Source of the DNA: Candidatus Daviesbacteria bacterium
GTDB taxonomy: Bacteria; Patescibacteriota; Microgenomatia; Daviesbacterales; UBA10151
Assembly (NCBI GenBank): GCA_030699125.1
Contig: JAUYKM010000009.1
Location: forward strand, 108,647 to 172,646
Direction of reading: 5' to 3'
DNA length: 64,000 nucleotides
Positions 1 through 64,000 of the stretch are shown here, one piece after another. The number at the start of each line of letters is the position of its first letter. Position 1 is the first letter of the stretch. Position numbers and translations under genes: made by a program. A model generated the notes under the pieces. The model searched no databases and had not been told where the DNA came from. It was given only the letters and a program-made list of their open reading frames with translations.

Positions 1-2
1 TA

Positions 3-1013
3 GGATTTGCCTCTGCTCTAGCACTTGTTTCTTCCTACTGGTTCTTATTTAGAGCCAGATCCGGAAATCTGGATGTGCCCTTAACAGCCTTTTTCCTATT
101 AACTTTGCTTCTAGCTTTGTATTCTGTTAAAAATAAGAGATTCCTTCCTCTTTTTTCCGTGAGTCTAGCTGTATTACTACTTATGAAAACATTAGTTCCT
201 TTTACCATTTTTCCGACGCTCTTTTTAATTTTTTGGAAAAGGAAAGACAAAGATTATATTAAAGCTTTAGTTTTTCCTGTATTAATTTTTATTGGCTGGT
301 TTATTTTTCAATTCACTCAAGATCCGCTTTTTCTTAATCATTATTTTTTGATTGGGCTGGCAGGAGTAAATATGCAAAGTGATTACGGGAATAATTTGAG
401 ACTGATGAAAGAATATCTTCACGCAGGAGTGGGAAAGTGGTTCTGGCCTACTACATTAGCCATTTTTATTAGCCCACTCTTAAAAGAAAAAAGATTCATT
501 ATTCTTTCTTCTTTTTTTATTATTTTTTTCCTGCCATTTATTTTTTCCCAAAAGGGCCATATCTGGCATTTGATCCCGCTTTATCCGGTAATGATTTTAT
601 CTTTTTTTGGACTCAGCTATGTATTGATGAAAAGATATATTAGAAATCAAGTAATTATTGGGATTATGATTTTAGGAATAGCTTTTTATTTTTCATTTAT
701 TCAAATAAGCAGTATCTGGTATCAATTTATTGAAATCCCCAGATATATCTCGGATGAGGAAATTTTATCTCGTGAGGCAAAAAAATATCCTTTTGATTAT
801 TATGTGGATTCGGAATCAATAGCAGCAGCTGCTTTTTATTCTGAAAAGATAGTCACCAGATTAAGGGCTAAAGATTTGATACCGTTATTTAATACCGGAA
901 AAAAATTCACTCTGTTTACTTACCAATGGAGATTAGATGGAGCAGATATTAGCAAAAGCAGCTACCAAATTATCAAAAAAGATAGGGATAAAATTTTAGT
1001 CATCAGAAGATAG
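3..1013 (+). CDS. C-terminal part of a polytopic membrane protein, probably a GT-C/GT39-like glycosyltransferase; the 5' end is truncated by the window edge.
   Basis: The frame is open from nt 3 with no stop, so the gene starts upstream of the window. It encodes multiple hydrophobic helices followed by a hydrophilic C-terminal domain. Gene 1058 follows in the same direction. Confidence 0.5.
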   Translation, partial: GFASALALVSSYWFLFRARSGNLDVPLTAFFLLTLLLALYSVKNKRFLPLFSVSLAVLLLMKTLVPFTIFPTLFLIFWKRKDKDYIKALVFPVLIFIGWFIFQFTQDPLFLNHYFLIGLAGVNMQSDYGNNLRLMKEYLHAGVGKWFWPTTLAIFISPLLKEKRFIILSSFFIIFFLPFIFSQKGHIWHLIPLYPVMILSFFGLSYVLMKRYIRNQVIIGIMILGIAFYFSFIQISSIWYQFIEIPRYISDEEILSREAKKYPFDYYVDSESIAAAAFYSEKIVTRLRAKDLIPLFNTGKKFTLFTYQWRLDGADISKSSYQIIKKDRDKILVIRR

Positions 1014-1057
1014 TTTGAGCTGGACATATGAGGCTTTAGAGCTGATATAATGATATA

Positions 1058-2590
1058 GTGAACCTTTTATTAAGATACCGAAGAGAAATTTTAATCCTCA
1101 TTGTCTTAATCGGTGCATATTTTATTTTAAGATTACCGAATTTAACTTTGCAGCCTATTTTTGCTGATGAGGCAATCTATATTAGATGGGCACAGGTGAT
1201 GAAATCCGAACCTACTTTGAGGTTCTTACCTCTGTCTGATGGTAAAACCCCCCTTTTTATGTGGTCCATGATTCCCTTTTTTAAATTCTTCGAGGATCCC
1301 TTATTTGCTGGTAGATTTTTATCAGTGTTATCCGGCTTGATAACTCTTTTAGGCGTATTTGCCTTAAGTTGGAAAGTATTTGGGAAAAGAGTGGCTCTTT
1401 GGGCCAGTTTGATCTATGTAGTCGTGCCTTACACTATTTTTTTTGACCGAATGGCTTTAGTGGATTCTCTTTTGTCTGCCTTTAGTATTTGGTCTATATT
1501 TTTTGCCATTTGGCTGGCCCAAAAAGTTAGACTAGATCTGGCCATGATTTTGGGATTTATTTTAGGTGGAGGGATTCTAACTAAAACTCCGGGAATGTTA
1601 AGCCTCTTTTTAGTCCCTCTATCTTTCTTAGCTTTCAGAAGAGTGGGGGGAGATAAATATAAATTAGTGAGGTTAGTTTTATTTTGGGGAGTGGCTATTG
1701 GGATTGCTCTTTTTATGTATAATAGTTTGAGATTAGGCCCAAATTTTCACCTATTATCTTCTAGAAATGCTGATTATGTTTTTTCTCCTTTAGAGCTTAT
1801 CGGCAGACCCTTAGATCCTTTTATTCCACACCTTAAAGATATGGCGGATTGGTTCCCTAAGTTATTAGGATGGCCGGTGATTTTGGCGGGATTTGTAGGA
1901 ATTTTTGGAGTTATTCGCGAGAGGAATAAATTAAGAATCTTAGTTTTACTTTGGGCACTCTTGCCATTGCTTATAGAAATGGCATTTTTAAGGACCTTTA
2001 CTGCCAGGTATTTATTATTTACCATCCCACCGCTTTTGGTAGTTGCAGGATACGGGGTAGAAAAAATTTCCAATTTCAATCTCTCGACTTCGCTCGGGAC
2101 AAGATTTCCAATTTCAAATATAGTAATAACATGGATTATTCTTGTAGCTTTATTATTGCCCAACCTATATTTTAATTATCTGCTTCTGACTAATCCTCAA
2201 AAAGCTCCTTTACCTAGAGAGGAGAGGATTGGTTATTTTGAGGATTGGACTGCCGGATATGGGTTTTCTGAAATTGCCCAGTTTTTGATGGAAAAGAAAA
2301 AGGAGGGTCCTGTAACAGTGGGAACAGAAGGATATTTTGGCACTTTGCCAGATGGTTTATATATTTATCTGGATAAAGCCGGAATTCAAGTGGTACCGGA
2401 TCAAGCCACAGTTTCTGCTAAACTTCTTGATGCAGCTCAAACAAACCAAACCTTTTTTGTGGCTAATAAATCTCGACTCCTGGAATATACCAAGCAGTTA
2501 AAACTTATCAAGGAATATCCAAAAGCACAAAGTCCGGACGGTAAACAAGACGCCATTCAACTATTTGAGGTTATCCCAGATGCAAATTAA
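1058..2590 (+). CDS. GT39/GT83-like (PMT_2/ArnT-like) lipid-linked sugar glycosyltransferase. It is a membrane protein of about 12 TM helices.
   Basis: It has a GTG start. The first extracytoplasmic loop carries 'FADEAIY', the D-E motif typical of ArnT/PMT-family GT-C enzymes. The protein is polytopic with a C-terminal soluble region. Confidence 0.65.
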   Translation: MNLLLRYRREILILIVLIGAYFILRLPNLTLQPIFADEAIYIRWAQVMKSEPTLRFLPLSDGKTPLFMWSMIPFFKFFEDPLFAGRFLSVLSGLITLLGVFALSWKVFGKRVALWASLIYVVVPYTIFFDRMALVDSLLSAFSIWSIFFAIWLAQKVRLDLAMILGFILGGGILTKTPGMLSLFLVPLSFLAFRRVGGDKYKLVRLVLFWGVAIGIALFMYNSLRLGPNFHLLSSRNADYVFSPLELIGRPLDPFIPHLKDMADWFPKLLGWPVILAGFVGIFGVIRERNKLRILVLLWALLPLLIEMAFLRTFTARYLLFTIPPLLVVAGYGVEKISNFNLSTSLGTRFPISNIVITWIILVALLLPNLYFNYLLLTNPQKAPLPREERIGYFEDWTAGYGFSEIAQFLMEKKKEGPVTVGTEGYFGTLPDGLYIYLDKAGIQVVPDQATVSAKLLDAAQTNQTFFVANKSRLLEYTKQLKLIKEYPKAQSPDGKQDAIQLFEVIPDAN

Positions 2591-4283
2591 AAATTTTCTA
2601 TCTAGATTCCGCTTTCTACTGCTAGCTCTAGTATTGACTATACCTTTATATTATTCGTTAATCAGGCCCGGTTTTTTTCCCATGCAGGATGATCTACAGG
2701 CTTTTAGGCTGTATGAGATGCATGAGTGTTTTAAAGATTTGCAAATTCCCTGCAGGTGGATACCGGATGCAGGGTACGGTTATGGTTATCCACTTTTTAA
2801 CTTTTACTCTCCCGGAGTTTATTACCTGGGGGAAATTTTTCATCTGATAGGATTCCAGTTTATTGATGTAGTAAAAATTTTATTTATTTTGGGATTTTTG
2901 GCGGGGACATTTAGTATGTTTTTTTTAATTAAAGAACTTTTTGGCGCCTGGGCTGGCATGGTGGGTGCTTTGCTTTTTAGCTACTCCCCTTTTAAAGCAA
3001 CAGAGGTTTATGTGAGAGGATCTTTATCGGAGTTTTGGGCCCAAGTTTTTTTCCCATTTATATTTTGGTCCTCATATAAATTAATCAAAACTTCTCAGAT
3101 AAAATATCTTATTTTACTTGCTTTGAGTTGGGGATTGTTACTGATTACCCATAATTTAATGTCATTTATTTTTGCCCCTTTATTTTTAGTCTGGGTTATT
3201 TATTGGATGTTAGCAGAGAAAAAATGGATCAGTTTACCCAAAGTAATTGGAGGGATATTATTAGGATTTGGACTAGCTTCTTTTTTTATACTGCCTTTGA
3301 TTTTTGAAAGAGGATTTGTTCATCTGGAAACTTTACTGGGAGGATATTTTGACTACCGTCAGCATTTTGTATCTTTATATCAGCTTTTTATCTCTAATCA
3401 TTTTGGCTATGGTTCTTCATTTCTAGGGCCAATTGATGATTTGTCACTTTCGGTGGGCATTGCCCACTGGATAGTGGGACTTATGGCTGTTATTTTAGCT
3501 ATTTTAAATTTTAAAAAATATCCCAAAGTAGCTGGGATCATACTGACTTTGGCAACAGTAGAAGTTATGGTGATATTCTTAATGCACCAGAGGTCATCAT
3601 TTATCTGGGAGAATTTTTCCGCCATCTGGTGGCTGCAATTTCCCTGGAGATTTTTGGCAGCAAGTTATTTTTTCCTGTCTATTTTAGGGGGAGCAGCTTT
3701 TTTCTTCCTCCAAAAGCTTTTGGATAAAAAATATGTCAGAATTTTGGCAGTTACTATGATTGCGGTTTTAATCCTATTGCATGGCTCAAATTTTCAACCG
3801 AAAGAGTGGCTGAATATTTCTGATCAGGATAAATTTTCCCAAGATTCTTGGCAGAAACAGTTGACTATCTCAATTTTTGACTATCTGCCCATTTATGCCC
3901 AGCTTCCTCCCAACCATGAAGCTCCCCCCGCTCCGGAAATTTTAGAGGGTAAGGTAAATATCTTTAGTTACGAGAAGGGTAGCAATTACCAGATAGGGGA
4001 GGTGGAGGTGTTGGAAGAAGCCACACTCAGACTGCCGCTCTTTGATTTTCCAGGAATGGAGGTCACGCTTAATGGTAAAGTGATTAATCATGTAAATGAT
4101 GACTGTAGAGGAGAGGATTATTGTTTTGGACTGATCAGCTTTACTATCCCGGAAGGACGGCATATGATAAAAGTTCAACTTAAAGATACCTCGGTCAGAA
4201 CGATAGGGAATATAATTACCTTAGTAAGTTTCTTTATAGTGGTGTTTTCTTTCGCAAAAATTAAATATGGCAAAAATATTTAA
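2565..4283 (+). CDS. Family-B polytopic membrane protein, a GT-C-like paralog 1 of 4. It may be YfhO-related or PTPS-related membrane family.
   Basis: Conserved motifs are 'FFPMQDDLQAFRLYEM', 'IPCRWIPDAGYGYGYPLFNFY', 'EVYVRGSLSEF', 'THN', 'FERGFVHLETL', 'GYGSSFLGP' and 'QFPWRFL'. A C-terminal beta-rich soluble domain contains 'FDFPGMEVTLNGK'. Confidence 0.6.
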   Translation: MRLSQMQIKNFLSRFRFLLLALVLTIPLYYSLIRPGFFPMQDDLQAFRLYEMHECFKDLQIPCRWIPDAGYGYGYPLFNFYSPGVYYLGEIFHLIGFQFIDVVKILFILGFLAGTFSMFFLIKELFGAWAGMVGALLFSYSPFKATEVYVRGSLSEFWAQVFFPFIFWSSYKLIKTSQIKYLILLALSWGLLLITHNLMSFIFAPLFLVWVIYWMLAEKKWISLPKVIGGILLGFGLASFFILPLIFERGFVHLETLLGGYFDYRQHFVSLYQLFISNHFGYGSSFLGPIDDLSLSVGIAHWIVGLMAVILAILNFKKYPKVAGIILTLATVEVMVIFLMHQRSSFIWENFSAIWWLQFPWRFLAASYFFLSILGGAAFFFLQKLLDKKYVRILAVTMIAVLILLHGSNFQPKEWLNISDQDKFSQDSWQKQLTISIFDYLPIYAQLPPNHEAPPAPEILEGKVNIFSYEKGSNYQIGEVEVLEEATLRLPLFDFPGMEVTLNGKVINHVNDDCRGEDYCFGLISFTIPEGRHMIKVQLKDTSVRTIGNIITLVSFFIVVFSFAKIKYGKNI

Positions 4284-5925
4284 AAATAATATTTATCTCA
4301 TTTTGGTAATGGTTGCTTCCCTTATGATAAGTTGGCCGCTATTTTTGCCCGGTTACTTTTCTCATCATGATGATCTGCAGGTAATGAGAATTTTTGAGAT
4401 GAGAAAATGTATTGAGGATTTACAAATCCCCTGTCGGTGGGTTCCGGATATGGGGTATGGCAACGGCTATCCCTTATTCAATTATTACAACCCACTTCCT
4501 TATTATGTGGGCGCGATATTAAGTTTTGTATTAGGTTATGTAATTTCTGCCAAGGCCTTATTTTTAATTGCCATTTTCTTGGGGGGTGTTTCTATGTTTT
4601 TTTTGGCCAAAGAAATTTTTGGCAAAGAGCCAGCAATGGTTGCGGCGATTTTATATCAGCTTGCTCCGTATAAAGCTTTGGATTTATATGTGAGGGGTGC
4701 CCTGGCTGAAAGTTTTGCTTTGGGTATTGTTCCTTTCTGTTTTTTATTTGTCATAAAACTTTTAAGGGAAGATAGAAAGGTTTATTTCTGGGGATTAAGT
4801 TTGTCTTTGGCTGCTCTACTGATAAGTCATAATATTATGACTTTGGTTTTTGTGCCGATACTTTTAATCTTTTGTATTTTTTCGATATTTTTTGAAAAAT
4901 CGAAAAATATCCGTCTATTACTTTTTAGTTTGGTAGTGGGATTGGGGTTGGCTGCCTTTTTTATTATTCCCTCATATTTTGAGAAAGATCTGGTCCAAAT
5001 TGACAACTTAACCAGACTGGACTTAGATTTTCGTGCACACTTTGCAACAGTCAATCAACTCTTTTTAGATAGAAGTTGGGGATATGGGGCCTCTTTCCCG
5101 GGGCCTAACGATACTATTTCTTTGCAGATTGGTTGGCCGCATTGGGCCATTGTGACAATCTCTTTCTTCTGGGCCATTTTTTCATTTAAAAAAGCAAACT
5201 CAAAAATGGCATTATTATTTTTTACTATCTTTGTATTAGCAATCTTTATGACACATATTAGGTCTGCCTTTGTTTGGGAGCAAATTGGCATTTTAAGATT
5301 TGCCCAATTCCCCTGGAGATTTTTATCAGCGGCCATTTTTACAGCTAGTTTATTGGGAGCATATTTAATAAGTAATATAAATAATAAATACAAAATTTAT
5401 TTAACAATTCTTATCGGTGTCATAACAATAATCTTGAACTGGAATTATTTTAAGCCTGAAATATTTTACCCAAATATTGGTGACATAGAAAAATTATCAG
5501 GCGAAGAATGGGAGACCCAACAAAAAGCTGCCATTTTGGATTACTTACCCCAAACTGGGGTTCAACCTAGAGAAGGCGCACCGGCAAATCCCCTTATAAT
5601 AAATGGACAGGCCAATATCAGTAATTTTGTGAACAGATCTAGTAGGTGGAAATTTAATGTGGATGTAGATGAAAAGTCTAGAATAGAAGCACCTGTTTTT
5701 GATTTTCCCAAATGGAGAGTTTTTGTAGATGGAAAGAAAATTGCCCATGATAATAAAAATTATTTAGGAAGAATCGCCTTCGAGTTAACTGAAGGTGAAC
5801 ATGCTGTAGAGGGAAAATTAGAAAATACTCCAATTAGGACTTTAAGTAATACCATTACCTTAATATCAATAATAGTTTTGGGACTCATTACTTTATATGG
5901 AAAGAATCGAAAATTTTTTAGATAA
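4267..5925 (+). CDS. Family-B polytopic membrane protein (GT-C-like), paralog 2 of 4.
   Basis: It carries 'FSHHDDLQVMRIFEM', 'IPCRWVPDMGYGNGYPLFNYY', 'DLYVRGALAE', 'SHN', 'WGYGASFPGP' and 'QFPWRFL'. A C-terminal domain contains 'FDFPKWRVFVDGKK'. Confidence 0.6.
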   Translation: MAKIFKNNIYLILVMVASLMISWPLFLPGYFSHHDDLQVMRIFEMRKCIEDLQIPCRWVPDMGYGNGYPLFNYYNPLPYYVGAILSFVLGYVISAKALFLIAIFLGGVSMFFLAKEIFGKEPAMVAAILYQLAPYKALDLYVRGALAESFALGIVPFCFLFVIKLLREDRKVYFWGLSLSLAALLISHNIMTLVFVPILLIFCIFSIFFEKSKNIRLLLFSLVVGLGLAAFFIIPSYFEKDLVQIDNLTRLDLDFRAHFATVNQLFLDRSWGYGASFPGPNDTISLQIGWPHWAIVTISFFWAIFSFKKANSKMALLFFTIFVLAIFMTHIRSAFVWEQIGILRFAQFPWRFLSAAIFTASLLGAYLISNINNKYKIYLTILIGVITIILNWNYFKPEIFYPNIGDIEKLSGEEWETQQKAAILDYLPQTGVQPREGAPANPLIINGQANISNFVNRSSRWKFNVDVDEKSRIEAPVFDFPKWRVFVDGKKIAHDNKNYLGRIAFELTEGEHAVEGKLENTPIRTLSNTITLISIIVLGLITLYGKNRKFFR

Positions 5926-7606
5926 ATACTGGTGGCTTACGATCATTATTTTATCCATCCCTGCTTTTTGGGCGCTTTTGGTGCCAGGATTTTATGGAGC
6001 ATCCGATGATTTGCATATCGGGTGGCTCCATCAGATGGATAAAGTATTAAGGCTGGGACAAATTCCCCCCAGGTTTGTACCGGATTTAAGTTTCGGTTTT
6101 GGTTATCCATTATTTAATTTTGTTTTTCCCTTGCCATTCTATATTGCAGATATTTTTCACCGGATAGGTTTCAGCCTGGTAGACAGTATTAAAACTTTAT
6201 TTCTTTTAAGTCTGCCTATTTCAGGTATTTTCATGTACCTACTTTTGCGAGGATTTATTTCTCCAATATTAAGTATGGCAGGGGCAGTGATATACATTTA
6301 TACGCCCTACAGATCAACAGACATTTATGTCAGAGGAGCGATAGGGGAGATTGTCTCCTTTATATTTTTGCCACTGATAGTACTCTCCTTTATTAAACTA
6401 ACGGAAGATCATGAAAAATTTAATTTCTGGATAGGGATTGGAGCTCTTTCACTTGCTTCCCTAGTGTTGTCGCACAATATTACGGCCTTTATGTTTTTAC
6501 CGTATCTCTTTTTGTTAATAATTTTAAGGGTATTTTTTACCTCCGTAAATCCGACAGTTTCTATAAAGCGAATTTTTATATCAATAATTTTGGCTGTTTC
6601 CATTAGTTTATATTTTTGGCTGCCGGCAATGGTGGAGAGCAATCTTATGAAATATGACACTGTATTTGCAGTGGCAGACCATTTCCCCACTATTTTACAA
6701 CTAGTTACTCCTTATTGGGGATATGGCGCATCTGTGGCCGGTCCCTATGACGGCATGTCGTTTTTTATGGGGGTTATCAATATAGCCCTAATAATTGGGA
6801 CAATTTTAATACTGATTGCGTTTAGGAAAAAGATTGAAAAAGATTTAATGGTAATGACAATCTGGGCAATGATAGTAATATTTTCATCAATATTTATGAT
6901 GAATTATCGCTCTCTTTTTTTGTGGGAAAACTTACCCCTGTTACCATATTTTCAATTCCCCTGGAGATTTTTAGTAATGGTAACTTTAGCAACGCCAATT
7001 TCGGTGATCGTTTTATCAAAGTTTAAATATCAAAACTATTTGGCATTATCTATCATTGTTCTCTCTGTAGGTCTAAATGCAACAAGCTTTAGACCGCAAG
7101 ATTTCTTAGGAAGGGAAGATGATTATTACCTAAACCGTTATATACCTACCCCTCTTGCCAGTCAGGAGTATTTAGAAATTCAAGAGGAATATTTGAGATT
7201 GCCCAAAAATACTTATGCTAGGCCTGATAGGAATTATCCACTGGTATCTTCTGAGAGTGAAGAGATTGAGAATATAACCTTTATTGATGATTTAAAAACA
7301 GAAATTAATACGCAATCGAATGATAAATTTATTTTAACTTACAACAAGTATTATTTTCCGGGTTGGCAGGCAAGGGTAGATGGAATCTTGACAGAGATTA
7401 CACCAGGCACCCCCTTTGGTGAGATAAATATTCTGGTGGATGAAGGAGAGCATCAAATAGAGATTTTTTATCAGGAGAGCGGATTTCGGTTAATTCTGAA
7501 TTGGATTTCCTTTATTAGTTTCATTGTTACACTGTTTTTAATATTTAAAAACAGATTGCCAATACGCTTGTTTCAGATACATAATTTAACTAAAATTAGA
7601 GGATAG
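5897..7606 (+). CDS. Family-B polytopic membrane protein (GT-C-like), paralog 3 of 4. It is the most divergent of the four.
   Basis: It carries 'GASDDLHIGWLHQM', 'IPPRFVPDLSFGFGYPLFNFVFP', 'DIYVRGAIGE', 'SHN', 'WGYGASVAGP' and 'QFPWRFL'. The C-terminal domain contains 'YYFPGWQARVDG'. Confidence 0.55.
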   Translation: MERIENFLDKYWWLTIIILSIPAFWALLVPGFYGASDDLHIGWLHQMDKVLRLGQIPPRFVPDLSFGFGYPLFNFVFPLPFYIADIFHRIGFSLVDSIKTLFLLSLPISGIFMYLLLRGFISPILSMAGAVIYIYTPYRSTDIYVRGAIGEIVSFIFLPLIVLSFIKLTEDHEKFNFWIGIGALSLASLVLSHNITAFMFLPYLFLLIILRVFFTSVNPTVSIKRIFISIILAVSISLYFWLPAMVESNLMKYDTVFAVADHFPTILQLVTPYWGYGASVAGPYDGMSFFMGVINIALIIGTILILIAFRKKIEKDLMVMTIWAMIVIFSSIFMMNYRSLFLWENLPLLPYFQFPWRFLVMVTLATPISVIVLSKFKYQNYLALSIIVLSVGLNATSFRPQDFLGREDDYYLNRYIPTPLASQEYLEIQEEYLRLPKNTYARPDRNYPLVSSESEEIENITFIDDLKTEINTQSNDKFILTYNKYYFPGWQARVDGILTEITPGTPFGEINILVDEGEHQIEIFYQESGFRLILNWISFISFIVTLFLIFKNRLPIRLFQIHNLTKIRG

Positions 7607-7630
7607 CTAACAGTATCCGCGTATCTTTCT

Positions 7631-9364
7631 ATGGAATTTAAACAAAAGGTTTTTAATATATTAAAAAATAATTGGCAATTTTGGGTGGGTTTTGTTTTGA
7701 CCAGCAGTCTTCTCTGGCCACTCTGCGCAGCTCCTCTATTTAGCCATCATGATGATACAACCATCATCAGGCTTTATGAGATGGATAAATGTATTAAGGA
7801 TGGTCAGATACCCTGTCGGTGGGTACCTGATTTGGGAAATTTGTATGGTTACCCTCTTTTTAATTACTATGCCCCCCTCCCCTATTATTTTGGAGAAATA
7901 TTTTACTTTTTAAGTGGCAACTTAATCTTTTCAGTCAAGATAATGTTTGTCGTCTCCTTTTTGGGAGCTTATGTTTTTATGTATCTTTTTGGAGCAAAGT
8001 TCTGGGGAAAGTTGGGCGGCAGTTTATCTGCCATTTTTTATAGTTTTGCCCCATACCACGGCCTAGATTTTTACGTTAGAGGAGCCATGGGAGAGATGTG
8101 GGCATTAATGTTTTTTCCTTTGGTTGTTTATCTACTGATCAGGCTGAAAGACAAATTGAGCATCTTAAATTCATTGCTCTTAGCTACTTCTGTTGCTTTA
8201 TTAATTACTTCTCATAACCTTTCGGCCATGATCTTTCTACCCATTGTATTTTTATTGTATCTCTTACTTTTTATAGAAAAAAAGCAAATTAAGTTTCTGT
8301 TATACGGATTTGCAGCATTTTTAATAGGTATCTTTTTATCTTCATTCTACTTACTACCTGTGCTTGTTGAAAGAGATTTGGTTCATGTTGAGACCACTAC
8401 TTATGGTTATTTTTCCTATACAGAGCATTTCAAAGGATTTAAAAAGCTATTTTTAGAAAGAGATTGGGGATATGGGGCTTCAGTTAGAGAGATACCAGGA
8501 GGGGAGAGAGATAGACTGTCTTATCAGATCGGTTGGGTCCATCTTTTAGGTTGGATTTTGGCTCTGGTTGGCGCTTATATTTTACGGAAAAAAGAAAAAA
8601 GGGTTAGCCTCATAATAATTGTTTCCTCATTTATCATTGCCCTGGCAGTTTTTATGGTCAATCCTAGATCAATATTCATTTGGCAGGCAGTAGAACCTCT
8701 AAAGTATCTGCAATTTCCTTGGAGATTTTTACTTATTATCATCTTTCTCGCCTCATTTATTAGTGGGGCAGTTTTTTTAATATTAAAGGATCAAGTTAAG
8801 CAAAAGTTGATATGGTTAATTTTAGTTATTTTGGTTGTGACATTAAATTTTTCCTATTTTCGTCCGGAAAAATTTATTCAAACTTCAGATGAAGATCTTT
8901 TAACAGGCAGCAATTGGGAGAGACAGATCAAAAGAGCCATTCTTGATTATCTTCCTAAATCAGCAAGTGAGCCACCGGCTGAATTAGCCAGGGAAAGATA
9001 TCAGCTTCTAACAGGGGATTCATTTATCTATGATTTTAAGCAAGGGTCTAATTGGTTTTCATTTAAGACTAATACTAATACACATACTATTATCAGACTC
9101 TCTCAATACTATTTTCCAAAATGGAAGATCTTTATTGACGGTAAAGAAACTCTAATCGACTATAAAAATAACAGCTTGGGCTTAATGACAATAATTTTAG
9201 GAGAAGGAAATCATATTGTGGAAGGAAGATTATATGATACTCCAATTAGAACTATCGCTAACCTTTTAACTTCAGTATCAGCTCTCATAGTAGTAATCTT
9301 CTTGCTTTTACATATTCCGATCACAAGAAGTTGGATTAAATATTATAAGGAGAGGATTGCTTGA
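7631..9364 (+). CDS. Family-B polytopic membrane protein (GT-C-like), paralog 4 of 4.
   Basis: It carries 'FSHHDDTTIIRLYEM', 'IPCRWVPDLGNLYGYPLFNYYAP', 'DFYVRGAMGE', 'SHN', 'WGYGASV' and 'QFPWRFL'. The C-terminal domain contains 'YYFPKWKIFIDGKE'. Confidence 0.6.
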   Translation: MEFKQKVFNILKNNWQFWVGFVLTSSLLWPLCAAPLFSHHDDTTIIRLYEMDKCIKDGQIPCRWVPDLGNLYGYPLFNYYAPLPYYFGEIFYFLSGNLIFSVKIMFVVSFLGAYVFMYLFGAKFWGKLGGSLSAIFYSFAPYHGLDFYVRGAMGEMWALMFFPLVVYLLIRLKDKLSILNSLLLATSVALLITSHNLSAMIFLPIVFLLYLLLFIEKKQIKFLLYGFAAFLIGIFLSSFYLLPVLVERDLVHVETTTYGYFSYTEHFKGFKKLFLERDWGYGASVREIPGGERDRLSYQIGWVHLLGWILALVGAYILRKKEKRVSLIIIVSSFIIALAVFMVNPRSIFIWQAVEPLKYLQFPWRFLLIIIFLASFISGAVFLILKDQVKQKLIWLILVILVVTLNFSYFRPEKFIQTSDEDLLTGSNWERQIKRAILDYLPKSASEPPAELARERYQLLTGDSFIYDFKQGSNWFSFKTNTNTHTIIRLSQYYFPKWKIFIDGKETLIDYKNNSLGLMTIILGEGNHIVEGRLYDTPIRTIANLLTSVSALIVVIFLLLHIPITRSWIKYYKERIA

Positions 9365-10830
9365 TGGCAGATTTTGGAGATGAAGTCACAATCGAAGTTA
9401 TTAAAAAGCGTGCCATCAAAGGGGTGGCCATTTTGGCCGGCAGAACATTTCTATTGCAGATAATTTCTTTTTTTGCTGTATTTCTATTAACCGTATTTTT
9501 AGAACCAACTCAGTTAGGGACCTTCTTTTTGGTATCAGCGGTAATTAATTTTTTTGCCTACTTTTCTGATATTGGTTTGGCAGCAGCCTTAATACAAAAG
9601 AGAGATGCCCTAACAAAAGAGGAACTTCGGACCACCTTTACTATCCAGCAAACATTAGTTTTAGGGCTGATAATTATAATCTTGGCCATCACCCCTCTTT
9701 TGAAAAGTTGGTATAATTTATCGCAAGACTCAGTTTACCTTTTATGGGCATTAGCCTTTTCCCTTTTATTATCATCCCTAAAATCTATTCCCTCGGTACT
9801 TCTTGAGCGCGAGTTACGTTTTGAAAAATTAGTTATTCCTCAGATTGTGGAAACATTAATTTTTTACACAACAGTTGTCTATATGGCCTGGCAGGGATTT
9901 GGCATTATGAGTTTTACTGCGGCAGTGTTACTGCGAGGTTTTTCCGGGCTTGTTATTATCTATCTGATCAGACCATGGCAAATAGGTTTGGCATGGTCAG
10001 TGTCAGCTACCAGAGATCTTCTACGTTTTGGATTGCCTTATCAGCTAAATTCCTTTTTGGCTGTTTTTAAGGATGATGGTTTAATTGCTCTGTTGGGAGG
10101 GATTATTGGAACGCAAGGAATTGGTTTTTTGGGATGGGCGCAAAAGTGGGCTCAATCACCTTTGCGTTTTTTTATGGATCCGGTCACTAGGGTAACTTTT
10201 CCAGCTTTTTCCAGAATGCAGCATGACAGAGAGGAATTATCAAAAGCTCTATCCAGGTCAATTTTCTTTATCTGCCTTCTAACCTTTCCATTTTTGGTTG
10301 GTCTGGTTATTCTGGCACCAAAACTAATAGAGATTATTCCCAAATATGAGAAATGGCAACCAGCCCTTTTTGCACTTGTCTTTATCAGTTTTAATTCGCT
10401 TTGGGCTTCAGTTGCCACCCCCATCACAAATTTTTTTAATGCCACAGGGAGAATCTCCATCACTTTTAAACTAATGATCATGTGGACAACTATCAGTTGG
10501 TTATTGATACCAATTCTTTCTTTTGTTTACGGAGTAAACGGTGCAGGAATAGGTTATGCCATAGTAGGTTTAACCTCGATTGTAGCTTTAGTAATTGCTT
10601 CCAAAGTAATCAAAATAGATTTTTGGGGGAGCGTTATTAAACCCTTAGCGGCAGCACTTTTAATGGGACTATTTGTGAATATTGGCGCAAATTTCCTGCC
10701 GCTGGCATTTTTTTCAGTAATAATATCAGTAATCCTGGGGGTTTCGATCTATATTATTATTCTTTATTTGCTGATAGGACAAAAAATCATCTCTGATATT
10801 AGTTTAATCCTTAAAGTTTTTAAAAGATGA
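9364..10830 (+). CDS. MOP-superfamily oligosaccharide or polysaccharide flippase (Wzx-like, Polysacc_synt type).
   Basis: It has about 12-14 TM helices. The N-terminal 'KGVAILAGRTFLLQIISFFAVFLLTVFLEPTQLGTF' is typical of polysaccharide biosynthesis (Wzx) proteins. Its ATG overlaps the upstream TGA (TGATG). Confidence 0.7.
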   Translation: MADFGDEVTIEVIKKRAIKGVAILAGRTFLLQIISFFAVFLLTVFLEPTQLGTFFLVSAVINFFAYFSDIGLAAALIQKRDALTKEELRTTFTIQQTLVLGLIIIILAITPLLKSWYNLSQDSVYLLWALAFSLLLSSLKSIPSVLLERELRFEKLVIPQIVETLIFYTTVVYMAWQGFGIMSFTAAVLLRGFSGLVIIYLIRPWQIGLAWSVSATRDLLRFGLPYQLNSFLAVFKDDGLIALLGGIIGTQGIGFLGWAQKWAQSPLRFFMDPVTRVTFPAFSRMQHDREELSKALSRSIFFICLLTFPFLVGLVILAPKLIEIIPKYEKWQPALFALVFISFNSLWASVATPITNFFNATGRISITFKLMIMWTTISWLLIPILSFVYGVNGAGIGYAIVGLTSIVALVIASKVIKIDFWGSVIKPLAAALLMGLFVNIGANFLPLAFFSVIISVILGVSIYIIILYLLIGQKIISDISLILKVFKR

Positions 10831-10845
10831 TCAAATTTTTTTATA

Positions 10846-13800
10846 ATGAAAATTATTTTCTTATCATTATTATTTTTTATATCATTTTTACTAAATCCCC
10901 AAAAGATTTTGGCCGAGTCTTCTTCATTTGTCAGTGTGGTAAATCCTGTAAGAGGAAGCGATTTTTGGGATATTGAAAACCAGGATCCTAAAACTGTAGT
11001 CCTTGGTCAAATAAATATTTTGGAAAAATATTTAATAAGACCAACTTGGTTATTAAGATTTGATGCGCTAGAAAATTTAGAACTCGTAAATCTTATTAAG
11101 GATCAACCTTCTCATGAAGTCGGTCTGTTTTTGGAAATTACCCCCTCATGGACTGATAAAGCAAATGTAGTTTACAACCAATCGGAAGATTGGCATTTTG
11201 CCAAAAGCGTACTATTGACCGGTTACGAACCTGACCAGAGAGAAAAATTAATTGATACAGCCTTTGAAAAATTTAAGGAAGTATTTGGTAAATTTCCCAC
11301 ATCAGTTGGTGCCTGGTGGATAGATGCCTATTCCCTTGATTTTATGCAGAAAAAATATGGAATAGTTTCTGCCATGATTGTGGCTGACCAATATACCACG
11401 GATAACTATCAAATTTGGGGACAGTTTTGGTCTACTCCTTATTACCCTTCCAAAAATCACGCCCTTCAACCCTCCCAAAGTATGGAAGATAAGCTACCCA
11501 TTGTAGTGGTGCAGTGGGCAGCTAGAGACCCAGTGAATGGTTATGGGAAAGGGGTAGAGGACAGTACCTTTAGTATGCAACCTAATGATTATATAGATTA
11601 TCATGACCTGAGCGCTTCCTACTTCTCCAAATTGGTTGATATTTATACCAAGCAAAAGTTTAACAAGTTTGGCCACCTGATAGTGGGATTGGAGAATACT
11701 TATAGTTGGGATAAATACTCAGATGAATATGAAAATCAAATGAGAATACTTAAAGAGAAAAGCGACAGCGGTCAATTTTCTCTGGTAACCATGAGTGGTT
11801 TTGCCAATTGGTATCAGAGCAATTTCCAAATTTCCCCGGAACAAATTATTGAAGCTTCTGATCCGTTAGGGACAAATAAAAGAGTGGTCTGGTTTATGAG
11901 CCCCTATTATCGGGCCGGTTGGTTTTTTAATCAGGATGGTTCAGTTTTTAGGGACATCCGCCAATATGTAGGAGGAAATAAGGAACTCTGTTTCGATAAA
12001 AGTTGTGAAACGGTTAATTTTGCCACTTCAGCGGTGAGGGTTTTGGATGAAGTTTCCTTTGGACATAAATGGATTATAGATGATGGTGAAATTAGTAATC
12101 TTAAAATAGAAAAGATGGATGATAAGGTAGTCTTAACTTATCTTAATCAGGCTGGAAACGATAGGGTCATTGAATTTTTACCAAGGGATATTAGTGTGGA
12201 TGGAGAAATATCCTCAATTGATACCGCTATTTTGGAAGCTACTAAGCATAATTTGGATCAAAAAAATCAGGCTCAAATTGTCAGTGGACTATTTAATTGG
12301 ACCCTGCAGTCTGTAATTTTTAAAATTTTCAAATTTACACTCTTTATATTAATTGCTTTTTTTGTACCCGGTTTTCTCATAATTCAAAAACTAAAAAGAG
12401 AAAATTCGTTTTATCAAATAACTTTTTTAGGAATTGTTTTGGGATTAAGCTTTTTTAGCTTGATTTTCTATTTTATTAGCTTAATAAATCTTAAACAATT
12501 AATTTATCTATATCTTTCTATAAATCTTATTCTCTTTATTAAAAATTTTAAGCAATTTCTAAAAATACCTGTAAATATAAATAGATTTAACCTGATAATA
12601 ATTTTTTTAATTATGGTGGGGGTTGTCTTTCAGATTATACCCACTTTCAAAAACGGTTTGACTTACTCATATGGTATGGGATTGTGGGGACCCAATACTC
12701 ATGACGGCATGTGGCATATTAGTTTAATTAACCAGTTGGTAAAACATGTTCCACCAGAAAATCCTATTTTTGGAGGAGAAATATTAAAAAATTATCACTA
12801 TTTTTATGATCTAACGATCGCTGCAACGATATATGTTACAGGTATTTCTGTCATAGATTTAATTTTTAGATTTTATCCAATTCTTTTATCATCACTTCTA
12901 GGTTTAGGCAGTTTCTATTTAATAAAGGGTTTAATTAATATTAAGGAAAATCTGCAATCCAAGTTAAGTATTATAGCCGGGCTTTATCTGGTCTATTTTT
13001 CCGGTAGTTTCGGTTGGATTGTTTCATATATTAGAGAAAAAAATTTTTCAGGTGAGTCGCACTTTTGGGCAAATCAATCAATATCTTTTAACTTAAATCC
13101 TCCTTTTGCAATTTCTTTAATCATAGTGATTGCCATACTTCAGCTTTTAGATTTAAATAAACTATCAAAACTTAAAGTTGCAGTACTTACTATTCTGATT
13201 GGTCCGCTGATTGCTTTTAAAGCTTACGCGGCAATTCTTATATTGGCAAGTTTCTTTTTGGTGGGGTTAATAAAGAAGTCGATAAATTATCTAGTTATCT
13301 TCATAGCCAGTTCAGTTTTGACTACGTTTTTATTTTTGTCTAATTTTTCCCTAAATAATAAAATAATGCTTTTTTCACCATTTTGGTTTATCCACTCCAT
13401 GATTGACTCACCAGACAGAGTTGGTTGGATCAGATTAACTCTGGCCAGGGAAGATGGTCTCACCAAAGGCAATTGGTTAAAGTTCCTCTCAGTAGAGGCT
13501 ATAAGTTTGATAATTTTTATTGTAGGAAATCTAGGAGTTAGAGTCTTTGCCCTACTCTCCCTCATTAAATTCCCATATATTGTCCGACGAGCCGATTACC
13601 TGTTTATTTTTATTTTCTCAAGCTTAGCCTTTTTTATTCCTATCCTTTTTATTCAAGCTGGAAACCCTTGGAATACAATTCAATTTTTATATTATTTTCT
13701 TTATGTTTCAGCAGTAGTAGGAGGAGTAGTTATAGCAAAAGTAGTTGTGAATTTACCTAAGATGATAGGTGTACCGATACTGCTTTTTTTCATCGCCCTA

Positions 13801-14265
13801 ACCCCTATAAATTCCTGGGCCACAGCCAATAGCTACTTAACTAATCAACCGCATGGTTTCATCAGTAATGGAGAATTGGAGGCATTAAAGTTTTTAAAGT
13901 CACAGAAGGATGGAATAGTCCTGACCTATCCATATGACGGGAGACTGAAGAATAAATTTATGGAACCGTGGCCCATCATAATATATGATAGTACCGCTTA
14001 CGTCTCCGCACTAACAGAAAAATCCGTCTACATTGAAGATGAGCAACAGAATAATATTCTTTTAACCGATTATAAAAAGAGATTGGTTGCATCCAAAGAT
14101 TTTTATGCCAATTTTAAAGAATACGGAGATAAATTTATTTCTGAAAATAATATCAAATATATCTATCTTCCCAAAATTCACAATCTAAGACTGGATGAAA
14201 ATGTTCTTAATATTTCTAATATTTTTGAGAATAAAGAGGTGGTTATTTATAAAATAAATAAATGA
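10846..14265 (+). CDS. Family-C polytopic membrane protein, 1139 aa. A signal-peptide-led, roughly 480-aa extracytoplasmic N-terminal domain is fused to a GT-C-like membrane core.
   Basis: The Sec signal peptide is 'MKIIFLSLLFFISFLLNPQKILA/ESS', followed by a long hydrophilic domain. The membrane core carries 'THDGMWHISLINQL...PPENPIFGGEILKNYHYFYDL', which is shared with genes 14262 and 41492. Confidence 0.55.
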   Translation: MKIIFLSLLFFISFLLNPQKILAESSSFVSVVNPVRGSDFWDIENQDPKTVVLGQINILEKYLIRPTWLLRFDALENLELVNLIKDQPSHEVGLFLEITPSWTDKANVVYNQSEDWHFAKSVLLTGYEPDQREKLIDTAFEKFKEVFGKFPTSVGAWWIDAYSLDFMQKKYGIVSAMIVADQYTTDNYQIWGQFWSTPYYPSKNHALQPSQSMEDKLPIVVVQWAARDPVNGYGKGVEDSTFSMQPNDYIDYHDLSASYFSKLVDIYTKQKFNKFGHLIVGLENTYSWDKYSDEYENQMRILKEKSDSGQFSLVTMSGFANWYQSNFQISPEQIIEASDPLGTNKRVVWFMSPYYRAGWFFNQDGSVFRDIRQYVGGNKELCFDKSCETVNFATSAVRVLDEVSFGHKWIIDDGEISNLKIEKMDDKVVLTYLNQAGNDRVIEFLPRDISVDGEISSIDTAILEATKHNLDQKNQAQIVSGLFNWTLQSVIFKIFKFTLFILIAFFVPGFLIIQKLKRENSFYQITFLGIVLGLSFFSLIFYFISLINLKQLIYLYLSINLILFIKNFKQFLKIPVNINRFNLIIIFLIMVGVVFQIIPTFKNGLTYSYGMGLWGPNTHDGMWHISLINQLVKHVPPENPIFGGEILKNYHYFYDLTIAATIYVTGISVIDLIFRFYPILLSSLLGLGSFYLIKGLINIKENLQSKLSIIAGLYLVYFSGSFGWIVSYIREKNFSGESHFWANQSISFNLNPPFAISLIIVIAILQLLDLNKLSKLKVAVLTILIGPLIAFKAYAAILILASFFLVGLIKKSINYLVIFIASSVLTTFLFLSNFSLNNKIMLFSPFWFIHSMIDSPDRVGWIRLTLAREDGLTKGNWLKFLSVEAISLIIFIVGNLGVRVFALLSLIKFPYIVRRADYLFIFIFSSLAFFIPILFIQAGNPWNTIQFLYYFLYVSAVVGGVVIAKVVVNLPKMIGVPILLFFIALTPINSWATANSYLTNQPHGFISNGELEALKFLKSQKDGIVLTYPYDGRLKNKFMEPWPIIIYDSTAYVSALTEKSVYIEDEQQNNILLTDYKKRLVASKDFYANFKEYGDKFISENNIKYIYLPKIHNLRLDENVLNISNIFENKEVVIYKINK

Positions 14266-16262
14266 TATATATTTTATCACAATTATTGTTGGGAATATTA
14301 TTTTTATTTGCGGCTTTCTTTACGCTGACTATGCCAGGATTATTCTTCTTAAAGAAACTTAAAATAGAATTTCAAGATTTTTGGGAAAAATTTACCATCT
14401 CCTCAGTCTTAGGATTGGTGCTATTTACGCTAACTGCTTATGTATTATCGGCAATCCATCTAAGGTTTCTAATATGGTCTTTTCCCATTCTTGGTTTTTG
14501 GTCTGTCCTTAAATTCAAGAATGATCTTAAAATTGATTTTAAACTTAAATATAAGATATTTTTCCTTTTAGTTTTAATAATCGGCATAATTGCCCAAGTT
14601 GCTGTTAATGCTCCATCAGGGGCGCCCTATCAAGATGGAATATTTTTTTGGAGCTCACATGGTCATGATGGGATATGGCATATTGCTTTAATGGAAGAGC
14701 TAAAAAAAGATATCTTTCCCTTCCAAAATCCGGAAGTAGCAGGGGAGAAGCTACAAAATTATCATTTTTTTGTCGATCTTTTAATGTCCGAATTTAGCAG
14801 GCTTTATCAATTTTCCAGTTTAGATATTTATTTTAGATTTATGCCAGTGGTATTTTCTTTACTTTTGGGACTAACTTCTTTTATATTTGTGCGGGCATGG
14901 ACAGGTAAGGAACTCGCGGGAATTTGGGCAATGATTTTCACTTTTTTTGCCGGTAGTTTTGGCTACTTACTTTATGTACCCACTCATGGTAGTTTGGGTG
15001 GTGAGGCCATTTTCTGGTTGTCACAAACACATTCAGTATTGGGAAATCCACCTCATGCAGCAGCTTTTATTATAATAACTGTTTTTCTTTTTATCCTTCT
15101 AAAATATCTGAAAAATTATCAGCTGAATTATTTTATTTTATGTGCTTTGCTGGGAGCTGTAGTAATTGAATTTAAAGTCTATGGTGGGCTTTTAATCCTG
15201 GGTGGATTATTGGTCATTGGCATTTGGGAGATAATATCTAAGAGACGCTTAAAGACAATATTGCTTTTCATGGTAACTTCAGCTGGCGCTTTTGGTATTT
15301 ATTTTCCTAACAGTCAAAATTCTCAAGGTTTTTTGATTTTTGAGCCCTGGTGGTATATTCGGACCATGGTAGTGGTACCCGACCGTCTTAACTGGATAGA
15401 TCTAGAGTTAAGGCGGCAACATTACTTGGCCCAGGGGACCTGGAATGCTTACCTTAGAGTACTTCAGCTTGAACTAACAGCTTTTTTAATTTTTCTTATA
15501 GGCAATTTAGGAATGAGGTTTTTGGGATTCTGGACTATTTTTATAATGATCAAGAATAATTTATTCAGAAATTCATTTAGTATTTTCTTTTTAGCCATTA
15601 TTATAGCCTCTTTTGTAATCCCTCATTTATTTTTGCAAAAAGGGGTGGCGTGGAACTCGATACAGTTTAATCAATATTTTATATTGTTTTTTGGCTTTTT
15701 AGCAGGAGCAGCTGTGGACTCACTTATTACCAAATTTAAATATTTATCTATTAAAATTGCTATCGCATCTTTAATAATAATTCTGGCAATTCCCACTCAA
15801 ATTGGTCTTCTTTGGCAATTCTATTCCAATGCCCCCTTGTCAAAAGTTACATATAATGAACTAGAGGGTCTTCAATTTTTAAAAAATGAAACAAAGGATC
15901 AGACAGTTATTCTGACAATGCCGTTTAATAAATATGAGAGAGACAAATATAAGGATCCTCCAATCCCGATTTATGCTTGGTTTGATACAGGTTATGTCTC
16001 TGCTTTTTCCTCCAGAAGGACTCTTATTTCGGATGAAGAACAGGTCAATATCATGGGGTATCAGCTAAATGAATTGATAGAAGAAAGAAAACTTTCATTT
16101 AGCAGCAATGATTATCATATGATGAGTAATTTTATAGATAAATTTAATATAGATTACATATATCTCTCCTGGAAACAAGAATTGGCTACCGACTCTGGCT
16201 TACTCAATCTTGATTTAATTTTTGAAAATAAAGATGCTAAAATTTTTAAAGTAAGAAGATGA
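14262..16262 (+). CDS. Family-C polytopic membrane protein, a GT-C-like paralog.
   Basis: It carries 'SHGHDGIWHIALMEEL...FPFQNPEVAGEKLQNYHFFVDL' and has multiple TM helices. Its 5' end overlaps the upstream gene by 4 nt. Confidence 0.55.
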   Translation: MIYILSQLLLGILFLFAAFFTLTMPGLFFLKKLKIEFQDFWEKFTISSVLGLVLFTLTAYVLSAIHLRFLIWSFPILGFWSVLKFKNDLKIDFKLKYKIFFLLVLIIGIIAQVAVNAPSGAPYQDGIFFWSSHGHDGIWHIALMEELKKDIFPFQNPEVAGEKLQNYHFFVDLLMSEFSRLYQFSSLDIYFRFMPVVFSLLLGLTSFIFVRAWTGKELAGIWAMIFTFFAGSFGYLLYVPTHGSLGGEAIFWLSQTHSVLGNPPHAAAFIIITVFLFILLKYLKNYQLNYFILCALLGAVVIEFKVYGGLLILGGLLVIGIWEIISKRRLKTILLFMVTSAGAFGIYFPNSQNSQGFLIFEPWWYIRTMVVVPDRLNWIDLELRRQHYLAQGTWNAYLRVLQLELTAFLIFLIGNLGMRFLGFWTIFIMIKNNLFRNSFSIFFLAIIIASFVIPHLFLQKGVAWNSIQFNQYFILFFGFLAGAAVDSLITKFKYLSIKIAIASLIIILAIPTQIGLLWQFYSNAPLSKVTYNELEGLQFLKNETKDQTVILTMPFNKYERDKYKDPPIPIYAWFDTGYVSAFSSRRTLISDEEQVNIMGYQLNELIEERKLSFSSNDYHMMSNFIDKFNIDYIYLSWKQELATDSGLLNLDLIFENKDAKIFKVRR

Positions 16263-17869
16263 ATACTAAATTAGTACTGACAATTATTTTAATTTTGGGG
16301 CTTTTTTTTAGAGTTGTCGGCATTAACAATAATCCCCCTTCACTCTATGGTGATGAACTGACAATTAACCTAGATGCTTATTCAATTTTAAAGACAGGAC
16401 ATGACCAGCTGGGCAACTTCCTTCCATTAACTTTTGAAATGGGAGCAGGCAGACCAGGTGTTTATGTCTACGGCTCAGTTCCTTTTGTGGCGCTTTTCGG
16501 GCCATCTACCCTGGGAGTAAGAATGCTGTCTATACTCTCAGGCCTGGGTATTATATTGCTCCTATATTATATAGGTAGAAAACTCTTTTCAGAAAGAGTG
16601 GGACTTATTTCTTCCGCCATTGGGGCTGTTTCTCTCTGGGATATATCTTTAAGCAGGGGAGGATTTGAAGCTCATTTTGCGCTTTTTTTGGCCCTGTTAG
16701 GAATTTATTTTTTTATTAAAGCAGAAGAAAAACCCCAAACCTATATACTTTCTGCCATATGTTTTGGTTTAACCTTGCATACCTATCCAACATATAAAGT
16801 AACTTTATTTTTATTTTTACCTCTACTTGCTTGGTATAGGTGGAGAAGAAATTCTTTTAAAAGCGATCTAAAATATTTGGTTACAGGAATTCTGATATTT
16901 TTATTTTTGGGATTAATTGCATTAAGCCAGACCTTTGTAGCTGATTCTGAAATAAGATTTTCCGATATAAATATCTTCTCTCAAAGTCAATTACAAGTAT
17001 CAATTAAGGAGAAGATAAATTCAGAAAGGAAACTAACACAATTACCACAATGGTTTGCAAGATATCTTCATAATAAACCAATTGAATATACGAAAATTTT
17101 GATAGAAAACTATCTACAAAATTTCTCAATAGACTTTCTAGTTTTACACGGAGATAAGAATCCCAGACACAACATGGCAACAATGGGTCAATTTTATGCA
17201 ATTGAGTTATTTTTAATCTTGGCTGGTCTTTTAGTTATTTGGCAAGAAGACAAAAGAACTGCTCTATTTTTATTATTCTGGATCGTTTTATCGCCTGTTT
17301 CTACAGCGATAGTTGGTCAACCGCATGCTTTAAGGAGTGCCTTTATGCTGCCGCCTCTTTTATTTCTCTCAGCTACTGGCTTAAACGTGATTATAAATCA
17401 AAGGAAAAAAATTATACTTTCAATAGTAAGTATAGTATTTATTGTCCAATTTACATTTTTCATACAAAAGCTTTACTTTCTTGCTCCTTATGAATATAGC
17501 AATTTCTGGTCTTATTCTGGAAAATTAGCATCAGAGACTGCAATAAATAACAAAAATAAATATGACTTTGTGATTGTTGCTGATAAGATAGATAGTGTTG
17601 AATTTGCCTACCCACTTTATGCAAAAGTAGATCCGAAAATAATAATTTCACAAAATAAAGATAGGGTCTTATTAAATGATTATTTATTCAAAAAATTTGA
17701 CAATGTATATATAGGTTATATCCCGGATACCTTGATAAGCAGTTTCTTAAGCAGTTTAAGTGGAAGCTATTTTTATATAGGTTTACCAAGTGATGCAAAA
17801 TTTTTGCAACCTTATGAAACTTTACAAGGTCCGGATAAGAAAGATACCATCTTGATTCACTATCCATAG
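16259..17869 (+). CDS. GT39/PMT_2-like (ArnT-like) membrane glycosyltransferase.
   Basis: It carries 'PPSLYGDELTINLDAYSILKTGHDQLGNFLPLTF' (a D-E loop) and a later 'NGxxxxxHxxGxxG' pattern shared with the other GT39-like paralogs. It is polytopic. Confidence 0.65.
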   Translation: MNTKLVLTIILILGLFFRVVGINNNPPSLYGDELTINLDAYSILKTGHDQLGNFLPLTFEMGAGRPGVYVYGSVPFVALFGPSTLGVRMLSILSGLGIILLLYYIGRKLFSERVGLISSAIGAVSLWDISLSRGGFEAHFALFLALLGIYFFIKAEEKPQTYILSAICFGLTLHTYPTYKVTLFLFLPLLAWYRWRRNSFKSDLKYLVTGILIFLFLGLIALSQTFVADSEIRFSDINIFSQSQLQVSIKEKINSERKLTQLPQWFARYLHNKPIEYTKILIENYLQNFSIDFLVLHGDKNPRHNMATMGQFYAIELFLILAGLLVIWQEDKRTALFLLFWIVLSPVSTAIVGQPHALRSAFMLPPLLFLSATGLNVIINQRKKIILSIVSIVFIVQFTFFIQKLYFLAPYEYSNFWSYSGKLASETAINNKNKYDFVIVADKIDSVEFAYPLYAKVDPKIIISQNKDRVLLNDYLFKKFDNVYIGYIPDTLISSFLSSLSGSYFYIGLPSDAKFLQPYETLQGPDKKDTILIHYP

Positions 17870-17880
17870 AATAGGAATTA

Positions 17881-19053
17881 ATGAAGCATATTCCAAAGAT
17901 AGATAAATTTTTCTTATCTTTAAATCTATTTTTAATCTCCATTCATATACTTTTTTTAGCTCTTTTGATAAAAACTCTTTACCCTATTCATTTTATGGAA
18001 GAGAATCTATTCTTTTTTGATTTATTAAGCAAACCACTCCATATCCCTTATTGGTTAATTATTATTTGTACTAATATTAATATTTTGAGCTTATCGTTTA
18101 TCGGTAAACTAATCTGGGGCAGTAGAGAATGGGTGATATTACCTGCCTTGTATGTTCTAAACCCCTGGACTCCCTATCTTGCCTCTCTTAATTCCTTTTA
18201 TATATATCTTGCCAGTTTAATTTTGATAATGATTTTGGGATTTATTTTTATTAAATCTACAAATCATTGGATAGGTGCTGTAATTTCAATCTTTGCAGGG
18301 GTTTTACTTCTCTATAGCTCGCTTATAATATTCATTATATTCCCCTTGATGGTAATTGGAATTATAATTTTAAGATTGTTTTCTAAGAATGAAATAAAAA
18401 AATTATCTTTCTGGATTATCTTATTTTGTGTACCTCTTTTTATGGCCATTTTTAAAAATTCTGTGGGATGGGAAAATATTTATAGAAACGAAGTCACTAT
18501 TTTAAGCGAAGAGGGTTTTCTAAATGATGTAAATAAATTTCAGGGGCAGGCGCAAAAAAGAGGTTTTAGGCTATTATCAAAAGTAGCCGAGAACAGGTAC
18601 GTATATTTTGCAAAATATGCTTCTTTAAAAATTATTAAAAATTTAACTCCTGCGACCTACTTTACACCTCAAGAAAAGTTGGCATCCTTTTCCTTCAGCC
18701 CGCCAATCTTTTTGGGATTTATATTGCCATTTCTTTTTGGCCTTTATTCACTGCTAAAATCCACTCAATCAGCCAAGTTTCTGGGGTTATCCTTAATTCT
18801 GATAATTCCTTCTCTATTGTCAAAACAAATAGTGGATTTAAATAGACTGGTAATTTTTTCCCCTATTATTTTTTATGCAATAAGCTATGGTCTTATCAAT
18901 CTTTATAGAAGTAAGAAATTTTCTTTTAGAATAATCCTTTTCTTGACAATTATCTTAGTATTTATTCAAATGTTTGTAACAATTTCCGATATCTATCTTA
19001 GAGAAACCATACGTTTTGATAAAACATCTGGTATAAACTTTGAAATCAAATGA
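17881..19053 (+). CDS. Truncated GT39-like paralog of 390 aa that lacks the N-terminal D-E catalytic loop.
   Basis: It aligns by eye with the middle and C-terminal TM region of the neighbouring GT39-like proteins ('SPPIFLGFILPFLFGLYSLLK...LILIIPSLL'). No D-E motif region is present. It starts 11 nt after the upstream stop. Confidence 0.4.
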   Translation: MKHIPKIDKFFLSLNLFLISIHILFLALLIKTLYPIHFMEENLFFFDLLSKPLHIPYWLIIICTNINILSLSFIGKLIWGSREWVILPALYVLNPWTPYLASLNSFYIYLASLILIMILGFIFIKSTNHWIGAVISIFAGVLLLYSSLIIFIIFPLMVIGIIILRLFSKNEIKKLSFWIILFCVPLFMAIFKNSVGWENIYRNEVTILSEEGFLNDVNKFQGQAQKRGFRLLSKVAENRYVYFAKYASLKIIKNLTPATYFTPQEKLASFSFSPPIFLGFILPFLFGLYSLLKSTQSAKFLGLSLILIIPSLLSKQIVDLNRLVIFSPIIFYAISYGLINLYRSKKFSFRIILFLTIILVFIQMFVTISDIYLRETIRFDKTSGINFEIK

Positions 19054-20669
19054 TCAAGCTACAAGTTATTCTTTTATTGCTAGCAATAACTATTATAGGT
19101 GCAGTACTGAGATTTACCAATCTTACCAACAACCCTCCCAGTTTAAATATTGATGAAGTAGCTTACGGGTATAGCGCTTATTCTATTTTGAAAACCGGTA
19201 AAGATGAGAATGGTAAATTTATGCCGATAGCCTTTAGATCAATTGGTGATTACAAAAGTCCGGTACTGATATACTCATTAGTTCCTTCAATTGCCCTTTT
19301 TGGATTAAATGAATTTGGCGTCCGATTCACCACTGTCTTAGCCGGAGTATTGTCTATACCATTGATCTTTTTATTAATAAATATCCTGACTCACAATTTT
19401 AAGATATCATTGGTTGGAGCGGCATTTTTATCAACTTCTCCTTGGCATATTTATTACTCGCGATTTGCCTCTGATCACATGATGGGGACATTTTTTCTGA
19501 TGCTGGGTTTCATTTTCTTCCATAAGTTACTCGCGGGATTTAAAGTCTGGTTGCCGGCAGCCATTTTTTTAGCTGCCTCTATGTACTCATATCATTCGCA
19601 TAGACTTTTTATACCGCTTTTTATTGGATCAGTTCTTATCTTTAATCATAGGATAATCAGACCTCCCAATATAAAAGCATTTTTAGCAATTTTCATCGTT
19701 TTAATTTTGCCATTGATCTTTTTAACATTATTTGGCCCCCTTAATACCAGAGCGCAAATGGTATTTTTATCACAAGATATTGATTACACCAGATATGTCA
19801 TACTTGATCATATTGAAAAATCTGGAGAGAATTCTCTTTTATTTTTCTTTTGGGCAAAAAGATATTTGAATTATTTTCAGCCGGATTTTCTTTTTTTCAA
19901 TGGTCTAAATATGACTTCCCCCGGCACCCTGGGATTGGGAGTCTTGCATCTCTTTGAGTTTCCATTGCTTGTACTGGGGATTATTCACTTGATACAAAAA
20001 AAGTCAAACTTTAAAAAATTAATTATCCTTTGGATTTTGATAGGACTGGTGCCTGCCTCAGTTACCAACAATGAGCAGAGTGCTGGTAGGAGCCTGCTTA
20101 TTTTACCAGCCTTGGTCGTTGTGATAAGTTTGGGCACCATATATTTTTTTAAAATAGTTAAGAATTTATCAAATATTTTTCTAAAAACTGCTGTATTGGG
20201 ATTGCTTACTCTTTTAACGTTTATCTCTTTGGTCCATGCTTTTTTGGTATTTAGTGTTTATTTTCCAAATGAGCGGGGCGAGGCTTTCATGGAGGGAACA
20301 AAAGAAACTGTTTTGTATGCACTGGAAAACAAGGACAAATACCGGGAAATTGTTTTTGATCCATATCGGGGAATAGAGGCTCAAAATATTGTTAATATTC
20401 CATATATGTACGTTTTATTCTATTCTCAGTATGATCCGGTTAAATTTCAAACTGAACAAAAGGAAAATCAGGGTGAGATTTTCAAATTCGATAAATTTGT
20501 ATTTAGAAGGATTGATTGGAGACAAGATAGATTAAAAAGGGGAATTTTATTTGTAGGTAGCCCCTGGAGTCTGCCTCTTCAAGATATTAGAGAGGAAGAG
20601 ATATTGAAAAAAATATACTTAACCAATGGAAATTTGGCGCTTCTGGTAGTTTCTCCCCATCCGGATTAA
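19050..20669 (+). CDS. GT39/PMT_2-like (ArnT-like) membrane glycosyltransferase.
   Basis: It carries 'PPSLNIDEVAYGYSAYSILKTGKDENGKFMPIAFRS' and a C-terminal soluble domain, 'FDPYRGIEAQNIVNIPYMYVLFYSQYDPVKFQ', shared with paralogs 31825 and 33480. Confidence 0.7.
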   Translation: MIKLQVILLLLAITIIGAVLRFTNLTNNPPSLNIDEVAYGYSAYSILKTGKDENGKFMPIAFRSIGDYKSPVLIYSLVPSIALFGLNEFGVRFTTVLAGVLSIPLIFLLINILTHNFKISLVGAAFLSTSPWHIYYSRFASDHMMGTFFLMLGFIFFHKLLAGFKVWLPAAIFLAASMYSYHSHRLFIPLFIGSVLIFNHRIIRPPNIKAFLAIFIVLILPLIFLTLFGPLNTRAQMVFLSQDIDYTRYVILDHIEKSGENSLLFFFWAKRYLNYFQPDFLFFNGLNMTSPGTLGLGVLHLFEFPLLVLGIIHLIQKKSNFKKLIILWILIGLVPASVTNNEQSAGRSLLILPALVVVISLGTIYFFKIVKNLSNIFLKTAVLGLLTLLTFISLVHAFLVFSVYFPNERGEAFMEGTKETVLYALENKDKYREIVFDPYRGIEAQNIVNIPYMYVLFYSQYDPVKFQTEQKENQGEIFKFDKFVFRRIDWRQDRLKRGILFVGSPWSLPLQDIREEEILKKIYLTNGNLALLVVSPHPD

Positions 20670-20670
20670 A

Positions 20671-23100
20671 TTAAAAGGACTTTCTTTTTACTGAAATAAT
20701 AGTTATGGCCAAAAGAGTGATGATAGTTAAGATTGAGATCATTAAACCGGTTTCAAATGATTTAGGTAAATAAGAAAAAATAATTTCATGATGACCGGCT
20801 GGAACTTTAATAGCCCTGAAGATCAAATTCGCTTTTGATATTTTTGTCTCTTCCCCGTCTAGGGTGGCTCTCCATCCATCTTCGTATTGATCGGCTAATA
20901 TCAAGATTTCTTCATTTGTGGTTTTAGTTTCTAATCTTACAGAATTGGGTGAATAATCGGTAATTTTAATCTCTCCATCGCCTGTAATATCAGTAACGTC
21001 TAAATTCTCGGATAAGACAGTAATTTCTTTGGGATTAAAATTCGCCTTTGATAATAATCCTTCTGCATTAACAGGTTCAATAATAATTGATTTAGCAAAG
21101 TAGGCTCTCTCCAAAGCGTTAGGATTTTTCAATATGACAAACGATTTTCCTTTATAGATAATTTGATAATCTGTATCTTTAAATTTATAGTACAGTTCAT
21201 CGCCGGGTATGCGCCCTTCCTTATCCCTCAATATCCCTACAAAATATTTGGCATTTAAGATATCAAGGAAAGGAGATTGATATGATGAAGAAAGTTCGGC
21301 ATATCGGCTTACTGCCGCATTTTGGAAATTGCCAGTATTTAAAAAATTCATAAATTTGGCGTAACTTTCTAAATATATGGGATCATATCCTTCAAAAGAT
21401 TGGACTCCGTATGCCATCCAGGTATTCGGAGGGAAAACTTCCGCATGCTCTCTCCCTACCCTAAATATGCCGGGCTGTTTTTTTAAAACAGTTAGGTCAT
21501 GAATCTCGGGAAAAATTAAATTTTGGTTAACAAACGGATTAAATTTTATAAAATACCTACCCAGATCAAAAGAGACCAAAAAAAGTAAAATTAGTCCTAT
21601 TAGTTTGAATTGGTATTTATGAAAAAAATTTATTTTCTGTTTTAGCAACAAGAATAAAACGAATAAAGAAACTAAGCTAAAAGGTAAGATAGAATTTTTT
21701 AAAGATACTTTAAAATTGGTAATATCATATTGGAGGTGATTAACCAAAGAGTCGGAAGGGGAGAGCATGATAGTGACCTTAAGGAATAAGTAAGATAAAA
21801 TAATGCCTAAAATCGCCCCAATTATGGCCGAGAATACCCAAATCGAAGTTTTAGTTAACCTACTTAGTGACCTACTATTTAAGGTTGAATCCAATGCAAA
21901 TGCGGATAAAATTGCGCCGGAAAAAGATATTATAAAAAGCATTCTGGAGGCAAAAGAAGAAGTTAAAATAGGTATTTCCAACTGATAAATAAGTTTGGAG
22001 ATAGGATTTTCAAAGACAAAAACTAGGGAAAAGATAAATAAATAAATAAAGAAAGCAACTCTTCTATCCTTTTTGAGATAAATTAAGGCAAGTAGAATCA
22101 AAGGAATAGATAAACTTCCCAAAAAACCGCTGGTTTCAGAATAATTCAAATATCCCCAGTAGTTTCTGGTAACGGGATGTCCGAAAAAATCCGCCATATA
22201 AAATTTTAAAAAATCCTGTAAAGGTAAAAGACCAAAATTGCTTTGTTCTATATAAGTTTCACTTACCCTGATGGATTTATTTAGAAGATCTAGACTAGGG
22301 AGGATTTGTATCGCAAGTAGTGGGATGGTAGTTAAAATGGCAATAATTGGTGTTATTAGATGATAATTTTTGAACTGATTATCTTTAAATTTAGTAACAA
22401 CAATATATGAAAACAGAATAATAAAAGAATAGGTGGAAATTTGGGCATGTCCAGCTAAAATTATTAAAGATAGAGCAAATATCAGTAGGAATAAGTATCT
22501 TGATTTAAAATCTGAAAAATATTTCTCAATTGCAAACAAACTTAGGGGAAGAAAAGATAAAGCATGCCCGGCTGTGCCAAGTTCCAGCCAGGTAGTCATA
22601 AGCCCCCCTAAAGCAAATATGATTGAGCCTGTTATTCTAGCAATAGGTGATTTAGTCCAAAGTGACAATAATAAATACATAGTTATTAAGGAAATTAATG
22701 TCTGGGAAAAAATAAAGAGTCCCCACCCGGTATACTTAGGAAGAATTAGTAAGAAATTTAGGGGAAAAAGCGTTGCAGAATGATAAGTTGCCAAAAAAGG
22801 GGTGCCGGCAAATGAATAAGGATTCCAGAGTGGCCATTGAGCAGTTTTGATTATATCAACTGAGAGATATTTCCATAAAAAAAATTGGGAAAAAACATCC
22901 GAAATTAGGGGATTTTGAACAGGAATTTTATAATAATCAAACCAGGGGGAGTAGCTAGCAACTAACAAATCACCGGGAAATGGAATCTGATTAAATAAAA
23001 ATAATTTGTAATAAATAATTACAGCAAATAGTAGTAAAACTAAAAAAGGAAAGTACCTAGATTGAGTGACGAGATAAATTTTTCGGATAATCTTTTTCAT
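20671..23100 (-). CDS. YfhO-family-like GT-C membrane glycosyltransferase, 809 aa.
   Basis: The N-terminal region is 'FPGDLLVASYSPWFDYY...WPLWNPYSFAGTPFLA'. It has many TM helices and a large C-terminal extracytoplasmic domain. It is the only minus-strand gene in the first 47 kb and is convergent with gene 19050. Confidence 0.55.
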   Translation of the reverse strand: MKKIIRKIYLVTQSRYFPFLVLLLFAVIIYYKLFLFNQIPFPGDLLVASYSPWFDYYKIPVQNPLISDVFSQFFLWKYLSVDIIKTAQWPLWNPYSFAGTPFLATYHSATLFPLNFLLILPKYTGWGLFIFSQTLISLITMYLLLSLWTKSPIARITGSIIFALGGLMTTWLELGTAGHALSFLPLSLFAIEKYFSDFKSRYLFLLIFALSLIILAGHAQISTYSFIILFSYIVVTKFKDNQFKNYHLITPIIAILTTIPLLAIQILPSLDLLNKSIRVSETYIEQSNFGLLPLQDFLKFYMADFFGHPVTRNYWGYLNYSETSGFLGSLSIPLILLALIYLKKDRRVAFFIYLFIFSLVFVFENPISKLIYQLEIPILTSSFASRMLFIISFSGAILSAFALDSTLNSRSLSRLTKTSIWVFSAIIGAILGIILSYLFLKVTIMLSPSDSLVNHLQYDITNFKVSLKNSILPFSLVSLFVLFLLLKQKINFFHKYQFKLIGLILLFLVSFDLGRYFIKFNPFVNQNLIFPEIHDLTVLKKQPGIFRVGREHAEVFPPNTWMAYGVQSFEGYDPIYLESYAKFMNFLNTGNFQNAAVSRYAELSSSYQSPFLDILNAKYFVGILRDKEGRIPGDELYYKFKDTDYQIIYKGKSFVILKNPNALERAYFAKSIIIEPVNAEGLLSKANFNPKEITVLSENLDVTDITGDGEIKITDYSPNSVRLETKTTNEEILILADQYEDGWRATLDGEETKISKANLIFRAIKVPAGHHEIIFSYLPKSFETGLMISILTIITLLAITIISVKRKSF

Positions 23101-23156
23101 AAAATGTACCTGTCTAGCATTTTACATCATTTGGTTTAACTGTTAAGATTTAAATT

Positions 23157-24056
23157 ATGCATCAGAAGATCTCAGTAGTAATCAATACCTATAATGAAGA
23201 AAAAAATATTGAACGGGCCATAAAAAGTGTAGCCTGGGCAGATGAAATTCTAGTTTGTGATATGCGCTCGGAAGATAATACAGTTGAAATTGCCGAAAAA
23301 ATGGGGGCTAAGGTGATATTTTGCAAAAGAGAGGATTATGTGGAACCGGTCAGAAATTTTGCAATTACCAAGGCACAGGGACCATGGATATTAATTTTAG
23401 ATGCAGATGAGGAGACCCCCCCAAGCTTAGATAATAGGTTAAAGGAAATTACAAAAAAAATGAAGGAAATGGATTATATTAGAATCCCCCGTAAGAATTT
23501 AATATTTGGTAAATGGATGAAAGCCTCAATGTGGTGGCCGGATTTGAATATTAGATTTTTCAAAAAAGGAAAAGTAGAATGGAGTGATAAAATTCATAGA
23601 CCACCAAAAGTAATAGGAGAAGGCATAGACCTGCCATTAGATGAAAAGTTTGCCATTATCCACCATCACTATGATTCAGTTTCTCAATTTTTAGAAAGAA
23701 TGATCAAATACACAAAGATTCAGGCAAAAGAATTAAAAGAAGAGGAATATAATTTTGACTGGAAAGATCTTATCAAAAAGCCTTTGGGTGAATTCTTATC
23801 AAGATTTTTTGCCAATCGGGGTTTTGAAGATGGCCTACATGGTTTAGGTCTAAGTTTACTCCAGGCTTTTTCACATCTGGTTGTTTATCTCCGAGTCTGG
23901 GAAATGGAAAAATTTGACCAAAAGGAGATCGATATCAGTGAAGCTAAATCCCTAAGAGATGAATCAGGCCGAGAAATTAATTGGTGGTTTGAACATGTTT
24001 CAAGAAGTGGTGTTAAAGGACTTTTCAAAAAAATAAAAGAAAATTTTGCTAAATAA
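23157..24056 (+). CDS. GT2-family glycosyltransferase (GT-A fold, soluble).
   Basis: It carries 'ISVVINTYNEEKNIERAIKSV...ILVCDMRSEDNTVEIAEKMGAKVI' and the DXD motif 'WILILDADEE'. Confidence 0.75.
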   Translation: MHQKISVVINTYNEEKNIERAIKSVAWADEILVCDMRSEDNTVEIAEKMGAKVIFCKREDYVEPVRNFAITKAQGPWILILDADEETPPSLDNRLKEITKKMKEMDYIRIPRKNLIFGKWMKASMWWPDLNIRFFKKGKVEWSDKIHRPPKVIGEGIDLPLDEKFAIIHHHYDSVSQFLERMIKYTKIQAKELKEEEYNFDWKDLIKKPLGEFLSRFFANRGFEDGLHGLGLSLLQAFSHLVVYLRVWEMEKFDQKEIDISEAKSLRDESGREINWWFEHVSRSGVKGLFKKIKENFAK

Positions 24057-24059
24057 CCT

Positions 24060-24866
24060 ATGTTAAGCGTAATCGTTATCACCAAAAACGAAGCAGAAAG
24101 GATAAAAGTCTGTCTAGAATCCATTAAATGGGTTGATGAAATTATCATTGCTGATAATGGTTCCTCAGATAAAACTTTAGAAATTGCCAAAGAATACACC
24201 GATAAAATATTGAAATTTAATGATCTTGATTTTGCCGTATTAAGAAATAAAGCTTTTGAGCAGTCTAGAGGAGATTGGGTTCTATATGTTGATGCTGACG
24301 AGAGAGTATTAACTGATTTAAAAAATGAAATTGAGACGCTTGTATCTTTTTCAAAAGAATCAGCTTTTGCCATCTCCAGGAAAAATATTATTTTTGGGGT
24401 TGAAGTAAAATACACTCCATTCTGGCCTGATTGGGTAGTAAGACTTATAAAAAGATCTGATTTCATAGAATGGGTAGGTATGGTTCATGAGTACCCAAAA
24501 TTTAACGGGAATTTGGGTTATACCAAAAATTCCTTATTACACTTAACACATAGAGATATAGATCAGATTGTTTTAAAAAGTCTGGATTGGTCTAAGATTG
24601 ACGCCAAATTAAGATTTGATGCCAAACACCCGAAAATGAATGGTTGGAGGTTTTTAAGAATTTTTATTACTGAAATTTTCAATCAGGGTATTGCAAGAAG
24701 AGGATTTTTTAATGGGACCGCCAGTGTAATGGACTCCCTTTTGCAAGCTTTTAGCATGTACATAACTTATGTTAGATTATGGCAGCTGCAACAGCCAAAA
24801 TCCCTGGATAAAGTTTATGATGAGATAGACAAAAAACTAATCGAAGATGCTTTTCAATATAAATAG
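24060..24866 (+). CDS. GT2-family glycosyltransferase, a paralog of 23157 and 36477.
   Basis: It carries 'LSVIVITKNEAERIKVCLESIKWVDEIIIADNGSSDKTLEIAKEY' and 'WVLYVDADERV'. Confidence 0.75.
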   Translation: MLSVIVITKNEAERIKVCLESIKWVDEIIIADNGSSDKTLEIAKEYTDKILKFNDLDFAVLRNKAFEQSRGDWVLYVDADERVLTDLKNEIETLVSFSKESAFAISRKNIIFGVEVKYTPFWPDWVVRLIKRSDFIEWVGMVHEYPKFNGNLGYTKNSLLHLTHRDIDQIVLKSLDWSKIDAKLRFDAKHPKMNGWRFLRIFITEIFNQGIARRGFFNGTASVMDSLLQAFSMYITYVRLWQLQQPKSLDKVYDEIDKKLIEDAFQYK

Positions 24867-25940
24867 ATGAAAACTGCAATTTATTCCCCATATCTTGATA
24901 CTTTAGGTGGGGGAGAGAAATATATGATGACAATTGCGGAAATTCTTCTTAAAAATGGCTTCTTGGTAGATATACTGCTTGATAAACATTTGCTTGATTT
25001 TAAAGAGCTTAAGAGTAGTCTAGAAAAGAGATTTAATCTCAATTTGAGCAGTGCGAATTTTACTGGCGCCCCAATAGGTAAAGGCTCAGACTTTTTTTCA
25101 AGATTTATTTTTTTAAAAAAATATGATGTATTATTCTACTTAACTGATGGAAGTATTTTTTATCCAACTGCAAAAAAAAATATTTTGCATATTCAATCAC
25201 CCTTGATTGGCCAGCCTGCAAAAAGCACTTTAGGAAAAATTAAATTAAAGGGGTGGGATTTGATAATCTATAATTCTAAATTTACTCAAAAGTATGCAAA
25301 AGATAATTGGCCGATTAAATCGAAAGTCGTCTACCCTCCTATTGATATTAAAAAAATAGAACCTTTAAAAAAGGAGAAGTATATTTTATCAGTGGGCAGA
25401 TTCTTTGGTTTTCTAAAAGATAAAAAACACTCAATCTTAATCAAAACTTTTAGAAATCTCTATACTAAAAAGAAAATCAAGGATTGGAGTTTTTATTTGG
25501 TTGGTTCAGCAAGCAAAGGAGATACATCATATGTGAATGAACTGAAAAAATTATCGAGGGGGTTACCTATTATATTTTACCCCAATTTAAATTATGATAG
25601 ACTGATTCAAGTTTATGGTAAATCCAGTATTTACTGGCATGCTTCAGGTTATGGAGAGAATAATCCAACTAAAATGGAACATTTTGGTATATCGACAGTT
25701 GAAGCAATGGCGGCAGGGTCAGTGCCGGTGGTGATTGGAAAGGGCGGCCAAGTTGAGATTGTTGATGATGGTAAAAATGGTTTTCTTTGGAATAACCTTT
25801 CAGAATTGGAAAATAAGAGTTTGCAATTGATGGATGATGACAAACTGAGAATTAGAATGTCTCAAGAGGCTGTTAAAAAAGCTGCCGATTTCGATAAGAG
25901 TATCTTTGAAGCGAAAATTAAAGAAATTGTAAATATATGA
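24867..25940 (+). CDS. GT4-family (GT-B fold) glycosyltransferase.
   Basis: The C-terminal 'MEHFGISTVEAMAAGSVPVVIGKGGQVEIV' is the E-x7-E / GT1-4 sugar-donor binding signature. Confidence 0.7.
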   Translation: MKTAIYSPYLDTLGGGEKYMMTIAEILLKNGFLVDILLDKHLLDFKELKSSLEKRFNLNLSSANFTGAPIGKGSDFFSRFIFLKKYDVLFYLTDGSIFYPTAKKNILHIQSPLIGQPAKSTLGKIKLKGWDLIIYNSKFTQKYAKDNWPIKSKVVYPPIDIKKIEPLKKEKYILSVGRFFGFLKDKKHSILIKTFRNLYTKKKIKDWSFYLVGSASKGDTSYVNELKKLSRGLPIIFYPNLNYDRLIQVYGKSSIYWHASGYGENNPTKMEHFGISTVEAMAAGSVPVVIGKGGQVEIVDDGKNGFLWNNLSELENKSLQLMDDDKLRIRMSQEAVKKAADFDKSIFEAKIKEIVNI

Positions 25941-27061
25941 GTAAGATTTGGATTATTATAATTTTAGCAATAGCTCTAAGAATATTTTTATCATTGGCGA
26001 CATATCATCCTGATATTGCTGCGTTAGCAAATGGTGGACAATTTATCGCCAGCGGGCATATTTTGAATTTATATGATTTCAGTTCTGATACTTTAGTATT
26101 AAATTATCCCCCTTTAATCTATTGGTACTTTGGATTTTTTGATCTCTTCTTTAATGGGATTTTCGGACTTCTTAAACTCCCTTATCTTATTTTTGATCTC
26201 CTTTTAGGTTTTTTACTTTATAAAATGGTTGAGCCAAAGAAGGCATTATTGGCTTTTACAGTATGGATGTTTAATCCTATCAGTCTTTACGCCACCTATA
26301 TGATGGGGCAATTTGATATAATTCCTACTTTTTTCTCCGTGCTTTCCATTTATTTAGCAATTAAGAATAAATTAGCTTTGGCTGCATTGGCTTTAGGGGG
26401 TGGAATAGCGTTTAAACTATATCCGGTATTTTTGATCATTCCTTTAATTCTTTTAAGTAAAAGATGGTGGATGAGGGCTAAAATAATAATTCTGACGATT
26501 TTGCCTTATTTAGTTTCCGTATTGCCTTATCTTTCGTCAGTTAATTTTAGAACAAATGCTTTATTTGCCAACCAGAGTTCAAAAAGTCTATATGCCTCAA
26601 TTCCAGTTTCAGGGGGGGAATCTATACTACTTTTTCCGACAATGCTTATAGTTTTTTACCTTTTAATTTGGAATGAGGCAACTAATAAAATGAATTTATG
26701 GAAAGTTTATTTGATACCATTACTGGTATTTTTTATATTGACCCACTTCCATCCTCAGTGGTTAATTTGGGTATTCCCATATCTGATTTTGGAATTAATC
26801 AATAATGACTTCAAAAACTGGATAGCTCAATTTTTACTCTTGATAAGTTGGATTATCTCCTTATTCTTCTTTGACCCTTCTTTAACAATCGGATTATTTG
26901 CACCTTTATTCCCGTTTCTAAATAACTTACCAAGCATTTGGATAATGATGGGAATATCAATGGATTACAATTTTTCAAGGGCTATTCTTCAGACAGTTTT
27001 TGCGGCATCTGCACTTCTTTTGATTGTTAGAAATTTTCCCAAAAATGCTTTTCAAAAATAA
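25937..27061 (+). CDS. Polytopic membrane protein, possibly a GT87/DUF2029-like GT-C mannosyltransferase.
   Basis: It has about 10 TM helices and the N-terminal 'LATYHPDIAALANGG...LNYPPLIYWYFGFF'. Its 5' end overlaps the upstream gene by 4 nt. Confidence 0.4.
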   Translation: MSKIWIIIILAIALRIFLSLATYHPDIAALANGGQFIASGHILNLYDFSSDTLVLNYPPLIYWYFGFFDLFFNGIFGLLKLPYLIFDLLLGFLLYKMVEPKKALLAFTVWMFNPISLYATYMMGQFDIIPTFFSVLSIYLAIKNKLALAALALGGGIAFKLYPVFLIIPLILLSKRWWMRAKIIILTILPYLVSVLPYLSSVNFRTNALFANQSSKSLYASIPVSGGESILLFPTMLIVFYLLIWNEATNKMNLWKVYLIPLLVFFILTHFHPQWLIWVFPYLILELINNDFKNWIAQFLLLISWIISLFFFDPSLTIGLFAPLFPFLNNLPSIWIMMGISMDYNFSRAILQTVFAASALLLIVRNFPKNAFQK

Positions 27062-28538
27062 TTTCCTAATAAGTAAAACTTTTTTAGTAGTATTATTTTA
27101 TATAGTAAGTTGGTTTCTCTTAAGTTTTAAAATTTTGGATGTTCCTCCGGGAATAAATGGTGATGAGGCCATCATTGGTTACAATGCCGCTTTAATTACG
27201 AAGAACGGTTATGATTCAACTGGAAAATTCTTACCTCTTTTTACCAGAGTACCTAACTCAAATGATTGGAAGCAGCCCGTTACTCTCTATGTAACTGTAC
27301 TGGCATTTAAACTATTTGGACCATCATTTCTTGTCCTAAGAAGTGTCAGTGTGGCGGTGGCGCTTTTAGGAGGAATAATTATATTTCTTTTGATTAAAAA
27401 AATCCTGGGATTTAGAATTGCAATCGGGGGGCTGATATTGTTTATATCAACTCCAATCATCTTTATTCAATCGCACTTGGCTTTGGAAAATATAGCTCCA
27501 GTTCCCTTCGTAGCTTTCTGGTTAATAATGCTGGCAAGTTATACAGTAAAGAGAAATAAAATCTTTTTGTCAGTTGCAGGAATATCTTTAGGAGTCAGTA
27601 TCTTCTCTTACTTGGGGATGAGAATGATAACTCCGATACTGATATTGATAAGCTTGGGCTACATATTTTACTTAAATCGTCAAAAACGTGCCCTAATTTT
27701 TAATCATTTAACTTGGTTTCTTTCCGGTATTATCCCATTTTCTATTTTGCTAATATTTTCAAGATCTTTTTATCCGGGAGCAATATTGGGGTTATACAGA
27801 GCAGTTGAAATCCAGGACTATCAATCATTTTTCTTACCATTCTTATCATCATTTGATTTATCGTTTCTCTATATCTTAGGCGATTCAACACCTTATCACT
27901 CTACCGGAAGAGGAGGAATGTTTCTTCTAGCAAGTTTGCCGCTATTTTTTCTTGGTATTATAAGTACCATAAAAAAAAGGAATTCCTTTTCAGTTCTTTG
28001 CCTGATCACCTTTTTATTAATCCCTATTCTTTTTGGCTTGGGATCTACCATACATAGAGCCAGTAGACTTTTGGCGCTAGTCCCACCCTATATTATTATT
28101 TCCTGTTTTGGCTTTCAATTAATTGATGAAATTAAGCAAAAGGCAATAAAACTCTTAGTTCTAACTGCAATTTTATTTTTGATTTTGTTAAATTTCATTG
28201 ATTTCACTAAGGATTACTGGTATCAATATCCCCAAAGGGTGAGGGCGCAATTTGCAAAGCCCATTCATATTGTTTTTGATAGAGCTCAACATCTGCTAAA
28301 GGAAAATCAATCTGAAATATATATCCAGAAAGATTTTTTTTCGGAAAGTGATTTTACTGTCAATTTTTTTGAACAAGCCTATTTTCCAGATGGATCATCT
28401 AAATGGTCGACAAATCAAACCTTACCCTCCAAGGCGTTACTTATTGCTGATCCTAATGTTATTCCCCAAAGCTTGAAACAAAATTTAGTGAACTATAGTT
28501 CAGGACTAGAAGGTTTTAGCATTTTTGTTGCAAAATAA
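27045..28538 (+). CDS. GT39/PMT_2-like membrane glycosyltransferase, 1 of 6 consecutive.
   Basis: It carries 'PPGINGDEAIIGYNAALITKNGYDSTGKFLPLF'. The 27045 ATG is preferred over the 27024 ATG because it shortens the overlap with the upstream gene. Confidence 0.65.
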   Translation: MLFKNNFLISKTFLVVLFYIVSWFLLSFKILDVPPGINGDEAIIGYNAALITKNGYDSTGKFLPLFTRVPNSNDWKQPVTLYVTVLAFKLFGPSFLVLRSVSVAVALLGGIIIFLLIKKILGFRIAIGGLILFISTPIIFIQSHLALENIAPVPFVAFWLIMLASYTVKRNKIFLSVAGISLGVSIFSYLGMRMITPILILISLGYIFYLNRQKRALIFNHLTWFLSGIIPFSILLIFSRSFYPGAILGLYRAVEIQDYQSFFLPFLSSFDLSFLYILGDSTPYHSTGRGGMFLLASLPLFFLGIISTIKKRNSFSVLCLITFLLIPILFGLGSTIHRASRLLALVPPYIIISCFGFQLIDEIKQKAIKLLVLTAILFLILLNFIDFTKDYWYQYPQRVRAQFAKPIHIVFDRAQHLLKENQSEIYIQKDFFSESDFTVNFFEQAYFPDGSSKWSTNQTLPSKALLIADPNVIPQSLKQNLVNYSSGLEGFSIFVAK

Positions 28539-28546
28539 TCATCATA

Positions 28547-30172
28547 ATGAAACAAATAAAATCCATTGTCGGAAATAATTTGTTACTGATTACTATACTG
28601 CTGGCTTTAATTATCAGACTCATAAATATTGATTTTCCCAAATTTAGCGCAGAGGAAGCACAAGTAGCATCCCGTGCCAATTTTCTAATTAGTCACGGAA
28701 CAGATGAATTGGGTAGAAAACTTCCCTTTATTTTCAATTCCTCCTATGATTATCAATTGCCACTCACCTCATATATAACAGCATTTGGAGTACTGATATT
28801 TTCTAATAATGACTTAGGGGTAAGGCTACCGTTTATTTTAATTGGTATATTAATAGTTATATTAATTTATTTTATTTCGAAAATCTTATTTAAAGATAAG
28901 AAATTGGCCTATTTTTCAGCAATAATTGCAGTCGCTTCCCCTGGATTAGTATTCTTTTCTAAAATTCCCAATGAGTATATTGTATTAATAGTTCTTATGC
29001 TGATATTAATTTTGCTACTTCTGCAAGAGAAGATAAATAAATTTTTTATCATTACAGCCGTAATCTTACTGCTTATGACATCTAAGTTGGCATGGTTTAT
29101 CACCGTGCCCATTATTTTATTAAGCTTTTTCTTAAGAAATGATCTTAGTAGAGGAGAAAAGATTAACCTAATTGTTTTAGGCAGTATCCCAAATATATTG
29201 ATGGTTTATATTTTTCTTAATATCCCACAGGGAGGGAGGAGTTTAATAGAAAATAATTTTTCTATCCTTAATGATCTTAGCATCAAAAACGGGATAGATA
29301 GATTAAGGGGTCAGCAAATTGATGGTTGGCCTAATCTTTTAGATAGAATTTTACTAAATAAATCTTTTTTAATTATCGCCTCCTTTTTTCACTGGTTGTC
29401 TTATCTTCAGCCATCGTCTTTATTCGGACAGATAGATGCAAGTGGTAAATTTGGCTTTCTCAACCAGGGAGGATTGTCTAAAATCATTATCATCCCCCTT
29501 CTTATTGGATTAGTTCATTTAATAAAAGAGAAAAACAAAAAGGTTCTTACATTTTTTTTATTTGCCATACTTTTATCAATTCCTGGTGCACTTATTTATC
29601 CGAAAATTGAAATTGGTGTGTTAATTATCATTTTGCCCTTTTTGATATTGATTTCTGCATTCGGGATGTCAAAACTTAAGTCTGCATTTGTGAACATAGT
29701 AATAGTATTCATAGTTTTTGAGGCAATTCTTAATTCTTTTTTTATCTCTTCTAATGTAAAAATTTCCAATACTGATCGTCCTTTCTGGATAAAGCAAATA
29801 GTTAATGAAGCATATGATTACTCAAAAGTAGCTCAAGTTTTTTTCTCGGATAAAATAGCCCCGGATCCGGCTCCCTTCATTTTTTGGTATACATCCGCAG
29901 CTCCGCCTATTTCTTCTAAAGATAACTTCCCATATAAAATAATTCAAAGAGACATTGGAGCAATAAAAATTATCAATTCCGATAGAATTTCTTATCAATG
30001 CAAAGGCGACAAAATAAATTATTTTTTTCTTAACGAAGACGAATCAAAAACTTTCGAGAAAAATGCCACAACTTTTCAAAATTTTGATACTAAATTTGAG
30101 AGGATTTATGCTGATAATTTTAATCAGGATAGAGTTTATCTATATAAATCGTCAATATGCTTGAAACAATGA
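28547..30172 (+). CDS. GT39/PMT_2-like membrane glycosyltransferase variant, 2 of 6. Its loop motif is E-E instead of D-E.
   Basis: It carries 'FPKFSAEEAQVASRANFLISHGTDELGRKLPFIF' and has the same topology as its neighbours. Confidence 0.55.
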   Translation: MKQIKSIVGNNLLLITILLALIIRLINIDFPKFSAEEAQVASRANFLISHGTDELGRKLPFIFNSSYDYQLPLTSYITAFGVLIFSNNDLGVRLPFILIGILIVILIYFISKILFKDKKLAYFSAIIAVASPGLVFFSKIPNEYIVLIVLMLILILLLLQEKINKFFIITAVILLLMTSKLAWFITVPIILLSFFLRNDLSRGEKINLIVLGSIPNILMVYIFLNIPQGGRSLIENNFSILNDLSIKNGIDRLRGQQIDGWPNLLDRILLNKSFLIIASFFHWLSYLQPSSLFGQIDASGKFGFLNQGGLSKIIIIPLLIGLVHLIKEKNKKVLTFFLFAILLSIPGALIYPKIEIGVLIIILPFLILISAFGMSKLKSAFVNIVIVFIVFEAILNSFFISSNVKISNTDRPFWIKQIVNEAYDYSKVAQVFFSDKIAPDPAPFIFWYTSAAPPISSKDNFPYKIIQRDIGAIKIINSDRISYQCKGDKINYFFLNEDESKTFEKNATTFQNFDTKFERIYADNFNQDRVYLYKSSICLKQ

Positions 30173-31788
30173 ATAAACAAATTTTAATTCTTTTATTAAT
30201 AATAATTTTTGGTTCGTTTCTAAGGTTTTATAGACTAGATAATATACCAGTACAACTTAATCATGATGAGATTAGCCAATTGTATGATCTTAAATCAATT
30301 GTTGGAACGGGAAAAGATATCTATGGCAACTCTTATCCTTTGGCATTTCCATCAACAGGTGATTATAAACCTGGCCACTATATTTATATAAGTATGATTC
30401 CGTATCTTTTATTTGGGGATCAGGAAGTAACAATTAGAATTGCTGCAGCTTTTTTCGGAATCCTGACTATTTTGGGAACATTTTTATTTGTAAAAATTCT
30501 TACCAAAAATTGGCATGTAGCACTACTGGCGTCATTTTTAATAGCTATTACTCCTTCTGAGATTTTCTATTCCAGGAAAAGTTTCGAAAGTATTATTGGA
30601 GTATGTTTAAATCTTTTTGGTCTGTTCTATTTAATAAAAGGCCTAACTCTTAGAGGACTGAATGCGTTTATATATATAGGTATTTTGATAATGACTTTAG
30701 CGATGTATGTATACACCTCTTATGTAATAACCGTTCCGCTAACATTACTTCTGATATTTTTTATTTATTGGAAGAAGGCAAATCTTAATAGAAATAGTTT
30801 TTTTAGGATAGTTACCCTTTGGCTTATTTGTATTTTTCCGCTTATTTTTATTACTTTTACCAACAATGATTTGCGATTCCGCGCATCTTCTGTTTTTCTA
30901 ACGCAAGATCCTAATTTAGGTAAATTAATCGGTTTAACGCATAACCCATTAAAAGCATACTTTGACCTAGTGTTTGTTAAATATCTAAATCAATTTAATC
31001 CCGTTTTCCTTTTTGTAAATGGCTTGTCGCTTACTAATCAAACTATGTTGGATTCTGGCCCATTAATGATTGTTCAATTTCCGCTTATTATCATGAGTTT
31101 TATTTTTCTATTTTTGTATAAAGAATTCCTATTTCAAGGAAAATTTTTATTTTTTCTAATCTTAATTGCTATGATACCTTCATCTATAACTTTTGATGAT
31201 TTCAGTCCCCATAGGTCTGTCTTTGCATTTACCCTCTTTAGTATCATTTCAGCTTTTGGGTTATATTGGCTGATTCATGTAATTATTACATCCGAATTGA
31301 ATAAACTGTTTCAGTCAGTATTATTAGGAATTATTATGCTTATTTTAACCCTAAATTTAACCTACTTCATAAGAATATACGCATTTAGTTATCCTTATGA
31401 AAAATCTCAATATATAGAGTACCCTTTTAAGGAGGTATCTCAATATATCTGGTCACAATATGGTAATTTTGACAATATTATTTTCGACCCCAAATTTGGG
31501 ACGATTCAACCTTTTGTAGGAGTAGGAGCACAATATTATATAGCTTACTATGGAAATTTAGAGCCTATCTTTGTTCAATCTGAGTATTTAGATCTAAAAG
31601 ATAGACAGATGAGTATAGGAAAGATTAAAATCCGTCAAATTTATTGGCCAAATGATAAAAATTTGAAAAATATTTTAATAATAGGGAGTAAATGGACTAT
31701 CCCAATTAATGAACTTGATAAGGCTAAAATAATACATGAGTTCGCCTTATATGATGGTCAGCCCGCCCTTTATGCTATAAAGTTGTAG
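30157..31788 (+). CDS. GT39/PMT_2-like membrane glycosyltransferase, 3 of 6.
   Basis: It carries 'IPVQLNHDEISQLYDLKSIVGTGKDIYGNSYPLAF'. The C-terminal soluble domain contains 'NIIFDPKFGTIQPF'. Confidence 0.65.
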   Translation: MLETMNKQILILLLIIIFGSFLRFYRLDNIPVQLNHDEISQLYDLKSIVGTGKDIYGNSYPLAFPSTGDYKPGHYIYISMIPYLLFGDQEVTIRIAAAFFGILTILGTFLFVKILTKNWHVALLASFLIAITPSEIFYSRKSFESIIGVCLNLFGLFYLIKGLTLRGLNAFIYIGILIMTLAMYVYTSYVITVPLTLLLIFFIYWKKANLNRNSFFRIVTLWLICIFPLIFITFTNNDLRFRASSVFLTQDPNLGKLIGLTHNPLKAYFDLVFVKYLNQFNPVFLFVNGLSLTNQTMLDSGPLMIVQFPLIIMSFIFLFLYKEFLFQGKFLFFLILIAMIPSSITFDDFSPHRSVFAFTLFSIISAFGLYWLIHVIITSELNKLFQSVLLGIIMLILTLNLTYFIRIYAFSYPYEKSQYIEYPFKEVSQYIWSQYGNFDNIIFDPKFGTIQPFVGVGAQYYIAYYGNLEPIFVQSEYLDLKDRQMSIGKIKIRQIYWPNDKNLKNILIIGSKWTIPINELDKAKIIHEFALYDGQPALYAIKL

Positions 31789-31824
31789 AAATTAGCTTTT
31801 ATCTTTCCAAATTGTTAACATTAA

Positions 31825-33483
31825 TTGGTGAATAGAAAATTTCTCATTTTCTTTCTTGGGCTAATTTTACTATTTTCTTTTATCTTACGGTTTTATAAAG
31901 TAAACGAAATCCCACCATCTTTAAACTGGGATGAGGTATCCATTGCCTATAATGCTTACTCTATTTTAAAAACCGGCAAAGATGAGTGGGGACAATTTTT
32001 CCCCGTACATTTTAAGGCTTACGGAGAATATAAACTTCCAGTCCAAGTTTACGGTTCAATTCCAGGAATTACCATTTTTGGATTAAATGAGTTAGGGGTA
32101 AGGATTACGCCGGTTGTTTATGGAACTTTGACAGTATTGATAATGTTTTTTTTGGGACAAGTCTTATTTAGAAATAATCTAGTTGGTCTTTTGTCATCAT
32201 TTCTTCTGGCCATCTCTCCTTGGCATATCCAGTTAACTCGTGCCTCTTACGAATCGTCATTTGCTCTTTTTTGGGTAATTCTCGGGACGTGGTTACTTAT
32301 TAAAGGATTTGAGGATAGAAAGTGGTTTATATGGTCCATGATTCCTTTTGCAGCTTCAGTTTTTACATATAACAGTGCCAGGATTTTTACTCCTTTATTT
32401 TTGATGGCTGTTGCCATTATTTATAGACATCATTTGATAAAAGTAAAAAGAACTGTCTTAATCTCTATGATAGTCTTTACCATACTGATATTACCGTTAA
32501 CCCCATTTCTATTTGGTGGGGAAAGGAGCGCCAGATATAAATTGGTTAGCATAACAGATGATCCGGGACTTATTCCCAGAATTGAAGAAAGAAGAAATAA
32601 TTCAATTCTTCCCTCTCCTCTGACTAGATTAATCCATAACAGAATAACCTATGTGTCATTTTATTTCACCAGAAATTATTTAGCTCATTTTACCCCGGAC
32701 TTTTTATTCATTAATGGCGCACCTCATAAACAGCATCATGTACAGGGAATGGGGCAGCTATATTGGTTCCAGGCGCCATTTTTATTTCTAGGATTCTTTC
32801 TTTTATTCAAAAAGAAAAATGAATTTAGATGGTTGATAATGAGTTGGATTCTTCTTATTTATATACCTGTGTCCGTGACTAATGATAGTATTCCTCACGC
32901 CTTGCGGTCTGCCATAGCTACACCAGTCTATCAACTTCTTACGGCTTTTGGCATATATCAAGCCTATCTATTGATAAAAAATAAAAAGATGCTGTGGCAA
33001 TTTTTATTATGGGGGATAGTGGTAACAATAGGATTATGGCAGTTTATAAGTTACTTAATAAATTACTACACCATTTATCCCAAAAATTATTCCAGAGATT
33101 GGCAGTATGGTTATAAGCAAGTGCTGGAATATATAAGGGTACACAAAGATGAATATGACGAGATTGTTTTTACCAGACATTTCGGAGAACCGCATATGTT
33201 TACTTTATTCTACCTAAATTATGATCCAGCGAAATACCAAACTGATCCGAATTTAGTCAGATTCGAAACCTATGATTGGGTGAGAGTATTAAGATTTGAT
33301 AAATACTACTTCCCTGATTTAGGAGATAGAGAAACTCAATTTGCAGATATTGTTAGGGATAATCCGGGAGAGAAATTGTTATTTATTGGTAGAGAAGGAG
33401 ATTTTCCAAAAGAAATGCCACGACTTTTGTCCATAGACTTTTTAAATGGTGATAATGCCTTTGATGTTGTAGAGGTCAGATGA
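31825..33483 (+). CDS. GT39/PMT_2-like membrane glycosyltransferase, 4 of 6.
   Basis: It carries 'PPSLNWDEVSIAYNAYSILKTGKDEWGQFFPVHFKAYGEYKLPV', 'SPWHIQLTR' and 'DSIPHALRSA'. The C-terminal domain contains 'FTLFYLNYDPAKYQ'. Confidence 0.7.
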   Translation: MVNRKFLIFFLGLILLFSFILRFYKVNEIPPSLNWDEVSIAYNAYSILKTGKDEWGQFFPVHFKAYGEYKLPVQVYGSIPGITIFGLNELGVRITPVVYGTLTVLIMFFLGQVLFRNNLVGLLSSFLLAISPWHIQLTRASYESSFALFWVILGTWLLIKGFEDRKWFIWSMIPFAASVFTYNSARIFTPLFLMAVAIIYRHHLIKVKRTVLISMIVFTILILPLTPFLFGGERSARYKLVSITDDPGLIPRIEERRNNSILPSPLTRLIHNRITYVSFYFTRNYLAHFTPDFLFINGAPHKQHHVQGMGQLYWFQAPFLFLGFFLLFKKKNEFRWLIMSWILLIYIPVSVTNDSIPHALRSAIATPVYQLLTAFGIYQAYLLIKNKKMLWQFLLWGIVVTIGLWQFISYLINYYTIYPKNYSRDWQYGYKQVLEYIRVHKDEYDEIVFTRHFGEPHMFTLFYLNYDPAKYQTDPNLVRFETYDWVRVLRFDKYYFPDLGDRETQFADIVRDNPGEKLLFIGREGDFPKEMPRLLSIDFLNGDNAFDVVEVR

Positions 33484-34877
33484 AGAATTCAACAATTCTA
33501 TTAACCATAATTTGTGTTCTTTTTCTCATTACACATCTATATAAAATTGGTGAAATTCCACCTTCAGTTTATTGGGATGAGGCATCAATTGGCTATAATG
33601 CATATTCCATTGCCCAGACTGGAAAAGATGAATGGGGGGATTTTTTGCCGATACACTTTAGGGCATTTGGAGAATTTAAATTACCTGTATATATTTATTC
33701 TGTAGTGGCTTTCGTACAACTTTTCGGACTAAATGAGTTTTCAGTTAGAATTCCTGCAGTTTTATTTTCATTGGGAAGTATAATTTTTACTTTTTTATTG
33801 GCAAAGAAATTGTCAGGAAATGAAACTGTTGGATTATTTGGTGCTTTCCTCCTTGCCATTTCACCCTGGTTTTTTATTTTTTCAAGAATAGGGTTTGAGG
33901 TAACTGCAGGACTGATGTTTTATCTTTTGGGAATCGTACTCTTTTTAAAAGCCGAAAATAAAGGTAAGTTTATCCTTTTTTCCATAATTAGTTTTATTCT
34001 AAGTGCTTATAGTTACAATAGTTTTAGAATTATCTCACCATTAACGCTCTTGGCACTGATTATTTTTGAGTACGGTAACTTGAAGGAAGTTTCAAGCAAG
34101 AACAAAGTTTATTTTCTTACATCAATTATCCTTTTATTTTTAGCTGCTATACCAATTCTCAGATTATATGTTTTTGATGCCGGTATTGCTAGATTCCAAA
34201 CGGTTGGAGAGATGTCTACCTTAACTATAGTAAATAATTATCTCTCGCATTTTGATCCGATTTTTTTATTTATCCAGGGAGATAATAATTTAAGGCATCA
34301 GCAAGCTGGTTTCGGACAACTTTATTTTCCGGAACTTGCACCTATTATAATAGGATTAATTTATATGTTTAGGAGTAAATTTAAATATAGGTGGATTCTC
34401 CTAATAATAATTTTTATTTCACCCATTCCTGCTGCAATTACCAAGGAGTCACCACATGCTTTGAGGTCTTTATCCATGGTGCCATTCATTCATATTACTT
34501 CAGCGATGGGAGTTTTTTATTTGACACAATTCTTCAGGCAAAAAATGCTGATAAGTCTAACCTTAGTTACTGTATTTTTAATCTTTTTTGTTAATTACTT
34601 TATTAATTTCATAACTATTTATCCGAAAGAGTCTGCAGGCTGGTGGCAATTTAATTATAAAAAAATATTTACAGATTCAAAACTTCAATCTGAAAATGAA
34701 AACAAAATTTATATATCTGACAAGGAAGGACAACCATATATTTTTGCTCTATTTTATTTAAAGTATAATCCGGAAAAATTCAGAGAAGAAGTTGAAAGAA
34801 ACAGTGTCGATATGTGGGGTTTCTCAACTGTTAAAAGTTTTTCTAATTTTGAGTTTGGGGATTATAATGAAAAATAA
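33480..34877 (+). CDS. GT39/PMT_2-like membrane glycosyltransferase, 5 of 6.
   Basis: It carries 'PPSVYWDEASIGYNAYSIAQTGKDEWGDFLPIHFRAFGEFKLPV', 'SPWFFIFSR' and 'ESPHALRSL'. It is about 50% identical to gene 31825 in the N-terminal half. Confidence 0.7.
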   Translation: MKNSTILLTIICVLFLITHLYKIGEIPPSVYWDEASIGYNAYSIAQTGKDEWGDFLPIHFRAFGEFKLPVYIYSVVAFVQLFGLNEFSVRIPAVLFSLGSIIFTFLLAKKLSGNETVGLFGAFLLAISPWFFIFSRIGFEVTAGLMFYLLGIVLFLKAENKGKFILFSIISFILSAYSYNSFRIISPLTLLALIIFEYGNLKEVSSKNKVYFLTSIILLFLAAIPILRLYVFDAGIARFQTVGEMSTLTIVNNYLSHFDPIFLFIQGDNNLRHQQAGFGQLYFPELAPIIIGLIYMFRSKFKYRWILLIIIFISPIPAAITKESPHALRSLSMVPFIHITSAMGVFYLTQFFRQKMLISLTLVTVFLIFFVNYFINFITIYPKESAGWWQFNYKKIFTDSKLQSENENKIYISDKEGQPYIFALFYLKYNPEKFREEVERNSVDMWGFSTVKSFSNFEFGDYNEK

Positions 34878-36462
34878 CTTAATTAAGATATTATTAATCC
34901 TGATATTGATTCTTTCCGCCGTTGTTCGGATTTATCGTTTAGATAGTGTTCCTCCCTCAATCTCTTGGGATGAGGCAGCAGTAGGTTACAATGCCTGGAC
35001 GATCAGTGAGTATGGCAAAGATGAGTATGGGAAAAGCTTTCCCCTAACATTTAAATCTTTTGGAGATGATAAACATTCTGTCCACATTTACTTAACTGCC
35101 ATTTCTGTAAAACTTTTCGGTTTATCTGAATTTACTACTAGATTGCCAGCTGCCCTTTTTGGAATTTTCAATATCTTCTTAATATTTTATTTAGGCAAAT
35201 TGCTTTTTAGAAATGAGTGGATAGGAATTATGGCAGCAGTATTTCTTGCCATTTCACCATACCATATCCAATTTTCCAGATTTAATCATGAATTAAACTT
35301 TGCATTATTTTTCTTTTTATTGGGATTAATAACATTTATTAGAGGATTAGAAGGAAGAAAATGGTTACTTACAGCCTCATTTATTAGTTTTGGATTAGAT
35401 TTGTTAAGTTATCATAGTGCTAAGGTAGTTGTTATTCCCTTCATATTAATCTTAATATTGATGTATTTTCAAAACCTTTGGAAAATGAGGATTTATTTTT
35501 TCTTGGGTATAGTTTTTCTACTATTTTTTTTGGGGCTAATTTTTTTAAATCCTACTTTGTTGGGTATAGCAAGGGCAAAACAAACTGCTCTTCCTCAGTC
35601 AGATATTAATGATACCAAGCTTTATAAATTTTTTCAAAATCAATACTTAGGTTATTCAGAAAGATTAGTTCAAAATTACCTGTCTCATTTTAATCCGGAA
35701 TATTTATTTATTAAGGGTGGAGAAAATACTAAATTTTCTACTCACCAAGTTGGGGAATTTTATAAGATTGACGCCCTTTTCTTATTAGTAGGTTTTTTAG
35801 CTTTAGTATTAAAAAAAACAAGGACATCAATAATTTTGCTTTCTTGGGCTTTACTAGCACCGATTCCTTCTAGTTTAACTAACGAAGCTCCTCATGCAGG
35901 GAGAGCACTATATATGATGGGAAGTTGGCATCTAGTCTCAGTATATGGTTTTTATATAATTTTTACCAAATTAAAAGGTAGAAAATTTATGCATAGCTTA
36001 ATAGCAGTAACCTTTTTTATTTTGTTTATTTCATTTATAACTCATCTAAAATATTATTTTGAAAAATATCCTAGGGAAAATGCAATCGACTGGCAATATG
36101 GAATGAAACAAGTAGTAGAGTTTATTAAGACTAGTCCTCAATATAATTATATATACATGACAGATAGTAGATTTCAACCTTACATCTTCTTTTTGTATTA
36201 CCTGAAAACTCCGCTACCTGAATATTTATTGAGAGTCGTTTATAATAATTCGGAAAGCAAAAGTTATAGTATGGTATCTTATTTTGATAAATATTTTTTT
36301 GGAGGATGGGATACAGCAGAAAGTGTGCCACAAAAGGACGTATTATATATCTTAACTCCTTATGAGTACGATGGTTTAAAATATAAAAGTAAATTTGATA
36401 TAAGAAAGAAAGTTCAATATCCTAACGGAATTGACGCTTTCTTTATAGTGAGTGGAAACTAG
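34867..36462 (+). CDS. GT39/PMT_2-like membrane glycosyltransferase, 6 of 6.
   Basis: It carries 'PPSISWDEAAVGYNAWTISEYGKDEYGKSFPLTF', 'SPYHIQFSR' and 'EAPHAGRAL'. The start is placed at the ATG at 34867 (MKNNLIK), not at 34792, because the 34792 ATG would overlap the upstream gene by 86 nt. Confidence 0.65.
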   Translation: MKNNLIKILLILILILSAVVRIYRLDSVPPSISWDEAAVGYNAWTISEYGKDEYGKSFPLTFKSFGDDKHSVHIYLTAISVKLFGLSEFTTRLPAALFGIFNIFLIFYLGKLLFRNEWIGIMAAVFLAISPYHIQFSRFNHELNFALFFFLLGLITFIRGLEGRKWLLTASFISFGLDLLSYHSAKVVVIPFILILILMYFQNLWKMRIYFFLGIVFLLFFLGLIFLNPTLLGIARAKQTALPQSDINDTKLYKFFQNQYLGYSERLVQNYLSHFNPEYLFIKGGENTKFSTHQVGEFYKIDALFLLVGFLALVLKKTRTSIILLSWALLAPIPSSLTNEAPHAGRALYMMGSWHLVSVYGFYIIFTKLKGRKFMHSLIAVTFFILFISFITHLKYYFEKYPRENAIDWQYGMKQVVEFIKTSPQYNYIYMTDSRFQPYIFFLYYLKTPLPEYLLRVVYNNSESKSYSMVSYFDKYFFGGWDTAESVPQKDVLYILTPYEYDGLKYKSKFDIRKKVQYPNGIDAFFIVSGN

Positions 36463-36476
36463 AAAAAAGTTAAATT

Positions 36477-37232
36477 ATGAATAGACTTTCAGTAGTTTTG
36501 GCAACCTATAACGAGGAAAAAAACTTAGAAGATTGTTTAAGGAGTATTTGTGATATTGCTTGGGAAATTGTTGTAGTAGATGGAGCATCTCAAGATAAAA
36601 CTGTTGCTATTGCCAAAAAGTATGGAGCAAAGGTATCCATAACTGATAATCCGCAAAACTTTCATATTAATAAAAATAAAGCCATAGATAAAGCAGTCGG
36701 AGATTGGATATTTCAGCTAGATGCTGATGAAAGAGTGACAGAAGAGTTAAAAAGAGAGATAAGGCAAGCAATTGGTAAAAATGAGCAAGTAAACGGTTAT
36801 TGGATACCACGAAAAAACTTTTTTTTGGGAAGATTTTTAAAAAAAGGTGGTCAATATCCTGACTATACTTTAAGGTTATATAAAAAGGGTAAAGGGAAAC
36901 TTCCTGCGAAAGATGTGCATGAGCAAGCCGAGGTAGAAGGTAAGGTAGGTTATTTAAAAAATGATTTATTACATATTCGAGATAAAAACTTCTCGACTTA
37001 TATGGACGGATTTAATAGATATACTGACTTAATGGCAAATGATTTGAAAAAGAGAAAAGATGGAAAGTTGTTGTCCTTTTTTAATTTTGTTTTTTTAAAG
37101 CCTGCGATCTGGTTTATGAAAGCATACATTAGACACAAAGGTTTTGAAGATGGATTTCCTGGTTTTATTTTTGCTCTTTTTTCTTCGTTAAGATTTCCTG
37201 TATCATATTTTAAATATCTAACCAATGATTAA
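36477..37232 (+). CDS. GT2-family glycosyltransferase (GT-A, DXD).
   Basis: It carries 'LSVVLATYNEEKNLEDCLRSI...IVVVDGASQDKTVAIAKKYGAKV' and 'WIFQLDADERV'. It is a paralog of genes 23157 and 24060. Confidence 0.75.
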   Translation: MNRLSVVLATYNEEKNLEDCLRSICDIAWEIVVVDGASQDKTVAIAKKYGAKVSITDNPQNFHINKNKAIDKAVGDWIFQLDADERVTEELKREIRQAIGKNEQVNGYWIPRKNFFLGRFLKKGGQYPDYTLRLYKKGKGKLPAKDVHEQAEVEGKVGYLKNDLLHIRDKNFSTYMDGFNRYTDLMANDLKKRKDGKLLSFFNFVFLKPAIWFMKAYIRHKGFEDGFPGFIFALFSSLRFPVSYFKYLTND

Positions 37233-38295
37233 AGTAGCCATAAGTAAGTACCCGCTAATAAGTGCCCATAAAAAAAGAGGTATTGGTTACTATACGCAAA
37301 ATCTTATAGATCAGCTAAAAAAAGATAAATCTATTTCAATTCAGGAATTTGTCAATCAATCTGAGGTAAAAGATACAGATGTAATTCATTATCCCTGGTT
37401 TGATCTGTATTCCCATACCTTACCAATAAAAAATAAATTTCCGACTGTCGTGACAATTCATGATGTGATCCCACTTATTTTTCGGAAGAATTACCCAGTC
37501 GGTATTAAGGGTAAGTTTAATTTCTTTTTGCAAAAAATTTCGCTAAATAATTGTCGGGCCATCATCACTGATTCTGAAGCTTCTAAAAAAGATATCAAGA
37601 AATACCTAAAGATTGAAGACGAAAAAATATTTATTGTATATTTGGCAGTAGATGAATCATTTAAAAAAATAAATGAATCGCAATTAATTCGTTTAAGAAG
37701 AAAATATCATTTACCACAGAGATTTATCCTGTACTCGGGCGATGCCAATTGGACTAAGAACCTCCCTTTTTTGGTAAAAGGCTTTAAAAATTTAGTAAAT
37801 ATAAAAGGGTATGATGATATTAAATTAGTGCTAATTTCAGATGTTTTTTTAAAAAAATTAGATAACATAGATCACCCGGAACTTAATAGTTTAAAAGACA
37901 CTTTAAAATTTATTGAAACAAATTTGGAAGGAAAAGTAATTACACCAGGATTTGTGGAAAAGGATGAATTGGTGGCTTTTTACAATCTGGCAACAGTTTA
38001 TGTTCAGCCTTCTCTTTACGAGGGTTTTGGTTTACCCATACTACAGGCTTTAGCTTGCGGAACTCCGACAGTCTCTTCCAGTGCCGGATCTTTGCCGGAA
38101 GTAGGGGGAAAAACTGCTCTGTATTTTGATCCGAATAATTTAGAACAGTTTAGTTCACTACTAAAAGAAACAATTAATGATGAGTCGTTAAGAAGTAGAT
38201 TAACCATCTTGGGTTTGGAGCAGGCTAAAAAATTTTCCTGGGAAAAAGTAGCGGCGGAAACAAAAAATGTTTATCTAAAAGCTTTAAGGAAGTAG
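37225..38295 (+). CDS. GT4-family (GT-B) glycosyltransferase.
   Basis: It carries 'YEGFGLPILQALACGTPTVSSSAGSLPEV', the canonical GT4 E-x7-E motif. Confidence 0.75.
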   Translation: MIKVAISKYPLISAHKKRGIGYYTQNLIDQLKKDKSISIQEFVNQSEVKDTDVIHYPWFDLYSHTLPIKNKFPTVVTIHDVIPLIFRKNYPVGIKGKFNFFLQKISLNNCRAIITDSEASKKDIKKYLKIEDEKIFIVYLAVDESFKKINESQLIRLRRKYHLPQRFILYSGDANWTKNLPFLVKGFKNLVNIKGYDDIKLVLISDVFLKKLDNIDHPELNSLKDTLKFIETNLEGKVITPGFVEKDELVAFYNLATVYVQPSLYEGFGLPILQALACGTPTVSSSAGSLPEVGGKTALYFDPNNLEQFSSLLKETINDESLRSRLTILGLEQAKKFSWEKVAAETKNVYLKALRK

Positions 38296-38303
38296 ATAGT
38301 TGG

Positions 38304-39449
38304 ATGAAGAAAGATCTCTTAAAAATCATTTATATTTTTTTGACATGGAGAGTGTTATTGATACTTTTTTTATTTTTTGCTATTACATCTGTACCCCTAG
38401 GTTATAAGGATCGTTTTTTAGGGGGAGGAGCTAATCTTTACTCCCTCTCTCCGCAGCTCTTTTCATGGGCTAATTTTGACGGAGAACATTATCTCTCCAT
38501 TGCCTATATAGGTTATAGAGGTTTGGAACAAGCCTTTTTCCCGGTTTATCCTATGTTAATTTCATTTTTGAGTAAACCGTTTGTAAATGATATTTATTCA
38601 TCATTAGTATTTGGAACAGTTGTGGGAATAATTATATCCAGTGTGGCTTTCTTTTTGGCATTAATAATTTTGTGGAAGACAATCAGAATAGACTATTCTA
38701 AAAATATTGCTTTCTTAACACTGACTGCTCTTATATTGTTCCCTACCTCTTTCTATTTCGGAGCGGTTTATAGTGAGTCGATATTCCTACTTTTATCGGT
38801 ACTATCATTCTATTTTGCTAAAAGAAATAAATGGGTAATGGCATCTATTTTTGGCTTTATAGCTTCGGCCACCAGAATCTTTGGATTGCTACTTTTACCC
38901 GCACTGTTAATAGAAGCATATCAGAGGAGAATTCCTTTTAAGAAAATTGTCTGGCTTTTCATTATTCCGTTGGGCCTGGGAGTATATATGTTATATCAAA
39001 ATTTAACAGTGGGGGATCCTTTGGCTTTTTACCATCTACAAAAAATAGTAGGAGAACAACATCAGTCTGGGCTAACTATTCTGCCGCAGGTATATTTTAG
39101 ATACCTTAAAATGCTTTTAACTGTTGATATGGCGAATCCCATCTATCAGACAATTCTATTAGAATTTGTTGTGGGGATAGTATTTTTTCTGCTACCAATT
39201 TACGGATATTTCAAAAAGGTGAAACTGTCTTATCTTTTCTATGCTATGGTAGGTTTTTTACTGCCATCAATTCAGGGTAGTTTTTCATCTGTACCGCGGT
39301 ATGTAATTGTTTTCTTTCCGTCATTTTTGATTATTGCTTTATGGCTTGAAAAATTGCCTCAAGTTTTAAGATTAATTATTTTTTTAGGAATGTCAATTGC
39401 GTTATTTGTAGAAACAACTCTTTTTCTGAGAGGATATTGGGTCGCATGA
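38304..39449 (+). CDS. Polytopic membrane protein, a PIG-V (GPI mannosyltransferase 2, GT76)-like GT-C candidate.
   Basis: 'SWANFDGEHYLSIAYIGYRGLEQAFFPVYPML' resembles the WDaeHfl...GY..E...AFFP signature of the Mannosyl_trans2 family. It has about 9-10 TM helices. Confidence 0.45.
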   Translation: MKKDLLKIIYIFLTWRVLLILFLFFAITSVPLGYKDRFLGGGANLYSLSPQLFSWANFDGEHYLSIAYIGYRGLEQAFFPVYPMLISFLSKPFVNDIYSSLVFGTVVGIIISSVAFFLALIILWKTIRIDYSKNIAFLTLTALILFPTSFYFGAVYSESIFLLLSVLSFYFAKRNKWVMASIFGFIASATRIFGLLLLPALLIEAYQRRIPFKKIVWLFIIPLGLGVYMLYQNLTVGDPLAFYHLQKIVGEQHQSGLTILPQVYFRYLKMLLTVDMANPIYQTILLEFVVGIVFFLLPIYGYFKKVKLSYLFYAMVGFLLPSIQGSFSSVPRYVIVFFPSFLIIALWLEKLPQVLRLIIFLGMSIALFVETTLFLRGYWVA

Positions 39450-40699
39450 AAAGATATATCAAAGAATTAATCACACATCCGTTATTTTCTGGAAGTGCCA
39501 TTATGGTGATTGGAAGCAATGCCATAAACGTTCTCAACTATTTATACCATTTACTCATGGGAAGAATGTTGGGACCTTCCTTTTATGGAGAATTGGCTGC
39601 CCTTATCTCTTTCATGGGTCTTTTGGCGGTCATCCCCTCCTCTCTTAGCTTAGTAATTATCAAGTATGTTTCTGCCGCAAAAAATAAAAAAGAAACGGCC
39701 AGTTTAATAAAATGGCTACAAGCAAGAGGTATCAAAGTGTCAATGATTATGTTTGGTTTTACCTTAATCATATCTCCCATAATTGCCAACTTTTTACATA
39801 TAGGTAAGATTAGTTACTTAATATTAATTGCTGTATCATTTTTATTTTCCATTCAAACTTTAATTAATAGATCAATTCTTCAGGGATTATTAAAGTTTAA
39901 AGAGACAGTGTTGACTATTCTTTCAGAATCAATTGTTAAATTAGCCAGCAGTATGGTGTTAATATTTATCGGGTTTCGAGTAGGCGGAGCTATGTTGGCT
40001 TTAGCAATCTCTGTATTCCTAGGATGGTATATGACAACGGTTTATCTGAAAGGTAGTTTGCAGGGTCAAGGAGAATACTCTCCCAATATTAAAAAGATGC
40101 TGATGTTTAGTATTCCCGTTATATTACAATCATTGGCTACATCCTCCATTTATTCGTCAGATGTACTTTTAGTTAAACACTTTTTTACATCACACGACGC
40201 TGGGATTTATGCTTCCCTTTCAACTTTAGGAAAAATTATTTTTTTTGGGGCTGCGCCAATTGGGTCAGTAATGTTCCCACTTGTTTCCAAAAGACAATCT
40301 CAGGGACAGGATTATAGAAAAATATTTATCTATAGTTTATTGGGTACATCGCTTTTAGCAAGTGGAGTATTGTTAATATATTGGTTATTTCCAGAGCTTG
40401 CTGTCAGCTTACTTTATGGTTCTGCGTATTTAGAGGCTACTAGTCTATTAATTTGGTTTGGAATTTTTATCACTCTTTTTACACTATCATTTCTAATTAT
40501 TAATTATGGGCTTTCGTTGGGTAGAACTTCAGTTGTTATTTTTCCCCTGATTGCTGCCTTTTTACAAATTATAATGATTTGGTTTTATCATCAAACTCTA
40601 CTTGAGGTAATAATTATTTCTCTAGTAATCTCTGCTTTACTACTAGTAAGTTTGATTATATACTCTCTTTATGATTCGGGAGGCTCAAAAAAGAACTAG
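39437..40699 (+). CDS. MOP-superfamily oligosaccharide flippase (Wzx-like).
   Basis: It has 12-14 TM helices. 'GSNAINVLNYLYHLLMGRMLGPSFYGELAALISFMGL' is typical of the polysaccharide biosynthesis / flippase family. Confidence 0.65.
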   Translation: MGRMKRYIKELITHPLFSGSAIMVIGSNAINVLNYLYHLLMGRMLGPSFYGELAALISFMGLLAVIPSSLSLVIIKYVSAAKNKKETASLIKWLQARGIKVSMIMFGFTLIISPIIANFLHIGKISYLILIAVSFLFSIQTLINRSILQGLLKFKETVLTILSESIVKLASSMVLIFIGFRVGGAMLALAISVFLGWYMTTVYLKGSLQGQGEYSPNIKKMLMFSIPVILQSLATSSIYSSDVLLVKHFFTSHDAGIYASLSTLGKIIFFGAAPIGSVMFPLVSKRQSQGQDYRKIFIYSLLGTSLLASGVLLIYWLFPELAVSLLYGSAYLEATSLLIWFGIFITLFTLSFLIINYGLSLGRTSVVIFPLIAAFLQIIMIWFYHQTLLEVIIISLVISALLLVSLIIYSLYDSGGSKKN

Positions 40700-41495
40700 C
40701 CTGATTTCCATAATAGTTCCGGCTTTTAATCAGGAAAAAACCATAGTTCATGATTTAAAAAAAATACATCAAGTTCTTGAGAAACTAAGATATAGCTCTG
40801 AACTTATTTGTGTGGTTGACGGCATGTTGGATAGAACCTTTGAGAAAGCCACCAAGTTTGCCAAAGAATCCCCCCGTATTAAGGTAGTGGGATACGAGAA
40901 AAATAAGGGTAAGGGTTATGCCATACGTTATGGCATAGCGGAAAGTAAGGGGGATATTGTGGGCTTTATAGATGCGGGGATGGATTTAAATCCAAATGGA
41001 TTATCGATGCTTCTTGAGCATTTTGAATGGTACAATGCCGATATTATTGTTGGTTCTAAAAGACACCCTGTTTCTAAGGTGATTTATCCTTGGCAAAGAA
41101 GAGTCCTTTCGCTTGGCTATCAAATTTTAGTAAGATTATTGTTTGGTCTTCGGGTAAGAGACACACAGGTGGGAATGAAATTTTTTAGAAGAGGAGTATT
41201 AAAAAAAGTTTTGCCAAGATTGTTGGTAAAAGAATATGCTTTTGATGTAGAGATGTTGGCCGTTTCCAAATACTTGGGGTTTAATCGAATTTTCGAGGCA
41301 CCTGTAGATATCAAGTTGAGATTTGGGGGAGCATCTACCATTACCAGTCAAAAATTCTTAAGAACAGTCTTGGCTATGTTTTGGGATACTTTGGCAGTAT
41401 TTTATAGGTTGAAAATTCTGAGATACTATTCCGACAAAAATAAGAGAAGATGGAAATTTGACCCGGAGTTAAATTTCAGAATAAATATCGGATGA
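40671..41495 (+). CDS. GT2 polyprenyl-phosphate sugar synthase (Dpm1/GtrB-like; dolichyl or undecaprenyl-phosphate hexosyltransferase).
   Basis: It carries 'ISIIVPAFNQEKTI', 'VVDGMLDRTFEKA', 'EKNKGKGYAIRYG' and 'FIDAGMDLNP' (DXD), plus a C-terminal 'RFGGAS' region. Its 3' end overlaps the downstream GT-C-like gene by 4 nt. Confidence 0.7.
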   Translation: MIREAQKRTSLISIIVPAFNQEKTIVHDLKKIHQVLEKLRYSSELICVVDGMLDRTFEKATKFAKESPRIKVVGYEKNKGKGYAIRYGIAESKGDIVGFIDAGMDLNPNGLSMLLEHFEWYNADIIVGSKRHPVSKVIYPWQRRVLSLGYQILVRLLFGLRVRDTQVGMKFFRRGVLKKVLPRLLVKEYAFDVEMLAVSKYLGFNRIFEAPVDIKLRFGGASTITSQKFLRTVLAMFWDTLAVFYRLKILRYYSDKNKRRWKFDPELNFRINIG

Positions 41496-43387
41496 TTTTA
41501 TTTGACTACATACGTTTCCTTGTATTTTGCTTTCTGATAATTATTCCAGTGGGCGAATTAGTCTTAAGAGTAATAGGTTTTAGGGGCAAGTTTTGGGAGA
41601 CTCTTTTAATAACAACAAATATTGGTTTTATTTTTACTACTCTGGTCGTCTATATTGCGGGTTTAATAGGAATAAATAATATTCTTCCGGCATTAATCCT
41701 ATTACCCTTTTTTCACCTATTAATATTTAGATCTAATTTTTTTGTTAAATTGGTAAGTAAAAAGATAAGTTTAGACATTGTTCTTTTAATTATTATTGCT
41801 GCTGTTGTCATACTACAGGGAGCCCTTAATTTTTATTCAGGCGAAATTCTTCCAGAGGGTATTAGGCTAACAGCAGGACATGCTCATGACAGTTTATGGC
41901 ACATAAGTCTAATAAATAATCTCAAAATACAAATACCTCCGGAAAACCCAATTTATTCAGGGACTTTATTAACTAATTATCATTATTTCACTGATATTTT
42001 TATGGCTTTTGTTTCAAATTTTACGAGTATATCAACTCTTGGCATTTATTTTAAGATAATGGGACCATTTCTGCTTATACTATTTAGCGGTTCGGTTTTT
42101 CTTCTTTCTCTAAGATTGACTGCCAATAAGATTCTCTCCTACATGGCAATTCTTTTAACTGTTCTGAGCAGTAATCTATATTATTTAATAGGAATATTTT
42201 ATGAAAATGCCAAAATTACCCCTTCTGTATTTTGGGTGGATGAATTTGCTACTAGGATGACCAATTTACAGCTTTTGGCATCCTATATAGTCATACTCAC
42301 TGTTCTATACCTAATGCTTATTTTCAGAGAAAAATTTTATATGAAAATCACATTAATCTTATCAATTATCATCTCCTCCCTTTTAGGATTCAAAGCATAC
42401 GGTTTCATACTTATTATGCTATCGTTACTAATTCTTTTTATCTATAGAAGAAGCTTTAATTATTTAAAGCTTAGTTTAGCAAGTATTTTTTTCTCACTTA
42501 TTATTTATAAAAATAGTATCTCTTCAAGCAACTTCCCTTTCATTTTTATGCCCTTTTGGTTTATCAAAAATATGTTTGAGACTGGAGATCATCTAAATTA
42601 CTCAATATGGGAATTAAAAAGACAAACCTATCTTCAGGATAATAACTTTCTTCGTATAGGTACCCTTTACATTGAAGGAATTATAGTTTTTCTTTTAGGA
42701 AATTTAGGAGGAAAAATAGCGGGTTTTTTAACTATATTTCAAAAATATCAAAAAGATAAAATTGATATAATCATAATTCTGACATTGGTATCCGTTTTTG
42801 GAACTTTAATTCCCTGTATCTTTCTCCAAAAGGGAATAGTTTGGAATACCATTCAATTTTTTTATTATTCCTACCTTTCGCTTTCTCTGCTTTTCACACT
42901 TTTTATCTCAAGATTATTGTTAAGAGCAAAACTTATCACATTAATAATTCTCGCCTTTATTTGGGGAACCTTGCTTCCTGGTGTTTTCTATACTTTAGAT
43001 TTATATTCCCCAAATAAATCTTCTATCCAAAACCGCTCAGCTTTAATTGATGCATCTTTTTTTCTTAAGAATCAAGATAAAGGTAATGTTGTGGTAGACC
43101 CTTTATATTATCAGGATTCATTGATTCCGGCTTTATCAGGACAATCAGTATTTATGGCAGATTCAACCCAATTGAATCTCTTGCTTATAAATGATGATGA
43201 TCGGGATAGAGATCTAAGGAATTTTTTTGATGACAAGCTAGAAGAAAATAAATTTAATTTTCTTGAAAATAACAATATTAGATATATAATTTCCAATGAG
43301 GGCAGAATTTTTTTGGATAAAATAATGCAATTAAAAAAAGTTTATTCTAATTCAGAAATTAGTATTTACAAAAATATTTCTAAATAA
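41492..43387 (+). CDS. Family-C polytopic membrane protein (GT-C-like paralog), immediately downstream of a GtrB-like GT2.
   Basis: It carries 'TAGHAHDSLWHISLINNLKIQIPPENPIYSGTLLTNYHYFTDIF' and has multiple TM helices. Confidence 0.55.
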   Translation: MILFDYIRFLVFCFLIIIPVGELVLRVIGFRGKFWETLLITTNIGFIFTTLVVYIAGLIGINNILPALILLPFFHLLIFRSNFFVKLVSKKISLDIVLLIIIAAVVILQGALNFYSGEILPEGIRLTAGHAHDSLWHISLINNLKIQIPPENPIYSGTLLTNYHYFTDIFMAFVSNFTSISTLGIYFKIMGPFLLILFSGSVFLLSLRLTANKILSYMAILLTVLSSNLYYLIGIFYENAKITPSVFWVDEFATRMTNLQLLASYIVILTVLYLMLIFREKFYMKITLILSIIISSLLGFKAYGFILIMLSLLILFIYRRSFNYLKLSLASIFFSLIIYKNSISSSNFPFIFMPFWFIKNMFETGDHLNYSIWELKRQTYLQDNNFLRIGTLYIEGIIVFLLGNLGGKIAGFLTIFQKYQKDKIDIIIILTLVSVFGTLIPCIFLQKGIVWNTIQFFYYSYLSLSLLFTLFISRLLLRAKLITLIILAFIWGTLLPGVFYTLDLYSPNKSSIQNRSALIDASFFLKNQDKGNVVVDPLYYQDSLIPALSGQSVFMADSTQLNLLLINDDDRDRDLRNFFDDKLEENKFNFLENNNIRYIISNEGRIFLDKIMQLKKVYSNSEISIYKNISK

Positions 43388-43388
43388 T

Positions 43389-44498
43389 ATGAATATTCTA
43401 ATCTTATCTTGGAGAGGACCGGGGCATCCACATGCTGGGGGGGCGGAAATTTCAACTCATGAACACGCCAAGGGTTGGATAAAAGCTGGGCATCAGGTAA
43501 CACTCTTCACCTCCTATTATATAGGTGCGAAGAAGGAGGAGAAAGTAGATGGAATTAAAATAATTAGACAAGGTGAGCAAGTTCTAGGAGTACATCTAAG
43601 AGCAATATCCTGGTATCTTTTTGGTAATCACCCCAAATTTGATATTGTAATTGATCAGTTCCATGGGATACCTTTTTTTACACCACTTTATGTCCGAGTA
43701 AAAAAATTAGCTTTTATTCATGAGGTGGCAAAAGATGTTTGGAAAACAAATTTCAGCTTAATTCCTGCAACTTTAGGTGAAGTTTTTGAGTCCTACGTAT
43801 TTAAACTTTATAAAAATATTCCCTTTATGACGGTATCGCATTCAACAAGAGAAGATCTTATTAGTTGGGGGATTCCGGATAAAAATATCACAATCATACA
43901 TAACGGCGTTACAGTTCCTAAAACGCTTAAACCAATGGCTAAAGAAAAGAAAAAGACAATAATTTTTTTGGGGGCCATCAGTAAGGATAAAGGGATTGAG
44001 AAGGCAATTAATGTTTTTTCAATTATTAATAATAAAGAGAGAGATTGGCAATTTTGGGTAGTAGGAAAGTCAGATCAACCATATATGTTAAAGCTCAAGA
44101 GTTTATCAAGAAAATTAGGTCTTTCAAGTAAAATAAAATTTTTTGGTTTTATTTCGGAAGATAAAAAATTTGAATTTTTATCAAAGGCTCATATTTTAAT
44201 AAATCCTTCTATTAGGGAGGGATGGGGGTTGGTGGTAATTGAAGCTGCAAGAATGGGTACACCTACTGTAGCATTTAATGTTCCGGGTCTTAGGGATTCA
44301 ATTATTAATAATAAAACTGGGATTCTCTGTTCTGATAATAGTGTAGAAAATTTAGCCAAAAATATTTTTAATCTGCTGGAAAATAAGAAAGAATATGATC
44401 GGATCAGAAAAAATGCCCTTCTTTGGAGTGAAAACTTTTCTTGGGATAAAGCTGTAAAAAAAAGTTTAGAGCTGATTGAGATGATTGACAAGGGATAG
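43389..44498 (+). CDS. GT4-family (GT-B) glycosyltransferase.
   Basis: The N-terminal 'ILILSWRGPGHPHAGGAEI' and C-terminal 'REGWGLVVIEAARMGTPTVAFNVPGLRDSI' give it away. Confidence 0.75.
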   Translation: MNILILSWRGPGHPHAGGAEISTHEHAKGWIKAGHQVTLFTSYYIGAKKEEKVDGIKIIRQGEQVLGVHLRAISWYLFGNHPKFDIVIDQFHGIPFFTPLYVRVKKLAFIHEVAKDVWKTNFSLIPATLGEVFESYVFKLYKNIPFMTVSHSTREDLISWGIPDKNITIIHNGVTVPKTLKPMAKEKKKTIIFLGAISKDKGIEKAINVFSIINNKERDWQFWVVGKSDQPYMLKLKSLSRKLGLSSKIKFFGFISEDKKFEFLSKAHILINPSIREGWGLVVIEAARMGTPTVAFNVPGLRDSIINNKTGILCSDNSVENLAKNIFNLLENKKEYDRIRKNALLWSENFSWDKAVKKSLELIEMIDKG

Positions 44499-44528
44499 AG
44501 TTTATTTAATAATGGAGGGGCAAAAAAG

Positions 44529-45584
44529 GTGATGAAAAATAAGATACTCGTAACAGGAGCAGGTGGATTTATTGGTCACCATATGGTCAAATTCCTCAAA
44601 GAAAAAGGGTTTTGGGTGAGAGGAGTGGATATTAAGGAGCCGGAATTTGAATCTACTGTCGCTGATGAATTTTTACTTTTGGATTTAAGAGACAAAGAAA
44701 ATACTCTAAAGGTAACAAGAGGTATCGATCATGTATATAATTTTGCTGCCAATATGGGCGGAATTGGCTTTATTGAGACTGTTCATGCTGAAGTAATGAG
44801 GGATAATGTTTTAATTAATACGCATCTTTTAGAAGCATCCCTTATGAATGGAGTAAAGAAATTCTTCTTTGCTTCATCTGCCTGTATTTATCCAAAATAC
44901 CTTCAAGAGGGAGAAGAAAATACTGGTTTAAGAGAATTTAATGCTTACCCTGCTGATCCAGATAATGAATACGGTTGGGAAAAATTATTTACTGAACGCC
45001 TCTGCTATAACTATTGGACAGACTTTGGTTTGGAAACTAGAGTTGCCAGATTTCATAATGTTTATGGACCATTAGGTACTTGGCAAGGTGGTAGGGAGAA
45101 ATCTCCAGCAGCCCTTTGTAGAAAAATTGCAGAGGCAGAAAACAATGGGGAAATTGAGGTTTGGGGAGATGGTAACCAGACAAGATCATATTGTTTTGTA
45201 TCAGATTGTGTAGAAGGGGTATATAGATTGATGAATTCCGATGTAAGAAAACCTATTAATGTCGGATCTGATAGACTGATTTCCATTAATGAAATGATTG
45301 AAATTATTTCACAGATCGCTGGGAAAAATATCAGAAAAAGATATGATTTAACCAAACCTCAAGGAGTACGCGGTAGGAATTCCAACAATGATCTTATTCG
45401 TTATCTATTTGATTGGGAACCTAAGATTCCTTTGGAAGCAGGATTAAAACAGACTTATTTTTGGATTAAATCGCAAATCGATAAAGGAAAATTAATAAAA
45501 AAAAGTAAGGCAAATGGTGAAGATATCCCTAAAAAGAAAGAAAATGCAAGAAAAATTAGGAACAGAAAAGTAATAGTTATATAA
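44529..45584 (+). CDS. GDP-mannose 3,5-epimerase homolog (GME family, NAD-dependent SDR).
   Basis: It carries 'ILVTGAGGFIGHH'. A long near-collinear match to plant and bacterial GME is visible from memory: 'DHVYNFAANMGGIGFI', 'FFFASSACIYP', 'RFHNVYGPLGTWQGGREKSPAALCRK', 'VWGDGNQTRSYCFVSDCVEG', 'PINVGSDRLISINEM', 'QGVRGRNSNNDL' and 'YFWIKSQI'. There is an AGGTG Shine-Dalgarno sequence 4 nt upstream. Confidence 0.8.
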   Translation: MMKNKILVTGAGGFIGHHMVKFLKEKGFWVRGVDIKEPEFESTVADEFLLLDLRDKENTLKVTRGIDHVYNFAANMGGIGFIETVHAEVMRDNVLINTHLLEASLMNGVKKFFFASSACIYPKYLQEGEENTGLREFNAYPADPDNEYGWEKLFTERLCYNYWTDFGLETRVARFHNVYGPLGTWQGGREKSPAALCRKIAEAENNGEIEVWGDGNQTRSYCFVSDCVEGVYRLMNSDVRKPINVGSDRLISINEMIEIISQIAGKNIRKRYDLTKPQGVRGRNSNNDLIRYLFDWEPKIPLEAGLKQTYFWIKSQIDKGKLIKKSKANGEDIPKKKENARKIRNRKVIVI

Positions 45585-45617
45585 TTACCTCTAGAAAAAA
45601 GTTATTTTCCTAAAAAA

Positions 45618-47990
45618 ATGTTGGATTATTCAACAATCGCTTGGATTAAAATTATAGTTTTTTTGATTCCCATTTGGTTTACAGGAATAATAGTGGTTCG
45701 ATCTATCGTTAAGAGACAGAGAGTCGAGCTGGTCCTTCCTGTAGGCTTAATAGTGGGGCTTTCCCTATATGTTTTTTTCTTAAACAGTTTGTCATATATT
45801 TTAACTCCTCCTTGGAGCATCTTAATCTCTTACATAATTTTTCCCATGATAGGATTTATCTTTTGGAGAGTTTGTAAATTTGATAAGTGGGATTTGCTCA
45901 ATGGTAAGATATTATTCGTCTACCTTTTATCACTTTTATTGTGGACAAGCTTATTCATTTGGAAAGGTAATTTTGCTTTAATTGGAAGCGATACAAATCT
46001 TTATTATTCTGTTGCGCATACATTCTTAAATGGTAATTTCCCTCCCAAAACGCCATGGCAGCCGGATCTATCATTAGTTTATCATCTTGGAACCTTTGAA
46101 CTATTAGGTGCTTTTTATTATTTTACAAATCTCCCGTTTCAATTTCTACATATTTTCTTTTCTGCTATTATGATTCTTGCATGTTCGCAGATTATTATTT
46201 GGCTTTGGAAAAGACATGAGTCCTTCATTTCAGTAACTATAATAAATTTAGCAGTTGCTGTAATTTTTATCAGTTTTGGTTTCTTTAAAATAGTGATTCC
46301 CGTCTTTCCTTTAAAATTTCCAAATATACCCTCGATTCATGAGTTTTTTTTATATATCAGAAACCTGCCTACTGTTAATCAGTCAATTGAAGTATATGGA
46401 GCCGCGATTAATTTGGATGGTCTAATTTATTTCATTTTTCATATTTTTGGAATTTCCATATTTATAGCCCTTTTAGCTTTAGTAGTTAATCTCAAAAAGG
46501 AAACCATATATTTGGGATTTACAGTTTTCCTAATTTGTTTGGCTTCCTTAGCTATTATAAATGAATCATTATTTATTGGAGCCTCCTCGTTAATAGTAAT
46601 AAGTTTAATTTATTTGCTTAAGGAGAAAGTTCTTTTAAAAAAGATTAAATTTGTTTCAGTATCTATCCTGATCTTTGGGGTTATTGTTTTGTTTCAAGGG
46701 GGGGTAATAACGAATATTTTGGTAAAAAATGATGCAATTGAATCATCAATAATTTTTTTTCCAAAGAAAGGCCAAATTGAGGGAGATATAGACGCTTATC
46801 ATCTTCATCAACAAATATCAAAAGCATTAGAAGGAAGAAAAAATTGGTATCCTTTCACTTGGATTCATGTGGGAGTTGATTTGTTAATTCTATTTATAAC
46901 TTTATCCATTACTTTCATAAAATATACATCAAATCAGAGGCTGATAATTTTCGCATTATTTCTTGGCGGAGCCCTTTCTTTAATTGCCTATAATAATATA
47001 GTGCCAAAGCTCTTGGCGGCAAATGGTAACAGATTTTTAGGATTTGCATTTATATTTTTTTCATTAGCATTGCTTTACTCCCTTTCTAACTGGATAGGCA
47101 ATTTTCTGAAAGGAAAATCACCCCTTAACTATTTATTAATAATTATTGTGGTGAGTTGGATTTTCTTACCAACGGTTTTGCCGCCATTGACACTTCTTTC
47201 CAAAACTAGATTTGGAGAAAACAAGCTAATTCCCAACGAGTCAATAAGCAGTCCTGGGATTCTGTGGTTGAGAAATAATGCAAATTTTTCCAACAGAGTA
47301 ATGGTCTTAGATAAAAATGCACCTCATCCCAGTGGTCAGGCGCGTGCTTTAGTTGAAGCAGGAATTTTTGCACCGGTTTTTACTGGTAACTTTAGAGCTT
47401 ATACTATTGAAGCCTCTCCGGAATATATTGATACAGCATATTCATTAAGCCCATTAGCTTTGCAAAAATTACAAATCTCTCTACTGCTAATCGATGCAGA
47501 TTTTTACCAGATGTTGCACCAAAAAAGAAAGATTCAATTAGATGATGATAAATACTTCGAAAAAGTTTTTGACAATTCCAATATGCAAAATAATTGGGAA
47601 AAAATTTATAAGATAAAAAAGGAATACTTAAAAAATGGAGAAGAATTAAGCGGTACCCTGGAAGAATTATCGGAAAAATTACTAAAAAGGGAAAAAATTT
47701 ATATAGACAATGAGGAAAATTTTAAGTATGATTTTTTAAGAAGACCAATCATATTTATGTTAAGAAATAAGGATTTATACTTTAATCCTCAGTCAGGTGT
47801 ATATTTAAATGTTGAGGCAAAAATTAATCAAAGGACCCCCGAAGAAGATATTAAATATGATTTTTTAATTTTGGGAAATAAAACTGACTCACATGAGGTT
47901 TGTGATTGCAGTGCAGAATTGATATGGAGGGGATTAAATGGTCAGGTTTATTTATGGAGGTCGGAGTATTTTGGCAAAGTGGAAAAATAA
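45618..47990 (+). CDS. Large polytopic membrane protein (790 aa) with a C-terminal soluble domain of about 280 aa; family unknown.
   Basis: It has at least 14 predicted TM helices over about 500 aa, then a hydrophilic C-terminus. Its 3' end overlaps the convergent GT2 gene by 43 nt. Confidence 0.45.
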   Translation: MLDYSTIAWIKIIVFLIPIWFTGIIVVRSIVKRQRVELVLPVGLIVGLSLYVFFLNSLSYILTPPWSILISYIIFPMIGFIFWRVCKFDKWDLLNGKILFVYLLSLLLWTSLFIWKGNFALIGSDTNLYYSVAHTFLNGNFPPKTPWQPDLSLVYHLGTFELLGAFYYFTNLPFQFLHIFFSAIMILACSQIIIWLWKRHESFISVTIINLAVAVIFISFGFFKIVIPVFPLKFPNIPSIHEFFLYIRNLPTVNQSIEVYGAAINLDGLIYFIFHIFGISIFIALLALVVNLKKETIYLGFTVFLICLASLAIINESLFIGASSLIVISLIYLLKEKVLLKKIKFVSVSILIFGVIVLFQGGVITNILVKNDAIESSIIFFPKKGQIEGDIDAYHLHQQISKALEGRKNWYPFTWIHVGVDLLILFITLSITFIKYTSNQRLIIFALFLGGALSLIAYNNIVPKLLAANGNRFLGFAFIFFSLALLYSLSNWIGNFLKGKSPLNYLLIIIVVSWIFLPTVLPPLTLLSKTRFGENKLIPNESISSPGILWLRNNANFSNRVMVLDKNAPHPSGQARALVEAGIFAPVFTGNFRAYTIEASPEYIDTAYSLSPLALQKLQISLLLIDADFYQMLHQKRKIQLDDDKYFEKVFDNSNMQNNWEKIYKIKKEYLKNGEELSGTLEELSEKLLKREKIYIDNEENFKYDFLRRPIIFMLRNKDLYFNPQSGVYLNVEAKINQRTPEEDIKYDFLILGNKTDSHEVCDCSAELIWRGLNGQVYLWRSEYFGKVEK

Positions 47991-48673
47991 ACTTTCCAAA
48001 TGGCTTTTAAAACATTAAAACCATCTCTTAAAGCTCTGATTCCTGATGCCCCACCCTTTCTTCTAGTGTAAGTAATAGGAATTTGTACCAGTTTCATCCC
48101 CATTCTACAAGCCTTAGTGACAGTTTCCGCCTCATATTCAAAATGCCTTTCTTTTAAATCCAGGGCTAGAAAAGCATCTTTTTTAAACCCTTTAAATCCT
48201 GCCATCACATCGGTAATTTTTCTGTCACAAGCGATGGATGTAGCCAAAGACATGATCCAATTGCCGAAATAGTTTCTAAAACTAATAGAACCTTTCTCAA
48301 TTTTTCCCTGACCACTAAATCTGGTACCAATTACTACATCAGCACCTTTATCTAATGCCTCAACAAAAAGAGGAATTTCCTGAGGCTGAAATTGATGGTC
48401 AGTATCTATTTGAACAATATAATTGCCTGCTGCAAGAAGTCCACCTGCCCAAAAATCCGCCCCCTTACCTCTTTTAAAAGGAAATCTTAAGATTCTATCC
48501 ACTTTCATCCTTTTAGCAATTTGGATAGTTTCATCCTTGGAGGCAGCATCAACTACGATAATTTCTATTGGAAAAAACTTTTTCAGAACTTTGCAATCCT
48601 TAATAGTCCTACCAATATTTTTTTCCTCATTGTAAGAAGTCAAAATTATACTGACCATTTTTTTTCTTTTCAT
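47948..48673 (-). CDS. GT2 polyprenyl-phosphate sugar synthase (Dpm1/GtrB-like).
   Basis: It carries 'VSIILTSYNEEKNIGRTI', 'IIVVDAASKDETIQIAK', 'KRGKGADFWAGG' and 'IVQIDTDHQ' (DXD). Confidence 0.7.
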   Translation of the reverse strand: MKRKKMVSIILTSYNEEKNIGRTIKDCKVLKKFFPIEIIVVDAASKDETIQIAKRMKVDRILRFPFKRGKGADFWAGGLLAAGNYIVQIDTDHQFQPQEIPLFVEALDKGADVVIGTRFSGQGKIEKGSISFRNYFGNWIMSLATSIACDRKITDVMAGFKGFKKDAFLALDLKERHFEYEAETVTKACRMGMKLVQIPITYTRRKGGASGIRALRDGFNVLKAIWKVYFSTLPKYSDLHK

Positions 48674-48708
48674 GATTCTAGAGGCTAGCTTATCCTATAT
48701 AAAAATAC

Positions 48709-48737
48709 TTGTCAATATCGGGTGAATATGCTATAAA
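48709..48737 (+). promoter_or_regulatory. Candidate sigma70-type promoter for gene 48744: a TTGTCA -35 box, a 17-nt spacer, then an extended -10 TGcTATAAA.
   Basis: TTGTCA lies at 48709-48714 and TATAAA at 48732-48737, preceded by TGc. The ATG at 48744 is only 6 nt downstream, suggesting a leaderless or very short-leader mRNA. Confidence 0.35.
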
Positions 48738-48743
48738 ACTCCC

Positions 48744-49775
48744 ATGCCAGAAAAACCAGCAGAATCAAGATGGCTTTATAATCAACCTACTCCCGGTATT
48801 GTAGAGAATTGGTATAGAAGAAATGAGGCTAAGATAAGAAGCCAATGGATTGACCCTAAAATATTAGATGGTGCTTTCATTATGGCAAGTACTGCAGAAG
48901 AGATGAATGGAACGCTTAATTTTAGATATTCGCAAGATAGAGTGGTCATGACTAGAACTGGTTTAGAGGTACCCAGAAGAGATTCACAACTTTATGATGT
49001 TTGGCAAGCTCACAAAAGAGATATGGAAACTAGAGGAGAACGAGATGGGGCAAAATACAGTGTCAGAAGATCCTCTCCATTTCTGACAGATAGTGAACTT
49101 CAGATTGAAGTTTCTGACTTTAGCTGGTCTGGGATGGAACTAAATAATGATGTCAATATAGGCGTACTACCTGAATCATTAAGAGATGGAATATTGCCTA
49201 CCTTAAGATCGGAAGGATACGTTTTTGAGGGTGAACCTCCTAATAATGCAGTTGTCCAAGGTATTATTACCACCAAAGATAAAAAATTAGTTTTAACAAC
49301 AAGAGCTGTTAATGCACAGTATTATCAGGGAACAGTCTCACCCTCTTTTGAGGAGCAAATAGATAGAGATAAAGATGATGATCCTATCGAAACATATTTA
49401 AGGGCTGTCTCATATTCACCGAAATTAAAAAGAGGTGAAGAATTACGACTGAATGTTAGACCCGAAAATATCAGATTAGTCTCTATGGTTTTAGAACCGC
49501 AGTTTAATGCAGTGGGGTTTGTAGTGTTAGGAGTTTGTGAAGAAGAATCCGAGGAAATAGACGAGACTAAGTTTGGGGTGGATAGATCTGAGTTTAATCC
49601 TGAAAAACCAATTTGGACCTTACCATTGGATGAGCCATCTCAACTTCTCAGAGATTTTTATAATCCACAAGGCTTTAGGTGGCATGGAATTGGTAGGGAG
49701 AGAGTGGTAGATGCTCTTGCATCAGTACTTGGTTATGAGGAAGCACTTGATAGATTCTATAAGGCCAGACCTTAA
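48744..49775 (+). CDS. Hypothetical soluble acidic protein of 343 aa; function unknown.
   Basis: It has no TM segment or signal peptide and no motif I recognise. It contains several Cys/Trp and acidic stretches such as 'GVCEEESEEIDE'. It has its own upstream sigma70-like promoter. Confidence 0.5.
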   Translation: MPEKPAESRWLYNQPTPGIVENWYRRNEAKIRSQWIDPKILDGAFIMASTAEEMNGTLNFRYSQDRVVMTRTGLEVPRRDSQLYDVWQAHKRDMETRGERDGAKYSVRRSSPFLTDSELQIEVSDFSWSGMELNNDVNIGVLPESLRDGILPTLRSEGYVFEGEPPNNAVVQGIITTKDKKLVLTTRAVNAQYYQGTVSPSFEEQIDRDKDDDPIETYLRAVSYSPKLKRGEELRLNVRPENIRLVSMVLEPQFNAVGFVVLGVCEEESEEIDETKFGVDRSEFNPEKPIWTLPLDEPSQLLRDFYNPQGFRWHGIGRERVVDALASVLGYEEALDRFYKARP

Positions 49776-49827
49776 AACTTTTCTTCTTGATTTTTGAAGT
49801 TTAATTTAGTAGGATCCTTTTATCTTC

Positions 49828-51156
49828 ATGGACGAGAAAAAAATTGCTATATTTGGGGTAGGCAGAGTAGGACTTCCGCTTGCTTTAGTTTTGGCTGATA
49901 AAGGATTTCAAGTTACGGGAATTGATGTTGATCCCTATAGAATTTCTCTTTTGAAACACAAAATCATGCCTTTTTTGGAAGAAGGGGCACAACCTCTTTT
50001 AGAAAAACATTCTGGTAAAAACTTTCAGATTTTTTCCCAACAACATTTAGATAGGGTAGTATCTGAGAACGATATAATAATTTTAACTTTAGGTACTCCC
50101 ATTGATGATACCTACAGTCCTGACTTTGGTGGAATAGAGGATTTATTAAGAAGTATGGCACCTTCAATAAAGAATGACCATCTAATTATTTTTAGAAGCA
50201 CTTTATCCCCTGGAGCTACTGAACAATTAGCAAGGCAGTTAGAAGAACAGACAAAACTAGAAGTTGGGAAAAATTTATTTATTGTTTATTGCCCGGAAAG
50301 AATTGCTGAGGGAAAATCAGTTGAGGAGTTGGGACAAATCCCTCAAATAATTGGTAGCTTGGATGATGTAAGTGCCAAAAAAGCAGCGGAAGTTTTTGAA
50401 AAAATTGCTCCCAAAATTTTATTTACTAACCCCCGTTCTGCCGAACTTGCCAAATTATTTTGCAATATGTATCGCTATATTGATTTTGCCATCGGGAATG
50501 AATTCATGATGATTGCAGAAGATTATGGATGTGATATTTATGAAGTTTTAAATTTAGTTAATAATGACTATAAAAGGGCTGGGTTAAAAGCTCCCGGCTT
50601 GACTGCGGGTCCGTGTCTTGTTAAGGACGGCTTTTTCCTGATAGATAAGAGCCCTTTTATGGAACTGGTCACGGCAGCATGGAGACTTAATGAGAATATT
50701 CCAGGATATTTACTTTCCAAAATTAAGTCGGAAATTAAGGATTTACACAAGAAGAAAGTGGCTATTTTAGGTTTGGCATTTAAGAAAAATATTGATGATA
50801 TCCGCTATTCTCTTTCTCCAAAAATGCAAAGATATTTTTTAGCAGAAGGGGCAGATGTTTCTGTTTCGGATCCTTTTATAGATTCTAAACCAATCGAGGG
50901 TGCTCTAAAAGGGACAAATATCTTGGTGATTGGTATAAATCATGATATTTATAAAAATTTGGATTTTGGTTATTTAAAAAAATTGGTCTCTGATGATTGT
51001 TTGGTCTGTGATATCTGGAATATCTTTAACACCGGAAAAATCATCTTTTATTTAAAAGATGTGGTTGCTAAATCAGAGGATGGGATTCGATCAAATGGGG
51101 AGGTTAGACCATATAGTAAAAAAAGGAAGGCGGAACGCCCTGGATTAGGTGTATGA
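49828..51156 (+). CDS. Nucleotide-sugar 6-dehydrogenase (UDP-glucose / UDP-ManNAc dehydrogenase family).
   Basis: It carries the N-terminal Rossmann motif 'KIAIFGVGRVGLPLAL', then 'CPERIAEGKSVEEL', 'GPCLVKDG' with the catalytic Cys, and 'GLAFKKNIDDIRYS'. Confidence 0.7.
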   Translation: MDEKKIAIFGVGRVGLPLALVLADKGFQVTGIDVDPYRISLLKHKIMPFLEEGAQPLLEKHSGKNFQIFSQQHLDRVVSENDIIILTLGTPIDDTYSPDFGGIEDLLRSMAPSIKNDHLIIFRSTLSPGATEQLARQLEEQTKLEVGKNLFIVYCPERIAEGKSVEELGQIPQIIGSLDDVSAKKAAEVFEKIAPKILFTNPRSAELAKLFCNMYRYIDFAIGNEFMMIAEDYGCDIYEVLNLVNNDYKRAGLKAPGLTAGPCLVKDGFFLIDKSPFMELVTAAWRLNENIPGYLLSKIKSEIKDLHKKKVAILGLAFKKNIDDIRYSLSPKMQRYFLAEGADVSVSDPFIDSKPIEGALKGTNILVIGINHDIYKNLDFGYLKKLVSDDCLVCDIWNIFNTGKIIFYLKDVVAKSEDGIRSNGEVRPYSKKRKAERPGLGV

Positions 51157-52109
51157 AGACAAAGATACTGGTGACAGGTGGGGCGGGATTTATTGGTAGT
51201 GAGGTTGTAAAACAACTTATTGAAAGAGGGTACCAAGTCAGAGTAGCTGATGATTTATCAAAAAAAGAGGCTAAAGTCCCTAAAGAATGTGAGTTCTTGA
51301 AGCTTGATTTGACTAAAAAAGAAGCAGCGTTACGGGCAATGGAAGGGATAGATTATTGCATACATTTGGCAGCCAAAATTGGCGGGATTGGCTATTTTCA
51401 TAAATATCCAGCAACAATACTTTCCGAAAATAATAAAATGTACTCTGCTGTGTTTGAAGCAGCGGTTGCCAAAAAAATAAAAAGAATTATTTATTTATCC
51501 TCATCCATGGTTTTTGAATCAACTAATAGATTTCCCAGTAAAGAGAGTGATTTGGATAAAATTCCCCCTCCGGTCTCAAGTTATGGTTTCTCCAAATTAG
51601 TGGGGGAGTGGTACTGCAGAGCTTTTAGAGACGAATATGGACTCCCTTACACCATCATAAGACCCTTTAATGCTTATGGCATAAATGAAGCTCCAGGAGA
51701 AGAGATAGGTTATGCTCATGTTATCCCGGATTTAATAAAAAAAATATTGTCTGGCCAATATCCGCTGGAACTTTTAGGAAATGGAAGGCAAACCAGATGT
51801 TTTACTCATGTTTCAGATATTACTAGGGGAATAATACTGGCCATGGAATCTGATAAAGCAATTAATGATGATTTCAATATTGGCTCGGAGAAAGAAATGA
51901 GGATGCTAGATTTAGCAGAGCTACTCTGGCGAAAATGTAATGCAGACAAACCATTTAAAGTTAAATATGTAAAAGGCTTTAAATACGATATTAAAAGAAG
52001 AGTACCATCCTCAAAAAAAACAAAAAAAATATTGAAATGGGAACCCAAAAAGAAATTTGAGCAAGAGTTACCGGAAATTATTAATTGGATTAGTCATAGT
52101 ATTTCTTAA
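51153..52109 (+). CDS. NAD-dependent nucleotide-sugar epimerase/dehydratase (extended SDR).
   Basis: It carries 'KILVTGGAGFIGSEVVKQL', the 'YGFSK' active-site YxxxK motif, and 'RPFNAYG'. Its 5' end overlaps gene 49828 by 4 nt. Confidence 0.75.
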   Translation: MKTKILVTGGAGFIGSEVVKQLIERGYQVRVADDLSKKEAKVPKECEFLKLDLTKKEAALRAMEGIDYCIHLAAKIGGIGYFHKYPATILSENNKMYSAVFEAAVAKKIKRIIYLSSSMVFESTNRFPSKESDLDKIPPPVSSYGFSKLVGEWYCRAFRDEYGLPYTIIRPFNAYGINEAPGEEIGYAHVIPDLIKKILSGQYPLELLGNGRQTRCFTHVSDITRGIILAMESDKAINDDFNIGSEKEMRMLDLAELLWRKCNADKPFKVKYVKGFKYDIKRRVPSSKKTKKILKWEPKKKFEQELPEIINWISHSIS

Positions 52110-52839
52110 AATTGTTTAATCTAATCCTTAAAAGATCATATAAAGATGTAATAATATCGTGAGGCAGTTTCACCTTAGTATTTGAGTCATCTCTCCAGGT
52201 TACCGGCATCTCTTTTATATTAAAACCCCTTTTCTTGCCTATAAAAAGTATTTCCGAATCAAAACCCCAACGATCAATCCTTTGCCTTCTAAAAATTTCC
52301 TCGGCTGCTTTTTTTGAAAAGCATTTGAATCCACAAGTAAAATCCAATAGATTAAGGCCCAAGAAAATTTGAGATAACTTTGTAAATCCTTTACCTAATT
52401 TCTCGCGAATTTTCGGCTGATGCATCAATAATTTTGCCCCTCTTTTTTTCCTTGAGCCAATCAAAATATCAAACTTTTTAAGATGCGGAAGGTAATTATC
52501 AAATTCTTCAATCGGTGTAGAAAAATCAATATCTGTGAAAAGCCGGTAATCGCCTTTTGCTTTAAGCATACCGGTTTTGATTGCAAATCCCTTGCCCTTA
52601 TTCATTTGATAAGAAATTAGTTCGAAAAAATGATGAGGAGGTAGTTGCTTCAATATTTTTCTGATTAATTTTAAACTTTCATCTGTACTGCCATCATTTA
52701 CGAGAATAACTTCAGTTGAGAACTTTTTTTGTCTCAAATAATGAAAAAGTAAGGAGAGATTAGCAATTCTTCCCCCTTCGTTATAAAAGGGAATAATAAT
52801 AGATAAAAAAGGAATATCAATTTTTTTTCTTCTCTTCAT
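52090..52839 (-). CDS. GT2 polyprenyl-phosphate sugar synthase (Dpm1/GtrB-like).
   Basis: It carries 'LSIIIPFYNEGGRI', 'VILVNDGSTDES', 'NKGKGFAIKTG' and 'LFTDIDFSTP' (DXD). Confidence 0.7.
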   Translation of the reverse strand: MKRRKKIDIPFLSIIIPFYNEGGRIANLSLLFHYLRQKKFSTEVILVNDGSTDESLKLIRKILKQLPPHHFFELISYQMNKGKGFAIKTGMLKAKGDYRLFTDIDFSTPIEEFDNYLPHLKKFDILIGSRKKRGAKLLMHQPKIREKLGKGFTKLSQIFLGLNLLDFTCGFKCFSKKAAEEIFRRQRIDRWGFDSEILFIGKKRGFNIKEMPVTWRDDSNTKVKLPHDIITSLYDLLRIRLNNFKKYYD

Positions 52840-53561
52840 TCTTTCTTTGCAATAGCGATAATTGAGGTGCCGAAAGGGATAGTAAAGTGTTTTGCAAGAT
52901 AAAATTCACCGCTTGCCATAAGATTTAATAATGCATTAAAGAATGGATTTGACAATCTAAAATCTGATGGGTAGTTGTTTTTAAAGAACATCCCTTTGAT
53001 CTTACGGATAATTAGTGATGGTATGACTAAAAAGGAATAAAGGTAGGTTACCTTTAGGGGGTGTAAATTAGTATTCTCTAGGGTTCTGATTAAGTTTTCT
53101 TTGGTATACCTTCTCTTATGAAATAGAACTTCATCCCATCTACTCCAGAGCCATGAGAAAGCTGGAACCGTAATAATAATTATGCCATCCTTTTTTAAAA
53201 TTCTTTGCATCTCTTTTAAAGTTTTATTATCATCAGTATGCTCCAATACATCAAGTAGAGTAATAACATCAAAATTATCAGGACTTAGATTTGTTTTTTT
53301 AGCATCCCCGACGAGAACATTTTTCAATCCCCTCATCTTACAATATTTAATAGCGTCAATTGATTGGTCAAGCCCCCAAACTTTGCCAATTTTTTGAAGA
53401 CCTTCCATATTTTTACCCGTCCCACAACCAACATCTAAAATTTTTGGATTTTTAATCTTAATATATGTTTTAATCATATTTTGTACTATTTTCCTTTTTG
53501 AAATATGCCACCAATGTATATCTTCTAACTCGTATAGATCTTGATATAAGTAGGACTTCAT
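52836..53561 (-). CDS. Class I SAM-dependent methyltransferase.
   Basis: It carries 'ILDVGCGTGKNMEGL' (motif I) and 'ITLLDVLEH'. The start is placed at the ATG at 53561 (MKSYLYQ), not 53669, to avoid overlapping the divergent gene 53605 and to give normal spacing to motif I. Confidence 0.65.
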   Translation of the reverse strand: MKSYLYQDLYELEDIHWWHISKRKIVQNMIKTYIKIKNPKILDVGCGTGKNMEGLQKIGKVWGLDQSIDAIKYCKMRGLKNVLVGDAKKTNLSPDNFDVITLLDVLEHTDDNKTLKEMQRILKKDGIIIITVPAFSWLWSRWDEVLFHKRRYTKENLIRTLENTNLHPLKVTYLYSFLVIPSLIIRKIKGMFFKNNYPSDFRLSNPFFNALLNLMASGEFYLAKHFTIPFGTSIIAIAKKE

Positions 53562-53604
53562 AGTATGATGAATTTTGAGAATAATAACATACCAAACATA
53601 AATA

Positions 53605-54111
53605 ATGAAAAGATTAGTATATTTTCTCGCCATCAATTTTTTAATTATACCCTCAATTTTAGTTGCCATTACGCCTAATGTGGTTTATGCGGATGAGATT
53701 GAGGATTTAAAACTGGAGAAGCAACTGGTCAATCCTGACTCTTTCTATTACCCTGCTAAGAGATATATTGAGAATCTACAAAATATGTTTATGTTTTCTA
53801 AAGATAGTAAAGTAAATTTACATAAAAATCTTCTTAAAAAAAGAGCCTCTGAATTAAAGTATATTGTAGAAGATAGGGTTTTATCGGAACTAGAAAGAGG
53901 TTCACAAAGATTTGCTTATCAAGCAGGGATCTTAGTTGAGGAAGCAGAAAAAGATTACACCGAACAAGGTAAGAAGGAAATTAAGGATCAGTTCAGCAAA
54001 TATAAAAAATTACTCGATCAATTGAGAGAAAATTTTAAAGCTAACTCAAGTTTTTGGATGCTAATTCAACAGGATATAGATACACTTGATATACTTTCCG
54101 AAAAGATTTAA
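53605..54111 (+). CDS. Secreted, predominantly alpha-helical protein of 168 aa; function unknown.
   Basis: It has the signal peptide 'MKRLVYFLAINFLIIPSILVAITPNVVYA/DE'. The remainder is charged and coiled-coil-like. Confidence 0.5.
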   Translation: MKRLVYFLAINFLIIPSILVAITPNVVYADEIEDLKLEKQLVNPDSFYYPAKRYIENLQNMFMFSKDSKVNLHKNLLKKRASELKYIVEDRVLSELERGSQRFAYQAGILVEEAEKDYTEQGKKEIKDQFSKYKKLLDQLRENFKANSSFWMLIQQDIDTLDILSEKI

Positions 54112-54114
54112 TTG

Positions 54115-54681
54115 CTATTCCAGATATACCTGGTAAACTCTAAATTTAAGCTCGAATGAAGGATCATAGTTGCTTAAACCAAAAGCTGCTGTTTCATAGT
54201 CTCCCGAAATCCAATTTAGCTTTCTTTCCACAACATCTAGATCTTGGGTTAATAGAACAGTCTTATTAGTATCTTCAGAGCCTATATGGATAGGCTGCCC
54301 ACCAGGACCCCATCCTTTTCTGTAGATTGACAAGAATATATCAAGGGGTTGATTTACACTAATAAGTGCCTTCAGGTTATGTGCCCTATACAATATATAT
54401 TGGGAAATCTCTCCCCTACATTCAATTAAAGGAGTATAAGGAGTTTTGTCCAGATTGATAAAAGTAAATTCTATATAGTTATCCGAGGTAACTAGACCGT
54501 ATTCAGGTACGACTCTACTGGGAAATAGTCTAGTATACTGCCATATAGTGGGATTAGGAATGGCGCATATATGGTAATTGATATTTAAGGGTGCAGGTTT
54601 TATTGGGTCTCCTGTTCTATAGATTATATACAAAAAAAAGAAAACTAAAAGAAAGATAGCAGTATACTTTATGGTTTTCAT
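54115..54681 (-). CDS. Small N-terminally anchored or secreted protein, paralog B (188 aa); function unknown.
   Basis: The N-terminal TM is 'AIFLLVFFFLYIIY', followed by 'GDPIKP'. It has two conserved Cys, 'VNQPLDIFLSIYRKGWGPGGQP' and 'KLNWISGDYE', all shared with gene 54689. Confidence 0.55.
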   Translation of the reverse strand: MKTIKYTAIFLLVFFFLYIIYRTGDPIKPAPLNINYHICAIPNPTIWQYTRLFPSRVVPEYGLVTSDNYIEFTFINLDKTPYTPLIECRGEISQYILYRAHNLKALISVNQPLDIFLSIYRKGWGPGGQPIHIGSEDTNKTVLLTQDLDVVERKLNWISGDYETAAFGLSNYDPSFELKFRVYQVYLE

Positions 54682-54688
54682 TAAAATA

Positions 54689-55294
54689 CTAGTCTAAAAA
54701 GACCGAATATATAGTTATGATTAAATCTTTATTTTCATCAAATTCCTTTGCTCCGATTGATACTGCTTCATAATCTCCAGAGAGCCAATTAAGCCGTTTC
54801 TCCTGTTCGACCTGTCCGCTATCAATTTGCCAATCTAATGTTATGATATTATTAATTTCATCAGTACCAATATCCTGGGGTTGCCAACCGGGTCCCTGGC
54901 CTACTCTATGTATACCGATATCAAACTTTATAGGTTGATTAACCTCCATTTTGATGTTAATTGTTTTAGCGCGGAATAATATTTCTTTTGGGATTCTCTT
55001 TTTGCACTGTATCATGAAATGAGTAGTATCCTTGTAGGTAAACTGGATATGTGATTCCACTTCATCATTAAAAGATTTGGTACTAGAGATCAGGAAAGGT
55101 TTTTTTATTACGTCAACCCAAGAGTTAATATCATTAAGGTCACAAGCGTAAAACCGCTCAGTTAACCGTTGTGGTTTAATTGGGTTGGCAGTAACAAATA
55201 TCGTCCATGTAAACACTATAGTAATTATAATTACTAATAGTTTATTAATTAAGTGAAACCTATTTATTTTCAGTATGCGACTCAAGTACATCAT
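54689..55294 (-). CDS. Small N-terminally anchored or secreted protein, paralog A (201 aa); function unknown.
   Basis: The N-terminal TM is 'LLVIIITIVFTWTIFV', followed by 'ANPIKP'. It has two conserved Cys, 'VNQPIKFDIGIHRVGQGPGWQP' and 'RLNWLSGDYE'. Confidence 0.55.
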   Translation of the reverse strand: MMYLSRILKINRFHLINKLLVIIITIVFTWTIFVTANPIKPQRLTERFYACDLNDINSWVDVIKKPFLISSTKSFNDEVESHIQFTYKDTTHFMIQCKKRIPKEILFRAKTINIKMEVNQPIKFDIGIHRVGQGPGWQPQDIGTDEINNIITLDWQIDSGQVEQEKRLNWLSGDYEAVSIGAKEFDENKDLIITIYSVFLD

Positions 55295-57068
55295 CTTTTA
55301 TATCAATAAGCTTTGTGCCCTCAATACGAAATGCAAAAAATGAATTAGTGGCAATAAGATCTTCTTTCTCTTCATTAAGGATATTATTGATGTCTTCTCT
55401 ATTAAATATAAAGTTTACCTGAGGCGGATTATTTATTTCTCCTAAATGTATAGGTACTCTCCTTTTAAATACTGCATTTGCTATTTTTTCATCAAAATCC
55501 TTATCAAGCTCTAAATAAATATAAGTTACTTCTTCCTTTGCCAGGAGCTGAGAAATAGTAGGCTCAAGCATAATCCATACAGAGTCATACTTAGAAGCAT
55601 TAATATTATGACCTTCTTGTATCAGAAATTCTCTTGTCGAAATTGCCTGAATAAATATGAGCCACAAACCGATTACAATAAGAAAGAAACTAAAAACAAT
55701 TGAAGTGAAATAACTAAAAAGGGACGATAATTGGAATAAATTTCTTTTTACTTGCAGTAGACGATCTTTAATTGAATAAAAACAAATGGCAAGTACCGAA
55801 CCTATTAGCATACCCATACCTATACTTGGAACAGTGTAATAACGATGTATATAGGTAAATGCTGATTGATCATTTCCTGAAACTTCTGGAGATATTAACC
55901 ATGGTATCAAAAGATTAGCAAGCACAATGCCACTACCCAAAAGGCCTATTTGAGAAATTTCTTTAAACCGATTCCAATATTTAATAAGTACTAGATTTGA
56001 TAGGAGGAAAAAAGTACCGCCAAACTGAGTAATTGGTATCCAAACGGCTTGCCAACCTTCAAGATTTTTTAAGGAATAACCTACCAGAGGCGAGAAGATC
56101 ACTACTGGGATTGATAAAAACACCAGTAAAAACTTCCTTTTTAAAAAGAGATTAAATGAGAAGAGTATCGCAAATAAGGGGATAATCTGTGGTAAGTTTT
56201 GTATCAGGGTAGTGCTTATATAGCCATAATTTACAGAGAATGGTGAGATAATTAGGTTGCTGATAAAAAACCATAAGGAAAGTATAACTGGAGGATACCC
56301 TGTAAAAAGGGCCAGCAATAAAATGGACGGAGAGACTCTTTTATATGATAATTCAGGGGTAGAACTTAATGTACCGGTTATAAAGATAAGCAAAAAAATG
56401 ACAGCGATAAGGGTAAGAAAGTGATAAACTCTGATTCTCCTACCCCTCTCTTTATAATTTTTGAAAAACCAATAAAATTCTCCTGCAAAAGTCAAAAGAA
56501 CAGTACCTACCAATCTTACAGGATGAGTAAGAACGGTTAATAAAAAAAAGGAAATTGAGCCTATAAGTGTTTTTCTGGTGGGGTGTTGGTGAAATTGAAA
56601 CCACTTTCCCAAAAAAAATGAAAAAACTATTATTGCTGTATATATTTGAAAAAGAGATACTCGAGTAGTTGACTGAATTCCTGCAGTATTAATTCCAAAA
56701 AAGAGTGCAGCAATAGAGGCTGTTATTCTATTTTTTGACCATTTAACAACAAAATAATATATCGATATAACAGCTAAAATTCTCAAGACCACATTTAAAA
56801 TAAAATAATATTTAGAGTTAAAATCAAAAAAGCGGTAGGCAATAGCTAAAGAGGTAAATTGAGTACCATATTGATGAAAATAATAAAGAGGTGAAGGATG
56901 CAGAAAGCTCACATTTCTGCCAAAATGCCCCTCACCTTTAACAATGCTTAAATCCTCATGACTTGGATCAGGAAGGATATGAAAGAGTGCAGGATATAAA
57001 ACAATAAAAGTCACTATGACTACAAATAGGATAGGTAAAAATGATAAAAAATTATGTTTAAAGGTCAT
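55260..57068 (-). CDS. Polytopic membrane protein of 602 aa (GT-C-like candidate), downstream of a GtrB-like GT2.
   Basis: It has about 13 TM helices and a C-terminal hydrophilic domain of about 150 aa. Its 5' end overlaps GT2 gene 57065 by 4 nt. Confidence 0.45.
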   Translation of the reverse strand: MTFKHNFLSFLPILFVVIVTFIVLYPALFHILPDPSHEDLSIVKGEGHFGRNVSFLHPSPLYYFHQYGTQFTSLAIAYRFFDFNSKYYFILNVVLRILAVISIYYFVVKWSKNRITASIAALFFGINTAGIQSTTRVSLFQIYTAIIVFSFFLGKWFQFHQHPTRKTLIGSISFFLLTVLTHPVRLVGTVLLTFAGEFYWFFKNYKERGRRIRVYHFLTLIAVIFLLIFITGTLSSTPELSYKRVSPSILLLALFTGYPPVILSLWFFISNLIISPFSVNYGYISTTLIQNLPQIIPLFAILFSFNLFLKRKFLLVFLSIPVVIFSPLVGYSLKNLEGWQAVWIPITQFGGTFFLLSNLVLIKYWNRFKEISQIGLLGSGIVLANLLIPWLISPEVSGNDQSAFTYIHRYYTVPSIGMGMLIGSVLAICFYSIKDRLLQVKRNLFQLSSLFSYFTSIVFSFFLIVIGLWLIFIQAISTREFLIQEGHNINASKYDSVWIMLEPTISQLLAKEEVTYIYLELDKDFDEKIANAVFKRRVPIHLGEINNPPQVNFIFNREDINNILNEEKEDLIATNSFFAFRIEGTKLIDIKDDVLESHTENK

Positions 57069-57757
57069 TTTAGATAGTAACGTAATTTTAGCATATCAAT
57101 CATTGCTCCGATGATGGATTTTAAATGTGCTCCAGTTGCTTTGCCGCCTTTACGGGGAAAATAACTTATAGGCACAGATACTATCTTAAAGCCTAACAGC
57201 TGAGCTCTGATTATTCTTTCGGCTTCAGAAAAAACACTCTTAGAGATTGGTGTAGTTTTTTTTAAAACCTCCATTTTATAAACTTTATTACTTCCGGCAT
57301 CATATAATTTAACACCAAACAATATCTCCGGAAGTATATTATAAATATAGCTCAGAGCTTTTCTGAAAATTCCATAGTAGACTTTCGTTCTTCTTTTTCC
57401 AATAATCAAATCATATCTCTCATCTACTTTATCAAGCATTTTCGACAGATCTTTAATAGTGTATTGACCATCAGCTGCATTTATAAACACTAATTGTTTA
57501 GATGCTTTTTTGTAAAGAAACTCCAGTCCTCCTGAAATACCTAAAGGTTTCTTTTGATGAAATATTTTTATTTTGGGGTATTTTTTAGAGTAAAAATCTA
57601 ATATTTGACCTGTTTTATCACTGCTAGCATCATCGTTTACCAAAATTTCCCAATTTCTGGTCAATTTGGATAGTACATCCAGTGATTCCTCTATAACTTT
57701 TTTTACAGAATTTTCTTCATTCTTAGCAATTATTACAGCGGAAATAGAATATGTCAT
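57065..57757 (-). CDS. GT2 polyprenyl-phosphate sugar synthase (Dpm1/GtrB-like).
   Basis: It carries 'ISAVIIAKNEENSV', 'ILVNDDASSDKT', 'KKPLGISGG' and 'FINAADGQY' (DXD). Confidence 0.65.
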   Translation of the reverse strand: MTYSISAVIIAKNEENSVKKVIEESLDVLSKLTRNWEILVNDDASSDKTGQILDFYSKKYPKIKIFHQKKPLGISGGLEFLYKKASKQLVFINAADGQYTIKDLSKMLDKVDERYDLIIGKRRTKVYYGIFRKALSYIYNILPEILFGVKLYDAGSNKVYKMEVLKKTTPISKSVFSEAERIIRAQLLGFKIVSVPISYFPRKGGKATGAHLKSIIGAMIDMLKLRYYLK

Positions 57758-58791
57758 CTGTCTAGAATAATTGGTTTGTTTTTTTGAATAGATTCATCAC
57801 AAGCCTCAAGTAAAGAAATAATCTCAATATTCATTTTGGCATTTTCATAACTAATTTTTTTGTTCAAGATCTGCTTGATTACCTCATCTATTTCCACATA
57901 TAATGCTTCTTCGTTTTCCAATTTTGGGATAACTATTTTTCCACTTCGATAAATTGGTTTAAAAGGAGTTACAGTATTTGTAGGCAAGCTGATACCTCTA
58001 TCATAGATTTTAACTTTTTCATCCGGTTCTACATCATCATAAAAAATCATTTTCTTTGTCCCCCCTATTAAAATAGTTCTAAGCTTAACCGGAGAGATCC
58101 AAGAAACATGAATATGAGCTATAAAATTATTTGAATAGTTTATGGTGATATGAGCCATTTCTTCTCTGGTATTATCCCCATGATGTTTAGAACCCGTACA
58201 GAAAATTTTAGTGGGTTTAAGGTTGAAGCAATAAATCAATATAGCCAGATCATGAGGAACCAAATCCCAAATAACGTTAATATCCTGCTGGATAAGTCCC
58301 AAGTTTGATCTGGTTGAATCATAATATAGAGGTTCCCCTAGTAGTGATCGATTTTGAGTAAGATCTTTAATGGCTTTGATTGCTCCCGTATACAAATAAG
58401 TTAGGTCACAATGCAGCAGAAGTCCTTTCTTTTGTGCTAAATTTATTAGTTTTTTTGCATCTTGAGACTTGGTGGCTAATGGTTTTGCCACTATTATGTG
58501 TTTATTAGCTTTTAGGGCATTATAAGCAATCTGAAAATGAGTTTGGGGAGGTGTTGCTATTGCCAATAGATCTATTGTTTTATCTGATAAAATATCCTGA
58601 TAATTCTTAGTTAACTTGATATTAGGATAATATTTGTTAATCTTTTTAAGAGATTCGTCAGATAAGTCACAGGCCCAAATAACTTCTGCCTGATCATGGC
58701 CCATTAGATTCCTTATAAAATTTGGACCCCAATAGCCTACCCCTATTACAGCTGTTTTTATTTTCGGAGGAAAAAACTTGCTCATTTTCAT
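57754..58791 (-). CDS. Gfo/Idh/MocA-family NAD(P)-dependent oxidoreductase, likely a nucleotide-sugar dehydrogenase/oxidoreductase.
   Basis: It carries the N-terminal Rossmann 'KTAVIGVGYWGPNFIRNL' and 'HIIVAKPLA' (an EKP-like motif). Confidence 0.7.
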   Translation of the reverse strand: MKMSKFFPPKIKTAVIGVGYWGPNFIRNLMGHDQAEVIWACDLSDESLKKINKYYPNIKLTKNYQDILSDKTIDLLAIATPPQTHFQIAYNALKANKHIIVAKPLATKSQDAKKLINLAQKKGLLLHCDLTYLYTGAIKAIKDLTQNRSLLGEPLYYDSTRSNLGLIQQDINVIWDLVPHDLAILIYCFNLKPTKIFCTGSKHHGDNTREEMAHITINYSNNFIAHIHVSWISPVKLRTILIGGTKKMIFYDDVEPDEKVKIYDRGISLPTNTVTPFKPIYRSGKIVIPKLENEEALYVEIDEVIKQILNKKISYENAKMNIEIISLLEACDESIQKNKPIILDR

Positions 58792-58837
58792 ATTTATTCA
58801 AAAATTTTTACAATAATACCATAATTAGCAGAGATTA

Positions 58838-58867
58838 TTTACACAAGCTACTTGATCTTGTTAGAAT
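58838..58867 (+). promoter_or_regulatory. Candidate sigma70-type promoter for the plus-strand operon starting at 58877: a TTTACA -35 box, an 18-nt spacer, then a TAGAAT -10 box.
   Basis: TTTACA lies at 58838-58843 and TAGAAT at 58862-58867. The ATG at 58877 is about 9 nt downstream. This is a divergent intergenic region between the minus-strand operon ending at 58791 and the plus-strand operon. Confidence 0.3.
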
Positions 58868-58876
58868 AGGTTTTCA

Positions 58877-59950
58877 ATGAATAGAATATTAATTACAGGG
58901 ATAGGAGGATCAGCTGGTTTGGGGTTTGTAAACTCTTTAAAAGATTCAGGAGAAGAATGTTATATTATTGGATGCGACAGTGATAAATATTCCTTAGAAA
59001 GAGCAAAAGCAGATGAAAAATATCTGGTTCCTTTATGTAGAGATAAGAACTATTTAAAAGTCTTAAAAAAAATTATCAGAAAAACTGAGCCCGATTTGAT
59101 CTATTCTCAAGTGGATGTGGAAATTGAAGTCTTATCTGAAAATAGAGAAATTTTTGAAAAAATGGGAGTCAAAACCTTTTGGCCGTCCAAAAAAGTAGTT
59201 AAGATTTGTCAAAACAAGCACCTTTCTTATTTAGCTTGGAAAAAAGCAGGGATGACTGTTCCAAATACAATCCTTATAGATAATGGGGATGATTTAAAAA
59301 AAGCAATCAGGAAATTTGGGTTACCAATATGGATAAGAGAGATTAAGGGAGCTTTTGGGAAAGGATCCCTTCCAGCTAATTCTTTTGAGGAAGCAGCAAT
59401 TTGGATTGATGCTCACAAAGGTTGGGGGAAATTTAGTGCGGCAGAACTTTTAGACGCAGAAAGAATGGTTACTTGGCAGTCAATTTGGTATAAGGGCAAC
59501 TTGATAATTGCTCAAAGTAGAAAAAGACTTTACTGGGAATTTGCTAACAGAGTTCCTTCTGGCGTGACGGGCTTGACGGGTGCGGGAATAACGGTTAAGG
59601 ATAAGTTAGTGGATAAACTAGCCATAAAAGCCATAAAAGCAATAGATAAGAAACCACACGGGATATTTAGTGTTGATTTCACTTATAATAAAAAAGGGAT
59701 TCCTAATCCAACAGAAATAAACATTGGTAGATTTTTCACAACCCACTATTTTTTTACCAAGGCTGGATTAAATATGCCATATATATATGTCAAACTTGCT
59801 CTTAAAGGTGAGATACCTAAAATTAAAAATAAAATAAATCCGCTCAAAGCTGGTCTGGTTTGGATACGCGGACTAGATTTCGAGCCAATTTTAACAACTA
59901 TAGATCATTTAAAATTATATGAAAAAAAGCTAAAAGCGCTTACCGATTAA
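58877..59950 (+). CDS. ATP-grasp-fold ligase (candidate carboxylate-amine ligase).
   Basis: It has the N-terminal pre-ATP-grasp 'ILITGIGGSAGLGFV'. The central region 'WIREIKGAFGKGS...' and its length are consistent with ATP-grasp enzymes. The assignment is tentative. Confidence 0.45.
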   Translation: MNRILITGIGGSAGLGFVNSLKDSGEECYIIGCDSDKYSLERAKADEKYLVPLCRDKNYLKVLKKIIRKTEPDLIYSQVDVEIEVLSENREIFEKMGVKTFWPSKKVVKICQNKHLSYLAWKKAGMTVPNTILIDNGDDLKKAIRKFGLPIWIREIKGAFGKGSLPANSFEEAAIWIDAHKGWGKFSAAELLDAERMVTWQSIWYKGNLIIAQSRKRLYWEFANRVPSGVTGLTGAGITVKDKLVDKLAIKAIKAIDKKPHGIFSVDFTYNKKGIPNPTEINIGRFFTTHYFFTKAGLNMPYIYVKLALKGEIPKIKNKINPLKAGLVWIRGLDFEPILTTIDHLKLYEKKLKALTD

Positions 59951-59952
59951 TT

Positions 59953-60843
59953 ATGAGAATTATTCTAACAGGAGCAACAGGATTTATTGGAAGTCATCTA
60001 ATACCGCAACTTCTTAATGATAGCGAAATTAAAAAAGTCTTATTATTAATCCGGAATGTTGACAAACTAAATAGGGAATATTTTAAGAATAAAAAGGTAG
60101 AGATATTAGAGATTGATTTACTTAGGGTGAACATACCAAGATTGCCAAAATATGATGTATTGATTCATTTAGCAGATATTATACCTTCCAAAAAGGATGT
60201 AACGAATTTTTCCGATAATATAAGAATTGTAGAAAATATTATTAACAGTATAATTTTAAAAAAGGTTGTCAAAAAAGTAATTTATACCTCCACCTTAGAT
60301 GTTTATGGGAAAATTATTTATTTGCCAGTAGATGAGGTTCATCCTACTAATCCATTAACTTTCTATGGTATTTCCAAATTGGCCAATGAATTATTAATTA
60401 TTAGGGCATCAAGGAATGCCAAGATAAGTTGTATAATATTAAGATTGTCTCAGGTTTATGGACCAAATGAACCTTTAGTAAAAGTGATACCTTTATTTAT
60501 TAAAAAGATAAAAAATAGTGAGGAAATCTCATTAAAAAATAAGGGCAAAATTATTCGTGATTGGGTATACGTCAAAGATGTAGTATCAGCAATTGATAAT
60601 GCTTTATACGCTAACTCCCAAGGCATTTTTAATATAGCCACAGGCAAGGGTTATCCACTTGAGGAATTAATAAAAATTCTAGGTAAACTTGCTAATAACA
60701 AACCTAAAATAATAAAGGAAGCTAACAATAACGAATTAAGACCAAAAATTATTCTAGGTATTGAAAAGGCAAAAAAGTTATTAAATTATCATCCCACTTA
60801 TTTTTTAGAAAAGGGCCTTAAGGATTATTTAGAAAACTTATGA
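59953..60843 (+). CDS. NAD-dependent epimerase/dehydratase (SDR family).
   Basis: It carries 'MRIILTGATGFIGSHLIPQL' and 'YGISK' (YxxxK). Confidence 0.7.
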   Translation: MRIILTGATGFIGSHLIPQLLNDSEIKKVLLLIRNVDKLNREYFKNKKVEILEIDLLRVNIPRLPKYDVLIHLADIIPSKKDVTNFSDNIRIVENIINSIILKKVVKKVIYTSTLDVYGKIIYLPVDEVHPTNPLTFYGISKLANELLIIRASRNAKISCIILRLSQVYGPNEPLVKVIPLFIKKIKNSEEISLKNKGKIIRDWVYVKDVVSAIDNALYANSQGIFNIATGKGYPLEELIKILGKLANNKPKIIKEANNNELRPKIILGIEKAKKLLNYHPTYFLEKGLKDYLENL

Positions 60844-61466
60844 AAATTTTCTTTGATCTAGATGGGACACTGATAGATGTATCGAAAAGATATTATTTTG
60901 TCCATAAAAAAGCGGCACTAGTTATTGGCAAAAAATCGTTATCTTTTAAAGAATATTGGCAAAAAAAAAGAAAAAAAATTCCAGAGAATAAAATCTTAAA
61001 TATAGATAGCGAGAGTTCTCAATTTAAAGAATATCAGAAAATAAGAATAAATTTGTTAGAAAATTTAGACTATCTGAGTCTAGATACCCCATTTGAAAAT
61101 GTATTTGATACCTTGGTTGCATTGACCAAAAAACATAAGTTGTATCTGATTACCTTGAGAAGGAATGAAAAGAATTTAAATACCCAACTTAAACAACTTA
61201 AACTAAATAAATTTTTCATAAAAATTTTTTCATCTCCTCCGGATAAAGATCTTACAATAACAAAAATAAAAATTATAAAGAACTTGGGATACTCAAAGAA
61301 TGATTTGATTATAGGGGATACGGAAGCTGACACTGAAGCGGCAAAAAAATTAGGTATAAGATCTGTGGCAGTATTTAGCGGAATTAGGACTGAATCTTTT
61401 TTAAAAAAATATCATCCGGATATATTAATTAAAGATGTTTCGCATTTGCTCAAGATCCACTTATGA
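60840..61466 (+). CDS. HAD-superfamily hydrolase/phosphatase.
   Basis: It carries motif I 'FFDLDGTL' and motif IV 'GDTEADTEAAKKLG'. Confidence 0.7.
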   Translation: MKIFFDLDGTLIDVSKRYYFVHKKAALVIGKKSLSFKEYWQKKRKKIPENKILNIDSESSQFKEYQKIRINLLENLDYLSLDTPFENVFDTLVALTKKHKLYLITLRRNEKNLNTQLKQLKLNKFFIKIFSSPPDKDLTITKIKIIKNLGYSKNDLIIGDTEADTEAAKKLGIRSVAVFSGIRTESFLKKYHPDILIKDVSHLLKIHL

Positions 61467-61482
61467 TAATATAAAATTCAGC

Positions 61483-63384
61483 ATGCCTTTTTTAAAAAAT
61501 TCTACCTTTTGGATTTTTACACTATTACTAGTTATTGTATCGGTTATTCAATTTACGATATTTCAGCCATTAATTGAGAATAGCCGTCTAATTAATTTTA
61601 GAGATGATTTATTGTTTCTTTTAATGTACAAAACATTGGATCCTGAGCCTATAAGTCAATTTTGGAATGTTTGGACAAAATACTCCGGTCTACACAACAC
61701 GGCCCATGTGTATCACATTGGAATATTGTCTGAATTTTTAGGTAACAACTATCAATATTATCCAACAGCAAATATTTTATTAAAAATTGTGGCAACTTTA
61801 TCTATTTTTCCTGCGGTAATTGTTATTTTTAAAAACAGATTACTGGCTTTTTTATCCTCCATTCTTTTTAGTATTAGCTCTGCCACTGCCGGTTCGCTTT
61901 TTCGGGTAAGTAATGGAAATGATTACGTAGCATTGACAATAATGAATATTTTCTTTATCAGTTATTATTGGATTTTCGTAAAGCATTCAAAAGGGCTGCT
62001 TGTATTATCAGCTCTTCTTTTTTTTATAGCTTATTTAACATCTCCTGGTAGAATATTTCCACTATTGTTGCTTATTTTTCTAGTTGAAATATTCTGGTTA
62101 TTGAAATTGCGCAATATTAATAATATAGGATTTTCCTTAGTTAGAATAATCTTCTATCTCATTCCAGTTTTTCTAATCTCTATTCCGGCGCCTGTTTCTA
62201 CATGCTGTCCCCTTATCAGTCAATCGCATACGTTACTTAAGGATATTATCAGCGGTAGTTTGTTTAATTTACTTGATCCCTTTGCATCAATTGGATGGAC
62301 AATATTTACCAATGATTACTGGAGATTTTTCGGCATCTTTGATTACAAAAGTTTAACTAATTTTGGTGATTACTTATCCTTCTTACTTAAAGGCCCAACT
62401 TTTATTTTCGGAACCTTGACACTTATATTATCTTTAATTTTAGTTAAAAAGCCACTCAGATTTTTCTTAAAGGTTTTTATTTTTAATTTTACACTTGAGG
62501 TTTTAATATTTTTTATAGCCAACAAGCATCCTACTCTAACAGAAGCGGACACATTCCAGTTACTCTTATTAAGATATCCAACATTGGTAAGCATATATAT
62601 TCTAACTTTAGCTTTGATTATTTTTTTGAGTTGGAGGAAAAATGATCTCAAAAGTGGTGTATCAAACGCTTTATGGGTTGGACCATTTATATCAATAATA
62701 TTTTTATGGCCAATGTGGGTTATAATGGGCCGTTTAATTAATGATTGGCATAGTGTGATTAGATATTTTCTCTGGCCAGCCTTAGGAACCTCTTTATTTG
62801 TGGGAGTAATATTATCTGCATTTTATGAAAGATTAAAAGGTAAAGATTTCCTTAGATACCTTTCAGTAATTATTATTTCTATTATCATCTTTAATTTATA
62901 CTTAAATAACAAAGAGGCCATTCAAAAAGAATTTCTGCCCGAAGGTGCACAGAAAATCAAAGTTACAGATCAGCGAATATTACAGGAGAAATTAGTAAGA
63001 AAATTGGATAGATCTGCTCAGAAAGGTGATCTATTAATTTATTTTGATTTTGAACAATCTGATTTGGGTTCTCAATATTATATTGAAGCCCTTCCTGTAG
63101 AGGCATTAGGAGTTATGCTCCATGTTAATAGAGGAAAGGGAACAAGTGGCTGTATAGCTGGTTTTACTGATCAAAAGGTATTTAAAAGTAGTATTAAAGA
63201 AAAAAATAATGAAATTGGCTTTGAGTACCCAGGGGTTTGTGTTAATGAAGATATAGTAAAAGCGGGTCTCAAAGAGAGTACAGAACCTCATTTCTTCACA
63301 CTTGATAAATTCTATGCGTTTAGTATAGAAAACGGAGATTTTGTGGATGTAAAAACTGATGTTTTAAGGGAATTAGGTATTTAA
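61483..63384 (+). CDS. Large polytopic membrane protein with a C-terminal soluble domain; family unknown.
   Basis: It has more than 12 TM helices and a hydrophilic C-terminus of about 170 aa. The start is placed at the ATG at 61483 (MPFLKNSTFW) to avoid a 32-nt overlap with the HAD gene. Confidence 0.45.
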   Translation: MPFLKNSTFWIFTLLLVIVSVIQFTIFQPLIENSRLINFRDDLLFLLMYKTLDPEPISQFWNVWTKYSGLHNTAHVYHIGILSEFLGNNYQYYPTANILLKIVATLSIFPAVIVIFKNRLLAFLSSILFSISSATAGSLFRVSNGNDYVALTIMNIFFISYYWIFVKHSKGLLVLSALLFFIAYLTSPGRIFPLLLLIFLVEIFWLLKLRNINNIGFSLVRIIFYLIPVFLISIPAPVSTCCPLISQSHTLLKDIISGSLFNLLDPFASIGWTIFTNDYWRFFGIFDYKSLTNFGDYLSFLLKGPTFIFGTLTLILSLILVKKPLRFFLKVFIFNFTLEVLIFFIANKHPTLTEADTFQLLLLRYPTLVSIYILTLALIIFLSWRKNDLKSGVSNALWVGPFISIIFLWPMWVIMGRLINDWHSVIRYFLWPALGTSLFVGVILSAFYERLKGKDFLRYLSVIIISIIIFNLYLNNKEAIQKEFLPEGAQKIKVTDQRILQEKLVRKLDRSAQKGDLLIYFDFEQSDLGSQYYIEALPVEALGVMLHVNRGKGTSGCIAGFTDQKVFKSSIKEKNNEIGFEYPGVCVNEDIVKAGLKESTEPHFFTLDKFYAFSIENGDFVDVKTDVLRELGI

Positions 63385-63385
63385 T

Positions 63386-64000
63386 TTATTTCCTCCTGAA
63401 TTTTGAATTTGATTTAACAACTTGTTGTAATAGTGTAGGAGTATATCCAAATTTCTGGGCTGTTTTTATAAGAGCAGAAAGGTCTTTTGGTAAGCATCTT
63501 CCCCCAAAACCTCTATTTTGGGGAAATACCCCACTATGAGATTTGTCTACCCTTGGATCAAGGGCCCAACCTTCCCAAACTTTATACCAATTTGCCCCGA
63601 GTTTCCTACATATTTCGAACATCTCATTTACGAAGGTAACTTTAGTTGCTAGATAGGCATTCTCCATATATTTAATAAGTTCTGCCTCTTTTGCATTGCA
63701 AATATAATATTTTTTATATGGTCCTAAAATAGGAATGAAATAATCCATAATTTCTGTTGCATCTTTCTCTTCTCCTCCAATAATAAGGTATGGCCAATCC
63801 TTTGCAGACGACCATTCTTTAGGAATCCAATAAGAAAACTCTCCAAAATATTCAGGAGACATACAAATTCTTTTTTTATACCTTTTTCTCAATCGATCTG
63901 TTGTCCCAGGTTCTACCGTAGACTTGATTAAAATAAGAGGAGTTTTCAACCATTTAACAGATGATTCAACAGCGGAGACATCACAGCTGCCATCCTTATT
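63386..64000 (-). CDS. UDP-glucose 6-dehydrogenase family protein, 5'-truncated by the window end (the gene continues beyond 64000).
   Basis: The minus-strand frame stays open from the annotated TTG to the window edge. It carries 'LIKSTVEPGTT' (the KSTVPvGT motif), 'GFGGRCLPKD' (the catalytic Cys motif) and 'KEAELIKYMENAYLATKVTFVNE'. Confidence 0.8.
   Translation of the reverse strand, partial: NKDGSCDVSAVESSVKWLKTPLILIKSTVEPGTTDRLRKRYKKRICMSPEYFGEFSYWIPKEWSSAKDWPYLIIGGEEKDATEIMDYFIPILGPYKKYYICNAKEAELIKYMENAYLATKVTFVNEMFEICRKLGANWYKVWEGWALDPRVDKSHSGVFPQNRGFGGRCLPKDLSALIKTAQKFGYTPTLLQQVVKSNSKFRRK

Follow-up and report, generated by a model that had tools for sequence, protein, structure and literature searches.

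Helix-free Dpm1/GtrB-class glycosyltransferases and uncatalogued GT-C families in an envelope-glycosylation island of Candidatus Daviesbacteria

The window (the whole stretch of 64,000 nucleotides analysed here) is almost wholly an envelope-glycosylation island of Candidatus Daviesbacteria (Microgenomates, CPR/Patescibacteria). It carries at least 22 GT-C-type genes, next to which four short Dpm1/GtrB-class GT2 genes (starting at 40671, 47948, 52090 and 57065) are only a small share. An earlier note, whose ORF coordinates agree with the window's ORF list, had proposed that each of these GT2s forms a module with a neighbouring large membrane protein. The 4-nt overlaps (ATGA) that it described for 40671/41492 and 55260/57065 are present, and genes 45618 and 47948 do overlap convergently, by 43 nt. 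Overlaps of 4 nt occur at 12 of the 48 gene junctions in the window and are thus nothing special; no intergenic gap is longer than 85 nt. The supposed membrane partners 41492, 45618 and 55260 are polytopic (~12-15 hydrophobic segments each) and were rightly said to fall outside known families: none matches a Pfam or NCBIfam model, and hmmscan found no match to PMT, PMT_2, PTPS_related or YfhO at E <= 0.01. The loop-1 Asp is invariant in the GT-C proteins, which supports a GT-C fold.

All four short GT2 ORFs match PF00535 (E 7e-20 to 2e-24). Their joint profile aligns over its full length with PfDPMS (5.4e-35), GtrB (4.5e-27) and ArnC (3.5e-25); the remaining GT2 structures align over the N-terminal ~115 residues only. 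A control GT2 from the same window, 36477, finds its best PDB matches in GmaR and SunS and not in DPMS, GtrB or ArnC. The four GT2s are thus Dpm1/GtrB/ArnC-like and not cellulose- or chitin-synthase-like processive enzymes, and the partners are GT-C proteins, not transporters; a two-step lipid-monosaccharide logic is therefore plausible. None of the four has TM helices by hydrophobic-segment prediction. GtrB, ArnC and PfDPMS do have them, and a membrane-anchoring partner is indicated by a single fusion only. TM-less members of the class are known, namely human DPM1, the catalytic domain of mycobacterial Ppm1, and PpgS, whose model has a length of 226 positions. NCBIfam equivalog scores of the GT2s are all far under the cut-offs, and DXD is degenerate in 40671 (DAG) and 57065 (AAD). 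The Dpm1-like GT2s are 76-86% identical to their homologues, compared with ~40-50% for the adjacent GT-Cs, and this far stronger conservation is as expected of shared donor synthases. In related genomes a GT2 directly followed by a PMT_2 gene was seen in 31 cases (locus L003 holds a Pfam-annotated example). Judged by sequence, each of the four GT2s would most likely load one monosaccharide onto polyprenyl phosphate.

Gene 40671 belongs to a conserved block with the order GT2, GT4, PIG-V-like GT-C, MOP flippase, GT2 40671, GT4, all on the forward strand. The first gene, the control GT2 (36477-37232; PF00535 3.8e-24; best PDB matches GmaR, SunS and TarS-type), keeps its position in related operons, has paralogues at 23157 and 24060 outside the Dpm1-like group, and is presumed to be a cytoplasmic glycan-building enzyme. 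The GT4 (GT-B fold) that follows is also kept (37225-38295; Glycos_transf_1 7e-25). The PIG-V-like protein (38304-39449; PF04188 Mannosyl_trans2 1.6e-10; ~10 hydrophobic segments) is the GT-C that the operon regularly keeps: in 32 of 41 loci it lies two genes ahead of the 40671-type GT2. The MOP-superfamily (Wzx/PST-like) flippase (39437-40699; Polysacc_synt_3 2.8e-20, Polysacc_synt 4.3e-18) stands directly upstream of that GT2 in 43 of 44 evaluable loci, and here its 3' end overlaps the GT2 start by 29 nt. GT2 40671 itself (40671-41495; PF00535 3.5e-23), a putative polyprenyl-phosphate monosaccharide synthase, has PfDPMS 5mlz as its best PDB match (1.7e-15, residues 11-228), followed by GtrB and ArnC; it carries a conserved ID(A/S)GMD in place of DXD, and its orthologues are 62-82% identical. 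Directly downstream, a GT4 is found in 23 of 45 operons and a gene of the 631-aa family in 12 of 45. The juxtaposition of 40671 and 41492 is therefore lineage-specific and not a fixed module: the 631-aa gene adds an accessory GT-C to the block in roughly one lineage in four. In the window it is followed by the usual GT4 neighbour (43389-44498; Glycos_transf_1 9e-40) and by an SDR-type nucleotide-sugar epimerase/reductase (44529-45584; PF01370 9.5e-49), whose best NCBIfam match, GDP-L-fucose synthase, is under cut-off (1.5e-40).

The 631-aa protein (41492-43387, +) represents an uncatalogued GT-C-fold family, here called FAMC, with about 2,900 cluster representatives. In a survey across Microgenomates, covering 80 genomes, a MOP gene lies directly upstream of 62 of 101 FAMC genes (62 of 96 by another count) and another FAMC gene upstream of 11 more, and conversely 62 of the 65 MOP genes in these loci have FAMC next downstream. 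A Dpm1-like GT2 precedes just 1 of 101; these neighbourhood classes were assigned with HMMs built from sequences of the window, and in other phyla some of the GT2s so classed as "Dpm1-like" are generic. The canonical Microgenomates cassette also occurs in the window (9361-16262, +), as a MOP flippase (9361-10830; Polysacc_synt_3 8.6e-53), a long FAMC gene with an N-terminal extension of ~490 aa (10846-14265) and a further FAMC gene (14262-16262). The FAMC paralogues of the window match one another at E 1e-46 to 1e-82. A fusion of a MOP protein with FAMC was seen once (P0224, 1639 aa). The regular partner of FAMC is therefore a Wzx-like MOP flippase, and the family probably acts on a flipped lipid-linked glycan, which is most likely its acceptor and possibly its donor. 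Among the best 17 Foldseek matches of FAMC, 14 are STT3/AglB/PglB, with near full-length alignments. FAMC is thus most like the oligosaccharyltransferases (OSTs), yet these use diphosphate-linked oligosaccharides and not monophosphate-linked sugars. At the profile-profile level, FAMC also matches the window's own PMT_2 paralogues (95.5%, E 1.4e-8).

The 790-aa membrane protein (45618-47990, +) is a distant FAMC homologue with an extra C-terminal extension. The two families align over 572 columns in hhalign (97.7%, E 2.3e-12), pairing D125 with D133 and H156 with H164. More than 90 homologues, at about 50% identity, are found in Daviesbacteria, and one protein (P0095), from a Candidatus Daviesbacteria MAG at NCBI, is 100% identical. 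The convergent GT2 47948 (47948-48673, -) resembles DPMS more than the other three do: its residues 6-226 match PfDPMS at 3.3e-17, the NE, DTD, GxR, D..GF and R..G.S motifs being aligned, and AglJ is matched at 1.4e-33, under cut-off. Its orthologues are 81-86% identical and occur with or without the 790-aa gene, so that a fixed module of these two genes is not supported.

The pair 57065/55260 is the part of the modular proposal that stands. GT2 57065 (57065-57757, -), which matches ArnC at 9.7e-10 over residues 5-221, is translationally coupled to the 602-aa GT-C-fold protein (55260-57068, -) of a second uncatalogued family. Their homologues are adjacent in L009, lie in one operon in L010, and are naturally fused in P0091 (795 aa; 54% identity in the GT2 part and 43% in the GT-C part). 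By these comparisons it is the only dedicated pair among the four GT2s. The 602-aa family matches the window's PMT_2 paralogues at 86% (profile-profile). Downstream of 55260 are two paralogous proteins of ~190-200 aa (54689-55294 and 54115-54681, -; 2.7e-29), both of which have one TM helix, at the N-terminus, and no Pfam match. In L005, L009 and L010 the gene after the GT-C likewise encodes a protein of 189-209 aa, giving a kept order of GT2, GT-C and ~200-aa protein in which the last is matched by size and position. The operon is headed by a GFO/IDH/MocA oxidoreductase (57754-58791, -; PF01408 6e-25) resembling WbpB and UDP-GlcNAc 3-dehydrogenase (1.6e-33, under cut-off), which probably modifies the sugar to be loaded. 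The 57065-type operons of relatives also carry DegT aminotransferases and acetyltransferases.

GT2 52090 (52090-52839, -; PF00535 6.8e-20; full-length matches to GtrB at 2.7e-9 and DPMS at 6.5e-9) has no large membrane protein next to it, contrary to what had been proposed. Its neighbours are a convergent SDR epimerase (20-nt overlap) and an upstream SAM-dependent methyltransferase (52836-53669, -; Methyltransf_11 2.6e-18), to which it is translationally coupled by a 4-nt overlap. The pairing of GT2 and methyltransferase is found again in L001, L008, L098, L102 and L119; a gene of the 61435 type is often its neighbour in relatives. The 649-aa polytopic product of 61435 (61435-63384, +) has no Pfam or NCBIfam match and is probably a further GT-C (BLASTP to 55260: 2e-8 over 183 aa).

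These observations are probably, though by no means certainly, best explained by a network in which few donors serve many transferases, as opposed to four one-to-one modules. What the sequences show are folds, family relations and neighbourhood counts, from which substrates, direction of transfer, final acceptor and flipping step are inferred. In the cytoplasm, each TM-less GT2 would move one monosaccharide from a nucleotide sugar to polyprenyl phosphate. The lipid-phosphate-sugars would then cross the membrane and serve outside as donors for the island's many GT-C transferases, including the 631-aa, 790-aa and 602-aa proteins. GT-C 55260 probably anchors its partner GT2 57065 to the membrane, as the fused relative suggests. 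In the 40671 block, cytoplasmic glycosyltransferases would probably make a lipid-linked glycan, the MOP protein would flip it, and GT-Cs would elaborate it outside. This lipid-linked acceptor is hypothetical because neither the window nor two related cassettes revealed an initiating phosphoglycosyltransferase. As to flipping of the donors, the earlier note had seen no GtrA-like flippase, and indeed neither a GtrA/ArnE-type gene nor any small 4-TM ORF was found in the window. It had missed the two Wzx-like MOP flippases at 39437-40699 and 9361-10830.

The donor role of the GT2s would fall away if they were ordinary cytoplasmic GT-A enzymes that extend a diphosphate-linked oligosaccharide in a classical Wzx-dependent locus, the GT-C donors coming from elsewhere. 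Their solubility, low equivalog scores and the atypical DXD in two of four would fit, as would the neighbouring GT4 genes, Wzx-like flippase and sugar-nucleotide enzymes. However, both halves of these proteins, including the acceptor half, are matched by polyprenyl-phosphate glycosyltransferases only, while the truly ordinary GT2 36477 has no such match; the GT2-GT-C fusion and the GT2-PMT_2 adjacency fit donor synthases, and TM-less class members exist. We therefore consider this reading improbable. About equally doubtful is a GtrA role for the MOP protein 39437, which would flip the product of GT2 40671 for the PIG-V-like and FAMC proteins and so complete a three-component system with a flippase of 12-14 TM helices. 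The overlapping frames and near-constant order of the MOP and GT2 genes, the GT-C nearly always included in the same block, and the lack in the window of both a small 4-TM flippase and an initiating enzyme for a diphosphate-linked substrate are consistent with it. On the other hand, the block's other-class GT2 and two GT4s would make a conventional Wzx substrate, which explains the flippase, and a GtrA-like gene could sit elsewhere in the genome. Moreover, the lipid-monophosphate-sugar flippases proposed to date are all small 4-TM proteins, including the one named "MATE", which is described as EmrE/ArnE-like with four helices (PMC11127046).

A reading with a somewhat better, still minor, chance is that FAMC works in the manner of an OST or ligase, as would its homologue, the 790-aa protein: the diphosphate-linked oligosaccharide flipped by the MOP/Wzx protein encoded next to FAMC would be transferred en bloc to an acceptor, whether protein, cell wall or lipid. 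In that case GT2 40671 would adjoin the 631-aa gene by operon packing only and supply other GT-Cs. The MOP gene upstream in 62 of 101 cases, the MOP-FAMC fusion, the Foldseek matches and the rarity of a preceding Dpm1-like GT2 all point this way, as do the three cytoplasmic GT2s and the GT4 directly after FAMC in the cassettes, an arrangement comparable to glycan-building clusters. Against it, WWDYG, the defining motif of OST catalytic subunits, is missing from 40 of 40 FAMC and 22 of 22 790-aa-family sequences, FAMC has no sequence-level OST match, an initiating phosphoglycosyltransferase was not found near the cassettes, and tandem FAMC paralogues are as typical of GT-Cs that add monosaccharides.

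The genetic coupling of FAMC to a Wzx-like flippase parallels the functional coupling of STT3/AglB/PglB (GT66) to flipped lipid-linked oligosaccharides. In contrast to these enzymes, FAMC has two extra N-terminal helices ahead of the catalytic loop and a loop-1 motif of G-H-D-x-x-W-H instead of DxD. The PMT_2 (GT39/GT83-type, PF13231) proteins, which in related genomes frequently follow a Dpm1-like GT2, share with FAMC and the 602-aa family a profile match whose centre is the acidic motif of loop 1 with the helices after it, but the similarity spans only about 130-190 columns. Mycobacterial arabinan and mannan assembly, in which Ppm1 or DPA synthesis feeds AftA-D, EmbA-C, MptA-C and PimE, offers another parallel: the island's few donors could likewise feed many GT-Cs that extend a cytoplasmically primed glycan outside, and in Ppm1, too, a TM-less synthase domain is joined to a membrane partner. 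Unlike that system, the island belongs to a small-genome CPR bacterium, its GT-Cs have no sequence-level relation to Aft, Emb or Mpt, and its cassettes hold a MOP flippase instead of an ABC transporter. Finally, as in the three-component extracytoplasmic systems reviewed in PMC11127046 (GtrA/GtrB/Gtr-type GT-C, CsbB/GtcA/YfhO and ArnC/ArnEF/ArnT), Dpm1/GtrB/ArnC-class GT2s are encoded together with GT-C-fold transferases, in one case as a coupled pair that is fused in a relative. The island differs from those systems in that its synthases lack C-terminal TM helices, the window has no small 4-TM flippase, neither Pfam nor NCBIfam has models for its GT-C families, and four synthases stand against at least 22 GT-Cs, two of the four claimed pairs not being conserved. 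The two-step logic that the few-donor network would follow is already known; the GT-C families are new.

The gene content of the window is that of a glycosylation island. Pfam scans of all large ORFs and an all-against-all BLAST found four PTPS_related GT-C paralogues (2565-9364), nine PMT_2-type GT-C paralogues, a YfhO protein (20671-23100, minus strand), a PIG-M/GT87-like GT-C (25937-27061) and a PIG-V-like GT-C (gene 38304). The same searches identified two flippases of the MOP/Wzx type (genes 9361 and 39437), three GT4s, seven short GT2s falling into two groups, sugar-nucleotide enzymes, and six large membrane proteins without a Pfam match. A 390-aa membrane protein (17881-19053) is weakly similar to a PMT_2 paralogue. 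GT-C genes are extraordinarily dense at 1058-36462, and with the 40-63 kb part included the whole 64 kb carries at least 22 GT-C-type genes. At the end of the window, the only match of a 187-aa ORF (63386-63949, minus strand) is to the central domain of UDP-glucose/GDP-mannose dehydrogenases; the ORF is a fragment or else a second nucleotide-sugar dehydrogenase gene whose true start lies past the window end. The G+C content is about 33% and the genes are densely packed, with no intergenic gap above 85 nt. Protein matches place the organism in the Microgenomates (CPR/Patescibacteria): the 790-aa product of gene 45618 is 100% identical to one encoded on a 360-kb contig of an NCBI "Candidatus Daviesbacteria bacterium" MAG, and the 602-aa product of gene 55260 is 100% identical to an ENA metagenome protein. 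Our ORF map agrees with the ORFs, lengths and overlaps described in the earlier note. The 4-nt overlap is no sign of partnership but a habit of this genome, being present at 12 of 48 gene junctions.

The assignment of four GT2s (40671, 47948, 52090 and 57065) to the Dpm1/GtrB/ArnC class is supported by sequence comparison. All four match the GT-A catalytic domain PF00535 (E 7e-20 to 2e-24), and in the BLAST comparison they are full-length paralogues of each other, separate from the other three GT2s of the window. The closest solved structures for each of them are the P. furiosus Dol-P-Man synthase (PfDPMS), Synechocystis GtrB and ArnC. A profile of the four matches these structures (PfDPMS 5.4e-35, GtrB 4.5e-27, ArnC 3.5e-25) over nearly the whole catalytic domain, at positions 8-235 for PfDPMS and 6-233 for ArnC. 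In comparison, other GT2 structures align with this profile in the N-terminal nucleotide-binding part only, to about position 115-125. The homology thus reaches the acceptor half, which binds the lipid phosphate, beyond the nucleotide-binding half. A residue alignment of 47948 with PfDPMS shows the expected motifs. In contrast, the control GT2 36477 has no DPMS, GtrB or ArnC match and is most similar to GmaR, SunS and TarS-type enzymes. Because of these full-length matches, the motif alignment and the different behaviour of the control, we retain the class proposed in the earlier note, and formation of polyprenyl-phosphate sugars is the most likely activity of the four.

That they are ordinary glycan-extending enzymes appears improbable in view of the match to the lipid-phosphate-binding half, although some features are less typical of the class. 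The DXD motif is DTD in 47948 and DID in 52090 but degenerate in 40671 (DAG, inside a conserved ID(A/S)GMD) and 57065 (AAD). No GT2 exceeds the NCBIfam cut-off of a named equivalog (ArnC, PpgS, AglJ or Dol-P-hexose transferase); the highest score is 116.5 bits for AglJ against a cut-off of 325, and the rest are lower. Processive synthases of the cellulose, chitin or PNAG type, the identity named in the earlier note as fatal to its view, can be dismissed: the proteins are 230-274 aa long, have no TM helix, and do not show the multi-TM channel domain with QxxRW-type processive core of such enzymes; the PgaC match is limited to their N-terminal ~110 residues, and the profiles place them elsewhere. 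GtrB, ArnC and PfDPMS have C-terminal TM helices, whereas no hydrophobic segment was found in any of the four GT2s. In this they resemble the TM-less subtype of polyprenyl-phosphate glycosyltransferases, to which human DPM1, the Ppm1 catalytic domain and PpgS belong. A hydrophobic-moment scan of the four for a C-terminal amphipathic membrane-binding helix gave a clear signal only in 47948 (residues 210-230).

The flagged membrane partners, 41492 (631 aa), 45618 (790 aa) and 55260 (602 aa), are polytopic and belong to no catalogued family, as had been stated: at E <= 0.01 none matches a Pfam or NCBIfam model, including PMT, PMT_2, STT3, YfhO and PTPS_related. The family of 41492, here called FAMC, has 2,940 cluster representatives at E <= 1e-3. 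Its homologues are hypothetical proteins only, and none of the 73 listed carries a GT-C Pfam domain. An AlphaFold model based on 40 FAMC sequences is very confident (pLDDT 92.9); its multi-helix membrane domain superposes on solved GT-Cs of the GT-C_A class, and the top Foldseek ranks are 14 oligosaccharyltransferase (OST) catalytic subunits and three DPY19 entries. D133, in the motif G-H-D-x-x-W-H, does not vary among these 40 FAMC sequences, and hhalign (95.5%) places it on the loop-1 DE motif found in the PMT_2 paralogues of the window. Profile comparison shows the 790-aa protein to be a distant FAMC homologue (97.7% probability, E 2.3e-12, 572 columns); the catalytic Asp and a His coincide in the alignment. 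An acidic residue is similarly conserved in the other two families, as an invariant D125 in the 790-aa family and as D39 in 15 of the 16 sequences of the 602-aa family. From the topology, we infer that in all three families this residue lies outside, in the first extracytoplasmic loop. None of the three proteins is a transporter, which was the other identity held to be incompatible with the original view; Foldseek matches to transporters have a probability of at most 0.07.

FAMC shares with the OSTs STT3, AglB and PglB (GT66) the architecture of a TM domain followed by a C-terminal globular domain. However, the WWDYG motif of these enzymes is missing, since WW[DE] is absent from 40 of 40 FAMC and 22 of 22 790-aa-family sequences. 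Many FAMC members (10846-14265 in the window; P0190, P0198 and others) are 1,000-1,150 aa long, with one N-terminal TM helix and an extension of ~450-500 aa without Pfam match, presumably an extracytoplasmic domain. No fused GT2 domain was found in the longer FAMC homologues; one is fused to a MOP flippase instead.

The earlier note described four repeated modules, in which each GT2 lies beside a large membrane protein. We compared gene order in 10 contigs obtained by exact-protein look-up, 80 genome loci obtained with the FAMC profile, and 46 metagenome loci of at least 9 kb carrying a 40671-type GT2. Only 57065/55260 withstood this comparison, and it is a real module: the two genes are adjacent with a 4-nt overlap in contig L009, lie in one operon in L010, and form a single 795-aa fusion protein in L005, whose identity to the window proteins is 54% in the GT2 part and 43% in the GT-C part. 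Such a fusion has a sensible topology, as the GT2 is cytoplasmic and so is the N-terminus of the GT-C to which it is joined. A protein of 189-209 aa comes after the GT-C in each of the three contigs (L005, 8416-8985; L009, 6797-7426; L010, 6622-7200). Just downstream of 55260, the window has two paralogous proteins of ~190-200 aa (54115-55294, minus strand), each with a single N-terminal TM helix and without a Pfam match. For these single-TM proteins, a role as accessory subunit, carbohydrate-binding module or acceptor is conceivable.

The pairs 40671/41492 and 47948/45618, in contrast, are not conserved units. The 40671-type GT2 (62-82% identical across loci) has a MOP flippase directly upstream in 43 of 44 loci and a PIG-V-like GT-C as the second gene upstream in 32 of 41, while the next gene is FAMC in 12 and a GT4 in 23 of 45 loci; the FAMC homologues are ~40% identical. 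The GT2 47948, at 81-86% identity in relatives, stays in place either with the 790-aa gene (L006-L008) or without it (L001 and many of the metagenome loci). Between 47948 and a nucleotide-sugar dehydrogenase lies a 343-aa soluble protein (48744-49775) without Pfam or NCBIfam match; an unannotated ORF has the equivalent position in L007 (352 aa) and L001 (249 aa). The fourth GT2, 52090, has no membrane neighbour at all, being located between an SDR gene and a methyltransferase gene. It travels with the latter, and in relatives it often adjoins a 61435-type membrane protein. The Dpm1-like GT2/SAM methyltransferase pair (52090-53669, minus strand) is translationally coupled and conserved in L001, L008, L098, L102 and L119, which hints that the sugar or the lipid-sugar donor is methylated. 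A DUF5667 protein with an N-terminal TM helix (53605-54111) marks the same operon boundary in L001, L006, L007, L008 and many metagenome loci. In FAMC-bearing genomes the gene that most often follows a Dpm1-like GT2 encodes a PMT_2-type GT-C (31 cases, counted with a window-derived HMM that also catches some generic GT2s; L003 is a Pfam-annotated example).

FAMC itself is linked to the MOP flippases. Among 101 FAMC genes in 80 genomes, the gene directly upstream is MOP in 62, another FAMC in 11 and a Dpm1-like GT2 in one. In P0224 (1,639 aa), a long FAMC is naturally fused to a MOP flippase of the Polysacc_synt_3 type. In the window, 9361, 10846 and 14262 form a canonical MOP-FAMC cassette. 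Since 9361-10830 and 10846-14265 share a reading frame and are 15 nt apart, a single stop-codon loss would yield a P0224-like fusion. The two MOP proteins of the window have no similarity detectable by BLAST. FAMC, a family of about 2,900 cluster representatives for which Pfam has no model, occurs almost exclusively in Microgenomates. Among L011-L090, a PTPS-MOP-FAMC-GT2x3 cassette is present in many MAGs whose record title reads "uncultured Gammaproteobacteria" or "Pseudomonadales", and in single MAGs titled "Bathyarchaeia", "Clostridia" and "Nevskiaceae". The cassette is typical of Microgenomates, and the taxonomy in these record titles is probably wrong.

These observations raise the tentative possibility that FAMC is an oligosaccharyltransferase or glycan ligase of a new class. 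This OST-like GT-C would have lost WWDYG and become tied to a Wzx-type flippase, and would transfer flipped lipid-linked glycans en bloc to an acceptor on the CPR surface. In a weaker variant, the MOP flippases of these operons may flip lipid-monophosphate sugars. We know of no MOP-superfamily protein with this activity. The Gtr-type three-component system includes a small 4-TM flippase gene. The window has no GtrA/ArnE-type ORF of this kind and no gap above 85 nt that could hide one; such a flippase is likewise missing from two related cassettes, as is an initiating phosphoglycosyltransferase from both the cassettes and the window. The previous statement that no small GtrA-like flippase is evident was thus correct, but it overlooked the MOP gene overlapping the start of 40671. 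That this protein, 39437, moves the lipid-phosphate sugar is nonetheless doubtful: despite its position we found no precedent, and the apparent one, the "MATE" ORF14 of PMC11127046, is EmrE/ArnE-like and has four helices.

The data are best described by a network of donors and transferases rather than by a set of pairs, and the original interpretation is partly supported. Highly conserved TM-less Dpm1-class synthases would charge polyprenyl phosphate with different sugars, and many GT-Cs would use these lipid-phosphate-sugar donors outside the membrane. In the focal operon, the lipid-linked glycan is probably the product of a non-Dpm1 GT2 and two GT4s. The MOP protein would flip it, after which the PIG-V-like GT-C could act on it, as could FAMC or the 790-aa protein in loci that have them. 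The folds, homologies and neighbourhood frequencies behind this picture are observed; its substrates, acceptor, flipping step and membrane recruitment are inferred. Candidate sugar-modifying genes adjoin the synthases: a WbpB-like oxidoreductase by 57065, the methyltransferase with 52090, and a nucleotide-sugar dehydrogenase and an SDR by 47948 and 52090. The NCBIfam scores of the adjoining SDR, dehydrogenase and ATP-grasp genes are all below the cut-offs, and therefore no sugar is assigned. A divergent operon (58877-63384) combines genes for a PylC-like ATP-grasp protein, an SDR and a HAD phosphatase with the gene of a 649-aa membrane protein that is related to 55260. HAD and PylC-like_N genes again lie beside the GT2/GT-C module in L009, and this recurrence suggests an unusual, perhaps amino-acid-modified, sugar.

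This logic is common to the Gtr-type systems and the mycobacterial GT-C pathways, and arabinan and mannan assembly in mycobacteria parallels the use of lipid-phosphate-sugar donors by GT-Cs outside the membrane. The conserved synthase/GT-C linkage of Gtr-type systems is seen here for 57065/55260 only. What is new is the presence of three GT-C families for which databases have no model, the large OST-like FAMC among them; synthases that carry no membrane anchor, with one case of fusion to a GT-C; and the absence of the small flippase, the strong MOP-FAMC linkage and the sheer density of GT-Cs. A literature search for GT-C systems of CPR, Microgenomates or Daviesbacteria found no relevant reports.

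The lack of a GtrA-type gene in the window bears on the open question of how lipid-phosphate sugars cross membranes, and the coupling or fusion of TM-less synthases to GT-Cs provides a simple system in which to study the link between lipid-sugar synthesis and use. En bloc glycan transfer by FAMC, if real, would make it a new class of bacterial glycosylation enzyme and a possible tool for glyco-engineering. The CPR/Patescibacteria are uncultured bacteria with small genomes and a probably episymbiotic lifestyle, and to our knowledge their surface chemistry is essentially unknown. With nearly all of its 64 kb given over to these GT-Cs, two flippases and four lipid-sugar synthases, the window implies that an elaborate glycan coat is put together outside the membrane.

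Follow-up and report, generated by a model that had tools for sequence, protein, structure and literature searches.

A GDP-mannose 3,5-epimerase family member in a glycosylation island of Candidatus Daviesbacteria, with a probable role in L-hexose supply

The window analyzed here, a stretch of 64,000 nucleotides from Candidatus Daviesbacteria (GCA_030699125.1, JAUYKM010000009.1:108647-172646), is one large glycosylation island of ~33% G+C. Across it we predict ~24 multi-pass membrane proteins, including ~10 matches to PMT_2 (ArnT/PMT-like GT-C) as well as PIG-V-like, PIG-M/GT87-like and YfhO-like proteins, two Wzx-like flippases and several families without a Pfam match. The soluble proteins comprise GT2s, GT4s, a methyltransferase, nucleotide-sugar dehydrogenases and further SDRs, together with an oxidoreductase, an ATP-grasp protein and a HAD hydrolase. 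Genes from ~23157 to 47990 all run in one direction, separated by very short gaps or slightly overlapping, and the features central to this study lie in the second half of this run and just beyond it:

39437 to 40699, plus strand: Wzx-like (Polysacc_synt/MOP) flippase (Pfam PF13440 at 3e-20 and PF01943 at 4e-18)
43389 to 44498, plus strand: Leloir-type GT4 glycosyltransferase of GT-B fold (Pfam Glycos_transf_1 at 9e-40, and Glyco_transf_4)
44514 to 44518, plus strand: GGAGG Shine-Dalgarno-like motif, 13 nt 5' of the ATG at 44532, read from the sequence
44529 to 45584, plus strand: ortholog of GDP-mannose 3,5-epimerase (GM35E, or GME), from homology, signature residues and an AlphaFold2 (AF2) model
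45618 to 47990, plus strand: 790-aa membrane protein with ~14 TM segments and, by structure prediction, a GT-C glycosyltransferase fold
47948 to 48673, minus strand: soluble 241-aa GT2, Dol-P/polyprenyl-phosphate-hexose-synthase-like (Pfam Glycos_transf_2)
49828 to 51156, plus strand: nucleotide-sugar dehydrogenase (TIGR03026 at 298 bits, above cut-off)
51153 to 52109, plus strand: second extended SDR, with a GalE-type epimerase as best PDB match

The GME reading frame stays open for 351 codons counted from a GTG, and the opposite strand carries stop codons throughout. The likely true start is the ATG at 44532, one codon after the GTG, as in the NCBI entry and close homologs; the resulting 350-aa product is exactly that of NCBI MDP3973553.1, which is encoded on a 360-kb contig and labeled only as an "NAD-dependent epimerase/dehydratase family protein." Residues are given here in ORF numbering, with V1 at the GTG codon. 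A promoter-like match (TTGACA-17-AATAAT) is found upstream at 44485-44513, but as promoter and terminator matches around the gene are no more frequent than in shuffled controls, it is no evidence of function. The SDR core occupies residues 1-322, and residues 323-351 (window 45495-45581) form a Lys/Arg-rich tail of ~30 residues, ending in KKSKANGEDIPKKKENARKIRNRKVIVI, that is predicted to be disordered (AF2 pLDDT <50). Among GMEs, only the Daviesbacteria clade has this tail; the majority of prokaryotic homologs stop ~25-30 residues before the Daviesbacteria C-terminus, while the tail of plant GME, although similar in length, is unrelated to the basic one observed here.

The ORF at 44529 to 45584 belongs to the GM35E family (CEP1, extended NS-SDR), as had been claimed from the sequence alone. 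In a phmmer search against all PDB sequences, the top match is Arabidopsis thaliana GME (2c59, E = 1.2e-110, 373 bits, residues 5-322), and the Arabidopsis entries (2c59/2c54/2c5a/2c5e) and Myrciaria dubia GME (8sg0) all score 371-373 bits at E ~1e-110, whereas the best match outside the family, E. coli GDP-fucose synthase, reaches only 103 bits (1.6e-28). This gap agrees with the earlier view that the similarity far exceeds that of a generic SDR. Pairwise alignment with the Arabidopsis enzyme (AtGME) gives 52% identity over 320 columns. The motifs quoted in the sequence-only reading are all found in the translation: FFFASSACIYP at residues 112-122, RFHNVYGPLGTWQGGREKSPAALCRK at 174-199, WGDGNQTRSYCFVSDCVEG at 212-230, PINVGSDRLISINEM at 241-255 and GVRGRNSNN at 279-287.

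The features that set GM35E apart from GalE and GDP-fucose synthase have been listed by Beerens et al. (PMC8787198): a [ST]xnYx3K triad for oxidation and reduction at C4, an acid-base pair (Cys145/Lys217) for epimerization at C3 and C5, and Arg306, which acidifies the catalytic Cys and is replaced by Lys in GDP-L-fucose synthase (GMER). All of the defining residues are kept in the window GME. The alignment places S117/Y148/K152 at the Arabidopsis triad S143/Y174/K178, C119/K191 at C145/K217, and R283, R219 and N177 at R306, R243 and N203, so that the window GME has all three residues singled out beforehand for checking: C119 for Cys145, K191 for Lys217 and Y148 for Tyr174; the Gly motif for NAD+, TGAGGFIG, provides G10, G13 and G16. 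In an alignment of 185 clade members, the signature residues overall are invariant or nearly so, with S143, Y174, K178, N203 and R306 (Arabidopsis numbering) fully invariant. In a neighbor-joining tree, the window GME falls inside a long-branched clade with AtGME, far from the other SDRs of the window.

Structure comparison gives the same ranking. With the AF2 model (pLDDT 79.8, with low confidence in the C-terminal tail and at residues 120-147, directly past the catalytic Cys), ranks 1-14 in Foldseek are all GME chains (E of 2.7e-38 to 1.5e-35, TM of 0.78-0.85; 0.83/0.80 for 2c54), and the first match outside the family is a GalE at 2e-24. The Arabidopsis (2C59/2C54/2C5A/2C5E) and Myrciaria dubia (8SG0/8SKB) enzymes thus share the extended-SDR fold of the window GME (TM ~0.8), along with an identical triad, Cys/Lys pair, helper Arg, diphosphate-binding Arg and orange-wall Asn. 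They differ from it in the Gly motif (canonical GxxGxxG in the window GME, GxxGxxA in Arabidopsis), in a plant N-terminal extension of ~28 aa that the window GME does not have, and in setting, which is a prokaryotic glycan cluster here and the ascorbate and cell-wall pathways in plants.

A generic NDP-sugar SDR, such as a GalE-type 4-epimerase or a GMER, is what the public name of the protein would suggest, and its Pfam matches, PF01370 (1e-48) and PF16363, are likewise generic. The best NCBIfam match is to Fcl (NF047922), yet its score of 139.5 bits is far below the 500-bit cut-off; the GalE model TIGR01179 gives 83 bits against a cut-off of 262, and LegB is also matched below threshold. [quoted passage not shown] GalE has the triad only, without the acid/base pair. 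GMEs rather than GalE or fucose synthases rank first in the PDB and Foldseek searches and the Cys/Lys pair is retained, so that residues, model cut-offs and scores (373 versus 103 bits) effectively refute a GMER or GalE identity, and we consider a generic SDR extremely unlikely. Neither Pfam nor NCBIfam, both of which were scanned with the GME ORF, holds a GM35E-specific model, and this accounts for the vague public annotation of MDP3973553.1.

Two other SDRs of the window differ at the acid/base positions: M/I in the SDR at 51153-52109 and D/P in that at 59953-60843. The former is ruled out as a second GME by its missing Cys/Lys pair, and together with the dehydrogenase at 49828-51156 it is a separate nucleotide-sugar branch of the island.

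GM35E in bacteria has precedents. The sole biochemically characterized bacterial enzyme, reported in 2019, is that of Methylacidiphilum fumariolicum (MfGM35E, UniProt I0K0X9), a stand-alone, true GM35E with ~50% identity to AtGME whose gene adjoins those of a glycosyltransferase and a methyltransferase and for which a role in envelope glycan or LPS was inferred (PMC6678494). When likened via AtGME, MfGM35E and the window GME are equally close to the plant enzyme (~50% versus 52%), with the same conserved residues. The hosts are quite different, a Gram-negative verrucomicrobial thermophile in one case and a CPR bacterium in the other, and the context of the window GME is dominated by GT-C enzymes, unlike the MfGM35E locus. 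Other bacterial relatives serve secondary metabolism: BlmG of bleomycin biosynthesis, with 42% identity to AtGME, is a proposed NDP-mannose to NDP-L-gulose epimerase, and A201A biosynthesis involves a GM35E activity that provides L-galactose (PMC6678494). These homologs belong to the same bacterial family as the window GME, yet they reside in secondary-metabolite clusters.

The most probable reading (roughly 0.8) is that the gene encodes a functional, self-sufficient GM35E of Candidatus Daviesbacteria that most likely supplies L-hexose for a surface glycan. We infer its mechanism by homology to AtGM35E and MfGM35E (PMC8787198). A tightly bound NAD+, held at G10/G13/G16, and Y148, aided by S117 and K152, would transiently oxidize C4 of GDP-alpha-D-mannose. 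Working from opposite faces, C119 and K191 would next remove and restore the protons at C5 and C3, in either order, and R283 would lower the pKa of C119, before NADH re-reduces C4. The expected outcome is an equilibrium of GDP-Man, GDP-beta-L-galactose and GDP-beta-L-gulose with a little GDP-D-altrose.

A member of the GME clade with shifted chemistry, acting mainly as a C5-epimerase (GDP-L-gulose synthase), as a C3-epimerase or on another GDP-hexose, is unlikely in our estimate. Single 3- or 5-epimerases within the GM35E family have been raised as a possibility (PMC8787198), and the ratio of L-Gal, L-Gul and D-Alt lies beyond prediction from sequence. The clade also diversifies: one sub-clade nested within it no longer carries the Cys/Lys pair. 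Against such a shift, the window GME has the full Cys/Lys/Arg machinery for double epimerization, and the two characterized enzymes at like divergence, those of Arabidopsis and M. fumariolicum, share a product spectrum.

The sub-clade without the Cys/Lys pair is nested among Microgenomates GMEs and is 65-68% identical to the window GME. It carries C145L and K217R (Arabidopsis numbering) in L082:8001-8993, L083:8001-8987, P0058, P0060, P0066, P0107, P0108 and P0116, with the motifs SSAL[IV]YP and GGRERS[WT]AAI, and thus represents a correlated swap of the catalytic acid/base pair; P0075 and P0114 have C145V only. Given this swap, the C145L/K217R proteins are probably no longer 3,5-epimerases. 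In the two sub-clade contexts that we observe, L082 and L083, the variant gene is followed by a 321-aa SDR and, further downstream, by a 232-aa GT2 that is ~46-47% identical to the window GT2 at 47948-48673 and lies directly behind the SDR in L083-L084 and two genes later in L082. Both loci lie in CPR-style islands, in which DegT aminotransferase genes and PMT_2/AftD-like GT-C genes are also present.

Returning to the predicted GM35E of the window, its immediate neighbors agree with the sequence-only description of a gene beside a GT4 and ahead of large membrane proteins. The GT4 gene ends 30 nt upstream on the same strand, and the 790-aa ORF begins 33 nt downstream. The GT4 is a candidate user of the GDP-L-sugar, and family and sequence searches for its donor specificity returned generic GT4 matches only. 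A GT4 also lies 5' of GME in four related loci (L001, L002, L088 and L089), with a GT2 between the two genes in L088 and L089.

A Candidatus Daviesbacteria MAG encodes Q8P92_01850, which matches the 790-aa protein at 100% identity, and the distribution of this protein is essentially limited to Daviesbacteria. Pfam places it in no family and a PDB sequence search returned no match, so that structure prediction was needed; this assigns the protein a GT-C fold, which would imply a polyprenyl-phosphate-sugar donor. In GT-C enzymes, an acidic residue of the first extracytoplasmic loop is expected to be catalytic. Two acidic residues of the 790-aa protein, D125 and D150, do not vary among 35 homologs and are putative candidates for this role.

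The GT2 gene runs toward the GT-C gene, and the two share 43 nt at their 3' ends. The best PDB match of the GT2 is the Dol-P-Man synthase of P. furiosus (5mlz, 3e-17), and in NCBIfam it matches AglJ (1e-33) and a Dol-P hexose transferase (1e-18), both below the cut-offs. At 85-90% identity in L001 and L002, it is the best-conserved neighbor of GME. The flippase at 39437-40699, which is part of the same co-directional array as GME, is also conserved in these two loci. The order GT4-[GT2]-GME-[790 aa]-GT2(-) recurs in the Daviesbacteria relatives L002, L088 and L089, and L001 is without the 790-aa gene. Between the GT2 and the dehydrogenase, at 48744-49775 on the plus strand, lies a 343-aa soluble ORF for which we found no Pfam or PDB match. 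The corresponding slot in L001 holds a 249-aa ORF unlike any ORF of the window (BLAST, E<=1e-10), and the slot is therefore variable.

GME sits in a long co-directional array of glycan-assembly genes, and its most likely role would therefore be that of an L-hexose source for cell-surface glycans or glycoconjugates. That L-galactose or L-gulose enters a surface glycan, as first suggested by the sequence-only reading, is the best inference from gene context. Our analysis establishes family membership, catalytic residues, fold and gene context; enzyme activity, product ratio and the fate of the L-sugar follow as predictions. Two routes can be proposed. In the first, the upstream Leloir GT4 would add the L-sugar to a lipid-linked oligosaccharide that a Wzx-like protein flips. 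In the second, which is more speculative, the GT2 would load the L-sugar onto polyprenyl phosphate for use by a GT-C enzyme. As a point against this role, no mannose-1-phosphate guanylyltransferase, phosphomannomutase (PMM) or other gene for GDP-mannose supply, and no NTP_transferase or GMD match, is found among the ORFs of the 64-kb window or in the flanking DNA covered, ~9 kb past the right end and ~1 kb past the left end.

Taken to its full form, the second route would make GME, the Daviesbacteria-specific GT-C protein and the Dol-P-hexose-synthase-like GT2, a compact and conserved triad, into a pathway for loading L-hexose onto a lipid carrier: the GT2 would turn GDP-L-galactose or GDP-L-gulose into a polyprenyl-phosphate-L-hexose, and the GT-C enzyme would transfer the sugar outside the membrane. 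A hint in favor of such a pathway is that the C145L/K217R variants of related CPR genomes also precede a GT2 of ~46-47% identity. Und-P-L-Ara4N (ArnC/ArnT) and decaprenyl-P-arabinose (Aft/Emb) offer analogues, and we know of no lipid-linked L-hexose donor of the kind proposed. We treat this pathway as an unlikely elaboration of the supply role.

Alternatively, a true GM35E could feed a secondary-metabolite sugar, in the style of bleomycin or A201A, or an ascorbate-like pathway. Homologs from antibiotic clusters provide a bacterial precedent for the former (PMC6678494). However, the window contains no NRPS, PKS or nucleoside-antibiotic genes and neither a GDP-L-Gal phosphorylase nor an L-Gal dehydrogenase, and all neighbors of GME encode glycosyltransferases, flippases or enzymes of nucleotide-sugar metabolism, which makes both fates very improbable next to surface-glycan supply.

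The wider distribution of GME homologs is consistent in setting but not in gene order. All 8000 of the scored candidate clusters pass E<=1e-20 to the window GME, and the best 120 are 65-97% identical. Of 600 candidate stretches from GTDB species genomes, 511 code for a relative; the top 80 among them (47-78% identity, E<=1e-105) span the Patescibacteria, Planctomycetota, Omnitrophota, Margulisiibacteriota, Chloroflexota, Actinomycetota, Acidobacteriota/Aminicenantes, Gemmatimonadota, Verrucomicrobiota, Nitrospirota and Proteobacteria (e.g., Rhodoplanes roseus), as well as the archaeal Thermoplasmatota and Micrarchaeota, and the nearest of them is a Candidatus Daviesbacteria genome (locus L002, 78%). 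Close homologs thus number in the thousands, from at least 15 prokaryotic phyla, and nearly always occur in polysaccharide gene clusters. The notion that GME is uncommon in bacteria, which accompanied the sequence-only reading, does not survive these counts or the characterization of a bacterial GM35E in 2019. With only 18 named bacterial GM35E sequences in UniProt in that year (PMC6678494), the apparent rarity reflects annotation rather than biology.

In other phyla, exact synteny with the window is lost, being kept only in close Daviesbacteria relatives, and what is shared is the general context of a polysaccharide cluster. Bac_transf initiating transferases adjoin GME homologs at 18 loci, WecG/TagA GT26 genes are near them at 16 loci (directly upstream at 14), and GT4, GT2 and NDP-sugar dehydrogenase genes also adjoin them. 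The direct 5' position of WecG/TagA/CpsF suggests that a GT26 subfamily may use GDP-L-Gal or GDP-L-Gul. At L042:1-2151, the WecG/TagA/CpsF (GT26) protein encoded just ahead of the GME homolog carries a fused Wzy_C/O-antigen-ligase domain. L005:12301-15507 (minus strand) and three other loci are consistent with L-galactose/L-fucose salvage beside de novo GDP-L-Gal synthesis. Our literature searches found no work on GDP-L-galactose together with Patescibacteria and nothing relevant on CPR and PMT_2.

The remainder of the island displays considerable paralogy of its own. At window positions 1058-36462 (plus strand), genes for paralogous membrane proteins of the multi-pass type follow one another in a most unusual tandem array. 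It includes four paralogs of 552-577 aa at 2565-9364, which match PTPS_related or weakly PMT_2, along with no fewer than eight GT-C paralogs of PMT_2 type (16259-17869, 19050-20669 and 27024-36462) with 23-34% mutual identity; the acceptor or donor presumably differs from one protein to the next. Three further plus-strand paralogs at 10846-14265, 14262-16262 and 41492-43387 (1139, 666 and 631 aa, respectively) have 12-14 TM segments and 27-32% identity, and one of them lies two genes upstream of GME. None of the three has a significant Pfam match, with a weak one to DUF3863 for the 1139-aa protein.

Beyond GME, a DUF5667 protein (53605-54111), whose gene is also present in the L001 and L083-L085 glycosylation islands, adjoins two paralogous single-TM proteins of ~190-200 aa with 30% identity (54115-54681 and 54689-55294, minus strand). 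Near the right end of the window (63386-63949, minus strand; L086:11952-12731) is a 259-aa nucleotide-sugar dehydrogenase that has the N-terminal and central domains without the C-terminal UDP-binding domain, and its gene is either truncated or a pseudogene. Past it lie an asparagine-synthase-like gene and more GT2 and membrane genes, indicating that the island extends beyond the window.

The GM35E family, its mechanism and its occurrence in bacteria were already known, and no concept is changed by our analysis. What is new is an unannotated GM35E in an unstudied CPR/Patescibacteria (Microgenomates) lineage of a known and widespread family, and the generic public annotation of MDP3973553.1 can be corrected to a specific enzyme. 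The lack of a GM35E model in Pfam and NCBIfam leaves thousands of prokaryotic GM35Es without a specific name. More bacterial and archaeal GM35Es have been explicitly called for (PMC8787198), and the clade of the window GME, along with the variants that lack the Cys/Lys pair, offers ready candidates for biocatalysis. For the organisms themselves, the prediction is that L-galactose or L-gulose is built into the envelope glycans of Candidatus Daviesbacteria and of many further lineages without cultured members, which would bear on surface presentation in episymbiotic or ultra-small cells.

Follow-up and report, generated by a model that had tools for sequence, protein, structure and literature searches.

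The protein encoded at positions 48744..49775 belongs to the Nudix superfamily as a new and highly divergent member with the two-domain architecture of human NUDT22, and standard family libraries miss it. Profile comparisons and a structural model make it very likely that the protein shares both fold and sequence homology with NUDT22. We put at about 55% the probability that it is a metal-dependent NUDT22-type NDP-sugar pyrophosphatase, probably acting on a UDP-sugar, which trims or recycles the activated-sugar pool, returns UMP and has a promoter of its own, giving a transcript whose leader is very short or absent. Its catalytic activity, substrate, physiological role and transcription start are predictions that we infer from sequence comparison, modelling and gene context.

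The gene lies in a 64,000-nucleotide stretch of Candidatus Daviesbacteria DNA; we refer to this whole analysed stretch as the window. The 343-aa product is identical to Q8P92_01860, a GenBank 'hypothetical protein' of a Candidatus Daviesbacteria MAG. A hypothetical protein overlooked by Pfam, NCBIfam and PADLOC thereby becomes a testable enzyme candidate. Bacteria, the Candidate Phyla Radiation (CPR) among them, also turn out to have remote relatives of the unusual two-domain layout that human biology had revealed in NUDT22. The advance is useful but incremental: it does not overturn current understanding and brings no surprise in mechanism.

The gene, its family and its relationship to NUDT22

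On the evidence of its conservation, the open reading frame (ORF) is a genuine gene. Its ATG is the first possible start, with no longer in-frame alternative, and no antisense ORF of at least 60 aa lies across 48744..49775. A word-indexed search recovered 16 full-length homologues at 40-100% identity, and their alignment has a mean column identity of 64% and 41 invariant columns. Because the N-terminus is conserved from residue 1 in this alignment, the annotated start is supported. The sequence-only reading had described an acidic, soluble orphan. The protein is real, acidic and soluble (pI 4.90, net charge -14, GRAVY -0.65), but it is no orphan: besides the 16 homologues, 249 proteins at E <= 1e-3 came out of an exhaustive profile search through 1.84 billion cluster representatives. 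Fourteen of these, at E <= 1e-30, form the core family, whose named members are all Daviesbacteria. The other matches form a long tail of proteins of 300-500 aa, which align from about residue 60-100 to the C-terminus. P0022 (2,967 aa, 28 matched stretches) was dropped as a tandem-repeat, adhesin-like false positive. A scan of genome contigs found no relatives, and a metagenome scan for related loci returned the P0006 locus again and no others.

One could still suspect a spurious ORF or a recently gained foreign gene. The GC content of 0.386 is the highest among the 47 window ORFs (mean 0.334, sd 0.024), no Pfam or NCBIfam family matches, and no Shine-Dalgarno (SD) sequence precedes the ORF. 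This suspicion is effectively refuted by the homologues, the alignment, the model and the composition. Full-length homologues reach 31-40% identity with the start conserved, the fold is predicted with confidence, and the named close relatives are Daviesbacteria. The absence of an SD sequence is not distinctive, because only 8 of the 47 window genes have an SD-like motif; no SD sequence is visible at the family loci. Third-position GC is native (0.256 versus 0.286, sd 0.032, for the 47 window ORFs), so the excess sits in codon positions 1 and 2 and therefore reflects amino-acid content, that of a charged soluble protein among Ile/Lys/Asn-rich membrane proteins. The less AT-skewed composition that had been remarked on is no sign of foreign origin, and the aberrant codon usage and lack of homologues that would have marked a spurious ORF are not what we find.

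Family libraries gave little for the window protein itself. Pfam and NCBIfam returned nothing but a chance match to DdfA (E 0.1), the Pfam NUDIX family (PF00293) did not match even at E 0.1, PADLOC gave no match, and no PDB sequence matched either the single sequence or the core-family profile. The earlier statement that the protein lacks a recognisable motif is accurate for the Pfam and NCBIfam libraries, but a degenerate Nudix box is present. Membership in the Nudix superfamily is indicated by a transitive sequence link to recognised members: the distant relatives P0037, P0041 and P0043 exceed the PF00293 gathering score, and the P0043 cluster, from Chloroflexota, carries the annotation 'NUDIX domain-containing protein'.

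Modelled by AlphaFold2 from the 16-sequence alignment (pLDDT 79.6, pTM 0.83; weak at residues 1-15 and 225-233), the protein shows the alpha/beta/alpha Nudix fold, preceded by an N-terminal domain of NUDT22 type. In a Foldseek search of the PDB, the best six matches to this model were all human NUDT22 (E 2.8e-8 to 1.9e-6, 308-342 alignment columns), followed by NudC/NUDT12, IPP isomerases and generic Nudix enzymes. The TM-score was 0.51 for NUDT22 versus about 0.32 for NudC/NUDT12.

Sequence profiles point the same way. A wide alignment of 36 sequences, at about 20% identity, gave a profile that ranked NUDT22 first among 177,635 distinct PDB sequences (E 0.0028). Compared by hhalign with 22 NUDT22 N-terminal fragments, the wide family scored 96.5% probability (E 8.9e-10); with full human NUDT22 it scored 89.6% (E 1.9e-6) over 228 columns, which pair window residues 61-302 with NUDT22 residues 15-263. 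The full human sequence was taken from the PDB alignment by way of an approximate query, and the search for NUDT22 fragments yielded mostly exon-sized pieces. Homology includes the N-domain; it is weaker with the core family alone, whose profile reaches NUDT22 at 71% by hhalign with no PDB match. Taken together, these comparisons identify the protein as very probably a remote bacterial homologue of eukaryotic NUDT22, at about 12% identity. We found no account of bacterial NUDT22-like proteins in the NUDT22 literature, our coverage of which is incomplete.

Type-1 IPP isomerase (IDI) and NudC/NUDT12 share the common Nudix-fold core and are the next-best structural matches. The window protein might be imagined as an IDI-like enzyme acting on an isoprenoid diphosphate. 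We regard this as very improbable. The IDI match is confined to the Nudix domain (156-176 residues), whereas the NUDT22 match spans both domains (242 residues). IDI-1 has a His/Glu metal site that uses several His, plus a catalytic Cys/Glu pair. This combination is absent from the window protein, in which H314 is the sole invariant His and C265 is restricted to the core clade and not conserved in the wide family. In our alignments, the family-defining residue patterns of both IPP isomerase and NudC/NUDT12 are absent from the window family.

Domain organisation and candidate active site

The protein divides into an extension and two domains, the second of which contains the remnant of a Nudix box:

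48744..48908, plus strand: N-terminal extension, residues 1-55, with conserved ESRWLYNQP...W[YF]RRNE; residues 1-15 are modelled with low confidence
48909..49238, plus strand: NUDT22-type N-terminal domain, residues ~56-165, with the motif G-x-K-[YFL]-S/H-[VL]-H/R
49239..49772, plus strand: Nudix-fold domain, residues ~166-343, ending in the invariant W-H314-G-x-G/S-R318-x-R320
49329..49451, plus strand: degenerate Nudix-box region, residues 196-236, reading G196-TVSPS-F-E203-E204-Q ... R220-A-V ... K229-R-G-E232-E233-L-R-L

Human NUDT22 (5LOR, 5LOU, 5LF9), a UDP-glucose/UDP-galactose hydrolase, is related to the window protein by profile homology over both domains. Unlike NUDT22, the window protein carries about 55 additional N-terminal residues with a conserved motif; the hhalign alignments start at window residues 54-61, which correspond to NUDT22 residues 13-15. 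Within the N-domain, G102-x-K104-Y-S-V aligns with NUDT22 K60-F-R-L-H-S65. At the other end, W-H-G-x-G-R-x-R has no aligned NUDT22 counterpart, the alignment stopping at window residue 302. A further difference is one of lineage, the window protein being bacterial (CPR) and NUDT22 eukaryotic.

The 23-residue Nudix box, GX5EX7REUXEEXGU, is not found in the window protein. What remains is [KR]229 ... E232-E233-x-x-L236; the G-x5-E element is replaced and the Glu after the Arg is lost. S-F-E203-E204-Q stands where PGG-x-x-E would be expected, and a long insert then leads to the helix R220-A-V. A core-clade-specific insertion of 4 residues separates this helix from K229-R-G-E232-E233-L-R-L, a segment that reads R-G-x-x-E-E-L in the wider family, near the canonical R-E-U-x-E-E. 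The degenerate box appears to retain the Glu-Glu pair: hhalign places E232/E233 opposite D192/E193 of NUDT22 Q188-E-I-C-D-E193, in a loop (225-233) of low pLDDT, and E251 opposite NUDT22 E213. Both proteins have an unconventional box in which a long insertion precedes the helix and, as aligned, an acidic pair would occupy the place of the canonical EE. They differ where NUDT22 PGGHPEP becomes S-F-E-E-Q, and at the position of NUDT22 E189, which is not acidic here (core-family members have a hydrophobic residue or a gap, and the wider family has Gly).

Canonical Nudix NDP-sugar pyrophosphatases (for example NUDT14, the Bdellovibrio NDP-sugar hydrolase 5C7Q and ADP-ribose pyrophosphatases) are single-domain or dimeric. 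Their GX5EX7REUXEEXGU box is complete and no N-domain of NUDT22 type accompanies it, whereas the window protein has no Pfam NUDIX match.

Conservation across the family bears on whether such a protein is likely to be active. E233, H314 and G330 are invariant in the 36-sequence wide alignment, at least 90% of whose sequences also share P166, T177, D179, R187, E203, E251 and R320. The conservation of E203, E233, E251, H314 and R320 would be typical of an active site and not of a decayed one. In NUDT22 and in the nucleotide-sugar Nudix enzymes, Mg2+-coordinating glutamates are essential (reviews; PMC7729866). NUDT22 itself lacks a conventional Nudix box and is a phylogenetic outlier among human Nudix proteins (PMC5688067).

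Alternatively, the protein could be a catalytically inactive Nudix-fold binder of a nucleotide sugar or similar ligand that senses or regulates glycan synthesis or some other process, a role akin to that of the Nudix-related regulators NrtR and AraR. The degenerate box and the missing equivalent of NUDT22 E189 are compatible with such a role. So are the N-terminal HTH domain of the distant Chloroflexota relative P0043 and a gene body that has been replaced or is fast-evolving inside a conserved locus frame (see below). We nevertheless find this quite unlikely. Pfam, NCBIfam and the model reveal no DNA-binding or other effector domain in the window protein, the five residues named above are conserved in an active-site-like pattern throughout a family of about 20% identity, and NUDT22 is active despite its unconventional box (PMC5688067, PMC10101856). 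The sequence-only reading had offered two guesses at function. A regulator is not borne out by any evidence of a regulatory role; a nucleotide-sugar pathway enzyme fits better, the top structural and profile match being a UDP-glucose hydrolase.

Genomic setting and proposed function

The gene is surrounded by genes for glycan synthesis, with the flanks that had been claimed for it:

47948..48673, minus strand: GT2, polyprenyl-phosphate hexosyltransferase-like; best partial matches to AglJ and dolichyl-phosphate hexose transferase
48744..49775, plus strand: NUDT22-like Nudix-fold coding sequence, 343 aa, ATG start
49828..51156, plus strand: nucleotide-sugar dehydrogenase (TIGR03026, 298 bits versus a cut-off of 190)
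51153..52109, plus strand: NAD-dependent epimerase/dehydratase, overlapping the dehydrogenase by 4 nt

The GT2 and the NUDT22-like gene diverge from a common 70-nt intergenic region, a layout that recurs at the homologue loci L017 and L013. Downstream, the epimerase/dehydratase is translationally coupled to the dehydrogenase, whose nearest equivalogs are UDP-ManNAc dehydrogenases, matched below their cut-offs. We infer that the dehydrogenase is a functional partner of the NUDT22-like gene. The entire window belongs to a glycan-biosynthesis island that spans at least 60 kb. It contains at least six PMT_2-type membrane glycosyltransferases, a PTPS_related membrane protein, YfhO, two flippases, multiple GT2 and GT4 enzymes, PIG-M/PIG-V-like mannosyltransferases, a methyltransferase and sugar-modifying oxidoreductases.

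Synteny elsewhere is mixed. The gene has a nucleotide-sugar dehydrogenase as its neighbour in the window, L017, L008, L013 and L005 (convergent in L005), and an inositol-phosphatase (IMPase)-family gene lies directly upstream in L006, L007, L018 and, weakly, L013. Three loci (L011/L012, L014 and L015/L016) have secE-nusG-rplK-rplA upstream, and one (L001-L004) has ftsA-ftsZ upstream and ileS downstream. These contexts are interspersed on a neighbour-joining tree, with the dehydrogenase on four separate branches and rplA on the deepest. Dehydrogenase adjacency recurs, but the link to glycosylation genes is not fixed, given the rplA, ftsZ and IMPase-family contexts. The rplA and ftsZ settings argue for a general housekeeping role over a pathway-specific one. 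A 335-aa gene upstream of the L013 homologue was considered as a paralogue and rejected (hhalign 0.1%); it is weakly IMPase-like.

The gene also differs from its surroundings in how far it has diverged. Between the window, L008 and L013, the dehydrogenases share 76-81% identity, versus 35-40% for the adjacent Nudix-like proteins. The promoter, the first ~85 nt and the downstream gene of L008 have 76-83% DNA identity to L017 and the window, whereas the L008 gene body has no nucleotide similarity to theirs. Matching flanks around a dissimilar gene body would point to a divergent allele exchanged inside a conserved locus frame. Allele exchange is common in glycan loci.

We propose that the NUDT22-like protein is a cytoplasmic enzyme that would bind a UDP-sugar or other NDP-sugar between its N-domain and its Nudix domain. 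A divalent metal would be held by the acidic E232/E233, probably aided by E203/E204 and E251. Acting beside the dehydrogenase/epimerase pair in the glycan island, the enzyme may cut back or recycle the supply of activated sugars and give back UMP; at loci with an IMPase-family gene directly upstream, further dephosphorylation of the sugar-1-phosphate could follow. The gene would be transcribed from its own sigma-70-type promoter, with the -10 element abutting the start codon. A return of UMP would be useful in a CPR bacterium, because CPR bacteria are generally considered dependent on nucleotide salvage. Human NUDT22 converts UDP-glucose into UMP along with glucose-1-phosphate and serves pyrimidine salvage (PMC10101856). 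Both proteins have a link to nucleotide-sugar metabolism, which for the window protein comes from neighbouring genes and for NUDT22 from biochemistry (PMC10101856).

Should the activity be as proposed, the family could help to explain how organisms with reduced genomes control or recycle activated sugars beside very large glycan islands. It would also offer a simple bacterial model of NUDT22-type catalysis with a differently degenerate box. A precedent for such a setting is Gmm/WcaH, the GDP-mannose mannosyl hydrolase, which is encoded in polysaccharide clusters and thought to tune the activated-sugar pool. Like Gmm/WcaH, the window gene is a Nudix-superfamily gene amid glycan-synthesis genes. 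The window protein has no specific similarity to Gmm, which is absent among its top structural matches. Gmm is small and single-domain, and cuts the sugar C1-O bond to give GDP and mannose (its chemistry is described in PMC7729866).

Nudix enzymes are notoriously promiscuous, and the substrate is not readable from the fold. An active Nudix pyrophosphatase might instead act on the 5' end of an RNA or on its cap (UDP-Glc/UDP-GlcNAc or NAD, as in RppH/NudC-like decapping), NADH, ADP-ribose, CoA or an inositol pyrophosphate. The four loci in housekeeping surroundings (after secE-nusG-rplK-rplA, or after ftsA-ftsZ and before ileS) would suit such a substrate, and the inositol-phosphatase-family neighbour could equally mean inositol-phosphate chemistry. 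NudC/NUDT12, which are NAD-RNA decapping enzymes, provide the next-best two-domain Foldseek matches (E about 1e-4), and removal of UDP-sugar caps has been raised as a possible, untested activity of NUDT22 (PMC11253889). We consider a non-sugar substrate unlikely: the NudC/NUDT12 TM-scores are low beside that of NUDT22, the sequence homology is specific to the N-domain of NUDT22, the dehydrogenase is adjacent on four tree branches, and we identified no RNA-binding feature in the window protein.

The proposal of an NDP-sugar pyrophosphatase can also be carried further, to a quite unlikely scheme. One could envision the Daviesbacteria family, together with the recurrent upstream IMPase-family gene, as a hitherto undescribed CPR salvage route that turns surplus UDP-sugars, or UDP-sugar acids produced by the neighbouring dehydrogenase, into UMP and free sugar, its specificity being swapped by recombination along with the island; or the protein could be the missing bacterial enzyme that decaps UDP-sugar-capped RNA. 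Such a salvage route would supply pyrimidines to cells unable to make them, and would be a bacterial counterpart of the role in pyrimidine salvage lately proposed for NUDT22 in human cells.

Promoter and predicted transcript

The region ahead of the gene contains a promoter-like site close to the start codon, and a second such site precedes the dehydrogenase:

48709..48714, plus strand: -35-like hexamer TTGTCA, read directly from the sequence, with a match of at least 4/6 in all 12 homologue loci
48729..48737, plus strand: extended -10-like TGcTATAAA (TG at 48729-48730, hexamer at 48732-48737), followed by actccc (6 nt) and then the ATG
49787..49792 and 49810..49815, plus strand: dehydrogenase promoter-like site, TTGATT and TAGGAT separated by 17 nt, ending 12 nt before the ATG

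The strong-looking promoter ending 6 nt before the ATG was correctly described in the sequence-only reading, with a spacer of 17 nt between TTGTCA and TATAAA, and its geometry proves to be conserved across 12 loci. Taken alone, the window site is weak evidence, and it rises above chance only through the comparison of loci. Promoter-like sites in the region barely exceed chance (52 found versus 39.9 +/- 7.5 expected), and a generic promoter scan omits the window site, in which TATAAA lacks the consensus T at position 6.

The comparison of loci is more informative. L017 and L008, whose upstream regions are homologous, also have TTGTCA at this spacing; orthologous -10 sites read TATAGT, TATAAT, TATATT, TAGAAT and TAAAAT. 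All 12 homologue loci, which represent about eight independent contexts given that the window, L017 and L008 upstream regions are homologous, have a -35-like element (at least 4/6), a spacer of exactly 17 nt and a -10-like element, with scores of 9-11 out of 12. Scores of at least 9 occur in 14% of 95 control genes (Mann-Whitney p 2e-7) and in 19% of the 58 controls with an upstream gap (p 1.5e-6). The distance from the end of the -10 element to the called or best-supported start is 6-15 nt at 12 of 12 loci, that of L014 being discounted for an uncertain start (a TTG is called, and the nearest upstream ATG is out of frame). This geometry persists where the surroundings are unrelated, for instance at sites that lie 17-70 nt downstream of rplA or ftsZ.

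By rule of thumb, transcription starts at a canonical distance of 7 nt from the -10 element. Applied to the hexamer at 48732-48737, the rule predicts a start on A48744, the first nucleotide of the ATG. The mRNA would be leaderless or carry a leader no longer than about 9 nt. To our knowledge there are essentially no transcript maps for CPR bacteria, and a conserved promoter that abuts the start codon provides a set of loci for studying leaderless translation in this group.

No Rfam element was found in 47500-50500, where a lone sub-threshold snoRNA match is attributable to chance. Downstream, no terminator is predicted between the NUDT22-like gene and the dehydrogenase; with the dehydrogenase preceded by its own promoter-like site, both monocistronic expression and read-through are possible.

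Locus frame and gene body

Positions 1-2870 of L008, a locus carrying a homologue of the window's Nudix-like gene, were compared with L017, another such locus, and with window positions 47000-52500. The frame of the Nudix-like locus is conserved among the three. L008 shares 76-83% DNA identity with L017 and the window in the promoter, the first ~85 nt of the Nudix-like gene and the downstream dehydrogenase, whereas the gene body has no nucleotide similarity to L017 or the window and only 40% protein identity. Among the window, L008 and L013, the Nudix-like proteins are 35-40% identical, as against 76-81% for the neighbouring dehydrogenases. The pattern in L008 looks like recombinational allele replacement or, alternatively, a chimeric contig.

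Promoters and leaders

Shine-Dalgarno-like motifs are rare in the window (8 of 47 ORFs). Among control genes from 10 loci, scored by the same procedure as the homologues, 14-19% have a good -35/-10 pair ending no more than 16 nt from the start codon. Because of these two observations, we suggest that in these Daviesbacteria genomes it may be common for transcripts to have a very short leader or none. The nucleotide-sugar dehydrogenase has a promoter-like element of its own (TTGATT-17 nt-TAGGAT, window 49787-49815), which ends 12 nt 5' of its ATG (49828). No terminator was predicted 3' of the Nudix-like gene in the window.

The surrounding glycan island

The window (1-64000) is a single, very large glycan-biosynthesis island. 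It encodes at least six PMT_2-type (GT-C) membrane glycosyltransferases, and several of these ORFs form tandem runs of paralogue-sized genes (~500-580 aa). Further content comprises a PTPS_related membrane protein, YfhO, two Polysacc_synt_3 flippases, multiple GT2 and GT4 enzymes, PIG-M/PIG-V-like mannosyltransferases, a methyltransferase and a GFO/IDH/MocA oxidoreductase. No Pfam family matched several of the large ORFs: 10846-14265, 14262-16262, 41492-43387, 45618-47990, 55260-57068 and 61435-63384. The fourth of these and a convergent GT2 gene overlap at their 3' ends by 43 nt (47948-47990):

45618-47990, + strand, multi-pass membrane ORF, 790 aa
47948-48673, - strand, GT2

Neighbours and distant relatives of the family

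In three homologue loci, a gene of the inositol-monophosphatase (IMPase) family (PF00459) lies directly upstream of the family member, and a weak, non-orthologous IMPase-like gene occurs in a fourth:

L006 271-1137, PF00459 gene
L007 281-1159, PF00459 gene
L018 ~381-1127, PF00459 gene, as called seemingly truncated or carrying a frameshift
L013 3971-4978, weak IMPase-like gene, between GT2 and the homologue

These neighbours hint that a sugar-1-phosphate phosphatase and a pyrophosphatase may be functionally paired. An LPG_synthase_TM (PF03706) membrane protein is also encoded near the homologue in three loci (L006 2201-3184, L014 4573-5574 and L011 8504-9487), convergent and just downstream in two of them and two genes away in the third.

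P0043, a 446-aa Chloroflexota protein from the profile search that is only distantly related to the family, has an N-terminal helix-turn-helix domain (residues 9-64) fused to its NUDT22-like body, so ligand-responsive regulators may make up some branches of the wider family. The same search returned P0022 (E 4e-62), a 2967-aa, Thr/Ala/Ser-rich, adhesin-like protein of near-perfect tandem repeats. This hit is a false positive whose score sums 28 weak matches, and P0022 should be left out of family counts.

In one Daviesbacteria genome, rplK and rplA are separated by an inserted toxin-antitoxin pair of the PIN/MazE type (L011/L012 4336-5015).

Follow-up and report, generated by a model that had tools for sequence, protein, structure and literature searches.

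Two consecutive genes in a Candidatus Daviesbacteria contig encode small, membrane-anchored proteins, S1 and S2, which are probably separate sugar-recognition subunits of M602, the GT-C-type membrane glycosyltransferase encoded just upstream. The proposal rests on two features: the predicted ectodomain has the fold of a carbohydrate-binding module (CBM), and genes of the S family always lie directly behind the GT-C gene. All positions below refer to the window, the 64-kb stretch of DNA analysed here. The genes belong to a five-gene operon on the minus strand, running from 58791 to 54115 in the order oxidoreductase, GT2, M602, S1, S2. By their Pfam matches and open reading frame (ORF) coordinates, the genes upstream of the small ones encode an oxidoreductase, a GT2 and a polytopic membrane protein of 602 aa, as an earlier sequence-only reading had described.

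57754..58791, minus strand: GFO/IDH/MocA-family NAD-dependent sugar oxidoreductase, 345 aa, first gene of the operon (Pfam PF01408, E = 6e-25, and PF22725)
57065..57757, minus strand: GT2, 230 aa (Pfam Glycos_transf_2, E = 8e-23)
55260..57068, minus strand: M602, divergent GT-C-fold membrane glycosyltransferase, 602 aa (fold search)
56952..56954, minus strand: codon for M602 D39, first external loop, motif Y-[EV]-D-[LF] (D/E in 22 of 26 aligned homologs)
54689..55294, minus strand: S1, the proximal small protein, 201 aa, with an N-terminal transmembrane (TM) anchor and a CBM-like beta-jelly-roll ectodomain (ORF; predicted fold)
55187..55243, minus strand: S1 hydrophobic anchor, residues 18-36, with F28-x-W30 near its outer end (n-region +4, h-region of 18 residues)
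55142..55144, minus strand: codon for S1 Cys51 (invariant across the family)
55004..55006, minus strand: codon for S1 Cys97 (invariant across the family)
54767..54790, minus strand: S1 NWLSGDYE block, residues 169-176 (most conserved segment of the family)
54115..54681, minus strand: S2, the distal paralog of S1, 188 aa, same architecture (ORF; BLASTP against S1)
54565..54567, minus strand: codon for S2 Cys39 (invariant across the family)
54418..54420, minus strand: codon for S2 Cys88 (invariant across the family)
54193..54216, minus strand: S2 NWISGDYE block, residues 156-163 (sequence match to the S1 block)

Start and stop codons overlap by 4 nt at both the oxidoreductase-GT2 and GT2-M602 junctions and by 35 nt between M602 and S1, while S1 and S2 are separated by 7 nt. 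An 85-nt gap precedes the oxidoreductase gene; promoter and terminator scans gave no signal above shuffled expectation.

The S family and its predicted fold

S1 and S2 are tandem paralogs, as first proposed from sequence, and align by BLASTP with E = 3e-31 and 30% identity across about 190 residues. Both N-termini carry positive charge followed by 16-18 hydrophobic residues, and the '(N/D)PIKP' motif noticed earlier comes right after the hydrophobic stretch (NPIKP in S1, DPIKP in S2). An AXA cleavage motif was sought in the S N-termini and is absent, in agreement with the N-anchored architecture first suggested. Within the anchor an F-x-W/Y motif is conserved, position 30 being W or Y in 91% of the family; this motif and the lack of an AXA site suggest a retained TM helix that makes specific contacts. 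The most likely topology is single-pass, N-in/C-out, with the ectodomain outside the membrane. Cleaved, secreted proteins were rejected, though not strictly, on the same two grounds.

An exhaustive HMMER search of 1.84 billion representatives yielded the S family, of which 33 members were aligned; a conserved family of this size rules out chance ORFs. Its members are free-standing proteins of 131-209 aa, every full-length one is anchored, and no fused form occurs among the representatives searched. The remainder of the window holds no further S-like copy, free or fused. Searching a word index for homologs of S1 and S2 returned the queries alone, a scan of genome contigs with the S-family alignment found no locus, and a scan of metagenome contigs found a single identical copy of S1 (L005). 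S2 is deposited at NCBI as hypothetical protein Q8P92_01890 [Candidatus Daviesbacteria bacterium]. In a neighbour-joining (NJ) tree it clusters with P0005, P0017 and P0003, the distal copy of locus L002, to which it is orthologous.

Each ectodomain contains exactly two cysteines (C51 and C97 in S1; C39 and C88 in S2), and their invariance in 33/33 aligned members extends the earlier observation of a conserved pair and makes a disulfide plausible. The conserved blocks first seen in the two paralogs are kept across the family. Strongest is NWL(S/T)GDY (W170 97%, L171 95%, G173 87%, Y/F175 97%), while 'NQP' (N119/Q120, 82-85%) and 'R.G.GP' (R130/G134, 82-87%) are somewhat more variable. Conserved aromatic positions comprise W59, W170 and Y/F175 (97% each) and Y/F107 and Y/F48 (87% each), and would be of the type typical of sugar-binding modules. 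The NQP turn, the GxGP loop and NWLSGDY could equally form a protein-protein interface.

The predicted structure of S1, the paralog that was modelled, is a CBM-type beta-jelly-roll, and the large majority of its top structural neighbours are carbohydrate-binding modules. The beta-sandwich is thus one shared with CBM families, but searches of Pfam, NCBIfam and PDB sequences place S in none of them. At E <= 0.01 the 33 members have no Pfam match save two single ones at chance level, NCBIfam returned nothing for S1 or S2, and PDB sequence searches with a single sequence and with a profile were negative. The view that S1 and S2 belong to no known family therefore stands at the level of sequence. 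A match to a known periplasmic family, which the sequence-only reading had held to count against it, did emerge at the level of fold (a CBM or galactose-binding-like sandwich), but not at that of sequence families. Type B/C CBMs of glycoside hydrolases (CBM4, 11, 15, 22, 27, 28, 29, 61) share 4-20% identity with S and give no profile match; those modules are attached to secreted, soluble hydrolases, and S by contrast is membrane-anchored, stands alone and is encoded beside a synthase-side enzyme.

M602, its probable donor genes and the adjoining S genes

Roughly twelve or more membrane helices are predicted in M602, and its C-terminus forms a small alpha/beta domain (approximately residues 490-602). 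This domain was checked for a beta-sandwich and has none; M602 lacks a CBM of its own. The polytopic core and architecture are those of GT-C enzymes (8-13 or more TM helices), and the best matches in a fold search are the protein-glycosylating GT-Cs Pmt4, Pmt2, STT3B and PglB, with AftA, AftB and AftD also matched. D39, just after TM1, provides the conserved acidic residue expected in the first extracytoplasmic loop of a GT-C and is a candidate for the catalytic acid; two of the four homologs lacking D/E at this position have no N-terminus, and the paralog M649 shows RDD there. At the Pfam gathering thresholds for PMT_2, PMT, YfhO and PTPS_related, M602 and 21 homologs remain without a match, bar the GT2 part of one fusion protein. 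NCBIfam and PDB sequence searches were negative, whether run with single sequences or with profiles, and aligning the M602 family by hhalign with a PMT_2 paralog from the window gave a probability of 1.6%, which is not significant. A genome scan with the M602 family found one genome, identical to L011. M602 was previously unannotated, and the M602-type GT-C clade and its S partner are two unannotated protein families.

The 230-aa GT2 probably supplies the lipid-linked donor as a polyprenyl-phosphate-sugar synthase. Its best NCBIfam matches, which all fall well short of the equivalog cut-offs (for example, 49 against 529 bits), are ArnC, dolichyl-P-hexose transferase, PgfS and PpgS. In 6/7 loci the GT2 gene is adjacent to the GT-C gene, in the same operon or fused to it, an indirect indication that M602 may use a polyprenyl-phosphate-linked sugar. 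The fusion, P0053, joins a GT2 ortholog end-to-end with the GT-C and supports a functional linkage of the two. The oxidoreductase probably helps to make the donor sugar; members of the GFO/IDH/MocA family also adjoin the module in L010, L011 and L006. The operon contains no dedicated flippase of the GtrA, MATE or Wzx type. No GtrA-type gene was found in the window, where the listed ORFs cover 99% of the sequence and leave no room for one; two Polysacc_synt_3 (Wzx-like) genes lie 14-44 kb from the operon.

A search for co-occurrence of the small proteins with GT-C genes, suggested in the sequence-only reading, gave a uniform result: in 8/8 informative loci (the window, L002, L006, L007, L009, L010, L011/L013 and L012) an S gene lies directly 3′ of an M602 ortholog. 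Three of these loci were reached from M rather than from S, and the M orthologs are deeply diverged (36-58% identical). Besides the 35-nt overlap in the window, M and S overlap by 1-11 nt in L002, L006, L007 and L009; by called-gene coordinates they overlap in L011 and L012 and are 27 nt apart in L010. Adjacency persists in loci whose remaining neighbourhood differs, and the window's other GT-C genes, more than 12 in number, all lack an S-like partner. Pairwise divergences of M and S are weakly correlated (Spearman 0.36, p = 0.06), and S diverges faster (mean identity 36%, against 41% for M). Two of the loci carry a taxonomic label, Daviesbacteria in both cases.

Proposed role of S1 and S2 and competing explanations

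The sequence-only reading had offered three functions for the small proteins. That of accessory subunits is favoured by the overlapping synteny with the GT-C gene in 8/8 loci and by the CBM-type beta-jelly-roll; that of glycosylated substrates gained no positive support, and that of substrate-presenting chaperones is a possible one. Our specific proposal, that S1 and S2 are CBM-like subunits, encoded in trans and anchored in the membrane, which form a complex with M602 and bind its acceptor, appears to us to have an even chance of being correct. The operon would then constitute an extracytoplasmic, lipid-carrier-dependent glycosylation module. The oxidoreductase would help to build an unusual nucleotide sugar, the GT2 would place this sugar on polyprenyl phosphate at the cytoplasmic face, the lipid-linked sugar would be flipped across the membrane, and M602 would move it to an acceptor outside. 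S1 and S2, produced in step with M602 from overlapping or abutting genes, would most likely dock on it by their conserved TM helix, and their jelly-roll ectodomains, each probably stabilised by one disulfide, would keep the acceptor glycan (or glycoprotein) close to the GT-C active site or select it there. The two proteins may form a heteromer or provide two acceptor specificities.

An explanation that we regard as unlikely, yet worth weighing, is that S1 and S2 are non-lectin structural or assembly subunits, whose part would be to stabilise M602, oligomerise it, set its position or fasten it to the wall or S-layer, in the manner of the non-catalytic single-pass subunits of eukaryotic oligosaccharyltransferase (OST) or of a CIA30-type assembly factor. 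The top structural neighbours of the S1 model argue against this, being mostly carbohydrate-binding modules, as do the several conserved Trp and Tyr residues that fit sugar stacking and the fact that the GT-C-associated beta-sandwich domains of Emb, AftD and GT136 bind acceptor glycans.

It is more doubtful still that S1 and S2 are dedicated protein substrates of M602. There is precedent in Pseudomonas, where TfpW/PilA and PilO/PilA each pair a polytopic GT-C protein glycosyltransferase with the surface protein that it modifies, encoded beside it; like S, the pilin is small, has its hydrophobic helix at the N-terminus and carries a disulfide, one that is plausible in S as well. A substrate role would also suit the export, membrane anchoring and gene position of S, the protein-glycosylating enzymes among the best fold matches of M602, and the weak likeness of the GT2 to PgfS, which belongs to a protein O-glycosylation system (E = 5e-10, well short of the cut-off). 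Against it, the S family has no conserved sequon, Ser/Thr-rich segment or strongly conserved Ser/Thr. The S genes differ from those of the pilin/O-OTase pairs in lying downstream rather than upstream of the enzyme, and the proteins in having a jelly-roll, no prepilin-peptidase motif and no conserved acceptor site. Type IV pilins were themselves rejected as an identity for S1 and S2, whose N-termini lack the G|F/M-x-x-x-E motif and whose beta-jelly-roll is not the pilin alpha-beta fold.

Least probable, in our estimation, are surface lectins that act downstream of the enzyme and are merely co-regulated with it, retaining or organising the glycan product or attaching the cell as an episymbiont to the glycans of its host; this way of life is common among CPR bacteria, and a CBM-like fold on a membrane anchor and the faster divergence expected of a surface-exposed specificity module would fit, but S adjoins the GT-C gene specifically in every locus, with codon overlap and even where neighbourhoods differ, and the other GT-C genes of the window have no such partner.

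Relation to known glycosylation systems

The closest parallels to the proposed acceptor-binding subunits are CBMs fused to GT-C enzymes. Such modules are reported to bind acceptor polysaccharide in EmbA/B/C and AftD of mycobacteria and in GT136 ORF12 of Citrobacter youngae (PMC3044687; PMC11127046). These systems and the present one would share a beta-sandwich of CBM type lying outside the cytoplasm beside a GT-C that depends on a polyprenyl-phosphate-sugar, S matching CBMs in fold and M602 matching AftA, AftB and AftD. They differ in that the Emb, AftD and GT136 modules are fused, whereas S forms a polypeptide apart, carries a TM anchor itself and is the product of one or two genes that follow the GT-C gene; S is likened to them by predicted fold, and no sequence similarity to any CBM family was detected. 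The fused CBM of GT136 was dispensable for activity under the conditions tested (PMC11127046), which means that a CBM partner is not necessarily central to the mechanism.

As in GtrA/B/C, CsbB-GtcA-YfhO, GtlA-GtcA-GtlB and GacI/J/K/L, a GT2, here a likely polyprenyl-P-sugar synthase, and a GT-C are encoded together. Unlike the GtrA/B/C-type systems, the S operon lacks a GtrA-type flippase, as does the window, which contains only two distant Wzx-like genes, and M602 belongs to no Pfam family (PMT_2, YfhO and others). Some multi-component systems carry an extra small membrane protein, as the S operon does, but GacJ assists the GT2 and has three TM helices and no ectodomain. Subunits of eukaryotic OST (Ost1/ribophorin I, Wbp1/OST48, Swp1/ribophorin II) are type I proteins with a C-terminal TM segment and other beta-sandwich folds, whereas the S anchor is N-terminal; no homology of S to these subunits was detected.

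A separately encoded, anchored CBM-fold partner of a GT-C has been speculated upon in reviews, and we did not find one described in the literature searched; a search for work on GT-C enzymes in CPR bacteria found nothing. We suggest, tentatively and at rather less than even odds, that M602 with S1 and S2 is the first GT-C whose acceptor-recognition module is a separate single-pass membrane subunit, and thus a bacterial multi-subunit GT-C. Duplication of S might then equip one catalytic core for two acceptors or form a heteromeric clamp. The impact of the finding is limited because the S family has very few members and a narrow lineage range, its organisms are uncultured, and function beyond fold and synteny is inferred.

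Acceptor choice by GT-C enzymes is poorly understood, and the acceptor-binding modules known so far are fused parts of the enzyme itself. In a review of Gram-positive wall glycosylation the question is raised, as a speculation, whether smaller GT-C enzymes need a second protein for acceptor binding (PMC8035078), and the locus offers a concrete candidate: two or three heterologously expressible genes, encoding a GT-C core and one or two anchored CBM-fold partners. If correct, a multi-subunit M602-S enzyme would answer that question and would be, in minimal bacterial form, an analogue of the eukaryotic OST with its several subunits. With the M602/S locus, the view of candidate phyla radiation bacteria as carriers of very large, unexplored glycosylation islands also gains a further example.

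The S genes and their probable operon

The sequence-only reading had called S1 and S2 as two small paralogous ORFs, and both were confirmed exactly, as listed here with the genes that precede them:

57754-58791, minus strand, GFO/IDH/MocA oxidoreductase
57065-57757, minus strand, GT2, a glycosyltransferase of 230 aa
55260-57068, minus strand, M602, a polytopic membrane protein of 602 aa
54689-55294, minus strand, S1, 201 aa
54115-54681, minus strand, S2, 188 aa

Because the five genes share a strand, overlap by 4, 4 and 35 nt at the oxidoreductase/GT2/M602/S1 junctions, leave only 7 nt between S1 and S2, and are preceded by an 85-nt gap 5′ of the oxidoreductase gene, they look like one operon; a simple scan for promoter and terminator signals returned nothing beyond chance. 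S1 and S2 are 30% identical over the full ectodomain (BLASTP, E = 3e-31). Each has a positively charged start, a hydrophobic stretch of 16–18 residues followed by (N/D)PIKP, and exactly two ectodomain cysteines, and a six-frame profile scan of the 64-kb window found no third copy, free or fused.

The earlier statement that these proteins could not be assigned to a family was correct: neither has a Pfam, NCBIfam or PDB sequence match. Word-indexed searches of 5.8 billion proteins with S1 and S2 matched only the queries themselves, S2 being NCBI 'hypothetical protein Q8P92_01890 [Candidatus Daviesbacteria bacterium]' on a 360-kb contig. When a two-sequence profile was run exhaustively with HMMER against 1.84 billion cluster representatives, it gave 34 matches, 33 of which form a coherent family of 131–205 aa aligned end to end; the remaining match is repetitive and confined to the TM segment. 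No individual member matches a Pfam family (0/33), and the family profile had no match among PDB sequences. Both cysteines are invariant in the 33-sequence alignment, conservation reaches 90% or more at P38, W59, L106, A109, W170 and L171, and the strongest motif of all is the NWL(S/T)GDY block. The n-regions carry a net charge of +1 to +5, and the median h-region length is 16 residues (15–20 in full-length members). Since the N-termini lack an AXA-type cleavage motif and position 30, inside the helix, is a conserved aromatic (W/Y, 91%), we infer that the segment would stay in the membrane as an N-in/C-out signal anchor that makes specific contacts there, with cleavage the less likely outcome.

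Association of S genes with M602 orthologs

Every S-seeded contig with enough upstream sequence (loci L002, L006, L007/L008 and L009) encodes an M602 ortholog, 34–39% identical to M602 (E = 1e-107 to 1e-141), whose gene ends 1–11 nt inside the S gene. In loci seeded with M602 (L010, L011 = L013, and L012) the next gene downstream belongs to the S family in 3/3 cases (profile E = 1e-55 to 1e-62), and M and S are adjacent in 8/8 informative loci. The adjacency has thus persisted through deep divergence, the M proteins of these loci sharing only 36–58% identity, and it is very probable that S is functionally coupled to the GT-C. L004, with a 47-aa upstream fragment resembling the M C-terminus (E = 0.03), is probably a ninth such locus; the L003 contig ends too early to reveal M. 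Taxonomically labelled sources number two, both Candidatus Daviesbacteria.

S is present as a tandem pair in the window, in L002 and in L003, with a single copy in the remaining loci. In a neighbour-joining tree without bootstrap support, S2 clusters with the distal L002 copy (P0003), and the L003 pair seems to have arisen independently by a later duplication. The small GT2 lies upstream in the operon in the window and L012, downstream in the operon in L011, and divergently beside the module in L006 and L009. L010 (6001-8388) encodes P0053, a 795-aa protein in which an ortholog of the window GT2 (residues 4–225, 54% identity) is fused end-to-end to an M602 ortholog (residues 230–794, 43% identity). 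This fusion, present on one contig only, supports a functional GT2–M602 link; it could also be an indel artefact across a 4-nt gene overlap.

Surrounding glycosylation island

Coding sequence makes up 99% of the window (1-64000), and the whole stretch is a single glycosylation island. PMT_2-type GT-C paralogs number at least 12 (including 1058-4283, 16259-17869 and 19050-20669, and a run of six at 27024-36462). Alongside them are two PTPS_related membrane proteins, a YfhO, a PIG-V-like mannosyltransferase and two Wzx-like flippases, as well as numerous enzymes of the GT2/GT4 and sugar-nucleotide kinds. Five large Pfam-less ORFs of 569–1139 aa (5897-7606, 10846-14265, 14262-16262, 41492-43387 and 45618-47990) may encode additional enzymes that lack annotation, of the GT-C type or otherwise acting on wall glycans, and binding domains may be fused to them. 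M649 (61435-63384, +) is a distant M602 paralog (E = 2e-13) that carries 'RDD' after TM1 and lacks an S partner. Ahead of it within 58877-63384 (+) lie genes for a PylC-like ATP-grasp, an epimerase and a HAD hydrolase; PylC-like, HAD and 612-aa Pfam-less genes also flank the M+S module of L012 (1-3273). For a 187-aa ORF that starts at TTG (63386-63949, −), the only match is to the central domain of UDP-glucose/GDP-mannose dehydrogenases; it probably extends beyond the window or has a wrongly called start.

A 168-aa DUF5667 protein with a signal peptide (53605-54111, +) is convergent with S2 and ends 3 nt from its stop. Convergent DUF5667 neighbours (40–47% identity) recur after S at L003 1037-1402, L007 6239-6688 and L008 4861-5310, either because synteny is conserved or because the protein is an additional component. 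Just beyond the window's DUF5667 gene lie a 277-aa class I SAM methyltransferase and a second GT2 of 249 aa (together 52090-53669, −); L010 and L011 likewise have a methyltransferase, a GT4 and a GT2 alongside the module. In L006 (785-8190) and L009 (75-6477), the genes beside M+S encode a sulfotransferase, an APH/fructosamine-kinase-like protein, split transketolase subunits and several epimerases/dehydratases, a hint that the sugar may be sulfated or otherwise unusual.

Predicted folds and a proposed role

The AlphaFold2 model of S1, built from the 33-sequence alignment (mean pLDDT 91.5, pTM 0.82), has an N-terminal helix at residues 4–36 followed by a ten-strand beta-sandwich. With high confidence, the ectodomain is predicted to be a galactose-binding-domain-like, carbohydrate-binding module (CBM)-type jelly-roll, resembling CBM4, CBM22, CBM11 and CBM30; the similarity is one of fold only, and a test of sequence membership placed S in no CBM family. 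Judged by conservation alone, aromatics W59, Y/F107, W170, Y/F175 and Y/F48 would suit sugar stacking. M602 has about 20 homologs (40–47% identity), all without a Pfam family. D39 (motif Y-[EV]-D-[LF]), directly after TM1, is acidic in 22/26 sequences, and an acidic residue here is a GT-C hallmark (PMC8035078); together with the fold match, this identifies M602, by predicted fold and motif, as a GT-C in no existing sequence family.

[quoted passage not shown] GT2 would synthesise a polyprenyl-P-sugar, a flippase whose gene is not assigned would move it across, and M602 would transfer the sugar outside. S1 and S2, co-synthesised as membrane-anchored CBM-fold partners, would most likely dock on the GT-C via the TM helix and bind the acceptor polymer. 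Experiments have demonstrated acceptor-polymer binding by the CBMs fused to EmbC (PMC3044687) and GT136 ORF12 (PMC11127046); whereas those CBMs are fused to the GT-C, S1 and S2 are separate anchored proteins proposed to play an equivalent role. For acceptor binding in particular, the chances appear about even.

S1 and S2 could instead be structural or assembly subunits that are not lectins, an unlikely reading to which the close structural similarity of S1 to CIA30 lends some weight, and the conserved loops could form a protein interface. That they are dedicated glycoprotein substrates would agree with the best M602 fold matches, which are protein glycosyltransferases, but in the S alignment no sequon is conserved, a linker rich in Ser/Thr is absent and no Ser/Thr exceeds 78% conservation, and codon-overlap coupling fits subunits better, making this quite improbable. 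Least likely are independent, merely co-regulated surface lectins, since S adjoins this GT-C specifically though neighbourhoods otherwise vary, and none of the >12 other GT-C genes in the window has an S-like partner.

CBM-assisted GT-C enzymes and GT2/GT-C modules are already known. We know of no stand-alone TM-anchored CBM-fold GT-C partner, and a limited literature search found none strictly coupled to a GT-C. The S/M602 system is tiny, lineage-restricted and drawn from prediction and synteny alone; it defines two unannotated families. With S1 and S2 as putative acceptor-binding partners of M602, the locus is a concrete candidate for the separate acceptor-binding partner raised in PMC8035078, and provides a way of testing a question that is acknowledged to be open.
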